The translations under genes were made by a program, and so were the position numbers. From a virus (Duplodnaviria; Caudoviricetes): a DNA stretch of 59,968 bases. Position 1 is the stretch's first letter, and each line of letters starts with the position of its first letter. Positions 1-59,968 of this stretch are shown here, in pieces. The stretch is from the IMG/VR virus record IMGVR_UViG_3300045738_001464, positions 1 through 59,968 of that record; one strand, 5' to 3'. Under the pieces are notes generated by a model. The model searched no databases. It saw nothing but the letters and a program-made list of their open reading frames with translations, and had not been told where the DNA came from.

Positions 1-3000
1 GCATATTTGTCGTTGGAAATGAGCCACTATATTTTGATTTCTTGCTTTCAATAATCATTATTGATTTAATGAGCGCATACATCTCGGCTTGGGTCATATT
101 ATAATCCTCCCAAAGATCTCCCCATTCAGTCTCGAGAGCGTCCTGCATCTTGTCTTTTGTATCTGCATTCAGATACGCCGAACTGGTCATAAACTTCCTC
201 CAGTCAGTCATAAATTCTTTTCTAGGGTCCCAATCAGTCATAAGGCCGGGACGCTCCTTGCTAAGCTTCTCTGGCATTGCCCCAAGAGACTCCCCACCGG
301 GGTAACGAGTGCTTGGTTCAGTCCGGGCGGCGTCCCATGCCGCTTGGAATTTATCTGAAGGGCCATAGAGCATCGGGGCGCTTGCACCGATGTATGCGTC
401 CCTTCCGGGGGTATGGCCTGAGTCAGTGAGTTGGAACCCGTATCCTTCTTCCCTCAGGGAATGCCCTCTCATCACTCCCGTATTCTCCCACAAGCTCTTG
501 AAACTCGGCTTGTTCTGGATACTTGAACTTCTGGAAAGAGGATTTATCGCTGCCTGAAATGGAGTTCTCGTAACTGAAGCGGGAATAGTGCCAGATTGGT
601 TCCTGAAAGCATTTACAGTTCTTGCTGAAGCCGCCTGTTGCTGATTGTACATCATATTCGCCCATGCACTAGCGAAGGATTCGGGCATCGTCTTGAGGGC
701 CACTTCAAGGTCACCATTTGATTTTATTAAGTCTGCTTGAGAAGTGATAAGGTTGGACATTTGTTGGACATTGCCACCAAGAATTTCAACAAGATTTCTT
801 CTCAGTTGTCCTTGTTCTTTTTCTATTTCTCCTGTTATATCTTTTCTCTGTTTGTCTATCTCTCCGCTTTTCAATGTGCGAAGCATCTGAAAGATAAGAT
901 CTCCGTGCTTTGTTCTTGCTCCTCCGTATACGGCGGGTGTTCCGGGTATTCCGGGTCTTCCGGGAAAATCCTCCCTTGGGTCGGCGGGTACTGGAGGTAC
1001 TGGAGGCGTTATTACACCTCCTCTTAACCAGTCTGCTGCATCGTCTAGGGACTTACCTTTTAGCATTTCCGCTTTATCTTTACCGACAAGGTAATCAAGG
1101 TTCATACTAGAAGCTTCACGAAATCTATCTGCTTGTAATTTCTTTTTAAACCCTTGAAGATCGCCTCTTGAGAAATCGAATCCCATGCTTTCAAGAGTCT
1201 TCATGGATTGTGCCCTCTCGGTAAAGGCTCCTTCTCTTCCGGGCGCACCTGCACCCAAGGGGCTAAATAAGCCCTGTATAGCACTGAACATATCCTTTGA
1301 GGGAGATAGCGCCATCGTTTCCAGTTTTCTTCTGTGTTGAAAATCCAAATTGCTTTTTTGTACTACTGTTTGTGTTTTGACTAGCTCATTTGATATGTGT
1401 TGTTTGACTGTGTTTTTGGCCAGTTCGAGACTTAGAGTAGCCATTCTGGCTTGAAGCGAAATTTGAGTATTTTTGTCGAGCTTAGATCCCGGCCCCAAAA
1501 GATCTTCATACATTTTTGTATCAATATTACCCTTCATCATTTGTAAGCCTAATGTTTGTAATTGTTGCTCCGTTTCGGTTCCAAGTCCCATTGTTACTCC
1601 CTTGGCTCCCATTCCATAAATATCCATTCCACCTTTTGAATAGGCTTGAAAATTTTCATTGAATAAGGAGGCATTCCCGAGTTTTATCTTTCTTTGAAGA
1701 TTCTTGTCCAGTTCTTCATAGGAACTTATATTTTGTTCCATTTTACCAACGATTTCCTCCATTGTAACGGTTGCCTTATAAAACAAATCAGCCAATTGAA
1801 GTTCAGCTTGTCGGGCAGCTATAAGTTGTACGGTTTTCTCTTTTAAATTTACGAGCGCAGTAGCGGCACTGTTTGCGCTTTTGGTTTCGGCATCCGCTGC
1901 ATCTTTTAATTTTCTTGCTTTTTCTACAAATCTGATTAGAGTGTCAAATGCTGCACCGTCCATAAGGTCCACGAAACTTTCTAAATCATCATCTTTTGAA
2001 TCTATTCCCATTTCCCTGAGGCTTGCCTTAGTCGCTGGTCCCTTTAGTTTGCCAGACAGTACTATGTCTGCGGCCATTTTTCTAAATACTTCTTCTGATG
2101 GCGTTTGCTCCAATTCCCCGGCCTCATGCATCCTTTCTATAACACCGCCTTTGCCAGTGATCATAACTTGATTAGCAGCTTCTTGAGAAAGATCGGCCTG
2201 AATTTCTGCCAACTTCTTTGGATCACCCTTGGCATCAATTAATCTTTGCATTAATTTTGGATCTCCCAACCTTACAAGTTGGTCAACCATTGCTCTTCTC
2301 AGGGCTTCGAGTGCCTTTGGTCCCGCTCCGGCAGCAAGTGCCTGATTATATGAGTTTTGCGCCTTGGTATATTTGCTTGTCGCAGCAGCAGCTTCTTGTT
2401 TGATTTTAATTTCTGCTTCGTATTTTCTTCTTACGTCATCCAATATGGATTTACCCGCTTCCATCGTGCTGAACAGTGCCATAATTGATCCAATAGCAAG
2501 ACCAATACCCGCGCCAATCGCAGCACCGGGGATAGCACCAGCACCTCCGGCAGGAGCCCCTATCATGCTCCCGATCCATGCTCCAGTACCCGCCATTCCC
2601 AACGCAGTACCACCGCCTTGTAACATGGCTCGCTTTCTTCTTGAGTCCTTACCAACACCCCTTCCGCCGAAAGCCTCGGCTGCTGCGCCACCAACCATTG
2701 GAGCCACAAAACTCATGGCCATTCCTATACTACCTAGTGCCTGATTGTTTCTTGACGCCCAGCTTTGTTTCTTTAATTCGTTTCGTTTCTCTTTTGCGTT
2801 TTTTTCATTTTGTCGTGATACCGCTTCTCTCTCCTTCGCAGTTTCTTTAGCTGCTGCTGCTTCCTGTTTTTTCGCTTCCACGGTTCCAAGATTCACTCGG
2901 GCCTGTTTATTTACGACTTCTACCTGTGATGCCGCTGCCCTAGCTCTTGATTTTACGCTTTCTCTGTCTCCCTTTTTGAGATCTTCGATTCGCTTCGTTT

Positions 3001-6000
3001 CCGCTTCTCTAGATGCTCTTAGCTCTTCTGTGGTTTGTCCTGCTCCTGCCCCCTTTTTGTACTCCCCTGCGGCTCGACGCCGCTCTCGGTCCCTTGCGTT
3101 CCTTAACTTCAACTCCGCTGCCTCTTTTTTCTGAAGTGCAAGAGCCGCTTTCGCGGTAGGAGTCGTCCTTTTTAGGCGCTCGTCGTTCTTTGCGATTTTA
3201 TTCTCCGCCTTCCTTTGCTTTTCCGCCGTCTTCTCGACGTTTGCTTTGGCTTGCTGTGTCTCGCGATCCAATTTCGCTTTGTGCTCGCCAAGAGTCACGG
3301 GTCTAAATCTTTTCCCAGCCTTTTCGGCTTCTTTTGCTCCAGCTTGATTTATTGCTACTATTGTTAACCGTCGCTGAGCTACTGATCGATCCCTGAACTT
3401 TTTTTCTTCCTTTGTTGCCTTTTTTACTTCGCTTACTGCTTTTTCTTTTTCGCGAATCGTGTCTTTATGTACTTTTCTTAATTTTCTGTCAGTTTCTCTT
3501 TCACGATCCAAGACTTTTTGGGTAAGCTCTACTCTTTTTATTGATGTATCATGTTCATTTTTAGCTTGAGTAACTTGATCTATTGCGGCTTGTCTACCTC
3601 CAAGTTCCGTCGTTCTTGCCACGTTTGCTGCCTCCTTTTTACGAACATCCTCTTGAGTAGTTTCGATATTCTTCAATATTTGCTGCAACTGCTGTGCCTG
3701 TTGGTTTTGCTTTTGGTCACCCTTACCTTCAAAAACACCTAGGTCTCCAAGTTGTTTTCTAAGGGATTCAATTGTCGCTGGGCTCGGACTACCCTCAGCG
3801 ATATTCAAAAGCTTTTGTTTAATAGCAGGTAGTTTCTTTTCCTGCTTAATGTCTTTTTGTTCTTGTTCGAAAACTTTCGCTTCTGCTTGAGTAGCTTTTT
3901 CTGTCGCTATGACTGCCTTGGCTGTCGCCTTTTGGTCTTTTTCAAACGTAGCCTGAAGCTCCTTTAATTGTGAATCCATCATGCCATAAATTTTATATCC
4001 TGCGGCCCCTGCAGCCCCAGCCACAGCACCACCCATGAGTATATCTCCAATAAAGTTAGGAACGTGACCCGCTGCGGCTCCAGCCATTGCCGGATTGGGA
4101 TGATTCATAACAGCAGACCTTAAAGCCATCTTGGTTGGCTCATCACGCCTATTGCCAACCACTGGCCCTGAGTAATTTGGAGTATGTACGCTGGTGGCAT
4201 AAATTTGACTAGGGGGTAATCCACTGGCTTTCTTTTCTCTGGCGAAAGCGGCAGCCATTGGATCTGCGAAGTTTGGAACGTGACCACCAGCCATATTTAG
4301 CATACCTTTGGTTCCAGCTTGAAATTCCTTTATACTGTCCGGATGAAAAGCCTTACCCCAACTACTGCCGGGCATTTTGAACATAGTTGAATATGATCTA
4401 GCATCAGCATAAAGTTCTTGCACCTGTTGGCCCGAAAAAGGATGTTTGAAGCTGCTTAACACGCTTTCTCCCTGTGCACCACCACGGTATGAAGAACTCT
4501 TTGCACTCCTCCTTACTATATGTTTTGCAATAGGATTGTTTGATTGAAAGAATGTTAAAAATTCTCGCATTTCCTTGGGGATATTTGTGGCTCCAGAAAG
4601 ATAACTGGAAATATCACCAGTGGCCATCCCGCTGTTGCTCATTTTATCTCCCATGATTGTAGTTAGCCCTTTTTTGCTGCCACCTTGCCAACCAAATTTG
4701 GAAGGACCAAACCCCCGACGAAGCATGTACTTCAAGGCTGCTTCCGCATGTCCCGCTTCATGCAACACCACCCGTTCAAGCTCATCGCGTAGATTAAACA
4801 TAACTCCGGGCTTCTTGTTCTTTCCTTTAAGGGCATCCCATTGAGCTTGATCAGGGAATTTCCGCTTCAAGCCCTTGCTTGGATCAGTGCCGAAACGAAT
4901 TTGGGGTAAACCACCCTTTTGGCCTTTTATTGGAAATTCTTTATCGCCTTTGCCGCGAAAAATATCATTGTGTGGATGCCGCCGGATATCCATAGTACCT
5001 CTAGTAGGACTAAATGCCCCCATGAGCCCGGCTGCATCTCCAAACTTTCTGGGTGATGACTCGCGGTAATTAAAAGTAATTTTATCCCTAAGACCGCCAA
5101 TTAAGTGTGCGTATTTTGGGTCTAAGATTTGCTCAGATGCCGCTTTCATCGCAGGACCATCAACCATTCGACTGAGAGCTTTAAACTCTTCCTTGTTGAG
5201 GCCCTTAACACCCCCTATCTCTTTATCAATTCTAAATCTCCCATATTTTCCTGTTATGAAGTTCTGGGAGAATCGAGAAAAATTCGGAATATGACCTCCG
5301 CTTCTTACCCTATATCGCTGCTGGGTCCATTTTTGTCCGGGTGCGCCTCCTACTCCGGCTGCGGGTGGCATAGTAAAACCACCGGGTAATACTTTTCCGG
5401 GTCCCATTGGTTTTCTATTAGATATTATTTGTTGTATTTTTTCCCATAGGCTTAGACTTACGTTTTTGGCCCCTTTTACTAAGGGAGATTCACCCCATTG
5501 TCCTTTGAGCCAATCTCCTCCAGCTTTCCTAGCCCTCAGCCTTGAAGATTCGAGGTCCTTGATGCGCTGAGGTTCTTGATATCCAAAACTCGGAATGTGA
5601 CCTCCAGACCGTCTTTTTCTTCCAAATGCAGGACCCTGCATTTGCGGTTTTAGCCCAAGCGTTTCTTTGAGTAAATAAAGGGAAGACTCACCCTGCGGCA
5701 CTCCCCCGGCTTTCCACGGAGCCGCCTTGTCTATCCCAAGACCTTGCATCATTTGAAGTCTTTCCATCTCTTGACGAGTAAGCCATTTTTGTCCGGATGC
5801 GCCCCCTACTCCCGCTTTGGGCGGCATCATTTGATTACCGGGTTGTAACATTTTTCCGGGTCCCCATTTCATGAGATTCGGAATATGGCCACCAGCATAA
5901 GAAGGACCCAAATGCTTCATCATTTTCATTTCTGAAAGCATGTCTTTGTAGATATATTCTAGACCTTTTCCCTCGCCCAAGTATACCCGCCTTGCGTCTA

Positions 6001-9000
6001 AAGATTTCTCAAGGCCGCTCAATCCGATCTTATCAGCAAATTTACGATGCCTACGCATATCCGTAGCATGTTTCATCGCGTATTCTATTCCGGGTTGTAC
6101 GTGTCCAGACGGAGAGGTTTCATGGCCTCTGGGTCCAATTGTATAGCTCGTTCCGGGAGTTGTTACGACACCCGGAGGGAGTACTCGCGTTGCAACGCTC
6201 TCCGATTGTCCTGTTATCATACGTCCATAACTTGCAGTATCTTTGGCCGCAAGCCGTTGGTACATTTTGTCTTGCTGATCAGGTGATAACCTATTAAATG
6301 AGTTAGTAGCTCTTTCAGCTAACCTGTGATGACGAAAGAGTTCCTGTGGGGTTACTGACGTTAATCTGCGATCACCTATCATCTCCTGAGCGAAACCTTT
6401 ATCTTTCCCCCGAATACCTCCAACTGCGTTTATTGCTGCAATATTGTGATAATCTTTAATTCCTCGTTTACTATTAGTAATTTGTTCCAGAAGCCATTTG
6501 GGGGCTGTTTTCCAAAATGGGTCTGCAAGTTCACTTTGTGCCCTTAAGTCGGACCCTATGGCTTTCATCCCTGATGGTTTTGCTACATAGTTCCCCCACT
6601 CTTGTCTATCGACGTTCCATATTTCCTTTTTCTTTGGTTGGTAGACCTCCCCCTCTCCAACACTCCATTGTTTTCCCTGCTGGATATTCACGCCGGTATC
6701 AAACTTAAATGTCTCGTAAACCTCTTTGTTTGCGGGTTTCCACATCCTTCCACCCATCGCCATAGCTTGAGGAGTACCACCAATATTGAGTTGCATGTCT
6801 CTTGGGATATTAAACATTCCGTGATGTTCGCCTTTAGAAATCTTTTTCCACATCGCTTTTTTAGACTTTTGCATCATGAAGTCTATAAATTCCTTACCAG
6901 ACCCGAATTGGTTCATAAGCCATTTGGGGGCTGTTGGATCTTTACCCTTTATTGGAAAATACCCCGGAGCATGACCATCCACGCTATACATTTTCTTCAT
7001 CAGTTCTTGCTTAAATCCAGAATATTGGAAATCTCCCGCTCCTTTGTAATATGGAGTCTTTGGGCCAAATCCCCCGCGCCCAGCGAAGTTTGGAATATGG
7101 CCTCCAGCCATAAATGGTTGGTTCTCTATAAAACTTCTTCCTGTTTTATACGCACTCTGCCAACCGGGGGTAGTGTCTGCTGCGTATTTTTCCATAGCTG
7201 GTAGATGTTTTTTTCTCAAGAAGTTGGTTGCAACGGCGACATCTGGATGGCTTCCCCCTATTGTTTCAAGCATTTTTATATAGTAGTCAGGATACAGTTG
7301 CATCGATTTCCCTACCAAGTTGGCCTTAGTAAATCTGTCCGAGGTAGCTTTGATATCACCAAGTTGAGTAGCCCCGCTCCGAAGGGGGATGCCTACGTCT
7401 GCTGGACCCCCTCCTCCTGCGCTCCTATAATTTACTGCACCAAAATTATGAATACCCGGTGCTTTCTCGAAAACTATATCCTCAAAAAATTTGGCATAAG
7501 ATGGATCTTTGGTCAGGCCAAACGATTTGGCGGCACGACCTATATGCGAAAATACCTGTCGAGGAGATTCATAATTACTCAACATACTTGTGTCCATTCC
7601 TTGACTTCTTATTTTTTGGAGCATCCCTTTATCAAGCCCTTGGAAAGCTTTTGATTCCAAAATATGTGCCACGGTTGTTCCCACTGGAAGTATGTCTGCA
7701 ATTTCGTTTAGGGACGAAAAACTGACCCCCTGTACTTTATTACTGGTTAAAATTCTACCAATCGCATCATATCCTTCTTTGCTGGCTCTGGTATTTGTAT
7801 GTGTTTTAAACGCCTTAGTTAAGGGGGGTTTGTAATGTGCCTTGCTACTAGTGCGCCCAAACAGACCACCGACAGGAGATGGAACCAATCCCCTACCACT
7901 ACGAGGGTCTCCACTCCATCTTTGTTGCATTCCAAAATTAGGGACATGACCTCCAGCATATAACATTTCCATCAAGCCGTCAGAATGTTTTCTAAATTTG
8001 TGACCCCCCACACTGAATCCCATAATTCTATCAACTGCGGCTTCACGAAAATCTTGCGCGGGACCAGTGTCCCAAAAACGAAGATATCCCGGTCTCTCCT
8101 TATGGGAAGCCTTTCCTCCCTTGAGGCTTTTTGCCGCCCACCTCTTGCCTTGTCTTTCTTGAAATTGACCTCGTGCATCTTTAAATTGTATATTAAAGAA
8201 GTGTCCTGTTCTGGCAGAATATTCCCTTACTACCGCAGCCAACGTATCAGGATTCATTTTATCTCCCGCACCCCAAGGTTTTGGTTCTAGAGGGGCTATG
8301 AGTCCTCGCGCCGGAGCGTATCGGCTTTTCGGTTGCCGAGCGCGACTTACACCCGCAAAATTCGGAATATGACCACCAGCTAATGAATCGGGGCTATAGC
8401 CAATTTGTTGTTTAAATTCCCTTCTGTAAATTTTACCCGCCGAGCTTCCCTTCGGGGGTATAATGGCGGGTTGGGCAAAACCCGGAACACGTTTGACTTG
8501 TTCTGCTGTATTGTATGTAACTCTTCCCATCCCCGGCATTTGTCCCGTCTTGATTTTTCCGGGCATGTAACCACCAGCAATTGCTCCCATTATTTCAGCA
8601 GATTGATTTTGTTTGTTGAGATTAGGAATATGGCCTCTAGCCAGTTTTTTGACAGGCCCTCCTATCTTTGTCTCGCCTTTTAGATTGGTTCCACCGCCAC
8701 CCGCTACTATAGTTCTTGCCATCCCCCCCGCCTGTGCATCTATTACCTTCATTTTAATGCTTTGGTCAGTAATTAATTTTAGTATTTGTCTTTCAGCATC
8801 CCTCCTAGTTATGGTTCCCGCGATCAATTTACCAAGAATTACCTCCTGACCACCCAAAACTTCTGCAACTACTTGTTGCGTAGCCGCTATTTTCATAGAC
8901 TGAGACTGAATTTCCATAAATTCTAATGCAGCTTGGCCCATATATTTCGAAAACGTTACAACTATTTTCATTCCGAGTATCGCAATAGCAGCCAATCCCG

Positions 9001-10333
9001 GCCCACTTAAAAATTCTCCGAATCCCTTTATAAATCCTACTGCTATATCTTGCCCCAGACTCCTTCCCTTGGCGTCGCCCTTTTCAAAATATCCAAACAC
9101 CTTATCAAAAACTTTGATTATGTTTTCTATCGATGGGCCAAGAACAGCTTCACCAATGCCCTTACCTGCCATTGTCAACCTAGCCTTCATTTGGTTAATT
9201 TGGGCGTCAAGGGTCTTATTGAGTTCCTTATTCCTTAGTATAGCTTGGTTTGTGGCTTTATTTGATACATCTAGAGCAGAAGCATAAATCGAATAATCCT
9301 TTCCAAGATCACCCAATAAGGCTCTTAAAGTATTCATTTGAAATACTCCAGCAACTATTTCTGATGTATGCGCTTGCTGAGCCTTTGTTAGTTGTGGAAA
9401 TTTCTTTGCCAGATTTTCAAGGACAGTCATAGCTGGAAGCATAGACCCCTGTAGACCCCTTACTGCAACGCCAAGGGCTTCTAATTGGTCCAGAGTGTCT
9501 GTTCTTTGAATCCTTGTGAAAATACTCTTTAACCCGTTACCAATTACAGGTCCACCACGAGCGGTTGTTTGTTGCAATGAAGAAACAGCCGCGAGTAATT
9601 GATTGAAGTCAACCGAAACGTCTTGAGCGGTACTACCAACTCGCTTCATGGCTTCCGCAAGGTCTTGAGTACTGACAGCAAATGCGGCATCAACATTTGC
9701 CATTTTGTTAATGATTTGAGTTGAAGTAAGGGCAGATCTATTAAAAGTATTTATTGCGGCGGTTAATGCATTAACAGAAGCCTCCGCATCCATTCCAGAA
9801 AGCCTTGTCAATATAAGAGCATCGCTAGTTCTTCGTAGGGTTTCTTCTAGTGTGAGACCCTGACGAGCTAATTCTTTTGCTGCTATAGCTACCGTTTGGA
9901 ATGATTGTCCGGTTTTTCCAGCAATGTTAAATAACTCTCTAGAAAAACTTTGAAGTTGAGAGGAATTTGCGTTTAAAATAACATTGATATCTTGCAATTC
10001 CCTTTCTACATCTATCATTGTTTCGACAAGGAATCTAAATGCTCTCTGAAGTGCAAAAATAGCTCCGGCAGAAGCCCCGAATGCTAAAACACGGGCATTA
10101 GAAGCTTCAAGGGACTTTTGGAATTCGCCCAACGAACCCTTAATTTGTCCAAGGGGCCTTGTGAATTGTTTGGCATCGATACCCTTAACGCCCTTGTTAG
10201 CGGCTCTAGAATGCTCCCTACCATAGGCTTGGCCACTCTTTCGTCCAGCAGTAGCAGACTCTCGTAAGAGTCTTTTTTCGTCGAGGTCAAATCTAACCTC
10301 TGCCTCGATAACTCCAAATTTGTCTTTCGCCAT
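1..10333 (-). CDS. Giant tail tape measure protein (TP901/PhageMin_Tail-type N-terminal core) with internal multi-domain insert; 3' end runs off the window
   Basis: ATG at 10333 gives MAKDKFGVIEAEVRF...LEASNARVLAFGASAG...ELQDINVIL...LFNIAGKTGQSFQTVAIAAKELARQGL...ALILTRLSGMDAEASVNALTAAIN, typical of tape measure cores. The frame was open in every stretch translated by hand, including bases 2-210, and its absence from the ORF track implies no in-window stop. Gly/Ala-rich TM-like stretch at ~2480-2730. Lies directly downstream of tail tube and chaperone genes. Confidence 0.93.
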   Translation of the reverse strand, partial: MAKDKFGVIEAEVRFDLDEKRLLRESATAGRKSGQAYGREHSRAANKGVKGIDAKQFTRPLGQIKGSLGEFQKSLEASNARVLAFGASAGAIFALQRAFRFLVETMIDVERELQDINVILNANSSQLQSFSRELFNIAGKTGQSFQTVAIAAKELARQGLTLEETLRRTSDALILTRLSGMDAEASVNALTAAINTFNRSALTSTQIINKMANVDAAFAVSTQDLAEAMKRVGSTAQDVSVDFNQLLAAVSSLQQTTARGGPVIGNGLKSIFTRIQRTDTLDQLEALGVAVRGLQGSMLPAMTVLENLAKKFPQLTKAQQAHTSEIVAGVFQMNTLRALLGDLGKDYSIYASALDVSNKATNQAILRNKELNKTLDAQINQMKARLTMAGKGIGEAVLGPSIENIIKVFDKVFGYFEKGDAKGRSLGQDIAVGFIKGFGEFLSGPGLAAIAILGMKIVVTFSKYMGQAALEFMEIQSQSMKIAATQQVVAEVLGGQEVILGKLIAGTITRRDAERQILKLITDQSIKMKVIDAQAGGMARTIVAGGGGTNLKGETKIGGPVKKLARGHIPNLNKQNQSAEIMGAIAGGYMPGKIKTGQMPGMGRVTYNTAEQVKRVPGFAQPAIIPPKGSSAGKIYRREFKQQIGYSPDSLAGGHIPNFAGVSRARQPKSRYAPARGLIAPLEPKPWGAGDKMNPDTLAAVVREYSARTGHFFNIQFKDARGQFQERQGKRWAAKSLKGGKASHKERPGYLRFWDTGPAQDFREAAVDRIMGFSVGGHKFRKHSDGLMEMLYAGGHVPNFGMQQRWSGDPRSGRGLVPSPVGGLFGRTSSKAHYKPPLTKAFKTHTNTRASKEGYDAIGRILTSNKVQGVSFSSLNEIADILPVGTTVAHILESKAFQGLDKGMLQKIRSQGMDTSMLSNYESPRQVFSHIGRAAKSFGLTKDPSYAKFFEDIVFEKAPGIHNFGAVNYRSAGGGGPADVGIPLRSGATQLGDIKATSDRFTKANLVGKSMQLYPDYYIKMLETIGGSHPDVAVATNFLRKKHLPAMEKYAADTTPGWQSAYKTGRSFIENQPFMAGGHIPNFAGRGGFGPKTPYYKGAGDFQYSGFKQELMKKMYSVDGHAPGYFPIKGKDPTAPKWLMNQFGSGKEFIDFMMQKSKKAMWKKISKGEHHGMFNIPRDMQLNIGGTPQAMAMGGRMWKPANKEVYETFKFDTGVNIQQGKQWSVGEGEVYQPKKKEIWNVDRQEWGNYVAKPSGMKAIGSDLRAQSELADPFWKTAPKWLLEQITNSKRGIKDYHNIAAINAVGGIRGKDKGFAQEMIGDRRLTSVTPQELFRHHRLAERATNSFNRLSPDQQDKMYQRLAAKDTASYGRMITGQSESVATRVLPPGVVTTPGTSYTIGPRGHETSPSGHVQPGIEYAMKHATDMRRHRKFADKIGLSGLEKSLDARRVYLGEGKGLEYIYKDMLSEMKMMKHLGPSYAGGHIPNLMKWGPGKMLQPGNQMMPPKAGVGGASGQKWLTRQEMERLQMMQGLGIDKAAPWKAGGVPQGESSLYLLKETLGLKPQMQGPAFGRKRRSGGHIPSFGYQEPQRIKDLESSRLRARKAGGDWLKGQWGESPLVKGAKNVSLSLWEKIQQIISNRKPMGPGKVLPGGFTMPPAAGVGGAPGQKWTQQRYRVRSGGHIPNFSRFSQNFITGKYGRFRIDKEIGGVKGLNKEEFKALSRMVDGPAMKAASEQILDPKYAHLIGGLRDKITFNYRESSPRKFGDAAGLMGAFSPTRGTMDIRRHPHNDIFRGKGDKEFPIKGQKGGLPQIRFGTDPSKGLKRKFPDQAQWDALKGKNKKPGVMFNLRDELERVVLHEAGHAEAALKYMLRRGFGPSKFGWQGGSKKGLTTIMGDKMSNSGMATGDISSYLSGATNIPKEMREFLTFFQSNNPIAKHIVRRSAKSSSYRGGAQGESVLSSFKHPFSGQQVQELYADARSYSTMFKMPGSSWGKAFHPDSIKEFQAGTKGMLNMAGGHVPNFADPMAAAFAREKKASGLPPSQIYATSVHTPNYSGPVVGNRRDEPTKMALRSAVMNHPNPAMAGAAAGHVPNFIGDILMGGAVAGAAGAAGYKIYGMMDSQLKELQATFEKDQKATAKAVIATEKATQAEAKVFEQEQKDIKQEKKLPAIKQKLLNIAEGSPSPATIESLRKQLGDLGVFEGKGDQKQNQQAQQLQQILKNIETTQEDVRKKEAANVARTTELGGRQAAIDQVTQAKNEHDTSIKRVELTQKVLDRERETDRKLRKVHKDTIREKEKAVSEVKKATKEEKKFRDRSVAQRRLTIVAINQAGAKEAEKAGKRFRPVTLGEHKAKLDRETQQAKANVEKTAEKQRKAENKIAKNDERLKRTTPTAKAALALQKKEAAELKLRNARDRERRRAAGEYKKGAGAGQTTEELRASREAETKRIEDLKKGDRESVKSRARAAASQVEVVNKQARVNLGTVEAKKQEAAAAKETAKEREAVSRQNEKNAKEKRNELKKQSWASRNNQALGSIGMAMSFVAPMVGGAAAEAFGGRGVGKDSRRKRAMLQGGGTALGMAGTGAWIGSMIGAPAGGAGAIPGAAIGAGIGLAIGSIMALFSTMEAGKSILDDVRRKYEAEIKIKQEAAAATSKYTKAQNSYNQALAAGAGPKALEALRRAMVDQLVRLGDPKLMQRLIDAKGDPKKLAEIQADLSQEAANQVMITGKGGVIERMHEAGELEQTPSEEVFRKMAADIVLSGKLKGPATKASLREMGIDSKDDDLESFVDLMDGAAFDTLIRFVEKARKLKDAADAETKSANSAATALVNLKEKTVQLIAARQAELQLADLFYKATVTMEEIVGKMEQNISSYEELDKNLQRKIKLGNASLFNENFQAYSKGGMDIYGMGAKGVTMGLGTETEQQLQTLGLQMMKGNIDTKMYEDLLGPGSKLDKNTQISLQARMATLSLELAKNTVKQHISNELVKTQTVVQKSNLDFQHRRKLETMALSPSKDMFSAIQGLFSPLGAGAPGREGAFTERAQSMKTLESMGFDFSRGDLQGFKKKLQADRFREASSMNLDYLVGKDKAEMLKGKSLDDAADWLRGGVITPPVPPVPADPREDFPGRPGIPGTPAVYGGARTKHGDLIFQMLRTLKSGEIDKQRKDITGEIEKEQGQLRRNLVEILGGNVQQMSNLITSQADLIKSNGDLEVALKTMPESFASAWANMMYNQQQAASARTVNAFRNQSGTIPASVTRTPFQAAINPLSRSSSIQNKPSFKSLWENTGVMRGHSLREEGYGFQLTDSGHTPGRDAYIGASAPMLYGPSDKFQAAWDAARTEPSTRYPGGESLGAMPEKLSKERPGLMTDWDPRKEFMTDWRKFMTSSAYLNADTKDKMQDALETEWGDLWEDYNMTQAEMYALIKSIMIIESKKSKYSGSFPTTNM
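4052..8641 (-). repeat. Dispersed protein-level repeat (A/S)GGH(I/V)PNF within the tape measure gene (9 clear copies + 1 degenerate)
   Basis: In-frame copies: 8618-8641 ARGHIPNL, 8555-8578 AGGYMPGK (degenerate), 8357-8380 AGGHIPNF, 7934-7957 AGGHVPNF, 7085-7108 AGGHIPNF, 5873-5896 AGGHIPNL, 5585-5608 SGGHIPSF, 5279-5302 SGGHIPNF, 4268-4291 AGGHVPNF, 4052-4075 AAGHVPNF. Synonymous codons differ between copies. Confidence 0.93.
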
Positions 10334-10359
10334 AGTTTGACCTTGTGCCTTTTATACTA

Positions 10360-10365
10360 TTACAC
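10360..10365 (-). promoter_or_regulatory. GTGTAA putative late-promoter motif upstream of tape measure gene
   Basis: Intergenic, 26 nt before the ATG; recurrent motif. Confidence 0.65.
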
Positions 10366-10371
10366 GTAATT

Positions 10372-11385
10372 TTACTCTGCTCCGTGCAATTTCATAAGCT
10401 CTTCCATATTCAATTGACCTCCTTTCTTTGCGGCTGCTTTTGCCAAACTAATAGTGCCCTCATCATCATTTGAGGCTCCAAGCCGCTGCAATTCCTCTTT
10501 GGATGCTCCGACTAATGAAGATCCACCCGCTTTGTCCGAAGTGTGTCTTTCCATCGCTTCTTGTGCATTTTGAGAAGATTCATACCATTCTATTATCTTA
10601 TCTGGATCACCCATTATGTCTTCTGGAGCTTTATTTTTCGAACGAGTCATTAATGATTTAAAATATTTCCCAAGCCCAAATAATTCGGCCTGAAAAAAGG
10701 TTAATTCACAAATGGGTTTGCCATAAAAAGCATAGGCGTCATCTTCCGAAAGATAAAAGTGGTTAAGGAAAAAACCATTCAAAGCTATTCTTTTCATGTT
10801 TTTACTATAAAAGCCGTCTATCTTTTTGTTATAGAGTGTTATTAAATCTATTAATTGGTGATTTGATAATTCATCGAATTCTTCTTTTTCGAAAAGGCTT
10901 TCTTTAAACTCTTTGTCTTTGAAAATTGAATTAAAAATATAAAATTCGTTTATTTTTTTAGCCGCAAAGGATTCACAAGTCATACCAACAAGCTCTTCTT
11001 TTTTTTGATTGAGTTTAGATATTTCTTCTTCAGAGTCTTTTATTTGAGTAACTATTTGATTGATTTCTCTTTTTAAGAAAAGCTTGGATTTTGAATGTCT
11101 CAAATTTACGATGTAACCGCTTAGTTCTATTATCCTTGAATCTTCTTGATCCGTCCATAGTTCATCTTTTTTTAACTCTTTTAATTTTTCTTTTTCTGTT
11201 TCGAGTCCATTATCTTTGGCTTTTTTCATGCATTCGCTTTTAAATTCATCTATGTCTGATGCATCAAAATGAGTTAAATGCTTTATATAAAAGTGCCCAA
11301 ATTGTTTACTAGTGGAGACAGAACACCCCTTAAGAATATCAACAAAAACAAGTCTTAATTGACTATTTGAAACTTTTTCTTCCAT
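10372..11385 (-). CDS. Probable tail assembly chaperone-like protein
   Basis: Helical, charged protein immediately upstream of the tape measure gene. Start re-placed at 11385 (MEEKVS) because the track's extension runs through a hairpin. Confidence 0.55.
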   Translation of the reverse strand: MEEKVSNSQLRLVFVDILKGCSVSTSKQFGHFYIKHLTHFDASDIDEFKSECMKKAKDNGLETEKEKLKELKKDELWTDQEDSRIIELSGYIVNLRHSKSKLFLKREINQIVTQIKDSEEEISKLNQKKEELVGMTCESFAAKKINEFYIFNSIFKDKEFKESLFEKEEFDELSNHQLIDLITLYNKKIDGFYSKNMKRIALNGFFLNHFYLSEDDAYAFYGKPICELTFFQAELFGLGKYFKSLMTRSKNKAPEDIMGDPDKIIEWYESSQNAQEAMERHTSDKAGGSSLVGASKEELQRLGASNDDEGTISLAKAAAKKGGQLNMEELMKLHGAE

Positions 11386-11410
11386 AAAAAAGCCCCCAAT
11401 AATAGGGGGC
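11386..11410 (-). terminator. Rho-independent terminator-like hairpin abutting the next start codon
   Basis: GCCCCC-7nt-GGGGGC followed by T6 on the minus strand, directly before ATG 11385. Confidence 0.6.
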
Positions 11411-11432
11411 AAACTCACGGCTAAATGAGTAG

Positions 11433-12470
11433 TTATTTAGATTCTTGTTTGGGCTCGCCCTCAGCCTCTGGTTCTGGCTCCGGCTCTGGCTCTGGCTCTG
11501 GTTCCGCCTCTGGTTCCGGCTCTGGCTCCGGCTCTGGCTCTGGTTCCGCCTCTGGTTCCGGCTCTGGCTCCGGCTCTGGCTCTGGTTCCGCCTCTGGTTC
11601 CGATTCTGGCTCTGGTTCCGGCTCAGTTTCTGGCTCTGACTCTGGCTTAGTTTCTGGCTCTTTTTTGGATTCAGGTTCTTCCTTATCTTTATCCTCAGGC
11701 TCCGATTCTGATAAATTATTTAGATCTTCTACAATATTTTGTTCCGCTAGAGCTTCTTCGAGTTCTTTTTCGGTATTCGCCTTTGACACAAACCAAAAAC
11801 TAATAATATAGGTAAGCTTTTTAATTACGTTTTCTATAAATTCGTTTTCCTCTTCAATAAAAGCGTCATAAGTATCTAATTGCTCTTCGAAAGAACCACC
11901 CCCAAAATAAGCTATTTCTTTGCCATCGTTATCGACAGCATAAGACAAGAATAATATCCACCACAAAATAGTTTTGTTTCTTGCTCTTACTTCAGCGGTC
12001 TGTTCGTATAAACTTTGTTGACCCATTTCGAAATCAGTAAGAGCACTTCTTGTAGTAAGAAGAAAGGCTTCGAGTTCTTTGAATTTATTTGATTCTTCTT
12101 CTGTTCTATTTTTTTCTGTTTTTTCTGCGATTTCAACATAGTCTTTTTGATTTTCGTAAAAATCTAAATATAAGGAACCAAATCTTTCAATATCGGGTTT
12201 ACTTAATGTACCGCCGTCATTGTCATACCTTTTCGCGAGCAATGCCCTTGTTAGCAATCCAGCTTTTATTCCTTCCGATAATTTTACAGCATAATAAAGC
12301 TCTGCTTCGTCATATAATGATCGGGTGGGTTTACGTATAAAAAACTCATAGGGAACTTTTTTTTCCTCTTCTTTTTCGACAGTAATCTTTTCACCCTTTT
12401 CATTTTCGGTGGTTTCTCTTGTGATTACCGTTTCTTTCTTGTTTTCTTTGAAGGTGTACAATCTTTTCAT
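11433..12470 (-). CDS. Probable tail assembly chaperone-like protein with C-terminal Pro-Glu repeat tail
   Basis: Located between tail tube and tape measure genes; acidic helical body; about 60 aa of (EP)n at the C-terminus. Confidence 0.6.
11464..11640 (-). repeat. Coding tandem repeat (Pro-Glu; 42-bp higher-order unit)
   Basis: gcctctggttccggctctggctccggctctggctctggttcc is exact at 11506 and 11548, with a near copy at 11464. Confidence 0.9.
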
Positions 12471-12700
12471 TACTTTAACCTTATGTCAAATTGATCTAAA
12501 TTTTCCTCGATTTCTCGAATGGTATCATTTCCATAATCTAATACTCTTTTTCTAGCTCTTTGGAAAACCTCTTCCGGTATATCATGACCAGAATCTTGCA
12601 TATCTTCCAAGATGAAAAGAAAGTTTTTATAAAGGTTGGTAACTTTTCTGCGAACCTGAAAAGCAATGAAGTCTCGTTCTTTGTTACCTTTTTCCTCCAC
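12470..12700 (-). CDS. Small hypothetical protein of the tail module (76 aa)
   Basis: GTG start at 12700 preceded by purine-rich AAGGAAGAAGG and a GTGTAA motif; the track's longer start crosses a terminator. Confidence 0.7.
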
Positions 12701-12725
12701 CTTAAAACCTTCTTCCTTATATTTA

Positions 12726-12731
12726 TTACAC
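12726..12731 (-). promoter_or_regulatory. GTGTAA putative late-promoter motif
   Basis: 25 nt upstream of GTG 12700, just after the tail tube terminator. Confidence 0.6.
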
Positions 12732-12749
12732 CCTTTTAGCCTAAAAAGC

Positions 12750-12784
12750 AAAAAAATAACCCCCCTTGTTTTAAGGGGGGTTTG
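12750..12784 (-). terminator. Rho-independent terminator after tail tube gene
   Basis: AACCCCCCTT-loop-AAGGGGGGTT hairpin followed by a T-tract on the minus strand. Confidence 0.85.
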
Positions 12785-12800
12785 TTGAATAATTTCAATA

Positions 12801-14156
12801 TTACGATTGGGCGCTGGTATCCTGTTGGACATCAGCGATGAAGTCAAGCGAAATACCACTCATAAACAGACCTTGATTAGTCTGGTTGGGTCCACCAACT
12901 TGAGTAGAGAAATCAAGGGTTACGCTTTTGTTCGAACCGATATCGGAACTGAACGATTGTGCGTCAACCTTAACATTCTTCATCGCGTATTGAGCGAAGA
13001 TTTGCTTGGCTGTTCCATCATCTAGACTTCCCGGACAGCTTGTGGGCCTTAACAGGTTGATTGTAATATCATAGCTGTCATCACAATTAACGATGTCAGA
13101 CAAGCTTCCTGTCGTAAGGTCAGCCACTAGGGCATCAATTGAACAGGATACTGTCATTGGGAATGTAATCTCGCGAGTAAACGCAAATCTACTTCCTAAT
13201 CTTTGGATGGGCTCTCTACCCAAATCCAATGAAATATTGTAGCTTTGAATCTTGGCGTGATTCTTGCTTGTCATGTCACCGATTGTAGCACCGGGAGCAT
13301 CATAAGAATTTAATCCACCGACAACAGCAGTATCAAGATCAATACCTTCTGCATCAACCTTTTGGAATTCAAAGGTAATATCTCCGGGGCGAAGAGCGCT
13401 TGTAGCAAGAAATCCAGTCTCAGCACTTCCTGTCGTTACCGGAACACAATATTTGAAGTGATCTAATCTCGTTCCGCTTTCGGGTACGACTGCGGGACTA
13501 GCACCAGAAATACTATTGTTGAAGGTCATGTTCATTCCTTCGACACTTACGGAACACGTTGGGAAATTACCCACTGAACATTCCGTTGAATAAGAGGTCA
13601 TGAAGCCATTACCAATACCAATTGTAGAAATAGTATCCGTTTCAACTCCCCCGCCTTGTCCAGCAGCAGTAGACAAATCACCAACGGCATCTTCACCCTC
13701 GGCAACCGTCTTGATAAAGTAGTTTCTTTCGTCTTCTACCTTGTTGAGAATACCGGAAATACAGGAAACTCCTTTATTAACCGTAAACCCAAGTCTTGCC
13801 TCATTATCCATAGTGGCAAGAATGTAGGAAAAGTCTAGAGCAACGGTTGGAGTATCCATAATTACTCTATCAATCGCTGCTAACTCACCGAATTGGTTAA
13901 TGTCGGTACGAGCGATATTAAACGAGTAGTTGCAAGTTTGAATTCTATGAAGCTGTATAATGTCATTGCTGAGCAATTCCCGTGCGCTTCCGATACTGTC
14001 AGAACCTGATAGCGGCTGGCTTTCCCCGTTGGGTCCACCTTCTGCGTCCACGCTATCCCAGCCCAACATGTTTTTGTTGCTGAAAAATCCGCTTACTGCC
14101 GGGGAGGGTCCTACGTAAACAGCTTCCGATTGATAAATAACTCTATTTCTAGCCAT
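12801..14156 (-). CDS. Major tail (tube) protein
   Basis: Beta-rich 451 aa protein (RIQTCNYSFNIARTDINQFG, IQSYNISLDLGREPIQRLG) between neck and chaperone/tape measure genes, flanked by its own promoter motif and a strong terminator. Confidence 0.75.
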   Translation of the reverse strand: MARNRVIYQSEAVYVGPSPAVSGFFSNKNMLGWDSVDAEGGPNGESQPLSGSDSIGSARELLSNDIIQLHRIQTCNYSFNIARTDINQFGELAAIDRVIMDTPTVALDFSYILATMDNEARLGFTVNKGVSCISGILNKVEDERNYFIKTVAEGEDAVGDLSTAAGQGGGVETDTISTIGIGNGFMTSYSTECSVGNFPTCSVSVEGMNMTFNNSISGASPAVVPESGTRLDHFKYCVPVTTGSAETGFLATSALRPGDITFEFQKVDAEGIDLDTAVVGGLNSYDAPGATIGDMTSKNHAKIQSYNISLDLGREPIQRLGSRFAFTREITFPMTVSCSIDALVADLTTGSLSDIVNCDDSYDITINLLRPTSCPGSLDDGTAKQIFAQYAMKNVKVDAQSFSSDIGSNKSVTLDFSTQVGGPNQTNQGLFMSGISLDFIADVQQDTSAQS

Positions 14157-14177
14157 AAGTTTTGTCCTTTCTAATAA

Positions 14178-14208
14178 TTACATTTATTATCTTAAAAAGA
14201 GAAATGCA
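14178..14208 (-). promoter_or_regulatory. Bipartite promoter-like element TGCATTTC-N15-AAATGTAA upstream of tail tube gene
   Basis: Same two boxes and spacing recur at 34129-34159. Confidence 0.65.
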
Positions 14209-14224
14209 TTTTGTTTAAATTCTA

Positions 14225-15151
14225 TTATATATCCGTGCCGTCAGTGGCTTTTCTTGGCCATCTTGGCTTAGATAACTCAAAATCTATTACACCATTAAAT
14301 ACATCTGGGTTCATATTATCTATTTTTAAATTAACGTCTCTACTAAATTTTGCTACGTTCACTTGGTCTATGAATACATATTGATCACTAGAACTTTTAC
14401 CTTTAATTGTCCCCGTATATGAATAAGCTTCATTATTTTTATAGGCCCCCAAAGCATTAAAAGGCATGTCTCCAGTATCCAGCAAAGTAATATGGGTATT
14501 TGACAAGTCTCTAAAGATAGAGCAAGCACCATCTAAATTGAATTGAGAATCAGCCAAAACTATTGCTCTTATATTTATTTTTGTATTGTCCATTCCGCCA
14601 AACGCAAGTGGTTCGTTCCTAGCTCCATTATACCTAAGAAAAATAGCAGGATAGGTTATTGAATCAGGAGCCAAACCAGACGGAGTTTGGCTGGTTTTTG
14701 GAGTCATGTTAAATTTTGTCTCAAAAAGCAACTTTTCTTCGGGTTCATTCGTCAAATAAACATTAAAATCCTTTACCGCATAGTCACCACTTATCGAAGT
14801 TGTTGGATCTTGAACTTCGTATGTCATGTAAATATGGCCCTTGTCGTAATTGATACCGGACAGTCCATTTGTACCAACTGGAGTAAATACTCCGCTTAGA
14901 TAAACCCCAGTGGGAATTTGTACGTGTTTTGACGAAGCTCTATTGGGATATGAACTACCTGTTCCAGTAATCGAAAAATCTGCGACAAACTGATGATAGG
15001 GAGCACCATAAGTATAATATCCATTATATAAACTTGAGACGGGATAAAACTCACTCCCATAATTTGTAAAGGCTTCACCACGTCTTGATAAGTTATGGTC
15101 AAACCACAAAAGTAAACTGGACATTAATCTATTGTCAAATTGTGGTATCAT
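14225..15151 (-). CDS. Putative tail completion/terminator (neck) protein
   Basis: Immediately upstream of the tail tube gene; YPAIFL-type motif; assignment mainly by synteny. Confidence 0.5.
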   Translation of the reverse strand: MIPQFDNRLMSSLLLWFDHNLSRRGEAFTNYGSEFYPVSSLYNGYYTYGAPYHQFVADFSITGTGSSYPNRASSKHVQIPTGVYLSGVFTPVGTNGLSGINYDKGHIYMTYEVQDPTTSISGDYAVKDFNVYLTNEPEEKLLFETKFNMTPKTSQTPSGLAPDSITYPAIFLRYNGARNEPLAFGGMDNTKINIRAIVLADSQFNLDGACSIFRDLSNTHITLLDTGDMPFNALGAYKNNEAYSYTGTIKGKSSSDQYVFIDQVNVAKFSRDVNLKIDNMNPDVFNGVIDFELSKPRWPRKATDGTDI

Positions 15152-15759
15152 TTTAATTTTTTTTCAAAGTTTCTTATTAAAGCGCTTATATAACGAGTCG
15201 GTGTATAGCCTCCGCCTCTGATTTTAACCCTAGATTGAATTCCCGTCCCTGACCTACTGTTTCCATGAATATAGTCAGGGTCATCATGCATGTATTGACC
15301 AAGACCAGACAATCCAGACTCGATTCCCTGAAGCCAACTTTTCCCAAGCCATCCCAATCTCGTTGCGGCAAAAAGTTTAGATTTTGTCATTCCTACTACT
15401 CTAAATTTATATTCAACACTACCACGCTTTTGTATTACTGTAGGCTTCATCAATTCAGACACGCTAAGAAGTTGCCTTACTAATTCGATAGGGTCTTCTT
15501 CTTCGTGAAATCCAATAAATGAAAATAAATTTCCATAACCGCCTAGAAGACCAGTTGAATTGAATGCATCTGGCCCCCCTTCTATTTCTAGCGTAACTGG
15601 ATGACTATCAAATTCTTTTATCAACTCTCTTTTCGCTCTCCTGAGACGATTTTCTGCGTTTGCCGTGACCGTAGAAAGTAATTTCCGATTTTTCGTAGCA
15701 TTTTTTGCGATCTTCTTTTTGATCTTCACCCAATTATATCTTACTTTTATTTTAGCCAT
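15148..15759 (-). CDS. Putative neck protein (HK97 gp10-like position)
   Basis: Basic N-terminus, C-terminal GYTPTRYISAL; start re-placed at MAKIKVR (15759); synteny. Confidence 0.45.
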   Translation of the reverse strand: MAKIKVRYNWVKIKKKIAKNATKNRKLLSTVTANAENRLRRAKRELIKEFDSHPVTLEIEGGPDAFNSTGLLGGYGNLFSFIGFHEEEDPIELVRQLLSVSELMKPTVIQKRGSVEYKFRVVGMTKSKLFAATRLGWLGKSWLQGIESGLSGLGQYMHDDPDYIHGNSRSGTGIQSRVKIRGGGYTPTRYISALIRNFEKKLK

Positions 15760-15760
15760 T

Positions 15761-16204
15761 TTATGTGGTGAATTGAAGATGAAAGACGTAGAGCTTAACC
15801 CCAAAGAAATATTTAACAGATTCTTCCGTCATTAGTTGGAAGTTTTTTCCGTCTACTACGATTTTTTCAGTTTTTCCATTTTTTATATAATCCGCTGCTG
15901 CTTGATCTACTTTTATTCTAATGTCCCCAGCGAAATATCTAATTTCAGATACGCCCCCAAGATCATCAGATTCTTGATAATCCTTATATAAAACCATTCC
16001 CTCAAAATCCTGCGAAACTGTTTCATATGTATAGTTAGCTTGATTTGCCGCTTCTCCATATCCATACAAAAAATCAGTATTGATTTGTGCGATAATTCTT
16101 TTTGGAGCTTTGTGGACAGTAAACGTCCTCTTAAAGGTATCAAAGAGGTTCATGAAGTCTCCCGTAAACACAGAGATTTCATCAGTTGAAACTAAGCTTG
16201 CCAT
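15761..16204 (-). CDS. Putative head-closure/head-tail connector protein
   Basis: 147 aa beta-rich protein (KIVVDGKNFQL) in the neck cluster. Confidence 0.5.
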   Translation of the reverse strand: MASLVSTDEISVFTGDFMNLFDTFKRTFTVHKAPKRIIAQINTDFLYGYGEAANQANYTYETVSQDFEGMVLYKDYQESDDLGGVSEIRYFAGDIRIKVDQAAADYIKNGKTEKIVVDGKNFQLMTEESVKYFFGVKLYVFHLQFTT

Positions 16205-16206
16205 TT

Positions 16207-16695
16207 TTAAGTTCTATTCAATTGTCTATCTGGTGTGTAAGCAGCAGCCACCGTATCATCTCCGGCCACTTGCAAGGGTTGAGTATCTTTTGTTATATAT
16301 GCGGTAATCAAACTCTTTAACTCTTCAAAGTGCTGTTTTCTAATTGCTACATAAGTTTTGGCTTGTTCATTTTTATTAATCTTCTTAATAGATGACCCAT
16401 CAGAACTGAGGGCAACAACTGCGTCGGTTGTAGCGGCATCAATAGTATCTCTTAGTTTTCCATCGAAATAGTAAACTTGATACATTTTTTTCAATATGGA
16501 AACGGCTTCCGGATCGATCTCCGTACCCGCTTCTTCGATTTCGAAGCTCGTTGAATGTATATCAAAACTTGTATTTATATAATTATTCATTGCCCCAATG
16601 TTTGTCCTAACCCAAAAAGCAATCGCTGGTATCGATACCGTTGTGGGCGATCCTAGTTCTCTGTGGATTTCGTCTGCTATATCAACAATTTTCAT
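16207..16695 (-). CDS. Putative head-tail adaptor protein
   Basis: Helical 162 aa protein; start MKIVDIAD at 16695 follows a GTGTAA motif; first gene of the neck cluster. Confidence 0.5.
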   Translation of the reverse strand: MKIVDIADEIHRELGSPTTVSIPAIAFWVRTNIGAMNNYINTSFDIHSTSFEIEEAGTEIDPEAVSILKKMYQVYYFDGKLRDTIDAATTDAVVALSSDGSSIKKINKNEQAKTYVAIRKQHFEELKSLITAYITKDTQPLQVAGDDTVAAAYTPDRQLNRT

Positions 16696-16703
16696 AATAA
16701 TAT

Positions 16704-16709
16704 TTACAC
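16704..16709 (-). promoter_or_regulatory. GTGTAA putative late-promoter motif
   Basis: 8 nt upstream of ATG 16695. Confidence 0.6.
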
Positions 16710-16720
16710 AATAATTTAAA

Positions 16721-16948
16721 TTAGATTCGCGTGTAATTTGGATAGTTCCCATCTGGGATGGTCAATCCGGAACGATTTAAGGTTTTTCTTGCTTGGGTTT
16801 CGTTGTGGATAGTAAGTAGTCTTTGGCCTTTTCTTGGGTCTGGCGCAAGTGGATAACCGGGATCAGGAAGACTATCCAATGAATTTATATCGTTTATCCG
16901 TGGATAATCATATATATCTACAAAAGGGAGTGTGCTAGTGCCTATCAT
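16721..16948 (-). CDS. Hypothetical protein (75 aa)
   Basis: Fills the gap in the operon; GTGTAA at 16958-16963 lies just upstream. Confidence 0.6.
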   Translation of the reverse strand: MIGTSTLPFVDIYDYPRINDINSLDSLPDPGYPLAPDPRKGQRLLTIHNETQARKTLNRSGLTIPDGNYPNYTRI

Positions 16949-16962
16949 TTACATTAATTACA

Positions 16963-18333
16963 CTAAAATTTTACCCATTCTTTTTTGTCTTTGTGCCACA
17001 TGACTGTTTCGTTAATGGGCAATTCGACTACATCAATTCCGTTTTCCTTTCTTAAGTCCTTCGAGTTAATGAAATAGACCTCGTTCTTGTACCATATGTC
17101 TTTTAGTAAACCTTTCTTAACTAACTTTAACCCATCTTGGATTCTTTTTTCTTCTTCTCTTTTTCTTTTTTCTTCTTCTCTTTTACTTTTTATTTCTTCG
17201 TATTCTCGAAGATTTTCTTCATATTGAGATATATCTTTCCCTTTTCTCAAGTTTCTTAGTTGACCCATCGCTATCACGAGAGAATCACTTTCTTTTTTAT
17301 TTTCGGAATCTTCGGGATACAGGTCAAAAAAATCGTCCCTCAATACCTCAAGAAACTCTTTGTGTTCGGGGTGTTTTTTTTCTTGGATAGCCTTTTCTAA
17401 CCACTCGTCAAGATAATCCATATAATGTAAATCTCTTATGAAATCCGGCTCTATTATTTGAAATTGTACATAGTTTGCGCCATAATTTTCAGACATCTTG
17501 ACAAAGTCTTTCATTTCTTTAAAATTATTCTGTTGCACTACAAAGCTGGTTTGAAAAGAGCATATCTCTCCCGACGCTTTGAGTTCTCCGATAAATTTTA
17601 AATTTTCATGTATACCCTCCCAAGTACCACCTCTTCTATTTATTAGGTATGTTTCCTCTTCGGTGGCATCGACAGAGACGCTTATATGTATTGGTATAGT
17701 CTTTACGTAGTCGCTAATTGTATCCCAATACTTTTTAACAAGTAGGCCGTTAGTTAGAATTCTTAAGAACTTGAGATTTGGTGCGTCGTCTTTTTTGAGG
17801 GTTTGTAAGAGTTTTCTAAATACTGGGCTCGCAAATGCATCTCCTGATGCGGTTATGTCAAAAATTTTTGCATCTTTGAAAAAGTTGTTTTTTATTTTTT
17901 CCTGTAGTTCGAGTGTCTCTTTCTTTTTTTCGCCGGAGATTACAATGACTTTTCTCCTGCACGACGGGCAAGACAAATTGCAAGACCTGTCATATGTGAA
18001 TTCTATTTCTAGGGGACCATGATCTAAGGTGATTTTATTTTGTTTGATATCTTCGACTACTTCTTCATCTCTTATATTCTCAAGTTTTAGAACCGGACCT
18101 GTTTTCGCCACCAAATGTGGACAAGATTTGGCGTTACAATATTTGAATGAACCATCTAAAATTGATTTCCTAAAGTCTTGAGCTTTTTTTCCATTCCAAA
18201 CTTCTTCAGCAGATTGAACCTTAAGGTTACCTATTGTATAATGATCAATCCACGGAGGGCAGCAAGGGAGAACATTTCCGTTATCCATTACTTGCATGTG
18301 ATCAAATGCCCTTGTACAATAATATTTACTCAT
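16963..18333 (-). CDS. Radical SAM protein with N-terminal SPASM/twitch-like domain
   Basis: CNLSCPSC (CxxxCxxC); N-terminal C..AF..MQVMDNGNVLPCC..W...IGN; LTNG; probable start 18333 (ATGA overlap). Confidence 0.88.
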   Translation of the reverse strand: MSKYYCTRAFDHMQVMDNGNVLPCCPPWIDHYTIGNLKVQSAEEVWNGKKAQDFRKSILDGSFKYCNAKSCPHLVAKTGPVLKLENIRDEEVVEDIKQNKITLDHGPLEIEFTYDRSCNLSCPSCRRKVIVISGEKKKETLELQEKIKNNFFKDAKIFDITASGDAFASPVFRKLLQTLKKDDAPNLKFLRILTNGLLVKKYWDTISDYVKTIPIHISVSVDATEEETYLINRRGGTWEGIHENLKFIGELKASGEICSFQTSFVVQQNNFKEMKDFVKMSENYGANYVQFQIIEPDFIRDLHYMDYLDEWLEKAIQEKKHPEHKEFLEVLRDDFFDLYPEDSENKKESDSLVIAMGQLRNLRKGKDISQYEENLREYEEIKSKREEEKRKREEEKRIQDGLKLVKKGLLKDIWYKNEVYFINSKDLRKENGIDVVELPINETVMWHKDKKEWVKF

Positions 18334-18962
18334 TTTTCTATACAAACTAAGTTTTGATAATATGTTATGCTCTTGTATGGGCTTTGAAGCCTTAAATTAT
18401 CTAAGTCTCTTATTTCGCTAGACCAATACTGCTCGTATAGGTCTCTATTTTGAAAAACAGATCTATTATTATCCTCTTCCAGTGCTGTCATCTCTTTTAT
18501 GTTTGTGGAATTGACTATCCTATAATGCCACCCATATAGCGTCAAAACTGTATCTTCTATTATATAAAGCTTCGTAAATTTGTCTTTAAAAAATTCAAAT
18601 GAAGCTAATATATCTTCTACAAAGTGAGACCCGTCATCTATTATTATATCTAATGGGCCAGATTTTTCATATACATCATATAATGTTTTTAGGCTTGACT
18701 GCGAGCCCTCAAAAATATTTATATTAGGTTTCAATAATTCAGCATTGTTTTTCCATCGACCCGAGCAATCGATTCCGTATATTTCTGCGTTATTAAAGTA
18801 CTCATTAAACACCTGAATTGATGACCCATATCTCACACCAATTTCCAGTATTTTGACAGGTGCATCGCGATGTGGCCCCAGAGCTTTTTCATAAAACCAA
18901 TCGTAATTCCCCTTATCTGTATCATACTTTTCGCAAAGGAGTTTAAAGTCGCTTTTGTTCAT
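18330..18962 (-). CDS. Class I SAM-dependent O-methyltransferase (MycE/TylE-like sugar methyltransferase)
   Basis: YDTDK, ILEIGVRYGSS, IYGID, DIIIDDGSH, YIIED motifs. Confidence 0.85.
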   Translation of the reverse strand: MNKSDFKLLCEKYDTDKGNYDWFYEKALGPHRDAPVKILEIGVRYGSSIQVFNEYFNNAEIYGIDCSGRWKNNAELLKPNINIFEGSQSSLKTLYDVYEKSGPLDIIIDDGSHFVEDILASFEFFKDKFTKLYIIEDTVLTLYGWHYRIVNSTNIKEMTALEEDNNRSVFQNRDLYEQYWSSEIRDLDNLRLQSPYKSITYYQNLVCIEK

Positions 18963-19626
18963 ATGCATACCCGAACTGTTCAACGTCTTCCTTGTAATAT
19001 TCCCCAACTAAATCAATTGTTTTAGAATTGTTATAATATAATTTATAATTATATGTTGACGTTACGTGTTTTTCTTTTAATTTTGTTACTTTTAAACCCA
19101 AATGTTTTTGCACATGCCCAAAGTCGTCATTAACATTTTCCAACTTGCCAACAAAATCATATACTAGTCCATTTTTAATATGAAGGCATTCGACATGGGT
19201 TCTCCAATGAGCGTTAGCCATATCGGCGTGGTCTCTTTCTATATTAACAATAAAATCAATAAAATTTTCAAATGAAACATATCCTTGCATTAGGTCGTAT
19301 ATCTTTTGATACGAAAGACCTTGTTGTTCATCTAGTCCCGTGTGGCCGAATGGCCTACGTCTTATAAGCTCTCTAAAAGCTGCAACGACTCTGGTCCACG
19401 GATTCCTTACAAAAGCAATTTTATAGTAGTTTTTGTATTCTTCCGTTGTCTTAAATTGAGAGCTCCATTTGACATTAAAGTCATGATGAATTTTTTTTCT
19501 TATTTCGAAAGGCTTAATCTTTGGGGTGGGGCAACACATAATGGAGTGAAAATAATTAATAAAGCTATTTGTAGCGACCTTGCACACAGGCATGTACAAA
19601 CATTTGATTTTAGGAAATACTAGCAT
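18943..19626 (-). CDS. Sulfotransferase family 2 protein
   Basis: 5'-PSB-like KVATNS, FVRNPWTRVVAAF, NAHW, YDFVGKLE, YYKEDVEQFGY. Confidence 0.85.
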   Translation of the reverse strand: MLVFPKIKCLYMPVCKVATNSFINYFHSIMCCPTPKIKPFEIRKKIHHDFNVKWSSQFKTTEEYKNYYKIAFVRNPWTRVVAAFRELIRRRPFGHTGLDEQQGLSYQKIYDLMQGYVSFENFIDFIVNIERDHADMANAHWRTHVECLHIKNGLVYDFVGKLENVNDDFGHVQKHLGLKVTKLKEKHVTSTYNYKLYYNNSKTIDLVGEYYKEDVEQFGYAYEQKRL

Positions 19627-19628
19627 TT

Positions 19629-20765
19629 TTATTTGTGTTTATATTCCGTTAAGTTTCCAAGATCAACAATTGGATCATCGAAGATCGGGTTCTGTAAAGT
19701 CTTCGCAAACTCCCCAAACTCCGGGTGCGTATCTTTCCAGACGCAATTGCGTTCATATACTTGGACCGGCCACGTACCCCAATCTACAAGTAGCGAAAAA
19801 AATACTTTATCCACCTTCAAGTCTAAACCTATCTTCACTAGCTTATCTAATTCTTTGTAGTTAGCTTTTTGGACAACGCAGTCTATTCTTAGCTCATTGA
19901 TAAGACCTTTTTGTCTTAGAGAACTTAAGAACTTCATATTCTCTTGAAGCCTGTCCCAGTTTCCGCCTCGACGAGTAATTTGATATGTTTCAGGCGTTCC
20001 CGCATCATATGAAACCATAACTGTGTTGATGTTTTTTTGTATTCTTTTCATTTTGTCCCAATACCTTGGGGTAAACATTACTCCGTTTGTTTGTAGGTTA
20101 AAAAATACTCTAGGAAACTTTTCTCCATCTACGTTAAATAGCAACTCTCTAAAAAGTTTTGACCCAAATGGATCTCCCGAACCAGTTACGTTAATAAGGC
20201 AATAATTATCATGAGGCTTTCCAAAGATATGTGCTATTAGTTTGTCTTGTATTTTTTTCTTGGTCTCGTAAACTTTGCCTTCGTAATAAAAGATTTTATT
20301 CACCCTGCAGCTTGGACAGCTTAAATTACAGGACTCATCATAACAAAGGTTATAGAATGTCGGCTCAAGGTCTTTTATTTGATTGTTCTCTATGATTGAT
20401 TTGTGGCGAGGATCTTTGACTTCTTCCCTGTCGGGTAAAGAACCATTCTGTATATAGGGACATAGCTTGTGGTCACAATACTTAAAAGAACCATCTAGTA
20501 TGCTTTTCCTTATGTCTTGCGCTTTTTCCGAATTAAAAATTTCCCCAATCTCTTTTTCTTTTGCGTTTCCTATCTTCTCAGGAAGCCAACTCATACAACA
20601 AACAGACACTGTGCCATCGGGATGGATTTCAAACTGGTCGAATGGATTTTTACAAAATTTTCCTTCTGACTTTTTAGGAATGTTGATTACCCCTTCAGAA
20701 TCTAGGAATTTATCCTTCCTAATCCTTTCTCGGATACTCATTTTATGTCTTTTGTCCCCATTCAT
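19629..20765 (-). CDS. Radical SAM protein with N-terminal SPASM/twitch-like domain (paralog of 16963-18333)
   Basis: CNLSCPSC, C..PF....IHPDGTVSVCC..W...IGN, RKSILDGSFKYC, QTNG, RRGGNW shared with the paralog. Confidence 0.88.
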   Translation of the reverse strand: MNGDKRHKMSIRERIRKDKFLDSEGVINIPKKSEGKFCKNPFDQFEIHPDGTVSVCCMSWLPEKIGNAKEKEIGEIFNSEKAQDIRKSILDGSFKYCDHKLCPYIQNGSLPDREEVKDPRHKSIIENNQIKDLEPTFYNLCYDESCNLSCPSCRVNKIFYYEGKVYETKKKIQDKLIAHIFGKPHDNYCLINVTGSGDPFGSKLFRELLFNVDGEKFPRVFFNLQTNGVMFTPRYWDKMKRIQKNINTVMVSYDAGTPETYQITRRGGNWDRLQENMKFLSSLRQKGLINELRIDCVVQKANYKELDKLVKIGLDLKVDKVFFSLLVDWGTWPVQVYERNCVWKDTHPEFGEFAKTLQNPIFDDPIVDLGNLTEYKHK

Positions 20766-23029
20766 TTTAGTAGGTTATATACCTCACTTTCTTGAATGGA
20801 TTTTTCAAAATGTTCTTTAGACAGCTTATCCCTAGTTTCGCAATCCTTAAGGTACTCATGAGTTTCTTTGATAAGATCAAAGTTTTCAGCTTTTTCAGCA
20901 GCTTCGTCTAAGGATTCATAATAGAACGGATAATCTTTTCCTAAATACTCTATTACTGCTGGCAAGGGATTGACAAGAAGTGGAGTAGCCCTTGCTATGC
21001 ATTCTATTACGGCGTTATTAGCACTGGAGTCGTATAAATCGAGAAAGATGATATTTTTTGAAAGTAAATCATCATACTCCTGATTTGGTAAGGAGCTTTT
21101 TGTTATTGTGTTTTTTGAATATTTGTCTGGTATTTCTATATTGTATATTCTTTTTTCCTTTTCTACTAACTCATCTATTATTTCCATCGGTCTAGATGCA
21201 GAATAGGGAATGAGTCTTATCTTTTCAAAGGTGTTTCCGCTCTCAATCGGAAGAGAGAAAATAGAATTTAGTTTCCTTAACCAGTAACCGATATTTACGA
21301 TTTTTTTCTCTGGATTATTTAAAAATTCTTCATAATTAAAAAGACCTTCTGGTATCTCGGTGGGATGTATAAGAACTGATACCTTTTTGCCCGTAGCTTC
21401 CCTTAAATATTCCGCCTGATATTCCGACAAAGAAAATAAGCCCACGCAATTTTCTAGGCTTTCTTGGAATTCTTTTCCGGCAATTATATTTTGCAAAGAA
21501 AATTCATAAAAGAACCAAGGTGGCATATTCTGAGGATTGTGGAAAAACCCCACCCAAGGCTCTCTATAGGGTATATGTTTTCCGTCTCTCCTGTGCTCTT
21601 CCAAATGCCAAGCAAAATTGTTTTCCAAAAATCCATCAAATAAAACCCCCTTTACATTATGTAAAGGAGCAAGGGCTTCTATTGCAAAGCTCCATCCGCT
21701 CCTATGAGATTGAAAAACTGTTTGTGAATTAAGGTTTATTTTCCCCTCCGGGTTGGACTTCCTAAACAAAAAGCTTTCTGTCCTCCCCCCCCAACCACTA
21801 CCCATTTTTTCGATAAATTCATATATTTCTTTATGTCTTTCGTCATCACTCTCTTCTAGAAGTTTTACCAATCTTCTTTTTGTTCTAATGTTTAGGTCTT
21901 TGAGGTGGTTGTTTTTTTCTAGATTTTCATTTTCTACTGCATGAAAATGGAAACTTCGCGGCTTTTCTATGAATTCTAGACTGCTTCTCCAAAATCCGAT
22001 GTTGTGAGACCTATCAAAAAAACTAATTTCAAACTTTTCGCATATTCGATTCATGCATTCCTGCTCAAAAAATTCTGAGTCATCCAGATAAGTTTCTCTC
22101 CAAAAGCTCGGAAATTCTTTACTCGCGCAAAATACATAACCCGCATTAAAAAATCCAAAATTAACACAGCCATTTGCATCTGGCGTTCCTATTTTATGGT
22201 AATGGGGAGAAAGAAATATATTTTTATCAAATTTTTCTTGAAGTTGATCTACAACAATAATATCGCTATCTAGAAAAAAAGTATTTTCATGGTGGCATAA
22301 TGCAAAATCCATGCATTCCATTTTTTTGAAAATGCATTCTGGTCTATGATAATTGTTAATCCTGTCGAATGAGTATTCAGTTTCTATTTTGCTTAGTGAT
22401 TCTTTTTCCATTTCTATTTCGAAAAAGACATCGTTTAAATCTATATTCAAGCACGATATGAAATATTTTGTTTCCATATCGCAGAACACATATACGGGTT
22501 CCGAGTGAAATAGCCTCAAGCTCTTAAGTAAAATGGCTGCTTCTTCTTTAACTTCTTTTGTCGCGACGAAACAAAAGCTTTCTATTTTGTGGTCGATTTC
22601 CAAAGATTTTTTCTTTTTGAATTCTAATTTATAGGGATATTCATCTTCATAAATGTCAGAAATTTTCCCCAGTGCTTCTTGGGCAAGCGCTGTATTCTTA
22701 GAATGGTGAAATTTTATAGGAAAAAAGGCACTTGCAGAAGTATTGTGCTCTTTTACTTTTTCTAAGGTGTTTGTATTTTTTGAACAATCAGCGACAAAGA
22801 ATATCCATTTTTTGTTCGTCATTTTTTTTTCTATATCTTCTAAAAGTTCTTGAATTTCATTTTCGCAGTCTTTTGTTGTTAAGCATACTCTGAATTTGTC
22901 TATGAACGATTCATTGGCCCCATTCAGCGCTGCATCAAGGACTCTTGAATTTTTAGGCACAAGTGTTCCGTCTTCCATTTCGCGAACGGAAATTGAAACG
23001 TTTCCAAAAACTAACTCTCGTTCTTCCAT
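20762..23029 (-). CDS. Multidomain glycosyltransferase-like protein
   Basis: GT-A/GT8-like FLDSDI, FNAGYVF, FEQ, HNIG; C-terminal GT-B-like ANNAVIECIARATPLLVN. Confidence 0.7.
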   Translation of the reverse strand: MEERELVFGNVSISVREMEDGTLVPKNSRVLDAALNGANESFIDKFRVCLTTKDCENEIQELLEDIEKKMTNKKWIFFVADCSKNTNTLEKVKEHNTSASAFFPIKFHHSKNTALAQEALGKISDIYEDEYPYKLEFKKKKSLEIDHKIESFCFVATKEVKEEAAILLKSLRLFHSEPVYVFCDMETKYFISCLNIDLNDVFFEIEMEKESLSKIETEYSFDRINNYHRPECIFKKMECMDFALCHHENTFFLDSDIIVVDQLQEKFDKNIFLSPHYHKIGTPDANGCVNFGFFNAGYVFCASKEFPSFWRETYLDDSEFFEQECMNRICEKFEISFFDRSHNIGFWRSSLEFIEKPRSFHFHAVENENLEKNNHLKDLNIRTKRRLVKLLEESDDERHKEIYEFIEKMGSGWGGRTESFLFRKSNPEGKINLNSQTVFQSHRSGWSFAIEALAPLHNVKGVLFDGFLENNFAWHLEEHRRDGKHIPYREPWVGFFHNPQNMPPWFFYEFSLQNIIAGKEFQESLENCVGLFSLSEYQAEYLREATGKKVSVLIHPTEIPEGLFNYEEFLNNPEKKIVNIGYWLRKLNSIFSLPIESGNTFEKIRLIPYSASRPMEIIDELVEKEKRIYNIEIPDKYSKNTITKSSLPNQEYDDLLSKNIIFLDLYDSSANNAVIECIARATPLLVNPLPAVIEYLGKDYPFYYESLDEAAEKAENFDLIKETHEYLKDCETRDKLSKEHFEKSIQESEVYNLLK

Positions 23030-23033
23030 GATT

Positions 23034-23270
23034 TTAAGCCTGAGCCCATTCCTCGGTTTTCAATATTTCAAGAAATTCTTTATGGGAATATTCCTTTTTC
23101 CCAATTAAGTCATTTGTAATTTCAAAAATAAAATCCGGCTGCTCTTCCGCATACTTAATAAAGGTTCGCGTTTTGTCCTTGTTCCATCTTAAGGTATATT
23201 CACTTGTTTGTGATACTTCAGAAAAATCTATCAGGTTTGCTTCATCTTTTTCTATTATAACATATCTCAT
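23034..23270 (-). CDS. Small hypothetical virion-associated protein
   Basis: 78 aa, co-oriented directly after the LamG-like gene. Confidence 0.6.
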   Translation of the reverse strand: MRYVIIEKDEANLIDFSEVSQTSEYTLRWNKDKTRTFIKYAEEQPDFIFEITNDLIGKKEYSHKEFLEILKTEEWAQA

Positions 23271-23290
23271 ATTTTTATTTATGGTTAAGA

Positions 23291-24214
23291 TTATGAAATT
23301 TTATAGCCGCTTCCCGGCGTATAATAATATTGGTTTGTTGCTAAATAATTTTGTCTAACTTTAGAATGCTCCAAAGCTCTATTATAAAAATGAAAATGTC
23401 CGAATTTGTGGCCTTCCGTTGAAATATTAATGGTGGAGGTAGAGGCGATAAAAGCACCAATGGCAACTTTTTGAAGTCCAATTCCAGAGAAGTTATCTGG
23501 CCCTGCGCGAAATGGATTAGGTGGATATACTCTTTCCCTTACTCCGTTAATATAAAATCGATAAGCTTCATCATTGGTATTTGATGAATCATACACAAAC
23601 GTGAAATTATACCAACGACTGTCTTCTAGAGCACCTAATCCGTGCTTTTCTCCAGTATTCGCTTCTCCGGGGCCTTCGCCAATTATAAAGCGCTTGGAAC
23701 TTGATTGGCTCCCAATGTCTAATTCTAATCCATTACCTTTTACAATTAGTGCTATTCCGGGATTTGTTCCCTCGAAATAACCAAAGGGACTGCCCAAAGA
23801 CCAAACATAACTATTATTGGTTATTTCCATTGCGTTCCATATGGAAATTGTAAAATCATTACCCAAGTCAGCACGAAAATCAGAAGCATAACCGCCGCCA
23901 GCAAAACTACATGAACCTATAAAATCGTCAGAGCCATCCGATTCAAAAAAAGCAGGATGACCAAGATGGTCTCCACTTCCGGAGATAAATGACATTCCAT
24001 TTAAAACACATAAATCATCATCACCCTTTAAATTGTTATAATCTGTTGGGCTAACATTATAATCGAAACTTTCAGTATTGTTTGGGTCAAAATTTCCACT
24101 AAGATAACCTGAGATAAATTGATCAGGCTGCCAATAGAAATCATCAACTATACCGCTTGATTTGTGTCCTAAGACACTATTCCAAGTAGTGCTGAACCAA
24201 TCCGTAATATGCAT
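23291..24214 (-). CDS. LamG/concanavalin A-like domain protein (putative receptor-binding)
   Basis: DFTISIW, RWYNFTFVYD, FYING, FYNRAL...VRQNY jelly-roll motifs. Confidence 0.75.
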   Translation of the reverse strand: MHITDWFSTTWNSVLGHKSSGIVDDFYWQPDQFISGYLSGNFDPNNTESFDYNVSPTDYNNLKGDDDLCVLNGMSFISGSGDHLGHPAFFESDGSDDFIGSCSFAGGGYASDFRADLGNDFTISIWNAMEITNNSYVWSLGSPFGYFEGTNPGIALIVKGNGLELDIGSQSSSKRFIIGEGPGEANTGEKHGLGALEDSRWYNFTFVYDSSNTNDEAYRFYINGVRERVYPPNPFRAGPDNFSGIGLQKVAIGAFIASTSTINISTEGHKFGHFHFYNRALEHSKVRQNYLATNQYYYTPGSGYKIS

Positions 24215-24216
24215 GA

Positions 24217-24669
24217 TTAATCCTGCTCCGCATATCCAGCTATTGTTCCACTAATTTGAGAATTGAAACATGTAACAACTAGCATTCCTGTTTTTCCAGA
24301 AGGGAATACATCTGGCTTTTCCCCTATAAAACCCATATCAGAATGAAACGTAACACGATTACCTGTTGGGCATGTTATCCTAAGGAGTAAAGAGCTTCCT
24401 ATTTCGATGCCAGTTAAACCGAATGAACCAATGTCTCCTGTAACGTTTGCTGAAGAAAAGCTATTGTCAAAATTGCCAGTAAAATTAGTAATAATTGGAA
24501 TATTACCATAATCATGGAAACCAGTATAGCCACCACCGCCGCCTCCGGCGCTGGATACAGTACCAAACTCACACTCTGTTCCGGCGTCATTTATAACCAC
24601 ACCTTCCCCAGCGGAGCCGCCCGAAGGGCTTATCCTAGATACATTAAGTCGTTTTAGCTTACTGTCCAT
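24217..24669 (-). CDS. Short fibre/adaptor protein sharing its C-terminal domain with the collagen-like fibre
   Basis: LLLRIT...FIGEKPDVFPSGKTGML...CF...AEQD aligns with the fibre C-terminus VLLRVS...FVGESPTSLPSGKIGLL...SF...AVED. Confidence 0.65.
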   Translation of the reverse strand: MDSKLKRLNVSRISPSGGSAGEGVVINDAGTECEFGTVSSAGGGGGGYTGFHDYGNIPIITNFTGNFDNSFSSANVTGDIGSFGLTGIEIGSSLLLRITCPTGNRVTFHSDMGFIGEKPDVFPSGKTGMLVVTCFNSQISGTIAGYAEQD

Positions 24670-24677
24670 TTTATCCT

Positions 24678-25628
24678 TTAATAACTATAGAGGTTCCAAT
24701 GGCCTACGTCTACTACTTTTTTGGTGGCGAAATAATTTTGTCTAATTTGTGAATTTTTAAGCGGTTTATTGTATATCAATGTTCTTCCCACTCTATATCC
24801 AGCATTAGCGTATTGAGTGGGAGTAATATCAGAGGCTAATATTCTACCTATAGTTAGTGGAGCTCCGGTGTTGTGGATAGGATGGCGAAGGATGTGGCCA
24901 CCAAATTCAGCCGCATAAGGACTATCTGGAATGGAAATGTCACCAAATGTCATTATCGGTTCAAAAGAAGGTCCATAAAATAAATCAAAATAACTAATAT
25001 CTTTTTTCTTTGTTATCGAAATCATATACCATCGATCCGGTTCGAAAGTTGGGCGAGGCACGTATTGATCCTTCATAGGGTATCTTTCCATCATCGAACA
25101 CGCTGCGGATTCCATAGTTCCTCCGCCATCAATATTCCAAATTTTGAGACTTCCCACAAGCGGAGCAGTACCGTGGTCGCCGCCACCCCCTTCCCCACTG
25201 TGAGTTGATAGGGCAAATCCTGCCGCACCTTCTCCGGGGCCTTCGTGGTCCGATTGGACAGGGTCAGATCCTATAAGACAACCATTTACCGTTGGACTGC
25301 CCTCATCAAATTTCCACCAAGAACATATGGTAAAACCTTCAGTTATATTAAACTGAAATTTGCTCTCGTATGCTCCATCGAATGGGCCGATATAGTCATC
25401 TGTTCCATCAAATAAAAAATGTCTTGAAGTATCTCCAGTAACAAAAGTGATACCATTTTTGAGTTCTAAGTTTGGCTCTGAAGAAACTAAATTGGTAAAT
25501 TTAGTACCTACCTCATTATAGCTGCCAGTATGGTTTGGATCAAAGTCTCCTATTAAATCATCTGGGTATATACCAGATGGACTCAATGCACCTAATGTGA
25601 CTACTTGCTGTATTCCTGCAACAAACAT
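24678..25628 (-). CDS. LamG/concanavalin A-like domain protein (paralog of 23291-24214)
   Basis: GDFDPN, FDGTDDYIG, FTICSW, RWYMISIT, IYNKPL...IRQNY. Confidence 0.75.
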   Translation of the reverse strand: MFVAGIQQVVTLGALSPSGIYPDDLIGDFDPNHTGSYNEVGTKFTNLVSSEPNLELKNGITFVTGDTSRHFLFDGTDDYIGPFDGAYESKFQFNITEGFTICSWWKFDEGSPTVNGCLIGSDPVQSDHEGPGEGAAGFALSTHSGEGGGGDHGTAPLVGSLKIWNIDGGGTMESAACSMMERYPMKDQYVPRPTFEPDRWYMISITKKKDISYFDLFYGPSFEPIMTFGDISIPDSPYAAEFGGHILRHPIHNTGAPLTIGRILASDITPTQYANAGYRVGRTLIYNKPLKNSQIRQNYFATKKVVDVGHWNLYSY

Positions 25629-25648
25629 ACCTTAATCCTATACCTCAC

Positions 25649-28600
25649 TTAGTCCTCTACCGCAAACGCAGCGACACAATCTCCTGATTCGCTTCCAAAA
25701 CTTTTAATTGCCAACAGCCCTATTTTTCCAGAGGGTAATGAAGTTGGCGATTCCCCTACAAAATGAATTCCAGCATTTCCACTACAGAAAGTAAAATCTC
25801 TATATACTTGCGCTCCAGAAACCCTAAGTAAAACTTCGGCTCCTTCTGATATATTTTGAACTAAAAGTCCCGTGGCATCACCAGACAAAATCAACTTTTG
25901 AGAAGATAATCCTGCCATATCCACCACTAAAAACCCGGTAGTTGCAAAAACTCCGCTATCGTAAATCTCATCTCTGAAGTTGCCGCTTAAATAAAGAGTT
26001 CCCTCGCCTGTCGTCGAGGCAGCGCTAAATGTTAATCCGGTTTCTGCATTTACTTCCCCAGTATTAGCAGCAATTGTAACTAGTCGATTTTCTGCTGGAT
26101 TATGTACGACTAATGCACCATCATTACCTGCCCTTATAAAATTTAAAACTACATCCTCACCATCATTAAATGGTGGATCTGCTGATCCATTAATGGGCGT
26201 TACATCTATCTCAAAATAATCTGTTTGATCCGTAAGACCGTCAACTTGAAAAACGGCAAAAGATGGATCTACAGAATCTTTAGACTGCATGACTAAATGC
26301 CCCTTAACAATTGCATCAGCATCGTCCCACGCAGATAAATAATCTGCTTGAGGTTCGCTATTGGCATCTACGTCATCTATAGAGATTGTAGTTACTAGTG
26401 AGAATACAACATCATCGAAAGCTAAGACTCCGTTACCCGGATCTCCAATAACTACAGTATCATCAAATTTATATTGTAATCCGCCTCTTGGACCGAGCGT
26501 TCCCGAAAGCCCACTAACCCCACTTGGACCTTGTATATTTATAGGGCCAAATGATGCAGGTTCATTCGTTAAAAAGTAAATTCCTGTACCCTCACCAGTA
26601 GCTCCTGTAATGCTTGCGCCAGTAGCGCCAGTAGCCCCCGAAGGTCCGGTTACTCCGATCTCCCCTTTGTTTCCTGTAGGTCCGATAGGGGAGAACGAAG
26701 CGATAACCTCACTACCAAAATCCCATATACTATAAGTCTCATCGCCAGCTTCGCTGAGGACAATCCCCCCCCCATAATAAAAATCTCCTCCAGAAATACC
26801 GCTTGGCTTAAGTCCTATTTCGGTATATCCCACATCTGTACTATTCTCAAATTCGGTAGCGTCACCAGTAACAACAAATGATGCATACTTTAAATTCGCA
26901 GACGTTTTGTCATACACCTTTAGAATGCCTCGGGCATTTTCATTTCCGAAAGCCATAAAAGAGGATGCAAAAGCTTTTACATTCTCACTAGTATCTTCAG
27001 CGCCGAAACTATCCCAAGACAGTGCCACTCCTGTCGCATATTGAAGTTGGGCTCCATCACCAGTACTTGCGTCTGTAAAAAACTTTATTTGGGTTCGTTT
27101 AAAGCCTTCATACCCAAAATAACTTTCAACCATATCCGATGGATCGGTTCCAGTTTGTAACTCGTAACTATGAGCATAGCCTCCAAATTGACCTATCATG
27201 CCACTACCAACAGGGGAGTGCACCAAGGCAACCATAATATTACCCCAACCATCATTTTCAGGTGAGTCTCCACCTTCAGAGACAAAACCCACATCCAATG
27301 TAATATAGCCCCTGTCTGCTCCTGCGTCATATCCCTCCCCGTGAACACCGTTGATCTTAAATTGACCGAAATTGTCTGGTTTTCTTGGATCATACATTTT
27401 GATCCGTGCATTAACGTAATCCGACAAACTGGTAGTCCAACCAGAAACTGGTGCTCCATCATAATCGTAAAAATCAAGATATATTTCTGTCACTATAGAA
27501 AGTGGTCCAGTATCATTATATGATAAACCTCCAGCCGATGGGGGCGTACCTTGAGCACCATCGTGAACGAAGTATCTGTAGTCACCGCCAGCAGTACCTA
27601 TTCTTCCCGCTTGGGAATAGGAAATTCCCATTGTGTCACCACTTATAAAATCTGCAAGAGGGAATCCAAGATTATCATCTACATATCCCACCGGAATAAC
27701 TCTATAATCGGGACTTGAAGAATCGTCGTTGTATATGTCTCCTGTTATGTCCCATGTTGAATATATTTTTGAATTTCCTAGGTTAAATATTCTAAGTCTT
27801 CCACGAGACTCTTCGGAACGAAAGCCATAAGTTCCACCCAGAGAATCTAGCCATCCTGTTGAAACGTCGTATTTTTCTGCTCCGCTATTACTAATACATA
27901 ATCCAGTAACATATCCCAGATTGACATCTCCCGGATTTATGCCGTCTTTGTGATGATAACTAAAGCGTCCTGTTCCCGGATCTAATTGTTGGTTTGCTTT
28001 AATCCCCATAGGGTCATCTGGATCAACACCAGTACCGTGATAAATCCAAGAATGAGTATCACCACCGAATATTCCAGTAGGCCCAACTAGTCCCTTATCT
28101 CCCGTGTTCCCCTTGTTTCCCATAGGAGTAAATGAAGCAATTACCTCATCGCCATGAGTCCATATATTATAGGTTTCGCCATAATTATCATTTGGATAAT
28201 GCTTACCTTCCGTGAAGTTGCCACTTACCCCAACGATAGTATATACTCCCTCTCCACCTTTCACTGAATAATCTGGCACTAAACCAGTAATGAGAAATGG
28301 CGCGAATATCAAATTCGTATTATTTATATCATATATTTTTAAAATGCCTCGACCAGTTTCGGTTCCGAAAGTCATGAAAGTTTCTGCAAAGCCCCTAGTA
28401 TTGTCTAATGTCAAACCAGCATTATAACTTTGCCAAGCGATAGCTATACCTGTGGCATTTTGAACTTGAGCTCCGTCGCCAGTACTTGTGTCGGTAAGGA
28501 TTTTTATATCTCCCATACTAAACCCATACAGGTCTAGATTAGTTGGATCGGTTCCAGTGTTTATTGAGAAGGTGAAAGAATACCCACCGGGTTCACCATC

Positions 28601-30670
28601 AAGACCGCTTCCAGCAGGAGCGTGACTCAGAACAACTGGTGAACCTAATCCAATTTCATAACCATCGAATCCACCATGAGAGACATACTCTACGTTTAGC
28701 CTGATGAAATCGTTTGCTTCGATATGGGAATCAACAATTTTGTATTGGCCAAAAATCTTTGGGTTTTCTTCACTATAGATTTTAAGTCTTCCATAGACAG
28801 GTGATGATAAACTGGTAGCCCAACCGGAAGCTTCTGCTCCATAATAATCATAAAAGTCAACACCTATAGTATCAACCCCACCCCAACCATTATAATTTAC
28901 TCCTATGTGTCCTAGGCCGGGATCGTCAGTCACTGATACACCACCTGCCCACTTGAAGAGTCTACTGTCGCCACCATGACCTCCCGCTGCTCCCGCCTGT
29001 GTAAAGGAAACTCCAATTTCGTCTCCGCTTGCAAAATTTGCATTATGAAATCCATTATAACTATCTACATACCTTACTGGAACTTGTTTGTAATCGTACC
29101 CTTCTAATATGTCTCCTGTTACATCAAATATTGAAAATGAATTTTGATTACCTATATTAAACAACCTGAGTCTTCCACGACTACTCACAGAAGAACGGTA
29201 ATGATCTTCATAGCTTCCGGTATTCCCATCCAAACTATTAAGCCATCCTGAAGTCCCAGCGCCTAGATTATAACTTCCTTCTCCGCTGTTGTTAAAAAAT
29301 AATCCGGTAACATTTTGTATTACTTGGGTTCCTTTTATCGCGTAAACAAAACGCCCTGTTCCGGGATCTGTTGGATTAACACCAGTACCTTTATAAATCC
29401 AAACATGAGTATCACCACCGAATATTCCAGTGGGTCCAATGATTCCGGTAGCCCCACTTGGACCCTGTATATTTATTGGGCCAAGTGATTCAGGTTTATT
29501 CGTTAAAAAGTAAGTCCCAGTACCACCGCCAGTGACTCCGGTAACGTGATATCCCGTAGCTCCCGTGGGGCCTGTTGGACCTGTTATTCCCGTAGCCCCA
29601 CTTGGACCCTGTATATTTATAGGACCAAGTGATTCGGGTTTATTCGTTAAAAAGTAAGTCCCAGTGCCACCGCCAGTAACCCCGGTAACGTGATACCCAG
29701 TTCCTTCTGCGCCAGTAGCTCCCGAAGGCCCCGTTGCTCCATCTGAGCCAACATATCCATCAGCACCCCTAGCGCCAGTAGCTCCCGAAGGTCCAGTAGG
29801 TCCAGCAGGTCCTGTTTCACCCGTTGCGCCCGTTGCGCCTGTCGCGCCGTCCGAACCAACATATCCATCAGCGCCAGTCGGTCCTGCGGGTCCAGTATCA
29901 CCAACAGCGCCAGTCGGTCCCGTTGCTGCGGGAGCAAAAGTTACAACCAAATCTTCATTGTTTAAAAATGAGTCACTATGAGTTATATAAAAAACCCTTA
30001 GAAGAACAAAACCACTTTTGTTTATGTTTGTATTTATTATTTTGACAACGATGAATTTATTAGGGTCGTCTACTGAAAATATTTTTACTCTTGAGCCTAT
30101 AACGTCATCAAGCGAAGCAAGCCATGCGGTTATGTTATCTGATGCCGCATCAAGGTTATCTATATAAATTTGAGTTACGCTTGAGTAAGTAGAATTATTA
30201 AATGCTACCTTTGAAGTCCCCGGATCACTGCCATCTATAGCCGTATTAAACTTGAATAGAAAACTATCACCACCAGCACGACCAGTTTCTCCAGTAGATC
30301 CACCGGGTCCAGTTGGACCCGCGACACCAGTAGCCCCTGAAGGTCCCGTAGGGCCTGTAGGGCCTGTTGCGCCACTCCCTGTGACACCAGTAGCCCCCGA
30401 AGGTCCAGTGGGTCCCGTAGGGCCTGTTGCGCCACTTCCTGTGGCTCCTGAAGGCCCCGTAGGGCCTGTAGGACCCGTAGGACCCGTAGGACCCGCAGGT
30501 CCACCGGGACCTTGAGTGCCTCTGAAAACGGCATCTACCTGAGCAGAATCAGGAGCGGTGATTGAGGCCGAAGTATCTTTAGAGGTAACGTCAACAAACG
30601 CACTTCCCCGCACTTCTATGCTTGAGGATGTGCCGCCTGAAATTGTTACATCTACATTAGTTTCGGCCAT
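25649..30670 (-). CDS. Collagen-like tail fibre protein (1673 aa)
   Basis: Long Gly-X-Y tracts (GPT/GAT) interspersed with repeated beta-rich modules. Confidence 0.85.
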   Translation of the reverse strand: MAETNVDVTISGGTSSSIEVRGSAFVDVTSKDTSASITAPDSAQVDAVFRGTQGPGGPAGPTGPTGPTGPTGPSGATGSGATGPTGPTGPSGATGVTGSGATGPTGPTGPSGATGVAGPTGPGGSTGETGRAGGDSFLFKFNTAIDGSDPGTSKVAFNNSTYSSVTQIYIDNLDAASDNITAWLASLDDVIGSRVKIFSVDDPNKFIVVKIINTNINKSGFVLLRVFYITHSDSFLNNEDLVVTFAPAATGPTGAVGDTGPAGPTGADGYVGSDGATGATGATGETGPAGPTGPSGATGARGADGYVGSDGATGPSGATGAEGTGYHVTGVTGGGTGTYFLTNKPESLGPINIQGPSGATGITGPTGPTGATGYHVTGVTGGGTGTYFLTNKPESLGPINIQGPSGATGIIGPTGIFGGDTHVWIYKGTGVNPTDPGTGRFVYAIKGTQVIQNVTGLFFNNSGEGSYNLGAGTSGWLNSLDGNTGSYEDHYRSSVSSRGRLRLFNIGNQNSFSIFDVTGDILEGYDYKQVPVRYVDSYNGFHNANFASGDEIGVSFTQAGAAGGHGGDSRLFKWAGGVSVTDDPGLGHIGVNYNGWGGVDTIGVDFYDYYGAEASGWATSLSSPVYGRLKIYSEENPKIFGQYKIVDSHIEANDFIRLNVEYVSHGGFDGYEIGLGSPVVLSHAPAGSGLDGEPGGYSFTFSINTGTDPTNLDLYGFSMGDIKILTDTSTGDGAQVQNATGIAIAWQSYNAGLTLDNTRGFAETFMTFGTETGRGILKIYDINNTNLIFAPFLITGLVPDYSVKGGEGVYTIVGVSGNFTEGKHYPNDNYGETYNIWTHGDEVIASFTPMGNKGNTGDKGLVGPTGIFGGDTHSWIYHGTGVDPDDPMGIKANQQLDPGTGRFSYHHKDGINPGDVNLGYVTGLCISNSGAEKYDVSTGWLDSLGGTYGFRSEESRGRLRIFNLGNSKIYSTWDITGDIYNDDSSSPDYRVIPVGYVDDNLGFPLADFISGDTMGISYSQAGRIGTAGGDYRYFVHDGAQGTPPSAGGLSYNDTGPLSIVTEIYLDFYDYDGAPVSGWTTSLSDYVNARIKMYDPRKPDNFGQFKINGVHGEGYDAGADRGYITLDVGFVSEGGDSPENDGWGNIMVALVHSPVGSGMIGQFGGYAHSYELQTGTDPSDMVESYFGYEGFKRTQIKFFTDASTGDGAQLQYATGVALSWDSFGAEDTSENVKAFASSFMAFGNENARGILKVYDKTSANLKYASFVVTGDATEFENSTDVGYTEIGLKPSGISGGDFYYGGGIVLSEAGDETYSIWDFGSEVIASFSPIGPTGNKGEIGVTGPSGATGATGASITGATGEGTGIYFLTNEPASFGPINIQGPSGVSGLSGTLGPRGGLQYKFDDTVVIGDPGNGVLAFDDVVFSLVTTISIDDVDANSEPQADYLSAWDDADAIVKGHLVMQSKDSVDPSFAVFQVDGLTDQTDYFEIDVTPINGSADPPFNDGEDVVLNFIRAGNDGALVVHNPAENRLVTIAANTGEVNAETGLTFSAASTTGEGTLYLSGNFRDEIYDSGVFATTGFLVVDMAGLSSQKLILSGDATGLLVQNISEGAEVLLRVSGAQVYRDFTFCSGNAGIHFVGESPTSLPSGKIGLLAIKSFGSESGDCVAAFAVED
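26680..29701 (-). repeat. Internal duplications in the fibre gene (~450-codon block x2; ~38-codon block x2)
   Basis: atgagtatcaccaccgaatattccagt at 29405 and 28052 (offset 1353 nt); near-identical 29445-29557 and 29589-29701 (offset 144 nt). Confidence 0.85.
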
Positions 30671-31056
30671 TATGACATTGAAGTTGTAACTTCGGGAATA
30701 ACATTAATGTAACCCCTAGCTACTTTCTGAACGTTCCAATCTCCGGAAGAGGCAGGAACAGTTTCATACTTTTCAATATCGTATACGCCTTGGACGATGG
30801 GAAGGCCAGAGGTTACGTCAGGTCTGAGGTAAATATCAATAAAACCACTGGCTCCGAGAGTAAGGTCTGAACCATAGCCAGAAATTACCTTTGGATTAAG
30901 ATCTAGAAGAACGCTTCCTGTTCCATATCTAAATTTAGCTACTCCACGAGCAGAATAGCCGCTTAAATTAATTGGAATATCACTGTCGTCTTTTACCTTA
31001 AACCTTATATCCAGAGTAGACCCTTGATTTATGTCGATGTTGTAAGTGGTTGCCAT
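30670..31056 (-). CDS. BppU-like/Ig-fold fibre attachment protein
   Basis: YNIDINQGST...PINLSGYSARG...GVYDIE...RGYINVIPEVT, a common phage fibre-adjacent pattern. Confidence 0.65.
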   Translation of the reverse strand: MATTYNIDINQGSTLDIRFKVKDDSDIPINLSGYSARGVAKFRYGTGSVLLDLNPKVISGYGSDLTLGASGFIDIYLRPDVTSGLPIVQGVYDIEKYETVPASSGDWNVQKVARGYINVIPEVTTSMS

Positions 31057-31068
31057 ACCGTTTATTCA

Positions 31069-31082
31069 TTACACGATTACAC
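31069..31082 (-). promoter_or_regulatory. Tandem GTGTAA motifs
   Basis: CGTGTAATCGTGTAAT ending about 12 nt before ATG 31056. Confidence 0.65.
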
Positions 31083-31107
31083 GACGAGAAACCCAACCTT
31101 GTATTAT

Positions 31108-31521
31108 TTAACGCCCCTCTTCTAAAATTCTTCTAATATGGGAAGGCAAATTTTCAATGTTGTTATTTGGATTTCTCTGCATCTTGGGAACTTGATAACC
31201 GTAGACATGACGCCTAAACTCATCGAGCAACCGTACTTCTAGCCGTTCTCTATCCCCAGTAGGGACAATGCCCAATGTACTTGCATGGGTTTCCAAATCG
31301 GTTCTTCCCATTTCGTCTAATTGTTTTAAATATACCTTTTCATCCATAGTGTCGTATTTAGACATGCCGTCATCACCCCAAATTTGGTCAAGAGTACTTG
31401 GCTCAAAGTTTTCCTCTTTGCCGTGAGTTTGCTCCATGTCGCTAATTTTTGGCTTCTTGGAAGCTTTCACAGATTTTTTAGGGGTCTTTTTCACAGTTTT
31501 TTTCTTTGTTTTTTTATTCAT
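31108..31521 (-). CDS. Hypothetical protein with Lys-rich N-terminus
   Basis: Probable start MNKKTKKK (31521) or MDIV (31533); downstream of the capsid gene. Confidence 0.65.
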   Translation of the reverse strand: MNKKTKKKTVKKTPKKSVKASKKPKISDMEQTHGKEENFEPSTLDQIWGDDGMSKYDTMDEKVYLKQLDEMGRTDLETHASTLGIVPTGDRERLEVRLLDEFRRHVYGYQVPKMQRNPNNNIENLPSHIRRILEEGR

Positions 31522-31557
31522 AACTATATCCATTTTAATTATTATAACCCATAAAAC

Positions 31558-31590
31558 CAAAAAACCCAAGGGGAAAGTCCCCTTGGGCTT
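31558..31590 (-). terminator. Rho-independent terminator after major capsid gene
   Basis: CCCAAGGGGA-CTT-TCCCCTTGGG followed by a T-tract on the minus strand. Confidence 0.85.
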
Positions 31591-31608
31591 AGGTTAATCA
31601 TTTAATGA

Positions 31609-32784
31609 TTAGGCAAGTACGAGACCGCACACTGCACGACCATCAAGGAGAAGTCTACCCTCTTCAAGAGAGCCGTAGAATCCAGCCTTTTCGGAACGAG
31701 TTGCGTACCATTGGTCATCTGGCAGCGCAATAAATGTGCCACCAGTGTCAGCATCACGAGCAACCGGACGGATAAATGCGTCACGGCCCAAGTCGAGACC
31801 AACCATTACTTCATTAGTCGCGGTAGCGAAGTCAGACAAGCTGTTGCCACCAGCGAGGTTAGTCGCAGCAACACCAACGGTGTCAAAGAACGTCTCAAAG
31901 AGAGCGTTATAACGTTGACTCTTACCAAGTTCAATCAACTCATGAATGCCCACTCCGTAGATCGATTCCATGCCAGCAGCACCCCAAATGGCCATACGAG
32001 CCGCATCGGGCATGTTCTGGGCATTTGCAGCATCTGCGGCAGCATCTGTGCGAATTGCGTTATAAGCGAATGCGCGAACTTGAGCCTTTACCTCTGGGGA
32101 AACCCACAGGTCAGTCAAGCCACGAGCATTATAGTCAGCAGGAGTACCGCCAGCAAAGCCAACGTTTACTCTCTTCATTCTGACCATAAGATCATTAAGA
32201 TCTTGAAGAACGAACTTCGAAGTAGCACCATCTTGATTTGAGGTCAAAACATGGCGCAAAGCACCACTAGTACTAGCAGTCGAGGAACGACCATTTAGAC
32301 TAGCAGCCTCAGCGAGACCCTTCATGATTACTGACCAAGCATTTCTTTCTTGCTTAATCAGAACCTCTTGAGCCATTCGCTCTACGGCCTTGCTTACCAC
32401 GTCAAGGCGAGCCTTACGAGCGTACTTCTTGTGAAGATGTACGGCACTATCTAAGCGATAGGTCATAACCTTCAACTCTTGTACAGGAACATGGGCATCG
32501 GAGCTTGGTAGGCCACCAGCCATATTCTGTTGCCATACACTAATAAATCCCTTATCAGTGTTGTAATACAAGTCGAGAGGATAGCTTGGATTGTCGTCCT
32601 GATCAAATTCAGAATCGGCATAAATGGCGCTGGAAGTTCCAGCCTCATTCAAAACCTTGCTTACGACAGGGCCAATAAAAGCAGCGAATGCTTCATTAGC
32701 TTCCCGAGAAACAGCAGCGTTTCGCGAGCCCAAAGCTTTAATCAACTCTACTTGTTCTGGAGTATTCTTTAATTTTAGTTTCAT
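31609..32784 (-). CDS. Major capsid protein (HK97 fold inferred)
   Basis: 391 aa after protease-scaffold and decoration genes, followed by a strong terminator; ARLDVVSKAVERMAQEVLIKQE spine-helix-like segment. Confidence 0.82.
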   Translation of the reverse strand: MKLKLKNTPEQVELIKALGSRNAAVSREANEAFAAFIGPVVSKVLNEAGTSSAIYADSEFDQDDNPSYPLDLYYNTDKGFISVWQQNMAGGLPSSDAHVPVQELKVMTYRLDSAVHLHKKYARKARLDVVSKAVERMAQEVLIKQERNAWSVIMKGLAEAASLNGRSSTASTSGALRHVLTSNQDGATSKFVLQDLNDLMVRMKRVNVGFAGGTPADYNARGLTDLWVSPEVKAQVRAFAYNAIRTDAAADAANAQNMPDAARMAIWGAAGMESIYGVGIHELIELGKSQRYNALFETFFDTVGVAATNLAGGNSLSDFATATNEVMVGLDLGRDAFIRPVARDADTGGTFIALPDDQWYATRSEKAGFYGSLEEGRLLLDGRAVCGLVLA

Positions 32785-32811
32785 TATAATCCTTTTTAGT
32801 AAAGTGTTAAT

Positions 32812-33375
32812 TTAGAGTTCTAGTTTAATTAAAGCGTAGCCATCGGAATCACTTGATCCGAGAACTTTACCTACTACGAAACCAGCGCTGTCATCATTAT
32901 ATTGAATGATTTCGCCACTGTCTCCAGCATAAAGCTTCTGACCAGCAGTAACTGTACCGATTGAGTCTCCTGTGTACAGGAGGACGCCTCTTGTAAGAAC
33001 TGGTACTGTTTGACCGCTGAGAGCAACTTCCATCTCTGCGGCCTTACGGGGGTTAAATTTCAAGAGTTCACCGTTCTCATCAACTTCAGCGACGCTATGG
33101 AGTAATACTCCAAGAGCTACGTTGCCCGAAGAAGTTACAGCAACCTTAGCGGTTGTGCCGTAACGTTGAGATACAGTTCCGTTGTAAGAAGCTCCGGGGG
33201 AACCTAACATCTCTGTTGGGTCATCGGTATTCTTCCAACCATCACCTTGAACCTTTACGAGCGTTCCCTTTGGAACGTCCGTGCCAGCGACGATGCTAAT
33301 TGCTCCACTATAAGCGTAGAGATTAACAACATCGTGTTCATCATATACTCTGAATGGTTTTAGATTAATAGCCAT
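32812..33375 (-). CDS. Capsid decoration/cement protein
   Basis: Beta-tulip-like signatures (VPVLTRGV, VTAGQKLYAG, VVGKVLG) directly upstream of the capsid gene. Confidence 0.7.
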   Translation of the reverse strand: MAINLKPFRVYDEHDVVNLYAYSGAISIVAGTDVPKGTLVKVQGDGWKNTDDPTEMLGSPGASYNGTVSQRYGTTAKVAVTSSGNVALGVLLHSVAEVDENGELLKFNPRKAAEMEVALSGQTVPVLTRGVLLYTGDSIGTVTAGQKLYAGDSGEIIQYNDDSAGFVVGKVLGSSDSDGYALIKLEL

Positions 33376-33418
33376 AATTTTTTCCTATTGTTTATTATTA
33401 AATCTTTCTTTGTTGTCG

Positions 33419-34108
33419 TTACTTTTGAATCCAATTCTCTGGACTAAAAGCTTGTTCATATTTCTCGAAGACAGTCGGCTCTTCAGCCCCTGCCGAAACA
33501 GGAAGATCAGAAGCTTCAGTTTCAGAAGAATCAATGGCCTCTTCGACCACTTCGGAAGCAGATTTTTCAATCTCTTTAGGAGTTTCCGGAGTCTCTTCGG
33601 AAGCCTTAACTTCCTCTGTCTTTTTGATTTTAGAATTCTCAGTTTCGACTTCAGCTTTCTCGGCCTCAGCAGCTTCTACAATCTCTCTTTTCTTGGAATC
33701 CATAAGGACTTCCATTTTCTTTGAGAAAATTTCGAAATTTTCATCTGACATATCCTTAATCTCGACAGCAAGAACTTCCCGATCTTCATCGGAAAGAACA
33801 TACTCTTCGTCAAGCGAAGTCATTCGATTCACGAATTTAATTTCTGCCTCCTTGGCAGCCGCTTCTTTCTGCAAAGCCTCAAGATCAGCCTTAACCTTCT
33901 CAAGATCTTCGCTGCTGATATCAGCAGACTTCTTAAGAGTGTCAAGTTCTTCCCCAGTGGCTTTCAGCTTGTTTTCTACTTCTTGCGTCTCGGCAAGGTA
34001 CTTCTCAGTAGCTTTGTTCAACTCCTCTTCAATAAAATCAGAGATAGCCGAAGCTGAAAGCTCCTTGAGAGTCTCATCGTTGATGTCTTTTAAGCTTTCT
34101 ATTTTCAT
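33419..34108 (-). CDS. Putative nested in-frame scaffolding protein (229 aa, MKIESLKD...)
   Basis: In-frame ATG at 34108 at the domain boundary, 20 nt downstream of a promoter-like element identical to that of the tail tube gene. Confidence 0.55.
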   Translation of the reverse strand: MKIESLKDINDETLKELSASAISDFIEEELNKATEKYLAETQEVENKLKATGEELDTLKKSADISSEDLEKVKADLEALQKEAAAKEAEIKFVNRMTSLDEEYVLSDEDREVLAVEIKDMSDENFEIFSKKMEVLMDSKKREIVEAAEAEKAEVETENSKIKKTEEVKASEETPETPKEIEKSASEVVEEAIDSSETEASDLPVSAGAEEPTVFEKYEQAFSPENWIQK

Positions 34109-34996
34109 AACGAGTTTCTTTACTTTCTTTACATTTTTTTCATTAGATTGTGAAATGCAATTTTCTTTTTCTTTTATTTTCTTTAATTGTTTCAATTTTT
34201 TTGGATCTTGGATTTCCCCTTCGGTTTTATCCTCTGGTTCGTCTTCAGATTCTTTAGATAAGACAGTAACCCCCTGCACGTCAGCAGCCGGAGTTTCGGT
34301 TAAGCCAATTCCAAGAGGCACAACTTGTCCCACAACCTTACGATAAATATATCTACCATCTTCGGTTTGTCCAGAGCCACCTAGTGCTTTTAAGCATTCT
34401 TTTAGAGCCTCAATTTCCTGCTCATTTGAGACAACAGTTGCAGATTCTATGTTTTTGTCCTCTTTTTCTGCTACAATTAGCTCATAATCGGAAAATCCTA
34501 ACTCCCAGCTTGCACTAATTTTTAAATAGTTTTTACTCGTTGGATCGTTAGATTCTTCGATTACATTAGATAATTCAGGATGTACGATTCTCCAAGCTAC
34601 CCCCCCTAAGGTTATATTAAACGGAGAACTCAAATCTTTTACTTCGTCTTCGCTAAGAGGTTTATCTGTTCCAAACTCGCTGAACCCTGCGACAAGAATT
34701 GTCCCGATTACTCTTTGTCTATTGTGCTCGACATTGATAGGTTTGTTTATAAAAGATTTATAAATCGCTATAGCCGTATTTGTATCAATTGCGTCACCAT
34801 TTCTGTTCACTCTATTTGCGACACAGGCATTAAAAGCTAATGGTAACAGGTCAATTTCTTTACTTGTATCTATATCGGGAACAAATTCTGCGATATCTAG
34901 ATGACTGGCAAGAGCCAAGTACTTATCTTTCTCTTCGGAAACCAAAGGTTTTACAATAGAGCTAAAAATAGTTTTGAACTTAAAATCTTCTTTCAT
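33419..34996 (-). CDS. Prohead protease fused to acidic coiled-coil scaffold
   Basis: NRNGD, KPINVEH, SASWELGF motifs in the N-terminal half; Glu/Lys/Ala coiled coil in the C-terminal half; upstream of capsid genes. Confidence 0.75.
   Translation of the reverse strand: MKEDFKFKTIFSSIVKPLVSEEKDKYLALASHLDIAEFVPDIDTSKEIDLLPLAFNACVANRVNRNGDAIDTNTAIAIYKSFINKPINVEHNRQRVIGTILVAGFSEFGTDKPLSEDEVKDLSSPFNITLGGVAWRIVHPELSNVIEESNDPTSKNYLKISASWELGFSDYELIVAEKEDKNIESATVVSNEQEIEALKECLKALGGSGQTEDGRYIYRKVVGQVVPLGIGLTETPAADVQGVTVLSKESEDEPEDKTEGEIQDPKKLKQLKKIKEKENCISQSNEKNVKKVKKLVMKIESLKDINDETLKELSASAISDFIEEELNKATEKYLAETQEVENKLKATGEELDTLKKSADISSEDLEKVKADLEALQKEAAAKEAEIKFVNRMTSLDEEYVLSDEDREVLAVEIKDMSDENFEIFSKKMEVLMDSKKREIVEAAEAEKAEVETENSKIKKTEEVKASEETPETPKEIEKSASEVVEEAIDSSETEASDLPVSAGAEEPTVFEKYEQAFSPENWIQK
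34129..34159 (-). promoter_or_regulatory. Intragenic bipartite element TGCATTTC-N15-AAATGTAA
   Basis: Both 8-mers and the spacing match 14178-14208. Confidence 0.6.
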
Positions 34997-35006
34997 AATC
35001 TGATAT

Positions 35007-35537
35007 TTAAATTAATGAGTAATAATGATAACCCATTGGTTTATCTTGCAAAAATAATTCATCCAAATTGAAATCCATTACCAAACCGAATTCTTTCGAT
35101 TCTTTCTTTGCTAATTTGATGTCTTCCAGAGAAGGGGCATCGCATAATTCTTTACAATTGTTTTTTACAAAATTGTTCACATGGGCGACTGACCATGTAT
35201 TCTTATTTATACTAGGATCAATATTAGAATCAACCGAAGCCAAACAAAATACTTCCTTAAATCGTTCTAGGGTCATTTTCCTACCATTTTCTTTATTGAA
35301 CTTTTTTCTTTTTCCATCTAGGAATTTTATTATTTTAACGGAATAATCAATAGCTTGTGATTGAGTGGTTATTTTGTCAGAGGCTTCAGGTTTTGCATCC
35401 GGTTTCGTATCGGAGATAACTTCTGCATTTTCTTTTAGCAGGGGTTCTGGACTTGCGTCTTTAGATTCTTTATTAGAGATTTGATTGACCTTAATCCAAA
35501 GGTCTTTGTAATTTCTCTTAGCCCTATTTTTTTCCAT
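35007..35537 (-). CDS. Hypothetical protein
   Basis: 176 aa; GTGTAA at 35565-35570 upstream. Confidence 0.7.
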   Translation of the reverse strand: MEKNRAKRNYKDLWIKVNQISNKESKDASPEPLLKENAEVISDTKPDAKPEASDKITTQSQAIDYSVKIIKFLDGKRKKFNKENGRKMTLERFKEVFCLASVDSNIDPSINKNTWSVAHVNNFVKNNCKELCDAPSLEDIKLAKKESKEFGLVMDFNLDELFLQDKPMGYHYYSLI

Positions 35538-35610
35538 AATGAATACCTAACTAGTCTAGCTATATTACACAAAATTTAACCTAAAATCTTGAAATGTCCA
35601 AAATAAAAAT

Positions 35611-35638
35611 AAAAAACCCCGCATATTAAAATGCGGGG
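35611..35638 (-). terminator. Rho-independent terminator
   Basis: CCCCGCAT-6nt-ATGCGGGG followed by T6 on the minus strand. Confidence 0.8.
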
Positions 35639-35664
35639 CTTGGTCTAATTGGATTTTTAGATTG

Positions 35665-35865
35665 CTATTTCTTCTTTTCTTTAGTCGAAGAAGTGGGGGA
35701 TGTCGTCAGCTTAACCAGAGGCAAGGTTATGCTTACTCCATCAGTTGAGGCTGAAGCCCCAATCACTTTATCCTCGTTAGCCCCTGCTCCAAGAGCTACG
35801 GTACTCGTACAACCCGACGTTGCAAAAAGCAACGCCCCAATAGAAACGATTAGTAATGTTTTCAT
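35665..35865 (-). CDS. Small lipoprotein (o-spanin-like size)
   Basis: Signal peptide with lipobox TSGC. Confidence 0.65.
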   Translation of the reverse strand: MKTLLIVSIGALLFATSGCTSTVALGAGANEDKVIGASASTDGVSITLPLVKLTTSPTSSTKEKKK

Positions 35866-35906
35866 TCGGGCGAGAAGCTATACGAAATCTATCTTGCCGT
35901 CAAGGA

Positions 35907-36407
35907 TTATTTTTTTATTTTTTCAATCAAAAAAACTTTATCGATTATTGTGCATTTTCCGAAAAAATTCTCAAAATATGTATCTATGGGATAAACAGCC
36001 CAATGATATTCCAAGGTCATTGATTTGTGGATTAAAATTATAGCAATGTCTTTTTTGGCATCTAATACGCTAAGCGACTTTACTTCTCTCATTTTAAAAT
36101 TAGACAATTTTAGAATATGTTCTATCTCACTCCTAAAGGTAATCCCCCTTGCGCGAGAATCGAAAATCGAATAAAAAGTCCTATATGGATGTCCTCTTTT
36201 TTGTATTGCGTGGCTTATTACTTCTCTATTTGTATTTATGCTAAAATGCCTTAATATTTTTTCTAGAGCTATTGGACCGCAGCTATACACATGAGCGGGA
36301 TCTTTGTGTTGGTCTATTAAGGCTCTAACTTCTTTCCCTTCGGAAAAAGTTTGTATTGTACCACATCCAACGAAAAACAATATTAAAAAAATTAGTACAT
36401 TCTTCAT
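35907..36407 (-). CDS. Lipoprotein with papain-fold C39-like peptidase motifs
   Basis: Lipobox FVGC; SCGPIAL (catalytic Cys) and YHWAV (His); GTGTAA at 36419-36424. Confidence 0.65.
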   Translation of the reverse strand: MKNVLIFLILFFVGCGTIQTFSEGKEVRALIDQHKDPAHVYSCGPIALEKILRHFSINTNREVISHAIQKRGHPYRTFYSIFDSRARGITFRSEIEHILKLSNFKMREVKSLSVLDAKKDIAIILIHKSMTLEYHWAVYPIDTYFENFFGKCTIIDKVFLIEKIKK

Positions 36408-36449
36408 AACATTCTTTATTACACGAAAAGAATGCTATCGGATAATTTG

Positions 36450-36770
36450 TTATTTGGATTTATTTCGAATGCTTCTTTTGACAGCCATTCTCAGAGCAAT
36501 CATCATGACGACTACAATCATAGACCATACAACAAGACTTTTAAAATTTGCCTTGGGTTTCTCTTCAACCGCAGAAGGTAACGCGACAGCATGTTTATTT
36601 TTTGGGATTGCTGTTTCTTTTTTTTCTTCTTTCGTAATGCCTACGGCTTCCCCAATATTTTCTCCGATACTTTTTACAATAGTAATAGGAAGCTTTAAGA
36701 TCTTACATCCAGATAAAGGAATTAACATAGAGATTAAGGCTATGCAAAAAAATGTTTTTAGTTTTTTCAT
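36450..36770 (-). CDS. Lipoprotein with C-terminal transmembrane segment
   Basis: Lipobox LSGC; C-terminal LVVWSMIVVVMMIAL plus basic tail. Confidence 0.65.
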   Translation of the reverse strand: MKKLKTFFCIALISMLIPLSGCKILKLPITIVKSIGENIGEAVGITKEEKKETAIPKNKHAVALPSAVEEKPKANFKSLVVWSMIVVVMMIALRMAVKRSIRNKSK

Positions 36771-37375
36771 TTAGACCTTTTCTTAGCGGGTCTTTTTTTG
36801 GTGGATCTTTTTTTAGTTTTTGGCTTATTCTTTTTGCTCTTGGATATTGCCCTTACCGTATCATAAGCAAGATAAGCTATAATCAGAACTAGAATAACAA
36901 AAAAATAATACATAAATAATTCAAGCCAATTGATTTTCATTTCTTCTTCTTTTGGGTTGTTTGTTTTAACTTCGTCACTTGGTTCTCCTTTAGACGGGTT
37001 ATTCGTCACTGGTTTAGGAGGATTATTCGTAATTGGTAATACATTTACCAATGGAAAAAGAGATTCTGGTTTCTGATTTCGCGTTTCCGGCACGATAGGA
37101 ATTCCAATAGATGTATTTGGTTTTGCGCTTTCGAGCCCCTCCAAGGATTTTGGTTTGCTACGTGCAGATGACAATTTAACTGGAGGAGTAGCAACAGCTT
37201 TTGCGTTTTTAAATTTTTCTGATTCTTCTCTTTTGGCTTTCGATTCCTTATTCAGTTGTTCTCCCGTTTTCGGAGAAATAATTTTTCCAACAGAATGCTT
37301 ACTTATAGTAGTACCACCTGTCCTGCATCCAACACAGGCAATTAAAAAACAAATTGCAAATAATTTAAGCTTCAT
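36767..37375 (-). CDS. Lipoprotein with Pro-rich linker and C-terminal transmembrane segment (u-spanin-like topology)
   Basis: Lipobox CVGC; Pro/Lys-rich middle; TM FMYYFFVILVLIIAYLAY; basic tail. Confidence 0.6.
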   Translation of the reverse strand: MKLKLFAICFLIACVGCRTGGTTISKHSVGKIISPKTGEQLNKESKAKREESEKFKNAKAVATPPVKLSSARSKPKSLEGLESAKPNTSIGIPIVPETRNQKPESLFPLVNVLPITNNPPKPVTNNPSKGEPSDEVKTNNPKEEEMKINWLELFMYYFFVILVLIIAYLAYDTVRAISKSKKNKPKTKKRSTKKRPAKKRSK

Positions 37376-37691
37376 ACCTTTTGTTCCTTCTGTCTAATTC
37401 TTCTTTCATTTTCTTTAGCAAGTCCATTAGGACCTTATTATAAAGATCTAATTCGGTATTTTGTTTTATGAATTTATTGAGTAAATTTCGTTGTGCGTGA
37501 ATTAGGTCCCTCTGCTCTTTTATCGCGAGTCCATACTTTTCTATTGTAACCGCTTTTGTGATTTTGTGAATTGTAATTTCAGATGCTTGGGTTAAATTCA
37601 AAAATAAAGAAACAGAAAGCGCGATTCCTAAACTCATTTTAACGGCGAAATCCATGTTTATTTTTTTAAATAAATTTTTTATTTTTTTCAT
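37365..37691 (-). CDS. Membrane-anchored coiled-coil protein (i-spanin-like topology)
   Basis: N-terminal hydrophobic LGIALSVSLFLNL followed by a heptad-rich helix. Confidence 0.5.
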   Translation of the reverse strand: MKKIKNLFKKINMDFAVKMSLGIALSVSLFLNLTQASEITIHKITKAVTIEKYGLAIKEQRDLIHAQRNLLNKFIKQNTELDLYNKVLMDLLKKMKEELDRRNKRYEA

Positions 37692-38125
37692 GTCGATCCT
37701 TTTGCTGTTGCGTTGCCGAAATAAAAGCCTACGATTGCTGTAAGGGTGTGCCTTACTTCCGGAACCATTAAGTATCCTTTTAGCTCAACAAATAAAATTT
37801 CTGTCCCTCCGCCGAATAGTCCAAAAAACCATGTCGGATTTTCAGTTTCTATTTCCACTATGGTCGAATATCCGAATATAGATAAAAGAAATGGGGCCAA
37901 AATAACGGCAAATAATATCGAAGCAACAATTGCTCTACGTACCCATTTACCTACATCAACTGGAACTCTTTTCGCTGCCTTGTCAGCACTGTCGTCTTCT
38001 GCTTTTTTCCAGCCAATTGCCCTTTTGTAGATTTCATGACGTTCTTTTGCTCTTTCGGCTAAATACCTGAATATAAAGCCGACAATAGTACCACCGATCA
38101 TTGTGATGAGTTCCATTGAAAGCAT
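37688..38125 (-). CDS. Putative holin (3TM-holin-like)
   Basis: Several hydrophobic segments and C-terminal AIVGFYFG; GTGTAA at 38142-38147. Confidence 0.6.
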   Translation of the reverse strand: MLSMELITMIGGTIVGFIFRYLAERAKERHEIYKRAIGWKKAEDDSADKAAKRVPVDVGKWVRRAIVASILFAVILAPFLLSIFGYSTIVEIETENPTWFFGLFGGGTEILFVELKGYLMVPEVRHTLTAIVGFYFGNATAKGST

Positions 38126-38148
38126 AACGTCTTACATATACTTACACC

Positions 38149-38180
38149 AAAAAAGCCGCACAGTTATTCACCATGCGGCT
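38149..38180 (-). terminator. Terminator-like hairpin after the tubulin gene
   Basis: AGCCGCA...TGCGGCT followed by a T-tract on the minus strand. Confidence 0.65.
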
Positions 38181-38204
38181 TCGATATATGTTTTAGTATT
38201 ATAT

Positions 38205-39386
38205 TTAGGTCAAATCACCTAATTTTTTTAATTCTTTTAACTTATCGCTTGGTTTATCCAAACCACCAATTGCTGTATATACCGTAAGGTTAGGCTTGTC
38301 TCCGCTGTATATTCCTCTATGAACAACATTTCCAGCTTTCAACATTCTGCATAATTGGTCAAAACCTTGATCGAGCGCAGTTTGCTGAATATTATCAAGT
38401 TGCTCCTTTCCCCCTACTATAATAGCTCCCGCGCAAGTGCCTGTTGACAAATCAATACCACCAGATAAAAGACCGCTTTTGAAGTTGTCTCTTATAGCTC
38501 TTGAAATGTTAACGGGGTCTTTCCAGTTTTCCACTGGGGCAGCGCCAAAGACCATCATGCCGGAATCTAAGATTGACTTATAATCACTAGCATCAAAAGA
38601 GGAATATGAACTATCTCTTGCTGCTGTTAAATTAAACAAGTGAAACAATCCAGCCATGCTCATATTTGCTGTCTGCCAAAAATTGGAAACCACGAGATTG
38701 GGATAAACTTTTCCGATTCTTTCATTATCTATCACGACAAGAGGAGAAACGATTCCATCCTTAACTAAATTATATACAGCATTCAAACAATGGAAAGAAT
38801 TTGCGTTTACCTTTCTTCCTTCTGAAAATTTTGGAAGAGCTAAGATGACTCCTACTTTTTTAGTAGAGCAGCCGAGTGTCTCTTGTAATTCTTTTGCTGC
38901 GTGAATCAATGGAACCACCGTTCCTCCACCAGTCCCACCACCCGCACCCGCGCAAATCATAATCCTATCTAACTGTTCGCCAAAGGAGTAACGCATGAAA
39001 TCGATAACGTCATCTCTTCTTTCGGCAAAAACCTTAGCTGCGTATTTAGGGTCTTTACCCGCACCACCTTCTCCGATGCATAATTTATTATTCAGGTTAA
39101 CAGTATTTAAATCTTGTTCTGCTGTATTAAGAACAGCAACTTTTCTATATCCCAATTGATGGAATGTTTCCGCGATACGAGATCCGCCTTGTCCAGACCC
39201 AACAAAAGCAAATTTATAGGCTACTTCAATTTCATCCTCAATTTCTTTTACCTGCTCGGGTTCTGGGCTCGGCATGGGTATGTCAGGTAATGAAATATCA
39301 AATCCATCAGGATTCATATATTCATTAACTCCTTGACCAATTGGTTTATCTTGGTTTTCGAGATTCTCTTGATTTTCTTCGCTCAT
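38205..39386 (-). CDS. Tubulin/FtsZ-family GTPase (phage tubulin-like)
   Basis: VGSGQGGSRIA, LNTA, GGAGKD, signature GAGGGTGGG, IDNE, FDASDY; GTGTAA at 39401-39406. Confidence 0.9.
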   Translation of the reverse strand: MSEENQENLENQDKPIGQGVNEYMNPDGFDISLPDIPMPSPEPEQVKEIEDEIEVAYKFAFVGSGQGGSRIAETFHQLGYRKVAVLNTAEQDLNTVNLNNKLCIGEGGAGKDPKYAAKVFAERRDDVIDFMRYSFGEQLDRIMICAGAGGGTGGGTVVPLIHAAKELQETLGCSTKKVGVILALPKFSEGRKVNANSFHCLNAVYNLVKDGIVSPLVVIDNERIGKVYPNLVVSNFWQTANMSMAGLFHLFNLTAARDSSYSSFDASDYKSILDSGMMVFGAAPVENWKDPVNISRAIRDNFKSGLLSGGIDLSTGTCAGAIIVGGKEQLDNIQQTALDQGFDQLCRMLKAGNVVHRGIYSGDKPNLTVYTAIGGLDKPSDKLKELKKLGDLT

Positions 39387-39406
39387 AGTCTTTTCCTTTA
39401 TTACAC

Positions 39407-40705
39407 CTAGAAATTATACCCGGAGAAAGTTGCCCCTGACTCTATTGTCCTTCCGCTAATGAAAAGGCCCTTTCCTGAGACCGTATCTGCCACATCAGTA
39501 CTAAACTCCATTGTAAGTTCCGCTCTTTCGTTGACTACAGCCCCAAGACTTATTGAGTCTACATCACATTGATATAAATCATATTGAAGTACAACGGATG
39601 GATCAATTACCCCAGTGCAGACTATCCAAGGAGAAGCGTTTCTTGCTTTAAAGAATATATCATATTTATAATCATTAAAAAATAAATTTCTTAATTCTCC
39701 TGTTTTTGAACTGGCGACCAATGCGGTAAAATTAGCCCCAACTTTAATTGGGTATTTTATTGGCTTATCTACCGGAAGCTTATGCCCTATCCCTATAATT
39801 TCTCTTCTATTAAAATCGACAGTAAACGATGCGCTTTGAACGTGTAGGTCTTCGAGATTGAAACCTATGTCTTCTATATCAGATCGATCTTCCCCGTAAC
39901 CAGTGGCTTGAATAACCAAATCTAAATCAGTAGTTAAAAGTGGTTTTCTAGCGCCCGTGATATTGGAACCACTCGCTTCTCCCCTTAAAATTGGTATCTT
40001 AAAAATATTATCATTAATATTATTGAATCCCGTTGTATCAATTGAAGGAATTATTCCCGAACCACTATTGTAAAAATTTACATTGTGGCAAACATAAGAG
40101 ACACTGGACCTAACAAGATCTTGGATATTGAATTCAGTAGAGTAACTATTGATATAGCAATCTCCGAAAGCCAAGGTACTGATTTCATTAAATTCGTTTT
40201 CAGGTAAATTTCTTAAATCCATTCCTCGTTTTCCATTCACGAAAAACAAATTTCTTCTGTCTCTATCTTCGAATGGCCAATTACCCCCTTCGGGATAAGC
40301 TTGTGTTGTTTCTCTAGACGTAAACCCCTTGAAACAAAAAACTCCTGTATTGTGTTCGTAATATGGTTGTTTATATTGGAACCCCGTTGGGAAATTAGGA
40401 TTGAAGCCCATTCTTATTTCGTTTCTTAGATCATATGCCATGTATTGGAAACTCAGATCTACAAGCGGAGGGGTTATTTGTGGTCTAGATACTAATTCTC
40501 TTCGCCCAAGCTCAGATACATCTTGCCTTTGTGTGTTGATATTATATTCGAATTGCGTAAGCCCATTGAGTTGTTTGATTAGATTGTGAGTTCCATCAGA
40601 ACTGCCAGTAAGATCTCCGTAACTATTTACGAAGTGATACCCAGACGATGGAGAAGGCCCAACGAATAACGCCTGTTCATTAGATCTAATCGTATATTCA
40701 GGCAT
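39407..40705 (-). CDS. Tail-tube-like protein, paralog of 12801-14156
   Basis: QALFVGPSPSSG vs EAVYVGPSPAVSG; RQDVSELG vs RTDINQFG; KGLFISG vs QGLFMSG. Confidence 0.7.
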   Translation of the reverse strand: MPEYTIRSNEQALFVGPSPSSGYHFVNSYGDLTGSSDGTHNLIKQLNGLTQFEYNINTQRQDVSELGRRELVSRPQITPPLVDLSFQYMAYDLRNEIRMGFNPNFPTGFQYKQPYYEHNTGVFCFKGFTSRETTQAYPEGGNWPFEDRDRRNLFFVNGKRGMDLRNLPENEFNEISTLAFGDCYINSYSTEFNIQDLVRSSVSYVCHNVNFYNSGSGIIPSIDTTGFNNINDNIFKIPILRGEASGSNITGARKPLLTTDLDLVIQATGYGEDRSDIEDIGFNLEDLHVQSASFTVDFNRREIIGIGHKLPVDKPIKYPIKVGANFTALVASSKTGELRNLFFNDYKYDIFFKARNASPWIVCTGVIDPSVVLQYDLYQCDVDSISLGAVVNERAELTMEFSTDVADTVSGKGLFISGRTIESGATFSGYNF

Positions 40706-42662
40706 CTTTCTTTACCTCACTAGCATATAGGATGCTCGCAAGATAAGAATCCACCTGATAATCATAAGCTATACTATGAATCCTTTTGATAGCTTCTGAA
40801 TTTGTATCTGCTGGTGACTTAATGTACTTTCTGATGGTTCTTACCTTGTTCCAATTAGACGGAATTTCGTTAGCAACTATTATTTCACAAAGTTTATTTA
40901 CAACTTCCTTTTGCTTTCCGTCAAGTTCTTTGAGCTTATGTATTTTCTTTAGTTCTGCTTCGACTTTATCCTGAAGTTTAGAAGCCAATGCTAAGTTTTC
41001 TTTTACAGCCTTGAAAGCAAATAACAAAGTAGATTTGGCTCTTGATTGTTTTTCTCCAATTTTTCCGGGTTCTCTATTCGGTTGTGGCACACCCGTTACT
41101 TGAGGAGGTCTGCCATCTTTGTCTTTTCCCTTGTCGTTAGAATCACCAACGTCTTTACTGCCTCCGATAAGGGGTTCATATAGCCCTTCGTCCTTAAGGG
41201 TTTTGAATTTTCTTTGAGACTCTACTGAAGCATCATAATCTGGCAATTTATTATTTTGAATTGCATCAAACCCTTCTTCTGGAGTGAGCAAACCAAGCTC
41301 CATCATTCTGCCATAAATTCTTTGAGTATTGTAATTATTCTTTAGTGGAATGTCTTCAAATACGGGAGTAGGATAAGATTTAAATCCCAAAGATTTTGCA
41401 ATCCTTTTGATTTCTATATTAAGGAAACTATGAAGAAAGGCTTCTCGACCCTGTTTTAGTCTGGCCATAAAAACTTCTACTTTGGTTTGCTGATTCGCAA
41501 ACTTTTCCCCGCCTACTAAAACATTATTTAATCCTTCGTTGATATCTCTGTCAATTACTTCATATTTTTTAGGATCGAGTAAATCTGCAATATCAGGAAT
41601 AACAAATTTGGCATCTGTCGTGTAATCGGAAATCAAGACCCTCCCAACAGATTCATTTTCAAAAAGTTTTTGCATCGCCTCTAAATTCTTTTGATTTATA
41701 CCTCCTTTTTCTGGTTCCGTTCCCATTGTTACTAAAAGAATAGCCTGATGGGTTGTTCTTGTTATCGCCATATCCATTTTTCTCATTTCGGCTTTGGCAT
41801 TAATGGATTCCAATACAGGCCACCCCATAGGAACAGCTAACGGCTCATAATCTTGCTTTTTATAAAAAACCGATAAGGTTTTTTCTGGATTTAGCTCTAT
41901 TCTTATAGAGTGGACATTCTTATCTTTTATTTGTTTTCGCACCTCGGGGGAAAGAGTGCTAAGGATTTCGAAATCTTCTGTGGTTTTCGGACTCCTCAAT
42001 CTCATCAGTTCATAATCCGAAAGTATTTTGTAGAATTTATTTCGCACAAAAGAAATATTACCCCCTGCCTGAATATCGGCAGGATTTAAAATGATATATC
42101 TGGAAGGAAGGGTAACGTCTTCACCAGCGCTTAAAGAGTCTGAGATTTTCTTACCCAAGCCAAAAGACCTAGCAATTTTCACTACGTCAGCTTTTCTAAT
42201 TTTATTGTCGAATCTGTGGATAAAAACATTGCCGGATCTATAATACTCACGAAAGAATTTTTCTTGTAGGCTCCAAATGTCGAATTTTTTGAAAAGAGCC
42301 ATGAAAAAATCACGAGACTTTTTAGTCCCCCCCGTAAGAAAAATATCTGCAATTGAAAATTCAGTCATTAAATCAATGACGTTACGAAAAATGGCAAAAT
42401 TATAATAAGCCTTTTGACAAAGAATTACGGCATCTCTTACATCAAAATTTTGGTTAGTTCCTTTGTAGTAACCAGCTAAAGTATAATTAAATGGAAGTAA
42501 CCCATCTTCAATATTCTTAAACCTACTAGTTCTTTCGAGATACGATGATGCATTTCTTCTGGTCCGAGTGGTTTTTGCAGCTTTCGAATAAGCTAGAGTC
42601 TCCTCCATTCCAGCCATCAATGGTTCTATTTCGCTGTTTTCTGGTTTCTTTTTTGCTGGCAT
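40698..42662 (-). CDS. Portal protein
   Basis: Directly after terminase; AYYNFAIFRNVIDLMTEF, FREYYRSGNVF; GTGTAA at 42678-42683. Confidence 0.8.
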   Translation of the reverse strand: MPAKKKPENSEIEPLMAGMEETLAYSKAAKTTRTRRNASSYLERTSRFKNIEDGLLPFNYTLAGYYKGTNQNFDVRDAVILCQKAYYNFAIFRNVIDLMTEFSIADIFLTGGTKKSRDFFMALFKKFDIWSLQEKFFREYYRSGNVFIHRFDNKIRKADVVKIARSFGLGKKISDSLSAGEDVTLPSRYIILNPADIQAGGNISFVRNKFYKILSDYELMRLRSPKTTEDFEILSTLSPEVRKQIKDKNVHSIRIELNPEKTLSVFYKKQDYEPLAVPMGWPVLESINAKAEMRKMDMAITRTTHQAILLVTMGTEPEKGGINQKNLEAMQKLFENESVGRVLISDYTTDAKFVIPDIADLLDPKKYEVIDRDINEGLNNVLVGGEKFANQQTKVEVFMARLKQGREAFLHSFLNIEIKRIAKSLGFKSYPTPVFEDIPLKNNYNTQRIYGRMMELGLLTPEEGFDAIQNNKLPDYDASVESQRKFKTLKDEGLYEPLIGGSKDVGDSNDKGKDKDGRPPQVTGVPQPNREPGKIGEKQSRAKSTLLFAFKAVKENLALASKLQDKVEAELKKIHKLKELDGKQKEVVNKLCEIIVANEIPSNWNKVRTIRKYIKSPADTNSEAIKRIHSIAYDYQVDSYLASILYASEVKKDA

Positions 42663-42684
42663 AACAATTTATAGGAATTACACG

Positions 42685-44514
42685 TTATTTGATTACAATA
42701 GGGGTAAAAGTATGGGATATGTCTTCTACCTTTAATTTTTTCATATCATAATAGCATTTTGTGGCCCAAACGGCCAACATAAGAGTTGTATAATTATCCT
42801 TCCTAGCCCGAAGTGAAGAAGTACTTCTTTTTAAGTGCGCTGGCAAGTCAAAAGTTTGGGTTCCTTTTGCGGTAGATTTAACTTCGATCAATGCACATTG
42901 TTTTTTCGTTTGGTGGATAAGAGAATCTTGGGTTTCTATGAAATCCAAAATATTTATTTCGTTAACCAAACCCAATTTTACCCTTGTCGAAGAAAATCCA
43001 CCGAAAGACGTATTATGCGCCACTGTTCTTGAGGCAAACCATAATCTTTTATGATCTATGCTGGCCTGAAGATGTTCATTAGCTTTCCTAAGCCACTCGC
43101 TACTGAAAATTTGTTTGAAACAAATATAGCCACCGCCTTTATTGTAGAGTCTCTTCAGGTTCTTTAATTCTTTTGTATAGTCTTCTCCATCTTTGTTGCT
43201 ATCAAAATCTATGAAATTAATTTGCTTGTGAATGTCTTTAAAAAATTTAGATTCGTTAGCACTGTCTATGAATTGATATCCGGCGTTATCAATAACAACC
43301 ATTTCTAAATTAAAATTTTGGACCACATGGGATAAATATTGAATGTGGTCTTTTAGGTTCCCTCCTGCTACAGCGTAACTATGGACAAGTGTCGTAGATT
43401 CGTTTTCTTCATCCAAATTTAATATGGACATGGCAAAATAATCAGAACTAGGACTGTTTGAAAACGAAGGATCAATTGCTAATATATATTTCTCTCCTTT
43501 TTTTCCTATTATTTGAGAAGTGGGATCTTCTCCATCTGGTATTGTGCATTCGTGCATTTTCTTAGCACTGAAATAAGAATCACTACCGTCTGTGAACTGG
43601 GCACAATATTCCCGAACGAATGAGGAATGAGATTGGCCACCATTTTGAGCTTCCTCAATAATGGTATGATCTATCATCTCTTCCGGAAGAGCTTCGTAGC
43701 CCAATTGAGATACAAAATATTTACCGTCTGTTTCTTCTTTGGAATAGATTTTTTCCACCCACTCTTTGTAAACTCTGTATAGATTTTCGAATGTATAACT
43801 AGCAGAAGATAAGCCAATTAGTTTGGAATCGTTTTCGAAAACCATACGATCCTCTTCCTTCATTTTTCCTTCTCTTATTAGGCTTGCTTCTATTTCCCTT
43901 ATCTCTAGCCTCTCTTTCATATTTTGTGGAGCGACAAGAAAAGGCATTAGAACATTGCTAATTATATCTTCAGGAATCAACAGGTACTCATCAAGGACTA
44001 ATACGTTAGCGCGAAAACCACGAATCTTTTCGCCATTAAGAGGAATGGCTGTAATCGAACCCCCATTGATTTGCCATTCGAATTGATCATTTCGTTTCGA
44101 CTTGGCTCCAAACGCCTGAGCAAGAAGCTCAGCGCCCTTGGATGCAACTATACTTTCCAAATTATTGAAAATAAAACGTGCAGTACGAAAGGTCGGCCCA
44201 GCTATAAGAATTTTAGTCCCCGGTTCAAAAATGCACTGCAAGAAACAAAATACCGAAGCAATAAAAGTTTTCCCACAACCACGACCCCATACGCACATGG
44301 AAAAGTTTCTATTGAGCATTCCCTTTAATGTAATCTCTTGATAAGGAGCGAGCTTAATTCCAGAAAGCAATTCCGTTGTTATTCCAATATTGCTCCTCAA
44401 AAATCTAGCTAGGGATATTTTACTCTGCTTGCTTGTAAGTTCTCCCTTTAATTCAAGAAACTCCTGATTAAGATTAGGTATATCTTGTTTATATTTTTCC
44501 GGAAAATACCACAT
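42685..44514 (-). CDS. terL: Terminase large subunit
   Basis: LAPYQ, GRGCGKT (Walker A), IRGFRANVLVLDE (Walker B), REYCAQF, ILAIDP (RNase H-like nuclease). Confidence 0.92.
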   Translation of the reverse strand: MWYFPEKYKQDIPNLNQEFLELKGELTSKQSKISLARFLRSNIGITTELLSGIKLAPYQEITLKGMLNRNFSMCVWGRGCGKTFIASVFCFLQCIFEPGTKILIAGPTFRTARFIFNNLESIVASKGAELLAQAFGAKSKRNDQFEWQINGGSITAIPLNGEKIRGFRANVLVLDEYLLIPEDIISNVLMPFLVAPQNMKERLEIREIEASLIREGKMKEEDRMVFENDSKLIGLSSASYTFENLYRVYKEWVEKIYSKEETDGKYFVSQLGYEALPEEMIDHTIIEEAQNGGQSHSSFVREYCAQFTDGSDSYFSAKKMHECTIPDGEDPTSQIIGKKGEKYILAIDPSFSNSPSSDYFAMSILNLDEENESTTLVHSYAVAGGNLKDHIQYLSHVVQNFNLEMVVIDNAGYQFIDSANESKFFKDIHKQINFIDFDSNKDGEDYTKELKNLKRLYNKGGGYICFKQIFSSEWLRKANEHLQASIDHKRLWFASRTVAHNTSFGGFSSTRVKLGLVNEINILDFIETQDSLIHQTKKQCALIEVKSTAKGTQTFDLPAHLKRSTSSLRARKDNYTTLMLAVWATKCYYDMKKLKVEDISHTFTPIVIK

Positions 44515-45635
44515 TAAGATACAAGTTTAAGTTTTTTAAGATTCTCATTGAATTTGTCATAAGGCACATCCTCATATGTTAAACTCTTAAGATAATAAGT
44601 ATAATAGTCTCTGTGTTCATCTTTTTTGCCATCAAATACTCCCTCTGCCATTAAAGCTGCAACAGACGAGATAGGGAAAGCCGTAGCTTTTTGCATTGCG
44701 CTAAAATTTTCATCTGGTTTGATTAGTTTTTCTTCGTTCCAAGTTTTGTTGCCCTTGTGGACTTTGGCGATAACAATAACTTCATCTTTTTCTGCGTAGC
44801 CGCAACCAGTAACAAAAATTTGCTCTAAGGCGTGATCGTCTAAACCACAATCCCTAATTAAAAACTTTACTATGTCGCAATGCCCTTTGTACCTAAGGGT
44901 TTTGTAAGAACAATTTTTTACCCCCTTTTTTTTCATTGACTCTAGAGTATGAGAGGCTCCACCGCTGGTATAAAAAGCTTCCAGAACACCGAGACTTTCT
45001 GTTTTTACGGTTTCTAAACCAGACATACCCCCAACTAATTTTGTTTCTCCATCAAAAAGAATTAAACAGTCATCTTTGTACTCATTAATTAGTCCGTCAA
45101 TTGACCAAGTAATACCATACCTTAAGGGGTTTTTATTGCTTTCGAGATAATCTGGCAAACCACCAACCATCATTTCGACAGAAATTATCTCTGCGCCACC
45201 ATATAACTTTCGATAACCTTCTTCCGCTAGAATATTTACCCATCCCGGTGCAAGGCCAAGATCAGTAAATACGGGTTTAGTAGCATGTCGTTTTGCATCA
45301 TCATTGATGCCCTTAGAAACGTCAACACGCCCCCCCAAATCACAATAACGAAGTTCGTTAGCTATGCACCAGTACGCCATTTCTTCTGTTTGATGGTACG
45401 GAAGGCTACTGATAACGATGTCGGGCTTTTCAAAGACCAATACATTTTCCATACATTTGTCTGCATCATTTTGGTCTGTCAAATAAAATGCTCCATCGGG
45501 ACCACCTACGTATTTTCTAAAATTTTCGGCTGTATGTTCATTTGAATCTGCACCGACGACATAGAACCCCAGCTTATGCATAGCATAGCATATGGCTGTG
45601 CCCATTTTACCTATGCCTAAAACCGCCGCTTTCAT
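44514..45635 (-). CDS. Saccharopine dehydrogenase-like oxidoreductase, lysine 6-dehydrogenase type
   Basis: GIGKMG Rossmann motif, SSLPY, YCDLGG, DLGLAPG, VGGLP, WSIDGLINEY, EAFYTSGG, YKTLRYKGH. Confidence 0.85.
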   Translation of the reverse strand: MKAAVLGIGKMGTAICYAMHKLGFYVVGADSNEHTAENFRKYVGGPDGAFYLTDQNDADKCMENVLVFEKPDIVISSLPYHQTEEMAYWCIANELRYCDLGGRVDVSKGINDDAKRHATKPVFTDLGLAPGWVNILAEEGYRKLYGGAEIISVEMMVGGLPDYLESNKNPLRYGITWSIDGLINEYKDDCLILFDGETKLVGGMSGLETVKTESLGVLEAFYTSGGASHTLESMKKKGVKNCSYKTLRYKGHCDIVKFLIRDCGLDDHALEQIFVTGCGYAEKDEVIVIAKVHKGNKTWNEEKLIKPDENFSAMQKATAFPISSVAALMAEGVFDGKKDEHRDYYTYYLKSLTYEDVPYDKFNENLKKLKLVS

Positions 45636-45775
45636 TTTTTTGGTTTTTTGGATCTTTTTCTTGGCCCACCTTGGCCTCTGTATTTTTTCATACCCTTACT
45701 GTGAGTGCCACAACCTTGCCGAGTTTTCTTTTTGACTCTTCTATGCTCATACTGAAAAGTTTTTTTTGCTGCCAT
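45632..45775 (-). CDS. Small basic protein (47 aa; not in ORF track)
   Basis: MAAKKTFQYEHRRVKKKTRQGCGTHSKGMKKYRGQGGPRKRSKKPKK; ATGA overlap with the next gene. Confidence 0.75.
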   Translation of the reverse strand: MAAKKTFQYEHRRVKKKTRQGCGTHSKGMKKYRGQGGPRKRSKKPKK

Positions 45776-45777
45776 TT

Positions 45778-46080
45778 TCAATTCTCCAATGATTTTATGC
45801 CGTGTTCATCTTGAATCCACAGCGCAAGTTCCAAGGCTTTTTCTTTACTTAGAATAACTTGGTCATCGTAGTAATTGCCCTTGATTAGCGCCATCCAGCA
45901 CAGTTTCAATCGCATCCACCAAGATAATTTGATGGGATCAACACCGTGACGCCAGTAACTAAAGTACATCTCTTCCTCGTCATCGAACTTAGTAATAAGC
46001 ATACCTTCGCTCCAACAATCGCATTTAATAAATTTTTCTCTGTCAGCCATTTTCATCTTTCTTTTTATTATTCTTTCCAC
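45778..46080 (-). CDS. Hypothetical protein (start may be 46056 or 46050)
   Basis: FIKCDC motif; co-oriented within the operon. Confidence 0.65.
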   Translation of the reverse strand: MERIIKRKMKMADREKFIKCDCWSEGMLITKFDDEEEMYFSYWRHGVDPIKLSWWMRLKLCWMALIKGNYYDDQVILSKEKALELALWIQDEHGIKSLEN

Positions 46081-46475
46081 GTTAGCTTAATTAAATCTTC
46101 TTCAAAAAATTCTGTGGTATATCTAACAACATCTAAATATTTAAATTTTTTACAAGTATATATATCTATGGAAAAGAATTTTGGATCTCTTACGTTCCAT
46201 GAGTAGATATGCATACCGGACTCTTTCCAATGCATATAGGCACACCAACCGTATTTTTCTGCAAAGTCAGTTATGGGTTCCCCGATGGGAGTCATGTTCA
46301 ATACTTTAGAAATTTCCTTACAATATCTGATCATGTCGTCTGCTTCAAAAGGGTTATAAAGGGTTCCCTCTAGAATCATTCTCTGACGACAAATTTCCGG
46401 TGCTAAATCTGTCCATCCCGGTTCACCCTTTTTTCCACGAGGTCCCACTGGACAACAATGTCTACGATCATTCAT
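46068..46475 (-). CDS. Pyruvoyl-dependent decarboxylase of the prokaryotic AdoMetDC (SpeD/SpeH) fold, divergent
   Basis: KESGMHIYSW...SIDIYTCKKF matches the ESHISIHTW...DVFTC pattern, with the E-S cleavage pair retained. Confidence 0.7.
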   Translation of the reverse strand: MNDRRHCCPVGPRGKKGEPGWTDLAPEICRQRMILEGTLYNPFEADDMIRYCKEISKVLNMTPIGEPITDFAEKYGWCAYMHWKESGMHIYSWNVRDPKFFSIDIYTCKKFKYLDVVRYTTEFFEEDLIKLTWKE

Positions 46476-47125
46476 GATGACCTCCTTGCCGTAAAAACCA
46501 TAACATCCATATAAGCAGATTGGGTATCATCAATAGGTTGGATAGATCTACCATTATGCCACAAGTAACTATCGTCTACAATTACCATTGTACCTGAATC
46601 CATAACTGCTTTCAAAAATGGCTTCTCTGTCTTGCTAGTAGATAATAGTACTTCACCCCCAATGATATTGTGACGATCAATTCCAATCATAGCAATGCAG
46701 TCATACCCATCCTGATGCCAACCTTCCGGAGATAGCTGAGTAGCACCGCCGATACATTTGACTCTCATTTGGTGTATATCAATCTCTTGAATCTCAGAAA
46801 ATAAACAAGCATCCCAATAAGCGGTTATCAGTTCTTTTATCGCTGGACTGTGAATAACATTTTCATCAATGTTAATAAATTTTCGATTCATTCCCCCTTG
46901 GTGTTTATTGTATTTTTCGCTTTGTATAAATTCATTTTTACTTATAGAAGAAATTGTAGTTGTACCGAATTTATTTTGAGATGCTTTAACTTTCGAATAT
47001 TTTCTTAGCCTATATTTTCCATCAGTATGATCTGTTTCGGGCAAATCGTCAAACGAAGGTTTGATCTCTTCTATTAACAGGGGATCTATTTTAATGACTT
47101 GTAATATGGTACTTGTCATTTTCAT
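46472..47125 (-). CDS. 2OG-Fe(II) dioxygenase (2OG-Fe_Oxy_2-like)
   Basis: YRLRKYS, IHQMRV, PEGWHQDG, distal WH. Confidence 0.85.
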   Translation of the reverse strand: MKMTSTILQVIKIDPLLIEEIKPSFDDLPETDHTDGKYRLRKYSKVKASQNKFGTTTISSISKNEFIQSEKYNKHQGGMNRKFINIDENVIHSPAIKELITAYWDACLFSEIQEIDIHQMRVKCIGGATQLSPEGWHQDGYDCIAMIGIDRHNIIGGEVLLSTSKTEKPFLKAVMDSGTMVIVDDSYLWHNGRSIQPIDDTQSAYMDVMVFTARRSS

Positions 47126-47544
47126 AACTCTTCAATCCTTTTTGCTTTGTCATCCACAATCATATCATAAGGAGGCTTTATGTGTTCTCCTTTCGTTCCT
47201 GTGGATAAATCATGGAACTTACATCCCCAAGATTCTAACTGCTTCCAAGTAAAGTCATAGTAACACTTCCCCGTCTTTCTAGATTTTTCAGATCCTCCCC
47301 TTGCAGTCCAATAAACAACGTGCCAACCCTCATCGTATAGTTTATTTATTTTTGCGATATTGGCCATATGGCCGACAGCCAAGTCATATCTTCTTTTGTT
47401 TTCGTAAAAACATATTGTTTCATCAATATCCACCAAGACGACTCTTTTTTCGCCTTCTTCTGCTAGTCTGCTTGATTCGTGAAATTCCATTTGAAGATAC
47501 TCCATGTATTGCTCATATTGATCGGCCTCTGGGTGGCCACTCAT
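47122..47544 (-). CDS. HAD-superfamily phosphatase (small capless type)
   Basis: VDIDETI, YWTARG, KP.YD.IVDDKA. Confidence 0.85.
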   Translation of the reverse strand: MSGHPEADQYEQYMEYLQMEFHESSRLAEEGEKRVVLVDIDETICFYENKRRYDLAVGHMANIAKINKLYDEGWHVVYWTARGGSEKSRKTGKCYYDFTWKQLESWGCKFHDLSTGTKGEHIKPPYDMIVDDKAKRIEEL

Positions 47545-47702
47545 TTTGACACCTCGTTAAAGTTGTGTCTTAAATTCACCTGTAACCATTTCTCTGCTTC
47601 TGCACTAAGATGATTGCTATTAAGCATGTGTCGGTTTTGTCTTTCGACACTTTTATACATTGCCATTAGTAGCTTCTGCTTCACTTGATTATTGTTGTTC
47701 AT
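47541..47702 (-). CDS. Hypothetical protein (53 aa; not in ORF track)
   Basis: MNNNNQVKQKLLMAMYKSVERQ...; fills the gap exactly, with an ATGA overlap. Confidence 0.55.
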   Translation of the reverse strand: MNNNNQVKQKLLMAMYKSVERQNRHMLNSNHLSAEAEKWLQVNLRHNFNEVSK

Positions 47703-47703
47703 T

Positions 47704-47907
47704 TTATTTTCCCGTTATTGATTCGACGATCCTTTTAAATAGACTTCCTTTGGACTGGTTTCGATATTTTCCTTCTCTTCTTAGGCGTTCGTGTTCTTCT
47801 TGTTGCCATTTTTCTTCTTTTTCCCATTCTTCTCTTTCCTCTGGGGAAAGATGGGGAGGAATCGGGCTTCTAAACTTTTTATAAAAGTTCTCTTTATCTT
47901 TTTTCAT
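47704..47907 (-). CDS. Hypothetical protein (67 aa)
   Basis: ATGA overlap with the ClpP-like gene; charged helix. Confidence 0.6.
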   Translation of the reverse strand: MKKDKENFYKKFRSPIPPHLSPEEREEWEKEEKWQQEEHERLRREGKYRNQSKGSLFKRIVESITGK

Positions 47908-48683
47908 TTTCTTTTCCTAGAGATTTTTTTCTTTGTTTTTTTTGATTTAGCAGTTTTTAATTTCATTTCTGGCATCATGGCACGAACTTGATCTACCAAT
48001 TCCAATTCAAGACATTCATCTGCGCTAAGCCACCAATCTTTTCTATCCCAATTGCGCTTGATTTTTTGCTTGGTAAGTCTTGAACGAGAGACGAATATAT
48101 CCAAACAGCGTTCTTCAATTCGCTTGACAAGTTCTACCTCGTCCTCTACTTCAAACGTTTTTCCATAAGCTCCGAACGCCGCTCTATGAATCATCACCCA
48201 AGCCTGATGTCCAATCCAACGAACGTCACCCGCTTGTAAGAGAATGCCAGCCATAGATGCTGCATATCCTAGCGAACCAGTGGTTATTTTATGGCCGCTG
48301 TTTCTTAAAGATTGAATGAAATCAAACAATTCAAAACCAGAAATAATTTCTCCACCCGGAGAGGCAAAAACAATTTCAATATCGCATTTGGGATCTAATC
48401 GAGACCACTCAGTAAGCTTCTTCATACATGTAGTAACGGAAGCCTTAGAGACTTCCCCGGAGAACCTGTATAAATGATTTTCTTCGTCGGTAGCTTTTTC
48501 GCGACTTCTTTTTCTTTGGGCCGCTCTTGCTTCTATTTCAGCCTTTAACGCATCGGCTTCAGCCTTTCTAGTTTCGGCGTTTATCTTATTAGTTTCAGCT
48601 ATGGTCTTCTCTACGTCAGCTTGAATTTCTTGCAGAGTTCTTTCCGGGGCTTGGTTCTTTAAATCTTTATTTTCTTTACTCAT
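47904..48683 (-). CDS. clpP: ClpP-like serine protease with N-terminal coiled coil
   Basis: ASPGG, AASMAG (Ser), MIH (His), DWWLSADECLELELVD. Confidence 0.88.
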   Translation of the reverse strand: MSKENKDLKNQAPERTLQEIQADVEKTIAETNKINAETRKAEADALKAEIEARAAQRKRSREKATDEENHLYRFSGEVSKASVTTCMKKLTEWSRLDPKCDIEIVFASPGGEIISGFELFDFIQSLRNSGHKITTGSLGYAASMAGILLQAGDVRWIGHQAWVMIHRAAFGAYGKTFEVEDEVELVKRIEERCLDIFVSRSRLTKQKIKRNWDRKDWWLSADECLELELVDQVRAMMPEMKLKTAKSKKTKKKISRKRK

Positions 48684-48684
48684 T

Positions 48685-50223
48685 TTATTTCATTCCTTGT
48701 GGAAAGGTTAGTTTGTCTGCGTGATTAACTGTCCAGCTAATCTCATGCGTGACTGCCCTAAAGGTTCTCGCCGCGCTCGGAAAACCATTTCCGGATTTTT
48801 TTACTCCGCCAAAAGCAAGGTGAGATTCAGCGGCAATGGAACCACCGTTCCAATAAATCATTCCCGCGTCACATTCGTCTCGCATAATTCTTGCCTTTCT
48901 AAAATCATTCGTTAAAACTCCAACAGCTAATCCATATTCCGTATCGTTATAAATACGAATTGCGTCTTCTATGGTATCGAATGGGATGATGGCGACATGA
49001 GGACCAAATACTTCTTTTCTTAGATAAGGTGCTTCGTGACCCCTCCATTCGGTTTTGTACACCATTGGCGATAAGAAATAAGCATTTTCGTTATCGATTG
49101 CTCTTATTGGTGATAGGAGAACTTTGGCTAGTGGGTCTTGATGGACAAGCTTATTATAACGGTGAACTTTTTCATACCCCTGCTTATTGATAAGTGGACC
49201 ATAATAAATTTCTTCATCTGGAACTGATGCTTCCCATGCGACACATCCGGGATCACCGCTGGTTGAAAAAACTTTTTTAAATGGATTTCCAGTTTTTAAC
49301 TTAGAAGCCTCTTCTACAAATCGTCTGGCAAAACAATCCACCACACTTCTTTGCACAATCATACGACCAGAAGATACACACCTTTGGCCAGAGAGCTTAA
49401 ATGCGCTTGCAATTGTTGCTTCAACCGCCAAGTCCATTTCTACATCGTCGAAAATAATACATGCAGATTTACTTCCCATTTCACAGGAAGTAGTTTTATG
49501 CCAACTCTCAGCCGCTACTTTTCGAATATGTTGACCAACTTCGGCAGAGCCAGTAAAGCAAATATGATCCACGTCGCCACGAGCCAAGAGATCGCCAGTA
49601 TCCCCACAACCATGCACCAAATTAACGACTCCACGAGGGAGCCCAGCTTCCTCGTAAATCTCGATAGCCATTTGTGTAGACATTGGAGCATCTTCACTTG
49701 GTTTAATTATAACCGTATTGCCTTCCACAATTGCGGGAGCAGCACACCAATAAGCTCCGATTGCCAAGGGGAAGTTAAACGGAGATATAATTGCTATTAC
49801 ACCCTTGGGCTTACGAAGCATATAGGAATCTTTATCTTCTATTTCAGACGCGACTACTTCTCCGTGAGAGGATCTTCCAGATCCAAAGGCAAATTGAGCC
49901 ATGTGCAAAGCCTCATTTACCTCTGCAATTGACTCATTGTAATTTTTACCCGTTTCTAAAGAAATAACCGTAGCTAATTCATCCCGACGACGCTCAATGA
50001 TTTGAGCAACTTTGTTCATATAGTCTGACCGAACAAATCGGCTAACCTTTCTCCATTTTTTAAAAGTTCGCCTAGCAGAAAGAATAGCCTTATTAACCAT
50101 TACCTTGTCGCTCTCAGGAAACATTCCTTGTTTTTCACCCGTGGAAGGGTTTATCTTCACGTACATTTCGGGAGTTGTCTCCCATTGGCCATTAATGTAA
50201 TTTCTTCCTTCGAAATCTCTCAT
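48685..50223 (-). CDS. NAD(P)-dependent aldehyde dehydrogenase
   Basis: NYINGQW, SPFNFP, KPSE, FTGSAEVG, EMGSK, SGQRC (catalytic Cys), EVFGP, FGGVKKSG; start re-placed at 50223. Confidence 0.93.
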   Translation of the reverse strand: MRDFEGRNYINGQWETTPEMYVKINPSTGEKQGMFPESDKVMVNKAILSARRTFKKWRKVSRFVRSDYMNKVAQIIERRRDELATVISLETGKNYNESIAEVNEALHMAQFAFGSGRSSHGEVVASEIEDKDSYMLRKPKGVIAIISPFNFPLAIGAYWCAAPAIVEGNTVIIKPSEDAPMSTQMAIEIYEEAGLPRGVVNLVHGCGDTGDLLARGDVDHICFTGSAEVGQHIRKVAAESWHKTTSCEMGSKSACIIFDDVEMDLAVEATIASAFKLSGQRCVSSGRMIVQRSVVDCFARRFVEEASKLKTGNPFKKVFSTSGDPGCVAWEASVPDEEIYYGPLINKQGYEKVHRYNKLVHQDPLAKVLLSPIRAIDNENAYFLSPMVYKTEWRGHEAPYLRKEVFGPHVAIIPFDTIEDAIRIYNDTEYGLAVGVLTNDFRKARIMRDECDAGMIYWNGGSIAAESHLAFGGVKKSGNGFPSAARTFRAVTHEISWTVNHADKLTFPQGMK

Positions 50224-50224
50224 G

Positions 50225-50797
50225 TTATAACTCCCTTGTGCTTTCCATAAGCGCTTTGACATTGTCTTCACAAAATCCGTTACCATCTCTTTTAATGAGT
50301 TCATATATTACTCCTGTTAATTCTGAGGGTTTAGTAAATACTTGCTTGAGTCCGGGACACTCCATTGGTTTTTCTGAAAGAAATTCTACATATTTTTCTT
50401 TTTCCCATTCTTTCATTGCGGCTTCGACATCACCAACCTGATAAGCTATGTGGTGTATGCCCCCGACACCACCCCTTTCTTCTACCCAATCACCGACAAT
50501 AGACCCCTTTGGTCCATCGCTAACAAAGATTTCCGGTGGCGCATGAAATTCACAATGAACACCATATATAGGATCACCGGGACCAGCAAGGTGAGTACCC
50601 ATTAAAGTCCTATGGGTCCAATTACTGGTTTCCGGATGTCTTGTTTCTGGCGGTTCGAGAGTAATACAATCGGTTGTGCTACCATCTTCAAATTTCAATT
50701 TAAACTTAGTACCTATTTTGTATCCAAAGCACCTTTTAAAAAATTCGGCAGTTTTATACCTATTCTTCGTTCTGTAGGCTATGTGGTCTAGTCTCAT
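50225..50797 (-). CDS. VOC-superfamily Fe(II) enzyme resembling the HPPD catalytic domain / HglS (DUF1338)
   Basis: LDHIAYR, GIHHIAY, QVFTKP, YELIKR..NGF...NVKALMEST (His-His-Glu triad pattern). Confidence 0.75.
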   Translation of the reverse strand: MRLDHIAYRTKNRYKTAEFFKRCFGYKIGTKFKLKFEDGSTTDCITLEPPETRHPETSNWTHRTLMGTHLAGPGDPIYGVHCEFHAPPEIFVSDGPKGSIVGDWVEERGGVGGIHHIAYQVGDVEAAMKEWEKEKYVEFLSEKPMECPGLKQVFTKPSELTGVIYELIKRDGNGFCEDNVKALMESTREL

Positions 50798-50811
50798 GAG
50801 ATTTCCTTCTA

Positions 50812-51765
50812 TTATAACTTCCCCGCATCATAGGCTAATTGCAAGTCTATCTTTTTGATAGCTCCTCCAGATGTAAATATTTTCTCTGTCACTCTAGCTG
50901 CTTCTTTTCTTCCATTAACGAATAAAAACTGAATATGTTTATATTTTTGGATTAAATTTCTTAAATTATGAAAAATATATTCTGGAGTAATTCTTATTTT
51001 CCTATATACTTTTGAAGAGGTTCCTTTTCTTCTTATTTGATTAAAATATAACGAGTCATTAAATTTAGCTTCTACCAAGATAACTAAATAAGCACTTGCC
51101 TCTTTAGCCCTTTCGATTTCTTTTTTAAATCTCTCTAAACCGCCACTTAGAGTTCCTATAAAATCTGGAAGAGATTTTCGTTCTATATAGCAATTTCCAG
51201 AAGCTTCTTTACTGCTGAAGGAATAGTCTCCGAAGTTTAATTTTTTTATTTCTATTGGCCTATTAAATCTTAAAGCTTTTCGCTCTCTTGTATCTATAAA
51301 AATTTTATATTTTGGATCATCCCATTCTTTACCACATATGATTTCCTTGAAATCCAAATATTTATTCTCAAGACCCAGCCTAGAACAAAGCTCATAATAA
51401 CTTCCAAATATTTCATTGTAATATGGGATAGGGGGAAACATCAAAGACCTAAGTTCAACCTGACTTGGCGCATAAGATAAATCTTTTTGTATTATTCTTT
51501 CTTGTAATATTTCTTCACAGAATCCTTTAGCATTTTTTTTAGTTTGCTTTTTGAGCCAAAGGCGAAGATTGGTTCGAGAATTAAACTTGGAAGAAAAATA
51601 TTGGGTTTTATTTTTGAATTTTATAATAGAATCGTCATATAGATCATAACGAGGATAATGTTTTTGATAGTATTCTATTACGCGCAAACCATGAGCTTTA
51701 AAGTGACCATGCAATTGCCTTTCTGAATCGAAAGCTGTCTTACATATTTTACAGATATTAGCCAT
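50812..51765 (-). CDS. C2H2 zinc-finger + ERCC4 (XPF/Mus81-type) nuclease
   Basis: CKIC...HGHFKAH; IFIDTRE, GDY, IERKSLPDF. Confidence 0.85.
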   Translation of the reverse strand: MANICKICKTAFDSERQLHGHFKAHGLRVIEYYQKHYPRYDLYDDSIIKFKNKTQYFSSKFNSRTNLRLWLKKQTKKNAKGFCEEILQERIIQKDLSYAPSQVELRSLMFPPIPYYNEIFGSYYELCSRLGLENKYLDFKEIICGKEWDDPKYKIFIDTRERKALRFNRPIEIKKLNFGDYSFSSKEASGNCYIERKSLPDFIGTLSGGLERFKKEIERAKEASAYLVILVEAKFNDSLYFNQIRRKGTSSKVYRKIRITPEYIFHNLRNLIQKYKHIQFLFVNGRKEAARVTEKIFTSGGAIKKIDLQLAYDAGKL

Positions 51766-52855
51766 TTAAAACCTCTTCATCTGAGATGCCAAATATTTTG
51801 GCTTTAATTTCATCCATCGAAGTTAATTTTCCGATTTCCTTTTTAAGGGTTTCTTTTCTCAATTCAGCTAAATGGATCATCTTCTTTCTACTTTCTTCTT
51901 CTCTCCATAATTGAACCAAATTAAGAATACTTGCGTTATCTCTGATTTGTTTACTCAGCCTATCGCTTCTCTTTACCTTAAGATCGTTTAGAAGTTTTTG
52001 CTGCCTGTTTACGCATTGGTTGTATTCTGTCCTTGCTGTATTATTTGCTTCTATTAGCGTCATGGGAATTCGATTGCCTCCTTCTATTTCTTGGTCAATC
52101 TGCAATTGCATCATTTGAATTGTTTCTTGGATACTGGAAGAGATAACAATTTCGGTACATAAAACGATATATTGATCAACTTCTTCCTGAGTTAAATCAG
52201 ATTTATTATGAGTATAACGAACAAAGCTAGATTCGAATAAATCCCTATCTGTTTCAGATTGGTAAGTATTTATTTGGTGATTAAATCTATAAGTGAATAG
52301 ATAACCCATGATTGCATTAACCTCTCTCTTTTGGGCTCCGGTCATTTTATCTTTATTGATTTTGTCTGCTATATATCTATTGATTCTAGCTACCATTGTC
52401 AGAAACGTTTTAGGAGCCTTGTATGCATCCACAGTCTCATCATTATCGTCTCTTTGGCTATAAACCAATTTAGGGTCTAATGTCTTAATATATTCGATTA
52501 CAGTTCTTGCTTCTTGGCTCAAGGTAGTGAGCTTATCGTTGTTGAAAGCGGCCTTGGCTATATCCAAGGGTTTCATTGTCAGGACGTTATTCGTAATGAA
52601 CTCTTCTCGATCCACAGTTAGCTCTAGAAGCCCTTTTGGCTTGTATTGGTGTGACCCCCTTGCCTTAAGATCCTGAACCGCTAGAAAGGCTTTTACGGCC
52701 TTCCCCTCCTTGCTTCTTCCGTCTGCATTTTCGACATTTGGGAAAGCTATTTTAACAAGCTCTAGAAGAGAAGGGGGATCATTCGGATGATTGTCCCATA
52801 GATTAATAATCGCTTTTTCTTGTTCTTGCGTTAGTTCTTGTATTTTTTTAGTCAT
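51758..52855 (-). CDS. Helical hypothetical protein (possible small terminase/packaging partner)
   Basis: 365 aa with C-terminal coiled coil; upstream of the terminase block; function by position only. Confidence 0.35.
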   Translation of the reverse strand: MTKKIQELTQEQEKAIINLWDNHPNDPPSLLELVKIAFPNVENADGRSKEGKAVKAFLAVQDLKARGSHQYKPKGLLELTVDREEFITNNVLTMKPLDIAKAAFNNDKLTTLSQEARTVIEYIKTLDPKLVYSQRDDNDETVDAYKAPKTFLTMVARINRYIADKINKDKMTGAQKREVNAIMGYLFTYRFNHQINTYQSETDRDLFESSFVRYTHNKSDLTQEEVDQYIVLCTEIVISSSIQETIQMMQLQIDQEIEGGNRIPMTLIEANNTARTEYNQCVNRQQKLLNDLKVKRSDRLSKQIRDNASILNLVQLWREEESRKKMIHLAELRKETLKKEIGKLTSMDEIKAKIFGISDEEVLNG

Positions 52856-53550
52856 GACAATTCAATCTCCCCGTCTTCGAGAATTTTTTTAACTTTTTCT
52901 ATAATTGATTTTTTGATATTTTTTAATTGTTTGTAGCCCGGAGACCTATTCTTTTCTGATGTCTTATATCCCATTTTTTTCGAGACTTCTTTTTCAGGTT
53001 TAAATTCTATGTAAAGCATTTTATATACTTTCCATTCGAACGGTTTTAAAATTGATTGCATTTTTGTATGCAACCCTTTTACTGATTTTTCAAAGTCTAT
53101 ATATTCCGTTGGCATACTATATACTTCTTGCCTATGATTTTCTAAAGAGACCGGGAGCTTTGTGTCGTGGGCTCTTTTCTTTGTCTTTTCCCAATTCGAA
53201 TATAATGGGCATTCATTACATTGCTTCTCGTATATGGAACATAGATTAGTCCCTTCGGCAGCATCACACCTTAAACATGGTCTACTAAAATTACCGTAAT
53301 TATTACGAATAAGATTTTTAATTTGGTTAGAAATAATCCTATTGAGCCACGGTGCTAATGGCTTTGTGGGATCATATTGATCCCACTTTTTCCATATGTG
53401 AATACGCAAAATTTGAGCAACGTCATCAAAGTCCATCCAAGATAGGATAGTCAAACTCCATTTACCTCTCCTTTTAAAGATTTCAGTGTCTATTTTCTGT
53501 ATAACGTCTTCAAATTCTGGTTTTTTTACTTGCGTTCTTTTTTTTGGCAC
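52852..53550 (-). CDS. Phage sigma-70/ECF-like sigma factor with Cys-rich insertion
   Basis: Region-2-like DFDDVAQILRIHIWKKWDQYD...PWLNRII.NQIKNLIR; CX2CX8CX6CX2C; region-4-like LKPFEWKVYKMLY...EKEVSKKMG. Confidence 0.8.
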   Translation of the reverse strand: MPKKRTQVKKPEFEDVIQKIDTEIFKRRGKWSLTILSWMDFDDVAQILRIHIWKKWDQYDPTKPLAPWLNRIISNQIKNLIRNNYGNFSRPCLRCDAAEGTNLCSIYEKQCNECPLYSNWEKTKKRAHDTKLPVSLENHRQEVYSMPTEYIDFEKSVKGLHTKMQSILKPFEWKVYKMLYIEFKPEKEVSKKMGYKTSEKNRSPGYKQLKNIKKSIIEKVKKILEDGEIELS

Positions 53551-53915
53551 TACTCCTCTTTTTCTTTGAGTGTGCCAGCCTCATTACGAAAAGCATCCAA
53601 ATGTTCCTTAGCAGACATTGGGTTTTGTGGGGTAAAATCCACTACTTCTGGGGGAGGTTGCTCTTGAGATGCTTGTTGGAAAATTGTTCCTAAAGTTTCT
53701 GAAGCTGGCTTATCTGTTTCAAATATGAATTCCAAGCCCTTGGTTGGCACTGTGAAATTCTCTTCTTGAAGTTCGAATTCGTCATCTTCGATATGTTTTG
53801 CTTGGTTTACGGGCTGGCTCCCAATAGCCAATGAATTGCCACAGTTTTGGCAAAAATTAGGTTTTTTTACCTTGTACTCCATCTTGTTTCCGCAACTTGG
53901 GCAATAAGTTTTCAT
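53550..53915 (-). CDS. Zinc-ribbon protein
   Basis: YCPSCG...NFCQNCG. Confidence 0.8.
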   Translation of the reverse strand: MKTYCPSCGNKMEYKVKKPNFCQNCGNSLAIGSQPVNQAKHIEDDEFELQEENFTVPTKGLEFIFETDKPASETLGTIFQQASQEQPPPEVVDFTPQNPMSAKEHLDAFRNEAGTLKEKEE

Positions 53916-53985
53916 AGTTTTTTCTACTATCTCTTTTCTATTACATCTATATTAACACCCATTTTTTAAAAAGTCTACTTAATCA

Positions 53986-53991
53986 GTGTAA
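53986..53991 (+). promoter_or_regulatory. GTGTAA motif on the + strand
   Basis: 11 nt upstream of the only + strand gene in the late region; orientation follows the gene. Confidence 0.6.
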
Positions 53992-54002
53992 TTTAGAGTA
54001 GA

Positions 54003-54200
54003 ATGGATAGACGAAAAATCAAGGAAGACTTCTCCCAGATCTTGGAATTGAGCTATCAATATTGCAGAACAGAATATTGCAGAATGGAAGATTTAGATGA
54101 CGAAATAATCGATTTAGCACGAGAGATAAACGCCAAAGCCTATCTGGTTAAGAAAAATGTTGAACAAGATGTTGAACAAAGTAGTGGTAATGTAATCTAA
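54003..54200 (+). CDS. Hypothetical protein (65 aa)
   Basis: Fills a gap; preceded by a co-oriented GTGTAA motif. Confidence 0.6.
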   Translation: MDRRKIKEDFSQILELSYQYCRTEYCRMEDLDDEIIDLAREINAKAYLVKKNVEQDVEQSSGNVI

Positions 54201-54320
54201 TGTGTGTTCGAAAGTTTCTCAAAATAGAAATCATCTTTTTATTATTCCGGATTCATTTTTGACAATGAATGTGGCGCAGATGCTTTTCACATTTCCATCT
54301 TAGCAGGATAATGTAATTTT

Positions 54321-55097
54321 TCAATTCGCTATTTCTAAATGCTTGAATTTTTTTACCAAGAATTTTACCAATTCAGACCTCATGATATCATCTTCATCGA
54401 AACTGAAAGTTCGAATTCCCATTGCTTGACTCTCTTGATCAGTAAATAGCTTATACATAGCCTCAAAAGCACCTATGTTATGAGATCCTCTAAGATCCGT
54501 TTGCATTGGATCAGCTAAAATAAAGCATATACTGTTTTCACCCATACGAGTTAAAACAGTAATAATTTCTTTAGCGGTAGAGTTTTGAGCTTCATCCAAA
54601 ATGATGCATTTTGCATCCCAATGGAGTCCCCTTGCGAAATTAACGGGGAACATGGAGATTCTCCCTTCCTGTTCAAGTTTTTCCGCTCTTGTGGAGGCAA
54701 GCAGTTCCTCCAGCTTGTCCAGAAATGGTAAATTATAAAACCTTAATTTATCTTCTGCGGAACCGGGAAGGTAGCCCAAGCTCTTCTCTGACGATTCTAC
54801 GGCTGATCTCAGATACATTATATCTGATATAACCTTCATGTTAAGTAATTGAAGACCACAGTACACTGACAATAACGTTTTTGCCGTACCGGCAGGGCCA
54901 TTTACAAACATTACCTTTGTGCCACGAGCAAGCGCTACTTTAAAAAAATCCTTTTGATGCTCAGTCCAAGGAAATTGTTTTACCTTGATTTGTCTTTTAA
55001 TTGGGTTTTCAACATAAGGCATTGATAGTGCTTCATTGATTTCTTCTGCGGTATCTGCCGCAAGCTTTGCGCGTGAGGCTTTATTTGATCTTGCCAT
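54321..55097 (-). CDS. phoH: PhoH-like ATPase
   Basis: GPAGTAKT, LGYLPG, RG, ILDEAQN, LTRMGE, DPMQTD, DIMRS; GTGTAA at 55109-55114. Confidence 0.92.
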   Translation of the reverse strand: MARSNKASRAKLAADTAEEINEALSMPYVENPIKRQIKVKQFPWTEHQKDFFKVALARGTKVMFVNGPAGTAKTLLSVYCGLQLLNMKVISDIMYLRSAVESSEKSLGYLPGSAEDKLRFYNLPFLDKLEELLASTRAEKLEQEGRISMFPVNFARGLHWDAKCIILDEAQNSTAKEIITVLTRMGENSICFILADPMQTDLRGSHNIGAFEAMYKLFTDQESQAMGIRTFSFDEDDIMRSELVKFLVKKFKHLEIAN

Positions 55098-55114
55098 ACT
55101 ACCGTTGTTTACAC

Positions 55115-55720
55115 TTATTTCTTGAATAATTCGTATCCAGCCTCTTTATCAAATCTTTCATTAGCTGTATCCTTGCATTGTATTAACGGTATAAAAGACG
55201 TTCCATTTAGATATTCAAAAGATTCATCACAAATATCAAAACCTATTGTTATCCTGAAGTCGTCATAGTCTTCCAAAACTTCAACTTTGTGTTTTCTATG
55301 CCCCTTACCTAAATAAATATTTCCTATCTCGTTTTTAATACTATAATTTTCAAAAATAGTCCGAGAATTTTTGGGGTCTATACAAATATATCCATGATAA
55401 GGCCACTTATGATTGTGCCAATCTAAAACATCGTCTTTAGAATGAAAATTCAACCAACTTTGAAACCAATATCTATTACCATCATTAAAATATTTCAAAA
55501 GAAATTCTACTAACTCCAAAAAAATCTCATAATACAATACTGAAGGAGAAGAAAGTGCAAAAATGTTATATTTATAATAATTCCAAGTAGAATCATCATT
55601 GTTAAACTCGTCTTGGTACTTTTTGTAAATTTTATATGTTTCTTGTACAATCTCGTGATGATTATTTATTATAAATTCAGATTTCTCTATGGCAAAATCC
55701 TTGTTACTACGTAATAACAT
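55115..55720 (-). CDS. Putative 2OG-Fe(II) oxygenase-like protein
   Basis: QSWLN, WHNH, distal H, RITIGFD; probable start 55720. Confidence 0.55.
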   Translation of the reverse strand: MLLRSNKDFAIEKSEFIINNHHEIVQETYKIYKKYQDEFNNDDSTWNYYKYNIFALSSPSVLYYEIFLELVEFLLKYFNDGNRYWFQSWLNFHSKDDVLDWHNHKWPYHGYICIDPKNSRTIFENYSIKNEIGNIYLGKGHRKHKVEVLEDYDDFRITIGFDICDESFEYLNGTSFIPLIQCKDTANERFDKEAGYELFKK

Positions 55721-55947
55721 TATGTACTCCAATTCATATATCCATAAACATTCATAATGACCAATGCAAAAGACATAACGGCAGTAGGATAAGCTTGTCT
55801 TTCTATACAATACAATCCAACTAGAGTATTACCTATAAGCCATATAGGCCAACAGTTATCATTCATATTAGCATTAAGATAATACCCATACAAAACTAAT
55901 ATGGCTCCTAGCCAACCTAAGGCATGATGTCTATAAAGTGTTTTCAT
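55720..55947 (-). CDS. Small membrane protein (PnuC-like three-helix unit)
   Basis: Three hydrophobic segments; WPIWLIGN, YGYMNW. Confidence 0.55.
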   Translation of the reverse strand: MKTLYRHHALGWLGAILVLYGYYLNANMNDNCWPIWLIGNTLVGLYCIERQAYPTAVMSFALVIMNVYGYMNWST

Positions 55948-56561
55948 ACTAGTCTTTGACTCTCCGGGCTATTAAGGAAACATCCTTTTTCGAATTCATA
56001 ACAACATTTCAAAAAGTCTTTATCTATTCCGAACCTAAGTCTTAACCCCTTTAGGGAGTATCCTTCGTATTTTTTAAAATCAAATTCAGACAAATCAACC
56101 AAACATCTTTTCCCAGCTTCTAAAGCTATGTTAAATACCAACCTTTCCTCTTCGCTGAATTTATAACCTTCCGGATATAAATGCTTTGCACAAAACATAA
56201 ACAAATTTTTTCTCCATCGAAACATTTTTTTCGTACTTCCCATAGTATAGCCTATTACAAACGCTTCGTCTTTAAGTAAAATTCCACGACCCAAAAGAAT
56301 ATGTATGCAATCATGAGTATGAAGATCTACATTTCCAGCAAAAAGCCCAATATCATATTTTGGATTTTCTACCAGCTTAATTACCAAAGGAATATCACCC
56401 TGACTTAGTTTAAACGGAGCCATACTATCAAGTGCCTGTCCAAGAGTTAAAAATGAATCATGCTTTAGGGGCACATGCCATTTTTCTGCTCTTTTTTGAG
56501 CAATTTGTTTTTGGTGCTCTTTTTCTGCTTTGGCATACTTTCTATGTTGTCTGGGAGTCAT
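55944..56561 (-). CDS. Coq4-like metal-binding protein
   Basis: HDCIHILLG...DE resembles the Coq4 HDxxH-x(10-11)-E motif. Confidence 0.5.
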   Translation of the reverse strand: MTPRQHRKYAKAEKEHQKQIAQKRAEKWHVPLKHDSFLTLGQALDSMAPFKLSQGDIPLVIKLVENPKYDIGLFAGNVDLHTHDCIHILLGRGILLKDEAFVIGYTMGSTKKMFRWRKNLFMFCAKHLYPEGYKFSEEERLVFNIALEAGKRCLVDLSEFDFKKYEGYSLKGLRLRFGIDKDFLKCCYEFEKGCFLNSPESQRLV

Positions 56562-57073
56562 ACAAAGGCTCCTTTTTTGAAATCCATTAATACAATTATT
56601 CTTTTTTCCTCGGTATAATTTCGGGCCTCGTGTTCTATTGTGTCATCAAAGATTAATAATTTGTCATTTTCCCATAGTCTTTTCTGTCCTCCTACTTTTA
56701 ACCAACAATTTTCAGAATCTTTTGGTACAACAAGAGGTAAGTGGACTCTATAGACAGGTTCATCTTCAGATTGGCCTACGTGTGGATAAATTTCGGCTCC
56801 CGGTTCAAATATACTATAATATGCAGAGAAAATATGATCAAGTTTCCTGAGAAGAGCTTCTGATTTCTTACATGGGTGATTATATTTTTTTCTTCCCCAT
56901 CTATTTTTAAAAACAAATGGAAATAAATACCATTTTTTATTGTTAAGCAAAATATCGTCCTGATATTCAGGATATTGAAAGAAAGAAGAAATATTTCCAT
57001 ATTCTTCAAGAAAAATATGAGAATTATCTAAAAGTAAATCCTTATAAATAAATTTTTCCTGATCAATAAACAT
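56558..57073 (-). CDS. Aspartyl/asparaginyl beta-hydroxylase-family (LpxO-like) dioxygenase
   Basis: SIFEPGAEIYPH, RVHLPL, FDDTIEHEARN, RIIVLMD. Confidence 0.85.
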   Translation of the reverse strand: MFIDQEKFIYKDLLLDNSHIFLEEYGNISSFFQYPEYQDDILLNNKKWYLFPFVFKNRWGRKKYNHPCKKSEALLRKLDHIFSAYYSIFEPGAEIYPHVGQSEDEPVYRVHLPLVVPKDSENCWLKVGGQKRLWENDKLLIFDDTIEHEARNYTEEKRIIVLMDFKKGAFV

Positions 57074-57102
57074 AATTATTCCAAAAATTAATCTTACCCC
57101 CG

Positions 57103-57882
57103 CTATTTAACCAAATCATTGTACCCATGATAGACTTCTAGGTCTATACTAAGCAAATTTTCCAAATCTTTTCTTCTGTATGTCTCTTTCTTTGATATCG
57201 ATGACTCCCTTGCTATCCTTCCCCTGTATGGAATGTCAATTTCAAGCATCTGATTCAAAATTTCTATGGATTTTTTCATTTTTTCAACAATTCCAACAAA
57301 ATTATAACAAACAGGGTTCTTGGAACGATATACCTGCTCAACCAAATAATATTTAACACCATTAAACTTAACTTCAATTTGCCCCGAATTCTCAATAAAG
57401 CAATCAATAAACTCTTCGAGTGATTTATCAACGAATCCACTGAAAGCACAAGTCGCCAAATTTTTAGATCTGGTTGTTTCGCTCTCTTCCATAGCTCTTT
57501 GGTAGTCAAATTTTGCAAAATGATAAAGATCATACAATCGGTCCACCGGATTTTTCATAAAGGTAAACAAAAAGTCATCCTTTTTTAAATCTAACCGATT
57601 TTTACTAAAAACTCCATAAAGGTATTCAATATCCGCCGGATTTTTTCCTTCCAATCCGTTTTTTTCAATGGATGCCTGTTCCATGTTTGGCTCATAACAA
57701 GATTTTCTAGGTAATTTTTGATCTAAAGGGTAAACAACGATTTCGTCTTCCACAGATTGCTCAAAATCGTCTGCGAATGGTTCAAGAGGGAAATGAAAAT
57801 GATAAAGCTGCTTATAATTCGGTCTCAAGAGAAGATTCAGGAGAGGATACTCTCTAACGGGATGTGCGTAAAATATAATCAT
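57103..57882 (-). CDS. Sulfotransferase-like protein (divergent)
   Basis: TFMKNPVDRLYDLY, YNFVGIVE, DLEVY; no clear 5'-PSB loop. Confidence 0.55.
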   Translation of the reverse strand: MIIFYAHPVREYPLLNLLLRPNYKQLYHFHFPLEPFADDFEQSVEDEIVVYPLDQKLPRKSCYEPNMEQASIEKNGLEGKNPADIEYLYGVFSKNRLDLKKDDFLFTFMKNPVDRLYDLYHFAKFDYQRAMEESETTRSKNLATCAFSGFVDKSLEEFIDCFIENSGQIEVKFNGVKYYLVEQVYRSKNPVCYNFVGIVEKMKKSIEILNQMLEIDIPYRGRIARESSISKKETYRRKDLENLLSIDLEVYHGYNDLVK

Positions 57883-58606
57883 AGTTAGCTATATGAGGGG
57901 TAGAGTAAGAAAGAACTCCCCCCCCGAACTGGAAACGGAGAGGGAGCCCTAGACCACTCCATAGGGAGGTAAAACTCCACTTCGCTTGAAAACAGTGTTG
58001 CTACAAGCGCCATAACAGCAATCCGCTATAATATAGCAACATATTACAAGATTGCAAATGAAAAGACCTTTAAAAAAAGTACCCCCCCGGTTTTTTTTGA
58101 GTTGAATCATTTATGGTATGATCAAATCCATTTTAAATTTGTTTAAATTTAAATTGGGGCTATATGAGAAGACGTAAAGGGGAAGACGGATTATCGCTCG
58201 GGGAGACTGAAAAATACCCCCCCGCGCCACTATGTGATTATACGTGCGTTCCTATTTCGAGTAACAGGGGGGACGGGGATGGGGGGGGTATTTAGAATGA
58301 TTCTAATTCTCATTAGGCGTGAATTATTTTCATAATAAACATCGACACGGGGAGGGCATTGCCCTAAAATTTTGGAAGTGAGGGCGGGGAGAAATCCGCT
58401 GGTGAGGTTAAAAGCCACCGACACCTTAACACGGAGCGAGACACGGATTGCCACTGGTCATCAAAGGATTCTGCGAAAGCGAAAAGCGAAAGCGTCAAAC
58501 TCATTCGAACCGAGCCGGAGCAAACCAATGCCACGAAGGGGAGGGACGAATCAAAGAACAAGTTTCAAAAAATAAACACACTACAAAAACAAAGGACTAA
58601 AATATT

Positions 58607-58840
58607 ATGACAGCAAATGAAATCACACTGACGAAAATCATCACTGACTCCATCGGAAGGCTAACGCCTCCGCCATCTCGCAAGAGAGACTATAATCCGC
58701 ACATCGTTGCGATACGTGAAAATATGCAGGACAGGTTAGACCAGTTCGAAACGAATGAGGCGCGGGAAATACTCCCCACCGATTCCGACACAGTGGCCGA
58801 AATGAAATTAGCCGCAGCGTTTCCGGAACTCTATAACTAA
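58607..58840 (+). CDS. Hypothetical protein (77 aa)
   Basis: AAAGGA upstream; followed by a hairpin. Confidence 0.7.
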   Translation: MTANEITLTKIITDSIGRLTPPPSRKRDYNPHIVAIRENMQDRLDQFETNEAREILPTDSDTVAEMKLAAAFPELYN

Positions 58841-58850
58841 AACAAATCAC

Positions 58851-58872
58851 GGGGGAGGCGAAAGCTTCCCCC
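58851..58872 (+). terminator. GAAA-tetraloop hairpin (terminator or processing site)
   Basis: GGGGGAGGC-GAAA-GCTTCCCCC with only a short T tract. Confidence 0.6.
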
Positions 58873-58904
58873 CTTTCAACCGAAACACAAAACACACATA
58901 CAAA

Positions 58905-59591
58905 ATGAAACACAAAAAATACACAGTGACACCGAAAGCGAGTGTCGAAAAAATACTCACCTCAATCATCGGATGCCAGTTCATCCGGATGCAAACCAAA
59001 ACCAGCGCAGGACTCCGCAAGACGCGAGACGATGCAAACGGTAAACGATACAAACACGAGCACGGCGATATTCAAAAAATATCGGACGGGCAGTTTATCG
59101 TCGGTTTTCGATACGCAAACAGTTTGGCAAACCAAGCGAAACGCGAAGACAAGAAAATCGAATTCAACGTGCAACCTCGAATGTGGGGCGAACACGTTTC
59201 CGGCACTTGCCTCATCGAACACAAGGGCAGCGTGTACGTGGAAACGATACCGCAAAAATCGTTTTGGCATCGATACGTTGACGAAAACGGCGACCCGATA
59301 TGGCAGCCGGATATCCAAGACCTCATCGACCACAAAAACGCGAGGCGCGGCAAGAGCAGCACCCAAGCCAACCTCGAAGGCGAAGTGATTGTGAGAGATT
59401 ATAAATTGACCAACGTTTTATATCTCGTCGCGAATCACTACACGTTCGGCACGTTCGACCAGTACGCATCCGAAGCGATGGAAGACGAAGACGCAGTGAA
59501 CGTCGATAAGCAATGGGACGCACTCCGCGAATCGAATAACGATTTGTGGGCAATGGGGCAGCAGTCCGAATCGGACGGAATGCCTTGGTAA
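58905..59591 (+). CDS. Hypothetical protein (228 aa)
   Basis: Longest ORF of the GC-richer block; CA-rich leader; acidic C-terminus. Confidence 0.8.
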   Translation: MKHKKYTVTPKASVEKILTSIIGCQFIRMQTKTSAGLRKTRDDANGKRYKHEHGDIQKISDGQFIVGFRYANSLANQAKREDKKIEFNVQPRMWGEHVSGTCLIEHKGSVYVETIPQKSFWHRYVDENGDPIWQPDIQDLIDHKNARRGKSSTQANLEGEVIVRDYKLTNVLYLVANHYTFGTFDQYASEAMEDEDAVNVDKQWDALRESNNDLWAMGQQSESDGMPW

Positions 59592-59599
59592 ATCAAACG

Positions 59600-59621
59600 G
59601 GGGGAGGCGAAAGCCTCCCCC
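59600..59621 (+). terminator. GAAA-tetraloop hairpin, near-identical to 58851-58872
   Basis: GGGGGAGGC-GAAA-GCCTCCCCC, perfect 9-bp stem. Confidence 0.6.
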
Positions 59622-59644
59622 TAATTTTCGACCACACAAAAAAT

Positions 59645-59818
59645 ATGATGGAAAATCCAAACGCACTGAATGACCCGCAAAGCGAATTGCGTGACCTCAT
59701 TCAACTCACGCCGGAGCAGTTTGCACTGCTCACCAACACCAGCCCTTTTCGGACGAAGGGGCTGCGAGACAAACTCACGAAGCGAATCAAAGTGAAGCGC
59801 GACACACCGCCGGACTAG
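59645..59818 (+). CDS. Hypothetical protein (57 aa)
   Basis: MMENPNALND...; start re-placed after the hairpin and CA-rich leader. Confidence 0.6.
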   Translation: MMENPNALNDPQSELRDLIQLTPEQFALLTNTSPFRTKGLRDKLTKRIKVKRDTPPD

Positions 59819-59832
59819 TCCTCCGGCACATC

Positions 59833-59869
59833 GGGACGGGGGGGGTTGTGTTCCTCCCGTCCCCCTTTT
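59833..59869 (+). terminator. Terminator-like hairpin
   Basis: GGGACGGG...CCCGTCCC followed by CCTTTT. Confidence 0.55.
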
Positions 59870-59880
59870 CCGCGCCCTAG

Positions 59881-59950
59881 ATAGTACGTACACGTACTAT
59901 ACGCACACGTATGATTTAGTACGTACACGTATGATACGTACACGTATGAT
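59881..59950. repeat. 15-bp repeat array (ACGTACACGTATGAT) with overlapping palindrome
   Basis: Exact copies at 59921 and 59936, variants at 59886 and 59901; ATAGTACGT-AC-ACGTACTAT inverted repeat at 59881-59900. Confidence 0.85.
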
Positions 59951-59968
59951 TTTTGGTTTGGGGGGGGG

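Follow-up and report, generated by a model that had tools for sequence, protein, structure and literature searches.

A short conserved peptide marks the junctions of shuffled cassettes in the giant tape measure proteins of an uncultured aquatic tailed-phage clade

Results and Discussion

A giant tape measure protein (TMP) encoded in the window, the whole 59,968-bp stretch of viral DNA analysed here, contains an array whose junctions are marked by a short repeated peptide, and the same peptide recurs throughout the giant TMPs of the uncultured aquatic tailed-phage clade to which the owner of this protein belongs. The array plan consists of a module A, which comes first, a module B, which comes last, and 0–8 variable cassettes enclosed between them; in the window there are six (cassettes 2–7). 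The array is placed between the N-terminal core and the helical and hydrophobic C-terminal part of the TMP and is strongly basic, with a net charge of +101. Its features, together with those of the flanking regions and neighbouring genes, are as follows.

11433–12470, minus strand: first of two conserved ORFs in tail-assembly-chaperone position, with an acidic (EP)n tail of ~96 aa
10372–11418, minus strand: ORF directly before the TMP, syntenic in relatives, with no family match
2–10333, minus strand: giant TMP ORF, 3444 aa, C-terminus lost at the contig end
9065–10054, minus strand: TP901-type tape measure core, residues 94–423, matched by TIGR01760 (E 3.6e-37), PF10145 and 11 PHROG TMP families
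8618–8635, minus strand: motif copy 1, GHIPNL, residue 567; the array opens here
8375–8617, minus strand: module A, residues 573–653, a conserved small alpha/beta module
8357–8374, minus strand: motif copy 2, GHIPNF, residue 654
7952–8356, minus strand: cassette 2, residues 660–794, candidate WYL_2-like Sm/SH3 barrel
7934–7951, minus strand: motif copy 3, GHVPNF, residue 795
7103–7933, minus strand: cassette 3, residues 801–1077, common only to the closest relatives
7085–7102, minus strand: motif copy 4, GHIPNF, residue 1078, left edge of a lineage-specific insert
5891–7084, minus strand: cassette 4, residues 1084–1481, near-orphan
5873–5890, minus strand: motif copy 5, GHIPNL, residue 1482
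5603–5872, minus strand: cassette 5, residues 1488–1577, rich in Gly, Pro, Lys and Gln
5585–5602, minus strand: motif copy 6, GHIPSF, residue 1578
5297–5584, minus strand: cassette 6, residues 1584–1679
5279–5296, minus strand: motif copy 7, GHIPNF, residue 1680
4286–5278, minus strand: cassette 7, residues 1686–2016, with HEAGH at residue 1858 (window 4748–4762)
4268–4285, minus strand: motif copy 8, GHVPNF, residue 2017, right edge of the insert; module B opens
4070–4267, minus strand: module B, residues 2023–2088, conserved closing module
4052–4069, minus strand: motif copy 9, GHVPNF, residue 2089; the array ends here
3998–4054, minus strand: hydrophobic Gly/Ala-rich segment, residues 2094–2112, beginning within motif 9 and sharing its last Phe
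2291–2599, minus strand: DUF6861-like glycine-rich hydrophobic region, residues 2579–2681 (E 5.3e-7)

Judged by its core domain, the ORF is a TP901-family TMP: TIGR01760 scores 128 bits (cut-off 28.8), PF10145 covers residues 140–322 (E 1.3e-27), and 350 TMP records from cultured phages match at ~27% identity. Hydrophobic segments lie at residues 440–466, 2094–2112, 2532–2554 and 2595–2627, and residues 2130–2559 form an A/K/E-rich stretch. The hydrophobic segment that directly follows the last motif is found in only 18 of 54 relatives.

The motif in the window

The initial annotation had reported a repeated octapeptide in this protein, and the repeat is real. The pattern GH[IV]P[NS][FL] occurs nine times, at coordinates that were reproduced here, against an expectation of 0.0003 per shuffle (20,000 shuffles; 0.00024 analytically), and a six-frame scan of the whole window returned all nine matches in the TMP and none outside its ORF. 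The spacings were likewise recovered as 87 (split into 21 + 66 in the initial annotation), then 141, 283, 404, 96, 102, 337 and 72 residues. AGGYMPG at residue 588, listed initially as a degenerate copy, is no copy of the motif but belongs to module A as its conserved GGYxPGxIK element, in which Y589 and G592 are invariant columns and G588 is nearly invariant. A loose look-alike, APGIHNFG, occurs at residue 962. With spacings of 72–404 residues and one similar pair among eight segments, the array does not have the character of ruler-type tandem repeats.

As had also been claimed, different codons encode the conserved peptide: nucleotide identity among the nine copies averages 77% over 18 nt (range 61–100%), although some copies are exactly alike over 11–18 nt. 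Because codons differ between copies, the peptide appears to be under selection. The residue at position 2 is His in 9 of 9 window copies, with His codons that are not all alike.

Conservation of the motif among relatives

The family consensus is [AS]-x-G-[F/H/L/Y]-[IV]-P-N-[FY]-A, in which G, P and N are near-invariant (Asn 97% conserved). The His of the window copies, taken in the initial annotation as part of the motif, is not conserved family-wide, F, H, L, Y and M all being seen at position 2. All 87 giant TMPs examined contain the motif, as do at least 297 contigs from viral metagenomes, and it is kept among relatives whose cores share only 24–32% identity. In the 87 proteins 438 copies were observed versus 0.93 expected, and for the unbiased core [IV]PN[FY] the values are 479 and 3.4, a G standing two residues upstream in 436 of the 479. 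In 80 independent IMG/VR loci there are 343 copies versus 0.62 expected, with only 3 chance matches in non-TMP sequence. Relatives carry up to 14 copies at irregular spacings of 60 to >400 aa, and in eight proteins tandem motifs lie 8–19 residues apart with no domain between them. Two relatives (L020 and L021) have zero copies, as do the cultured giant TMPs YomI (SPbeta) and that of Lactococcus phage AM4. No printed description of the motif was found in the literature.

Position 2 is more uniform within proteins (0.524) than across proteins (0.370 ± 0.013), which suggests a single reader for all copies of a protein.

Modules, cassettes and shuffling at the motif

The flanking parts (TMP core, module A and module B) are conserved and the inter-motif segments vary in number and identity among relatives, 217 of 343 being variable and 60 of these singletons, in agreement with the modular organisation proposed initially. 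In 64 of 86 relatives a homologue of module A occupies the corresponding position. Its AF2 model, built from a 34-row alignment, has a core pLDDT of 73–82 and both flanking motifs below 50, so that the motifs are predicted to sit in low-confidence linkers outside the folded core; the predicted fold matches no known fold. Compared with their motifs included, modules A and B give an hhalign probability of 97.8%, indicating from profile similarity that they are distantly related.

Breaks of homology fall on the motif. Ends of HSPs lie within 5 residues of a motif in 44% of cases versus 7% at random (13,805 ends, which are non-independent), homology between P0001 and P0002 or P0003 breaks at motifs 1078 and 2017, and module A, an SNase domain (between motifs 926 and 1114 of P0031) and a WYL_2 domain (between motifs 700 and 813 of P0006) each lie between adjacent motifs. 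Nor are the segments collinear and invariant: cassettes are permuted between relatives, their order being inverted in P0017 versus P0035, and L029 equals L033 plus one 161-aa cassette in phages that are 80–89% identical. The shuffling and this one-cassette indel support the earlier proposal that the motif is the junction of cassette gain and loss. Some junctions lack the motif: module A continues into the next stretch in P0003 and P0007, and in P0004 module B occupies the last part of a segment of 286 aa.

Repeats of 21 nt that encode the motif, with 2 synonymous differences between them, flank the L029/L033 indel, and because the motif is encoded by such ~21-bp repeats it probably doubles as a recombination joint for cassette gain and loss. 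That the repeat matters as DNA only, the peptide being functionless, would fit these flanks and the 11–18 identical nucleotides of some window copies; this is disfavoured, however, and seems very improbable, since the peptide is conserved via synonymous codons and at the low core identities given above, and a DNA site would not fix three invariant residues in-frame.

Within the window the inter-motif segments are mostly unrelated, as had been stated; cassettes 5 and 6, which have in common a 35-aa repeat at 60% identity, are the sole similar pair among eight segments. Cassettes 4–7, together ~930 aa, are near-orphans, and most cassettes are without recognisable function. The claim that three segments carry enzyme or binding-domain motifs fared unevenly. 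Cassette 2, with a Pfam WYL_2 match at E 0.038, gained support because it aligns (E 1e-8) with the cassette of P0006, a genuine WYL_2 cassette (E 3e-8). P0091, a homologue 31% identical to cassette 7, retains its HExxH, although no usable predicted fold was obtained, and a homologue of this cassette is absent from 86 of 86 relatives compared. The nuclease suggestion for cassette 3 comes from a weak Pfam match (E 0.1) and a residue pattern.

Comparison with known systems

TMPs with embedded accessory domains are known from mycobacteriophage TM4 and from T5 (pb2), and some records of SPbeta YomI carry a transglycosylase annotation. The proteins described here have in common with them a TP901-type core, non-ruler domains inside the TMP and an expected ejection before the DNA. 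In contrast, the accessory-domain TMPs have a single muralytic domain or a pair of them and lack a junction motif, whereas the giant TMPs here carry up to 14 motifs and shuffled cassettes whose content is mostly non-muralytic or without assigned function; one relative has a muralytic glucosaminidase, but outside the array. Viral polyproteins and phage head proteins are cut at short consensus sites, and the array resembles them in having a conserved short peptide at all unit boundaries, with n+1 sites for n units. It differs from them in being known from sequence and in its carrier, a tail ruler that must stay whole during assembly.

Polyvalent proteins, as described in the available part of Iyer et al. 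(2017; PMC5512222), combine many unrelated domains in one delivered polypeptide that undergoes rapid mosaic evolution, and the array likewise has variable segments, permuted order and unrelated domains such as SNase and WYL_2. TMPs are mentioned 0 times in the paper, and no conserved junction peptide is described in that part of it. The hallmark MPTase and LPD domains were not found by Pfam in the whole protein or its eight segments at E up to 10; the sole lead, an LPD23 assignment (Atlas, 0.77), scores under any useful threshold. The Sle1-type TMP-related effectors of actinobacterial contractile injection systems are, in the available part of their description (PMC13277306), a TMP-derived scaffold that carries variable functional modules and can be reconfigured, as here, but they have one variable domain per protein, belong to a contractile injection system and have no reported repeated junction motif.

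Possible roles of the motif

The confinement of so many copies to the TMP, far above chance, and their modelled linker position around module A are consistent with an assembly or docking handle, the reading we favour, though tentatively and at somewhat less than even confidence. The TMP contains an insertion platform of module A, variable unrelated basic cassettes and module B, and we infer that one conserved, separate, phage-encoded component would recognise the motif as a short linear signal, with either the tail assembly chaperone or the inner surface of the tail tube as the docking site of each cassette boundary. Non-ruler cargo would ride inside the tube and be expelled before the DNA, and a cassette would be tolerated as long as it brought its own motif. 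The protein-specific preference at position 2 fits one reader for all copies. Candidate partners are the two ORFs upstream of the TMP, syntenic in 21 of 27 and 18 of 27 related loci, whose position suggests a chaperone role, although neither matches a chaperone or tube family. One of them bears the acidic (EP)n tail, and the array is basic; longer arrays go weakly with more acidic tails (Spearman 0.30, n = 75, non-independent and phylogeny-confounded), but such a trend concerns the basic cassettes and not the motif. In one relative (L019) the upstream ORF bears a basic tail, a counter-example to the acidity trend. Against a docking handle stand also the motif-less junctions, the two relatives devoid of the motif, the irregular spacing, which has no lattice-matching periodicity, and a G/P/N invariance at low core identity that is stricter than in most docking motifs and would fit cleavage chemistry too.

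Such chemistry would make the motif a processing site, which is possible but doubtful: every motif of the TMP polyprotein would be cleaved, perhaps between N and [FY], after length-setting or during ejection, either through a phage protease or through Asn chemistry that assembly sets off, and module A, the cassettes and module B would be freed and enter the host ahead of the DNA. A short conserved site stands at each unit boundary, the n+1 sites include both outer edges of the array, the cassettes are independent of order, the linker is predicted to be accessible, and nucleic-acid-directed domains such as SNase and WYL_2 would work best when freed. The TMPs of lambda and T5 undergo processing, and tetravirus capsids self-cleave between Asn and Phe. 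In Asn peptide lyases the fold orients the Asn of the scissile bond and supplies a catalytic acid or base; here the Asn is highly conserved but modelled within an unstructured linker. Position 2 offers no fixed catalytic residue. The HExxH cassette, conserved in the window lineage, could be a peptidase judging from its motif, but given its absence from the relatives it cannot be the general enzyme, and its fold model is not usable. No protease family was found among the 20 window ORFs scanned, on a contig that is incomplete and has lost the gene context downstream of the TMP. No natural gene fission at the motif occurs in 107 loci, the one split TMP among them being an A11 homopolymer frameshift, and cleavage of a TMP at several sites has, to our knowledge, no precedent. 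Autoproteolytic release of domains is proposed in the available part of the polyvalent-protein paper (PMC5512222). A true polyprotein cut between N and [FY] of G-x-[IV]-P-N-[FY], after tail completion or during expulsion and maybe by Asn-driven chemistry set off within the tube, would free into the host a set of effectors that differs from phage to phage, freely shuffled, basic and nucleic-acid-directed, just ahead of the genome while the motif also served as a plug-in joint; we regard this version, too, as conceivable rather than probable.

The homology of modules A and B, with the motif at their start and end, and the suitability of G and P for a fixed turn would also suit an intrinsic structural element that has no outside partner, a strand or turn that either clasps the N- and C-terminal ends of a cassette, which would need to be close together in a rope-like trimer, or re-registers the three TMP chains from one cassette to the next. 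This is unlikely, because AF2 packs neither motif against module A, the motif flanks unrelated folds, and tandem motifs occur with no domain to clasp. Less likely still is a signal read after ejection by a conserved periplasmic chaperone, prolyl isomerase or translocon of the host that would refold or route the cassettes. The HK97 TMP depends on the periplasmic chaperone FkpA, the motif has an invariant Pro between hydrophobic or aromatic residues, and motif-bearing phages are binned with many phyla; these MAG phylum labels, however, are probably binning artefacts, the protein-specific position 2 suggests a phage-specific reader, and cultured giant TMPs lack the motif.

Implications

TMPs are usually seen as rulers to which a wall-degrading domain is now and then added. 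In an entire clade, represented by at least 297 viral metagenome contigs and no cultured member, the middle of the ruler has become a plug-in rack, in which a peptide of 7–9 residues marks the slots where cassettes are gained, lost and reordered. The motif thus provides a sequence rule for locating the cargo of uncultured phages, most of it dark matter, and a defined peptide allows its reader, whether chaperone, tube or protease, to be sought. If the TMP is cut, it would be a tail-borne counterpart of the head-packaged polyvalent proteins. How non-ruler domains are accommodated in the tail tube and leave it becomes a directly testable question, and if the rack accepts foreign inserts, it would be a natural model for the loading of phage tails with proteins.

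Organization of the tape measure ORF

The tape measure protein (TMP) occupies the first 10.3 kb of the window on the minus strand, as an ORF (2..10333) of 3444 aa. Because this ORF runs off the contig, the C-terminus of the TMP is missing, as are the genes that follow it; the contig of 59,968 bp has no terminal repeat, and a G-run at one end (59960-59968, the other end being 1-2) is probably a sequencing artefact. The large ORFs of the window all lie on the minus strand, and GC content is 43-47% over the TMP (1-10000), 40-45% over 24-34 kb, and 34-37% across most of the remainder. The first 544 residues of the TMP match 350 cultured-phage TMP records at ∼27% identity. The motif-bounded array (residues 567-2094) is Gly-rich, basic (net +101; segment pI 9.8-10.8), and free of hydrophobic segments; C-terminal to it are a hydrophobic stretch, then an A/K/E-rich region, and then a glycine-rich DUF6861-like region. 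The array consists of module A, six cassettes (2 to 7), and module B, in that order.

Residues 94-423 (-): TP901 tape measure core (TIGR01760, E 3.6e-37; PF10145, E 1.3e-27; 11 PHROG tape-measure families)
Residues 573-653 (-): module A
Residues 801-1077 (-): cassette 3
Residues 1686-2016 (-): cassette 7
Residues 2023-2088 (-): module B

The repeated motif reported in the initial annotation is present in nine copies of the form GH[IV]P[NS][FL], at TMP residues 567, 654, 795, 1078, 1482, 1578, 1680, 2017, and 2089, where 0.0003 are expected, and the spacings given there were reproduced; the supposed degenerate tenth copy at residue 588 is instead a conserved GGYxPGxIK element of module A. Outside the TMP ORF the motif is absent from every frame of the whole window. 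The copies are indeed encoded by differing codons, with a mean nucleotide identity of 77% among them; a reading in which the motif acts as DNA only is among the less likely ones. Cassettes 5 and 6 (window 5297-5872, -), which are short and rich in Gly, Pro, Lys, and Gln, have in common a 35-aa repeat of 60% identity (MPPxAGVGGAxGQKW...), which is a local duplication spanning a motif.

The motif across the family

A search with residues 545-2110 returned 86 giant TMPs of 2063-5319 aa, nearly all from metagenomes and all carrying PF10145; the family has no cultured member. With a loose regular expression 438 motifs were found against 0.93 expected, and every one of the 87 proteins has the motif; the unbiased core [IV]PN[FY] occurs 479 times where 3.4 are expected, and in 436 of these cases a Gly stands two positions before it. 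The logo of 133 distinct instances is [A51/S36]-x-G100-[H46/F31/Y13/L7]-[I59/V40]-P100-N97-[F84/Y11]-A73, these instances having been seeded from the all-His copies of the window, and the order at position 2 in the unbiased core search is F > H > L > Y. By logo or core search alike, His at this position is, to judge from sequence comparison, inessential.

Among IMG/VR sequences, module A is present in 297 of 323 pattern-matched stretches, and the 80 loci kept contain 343 motifs against 0.62 expected. Only three matches in those loci lie outside the TMP, and these are chance ones; four more are in the TMP of locus L087, which is interrupted by an A11 frameshift. The homopolymer (L087:7360-7420), ∼37 residues past the last motif, divides the TMP into two ORFs, reflecting either a sequencing error or slippage, and the split was accordingly rejected as a case of fission at the motif; natural gene fission at a motif was found in none of 107 loci. 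Two relatives (L020 and L021) have no motif at all (TMP residues about 480-760), and L020 still has a degenerate stretch that resembles module A and contains decayed look-alikes of the motif. Relatives are also carried by 27 MAG contigs whose labels span many phyla, probably because of how phage contigs were binned; Flavobacteriia-rich hosts would be a guess from these labels. The motif is missing from two cultured giant TMPs with a TP901 core, SPbeta YomI and that of Lactococcus AM4, and the array was unmatched in GenBank phages by distant blastn or tblastn. Single-sequence locus searches of genome and viral contigs yielded no confirmed relative; alignment-based repeats of these searches found them. 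In relatives P0002-P0074 a repeated D-x-[VI]-P-A-M-x-x-G-E-Y-V element is seen at the C-termini, a region short of which the window ORF stops.

Cassette turnover at the motif

The 87 proteins, cut at their motifs, yield 343 segments ≥30 aa in length. The module A core is found in 70 of these, 66 of them first segments, and the module B core in 56. Module B occurs in 54 proteins and is the closing segment of 51; 217 segments are variable, including 60 singletons. Module B is a distant relative of module A (hhalign 97.8%, both profiles including the motifs). The commonest form, in 59 of the 80 IMG/VR loci, is A-X-B with four motifs. Among the 86 relatives, module A of the window has homologues in 64, cassette 2 in one, cassette 3 in two, and cassettes 4-7 in none; residues 1084-2016, scored against 1.84 billion representatives, matched only four short fragments.

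The ends of local alignments between relatives fall within 5 residues of a motif in 44% of 13,805 cases (which are non-independent), as against 7% at random. The window TMP (P0001) and relative P0002 are collinear to residue 1099, then unrelated over 913 and 353 residues, respectively, with homology resuming at 2012 and 1454; these breaks coincide with motifs 1078/1079 and 2017/1459. In relative P0003 module B follows directly after motif 1064. Together, these breaks and the P0003 layout indicate that the window holds a four-cassette insert of ∼930 aa between two motifs. The segments between motifs are thus neither invariant nor collinear among relatives, in keeping with the cassette gain and loss originally proposed: P0017 and P0035 have their cassettes in inverse order, in P0013 and P0025 cassettes have changed places, and DNA of loci L029 and L033, whose flanks are 81-89% identical, differs by a single 161-aa cassette. 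L029 reads ...GFIPNFA-[154 aa]-GFIPNFA..., and its two 21-nt motif-coding repeats differ at two synonymous sites, whereas L033 has one GFIPNFA only. The remaining indels between close relatives lie in the ruler part of the TMP, with >2 kb separating them from motifs. In L031, L042, L082, L086, L091, L093, and others, the helical part has indels of 150-770 bp that are far from motifs and would alter tail length. The motif marks cassette boundaries and serves as the joint of cassette turnover, with the exception of some array junctions that have no motif.

Folds and domains between motifs

Domain boundaries coincide with motifs, as had been anticipated, in that the predicted module A fold, an SNase, and a WYL_2 domain each lie between adjacent motifs. 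The AF2 model of module A (34-row alignment) has an H-E-E-E-E-H-H core with pLDDT of 73-82, and both flanking motifs are below 50; an intrinsic structural role of the motif is considered less likely. This predicted model resembles no solved structure: Foldseek gave no match at E ≤ 0.001, and the best Z in a wide VIA search was 2.8. By sequence, the array has no match in the PDB, and for the module A profile the matches reached no more than E 0.13 and E 0.42. A co-fold of three module A copies with flanking motifs scored 0.00 and is uninformative either way.

In P0031, motifs 926 and 1114 enclose the SNase (residues 962-1058, E 1e-6), and in P0006 motifs 700 and 813 enclose the WYL_2 domain (E 3e-8, above the Pfam cut-off); cassette 2 of the window aligns to this WYL_2 cassette. 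The glucosaminidase of one relative (residues 2414-2545) is far outside the array. In cassette 7, a HEAGH sequence is retained in a 31%-identical homologue that likewise ends in a motif and the start of module B; Pfam and the PDB gave nothing for this cassette, the best ESM Atlas value was 0.78, and its AF2 model (4-row alignment, pLDDT 32) is too poor to use. Cassette 3 has an E...(D/E)xK pattern conserved in five sequences and a Pfam hint (E 0.1) elsewhere in the segment, which may serve as a lead only to function; it has no usable ESM Atlas match, and a relationship between it and the family's common cassette was rejected (hhalign probability <1%). Pfam assigned no family to five common cassettes of the relatives, and cargo of recognizable function makes up a minority of cassettes. 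A sorting-signal-like unit formed by the last motif and a hydrophobic segment was rejected, the segment being present in only 18 of 54 relatives.

Possible roles of the motif

The motif is a peptide under selection that sits in linkers. Position 2 is His in all nine window copies though the His codons differ, and the closest relatives are mixed; across the family this position is more uniform within a protein (0.524) than across proteins (0.370), from which we infer that a separate phage component reads the motif. A host factor as reader is less likely. The motif may be an assembly handle that would dock to a chaperone or tube partner, a reading toward which we lean tentatively, because such a partner must contact the TMP anyway and because the two ORFs at the chaperone position are conserved, one having an acidic tail as against the strongly basic array.

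10372-11418 (-): chaperone-position ORF
11433-12470 (-): chaperone-position ORF, the first of the pair that precedes the TMP; C-terminal part (about 11433-11720) an acidic (EP)n repeat of ∼96 aa, 45 of the last 100 residues being D/E

Phages with small arrays have homologues of the latter that are short-tailed and ∼250 aa long, and the correlation of tail acidity with array length is weak (Spearman 0.30, p 0.009, n = 75, non-independent and uncorrected for phylogeny). Cleavage of the TMP at the motif would explain the n+1 motif layout, and why G, P, and N are invariant, no less well than an assembly handle does, but it calls for an unseen protease or unproven chemistry and is held to be somewhat less likely.

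Neighbouring genes and relation to known systems

In PHROGs, ten neighbouring ORFs gave one weak match, to a family without known function. Besides the chaperone-position pair, conserved tail ORFs are located at 12470-12859, 12801-14156, and 14225-15151. A 1673-aa ORF at 25649-30670 (-) with collagen triple-helix repeats (PF01391, E 4.8e-15) is perhaps a fibre, and a phage cement protein (PF22758, E 3.4e-8) is encoded at 32812-33375 (-), between candidate portal and capsid genes that have no match in GenBank phages.

A literature search, with supplements and subscription journals outside its scope, turned up no publication on the motif or on TMP arrays bounded by it. The polyvalent-protein paper (PMC5512222) does not mention tape measure proteins, and modular effectors derived from TMPs have already been published for contractile injection systems (PMC13277306). 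A TMP with accessory domains and a polyvalent carrier are thus already known kinds, and the new elements in this family are the junction motif and the shuffling of cassettes.
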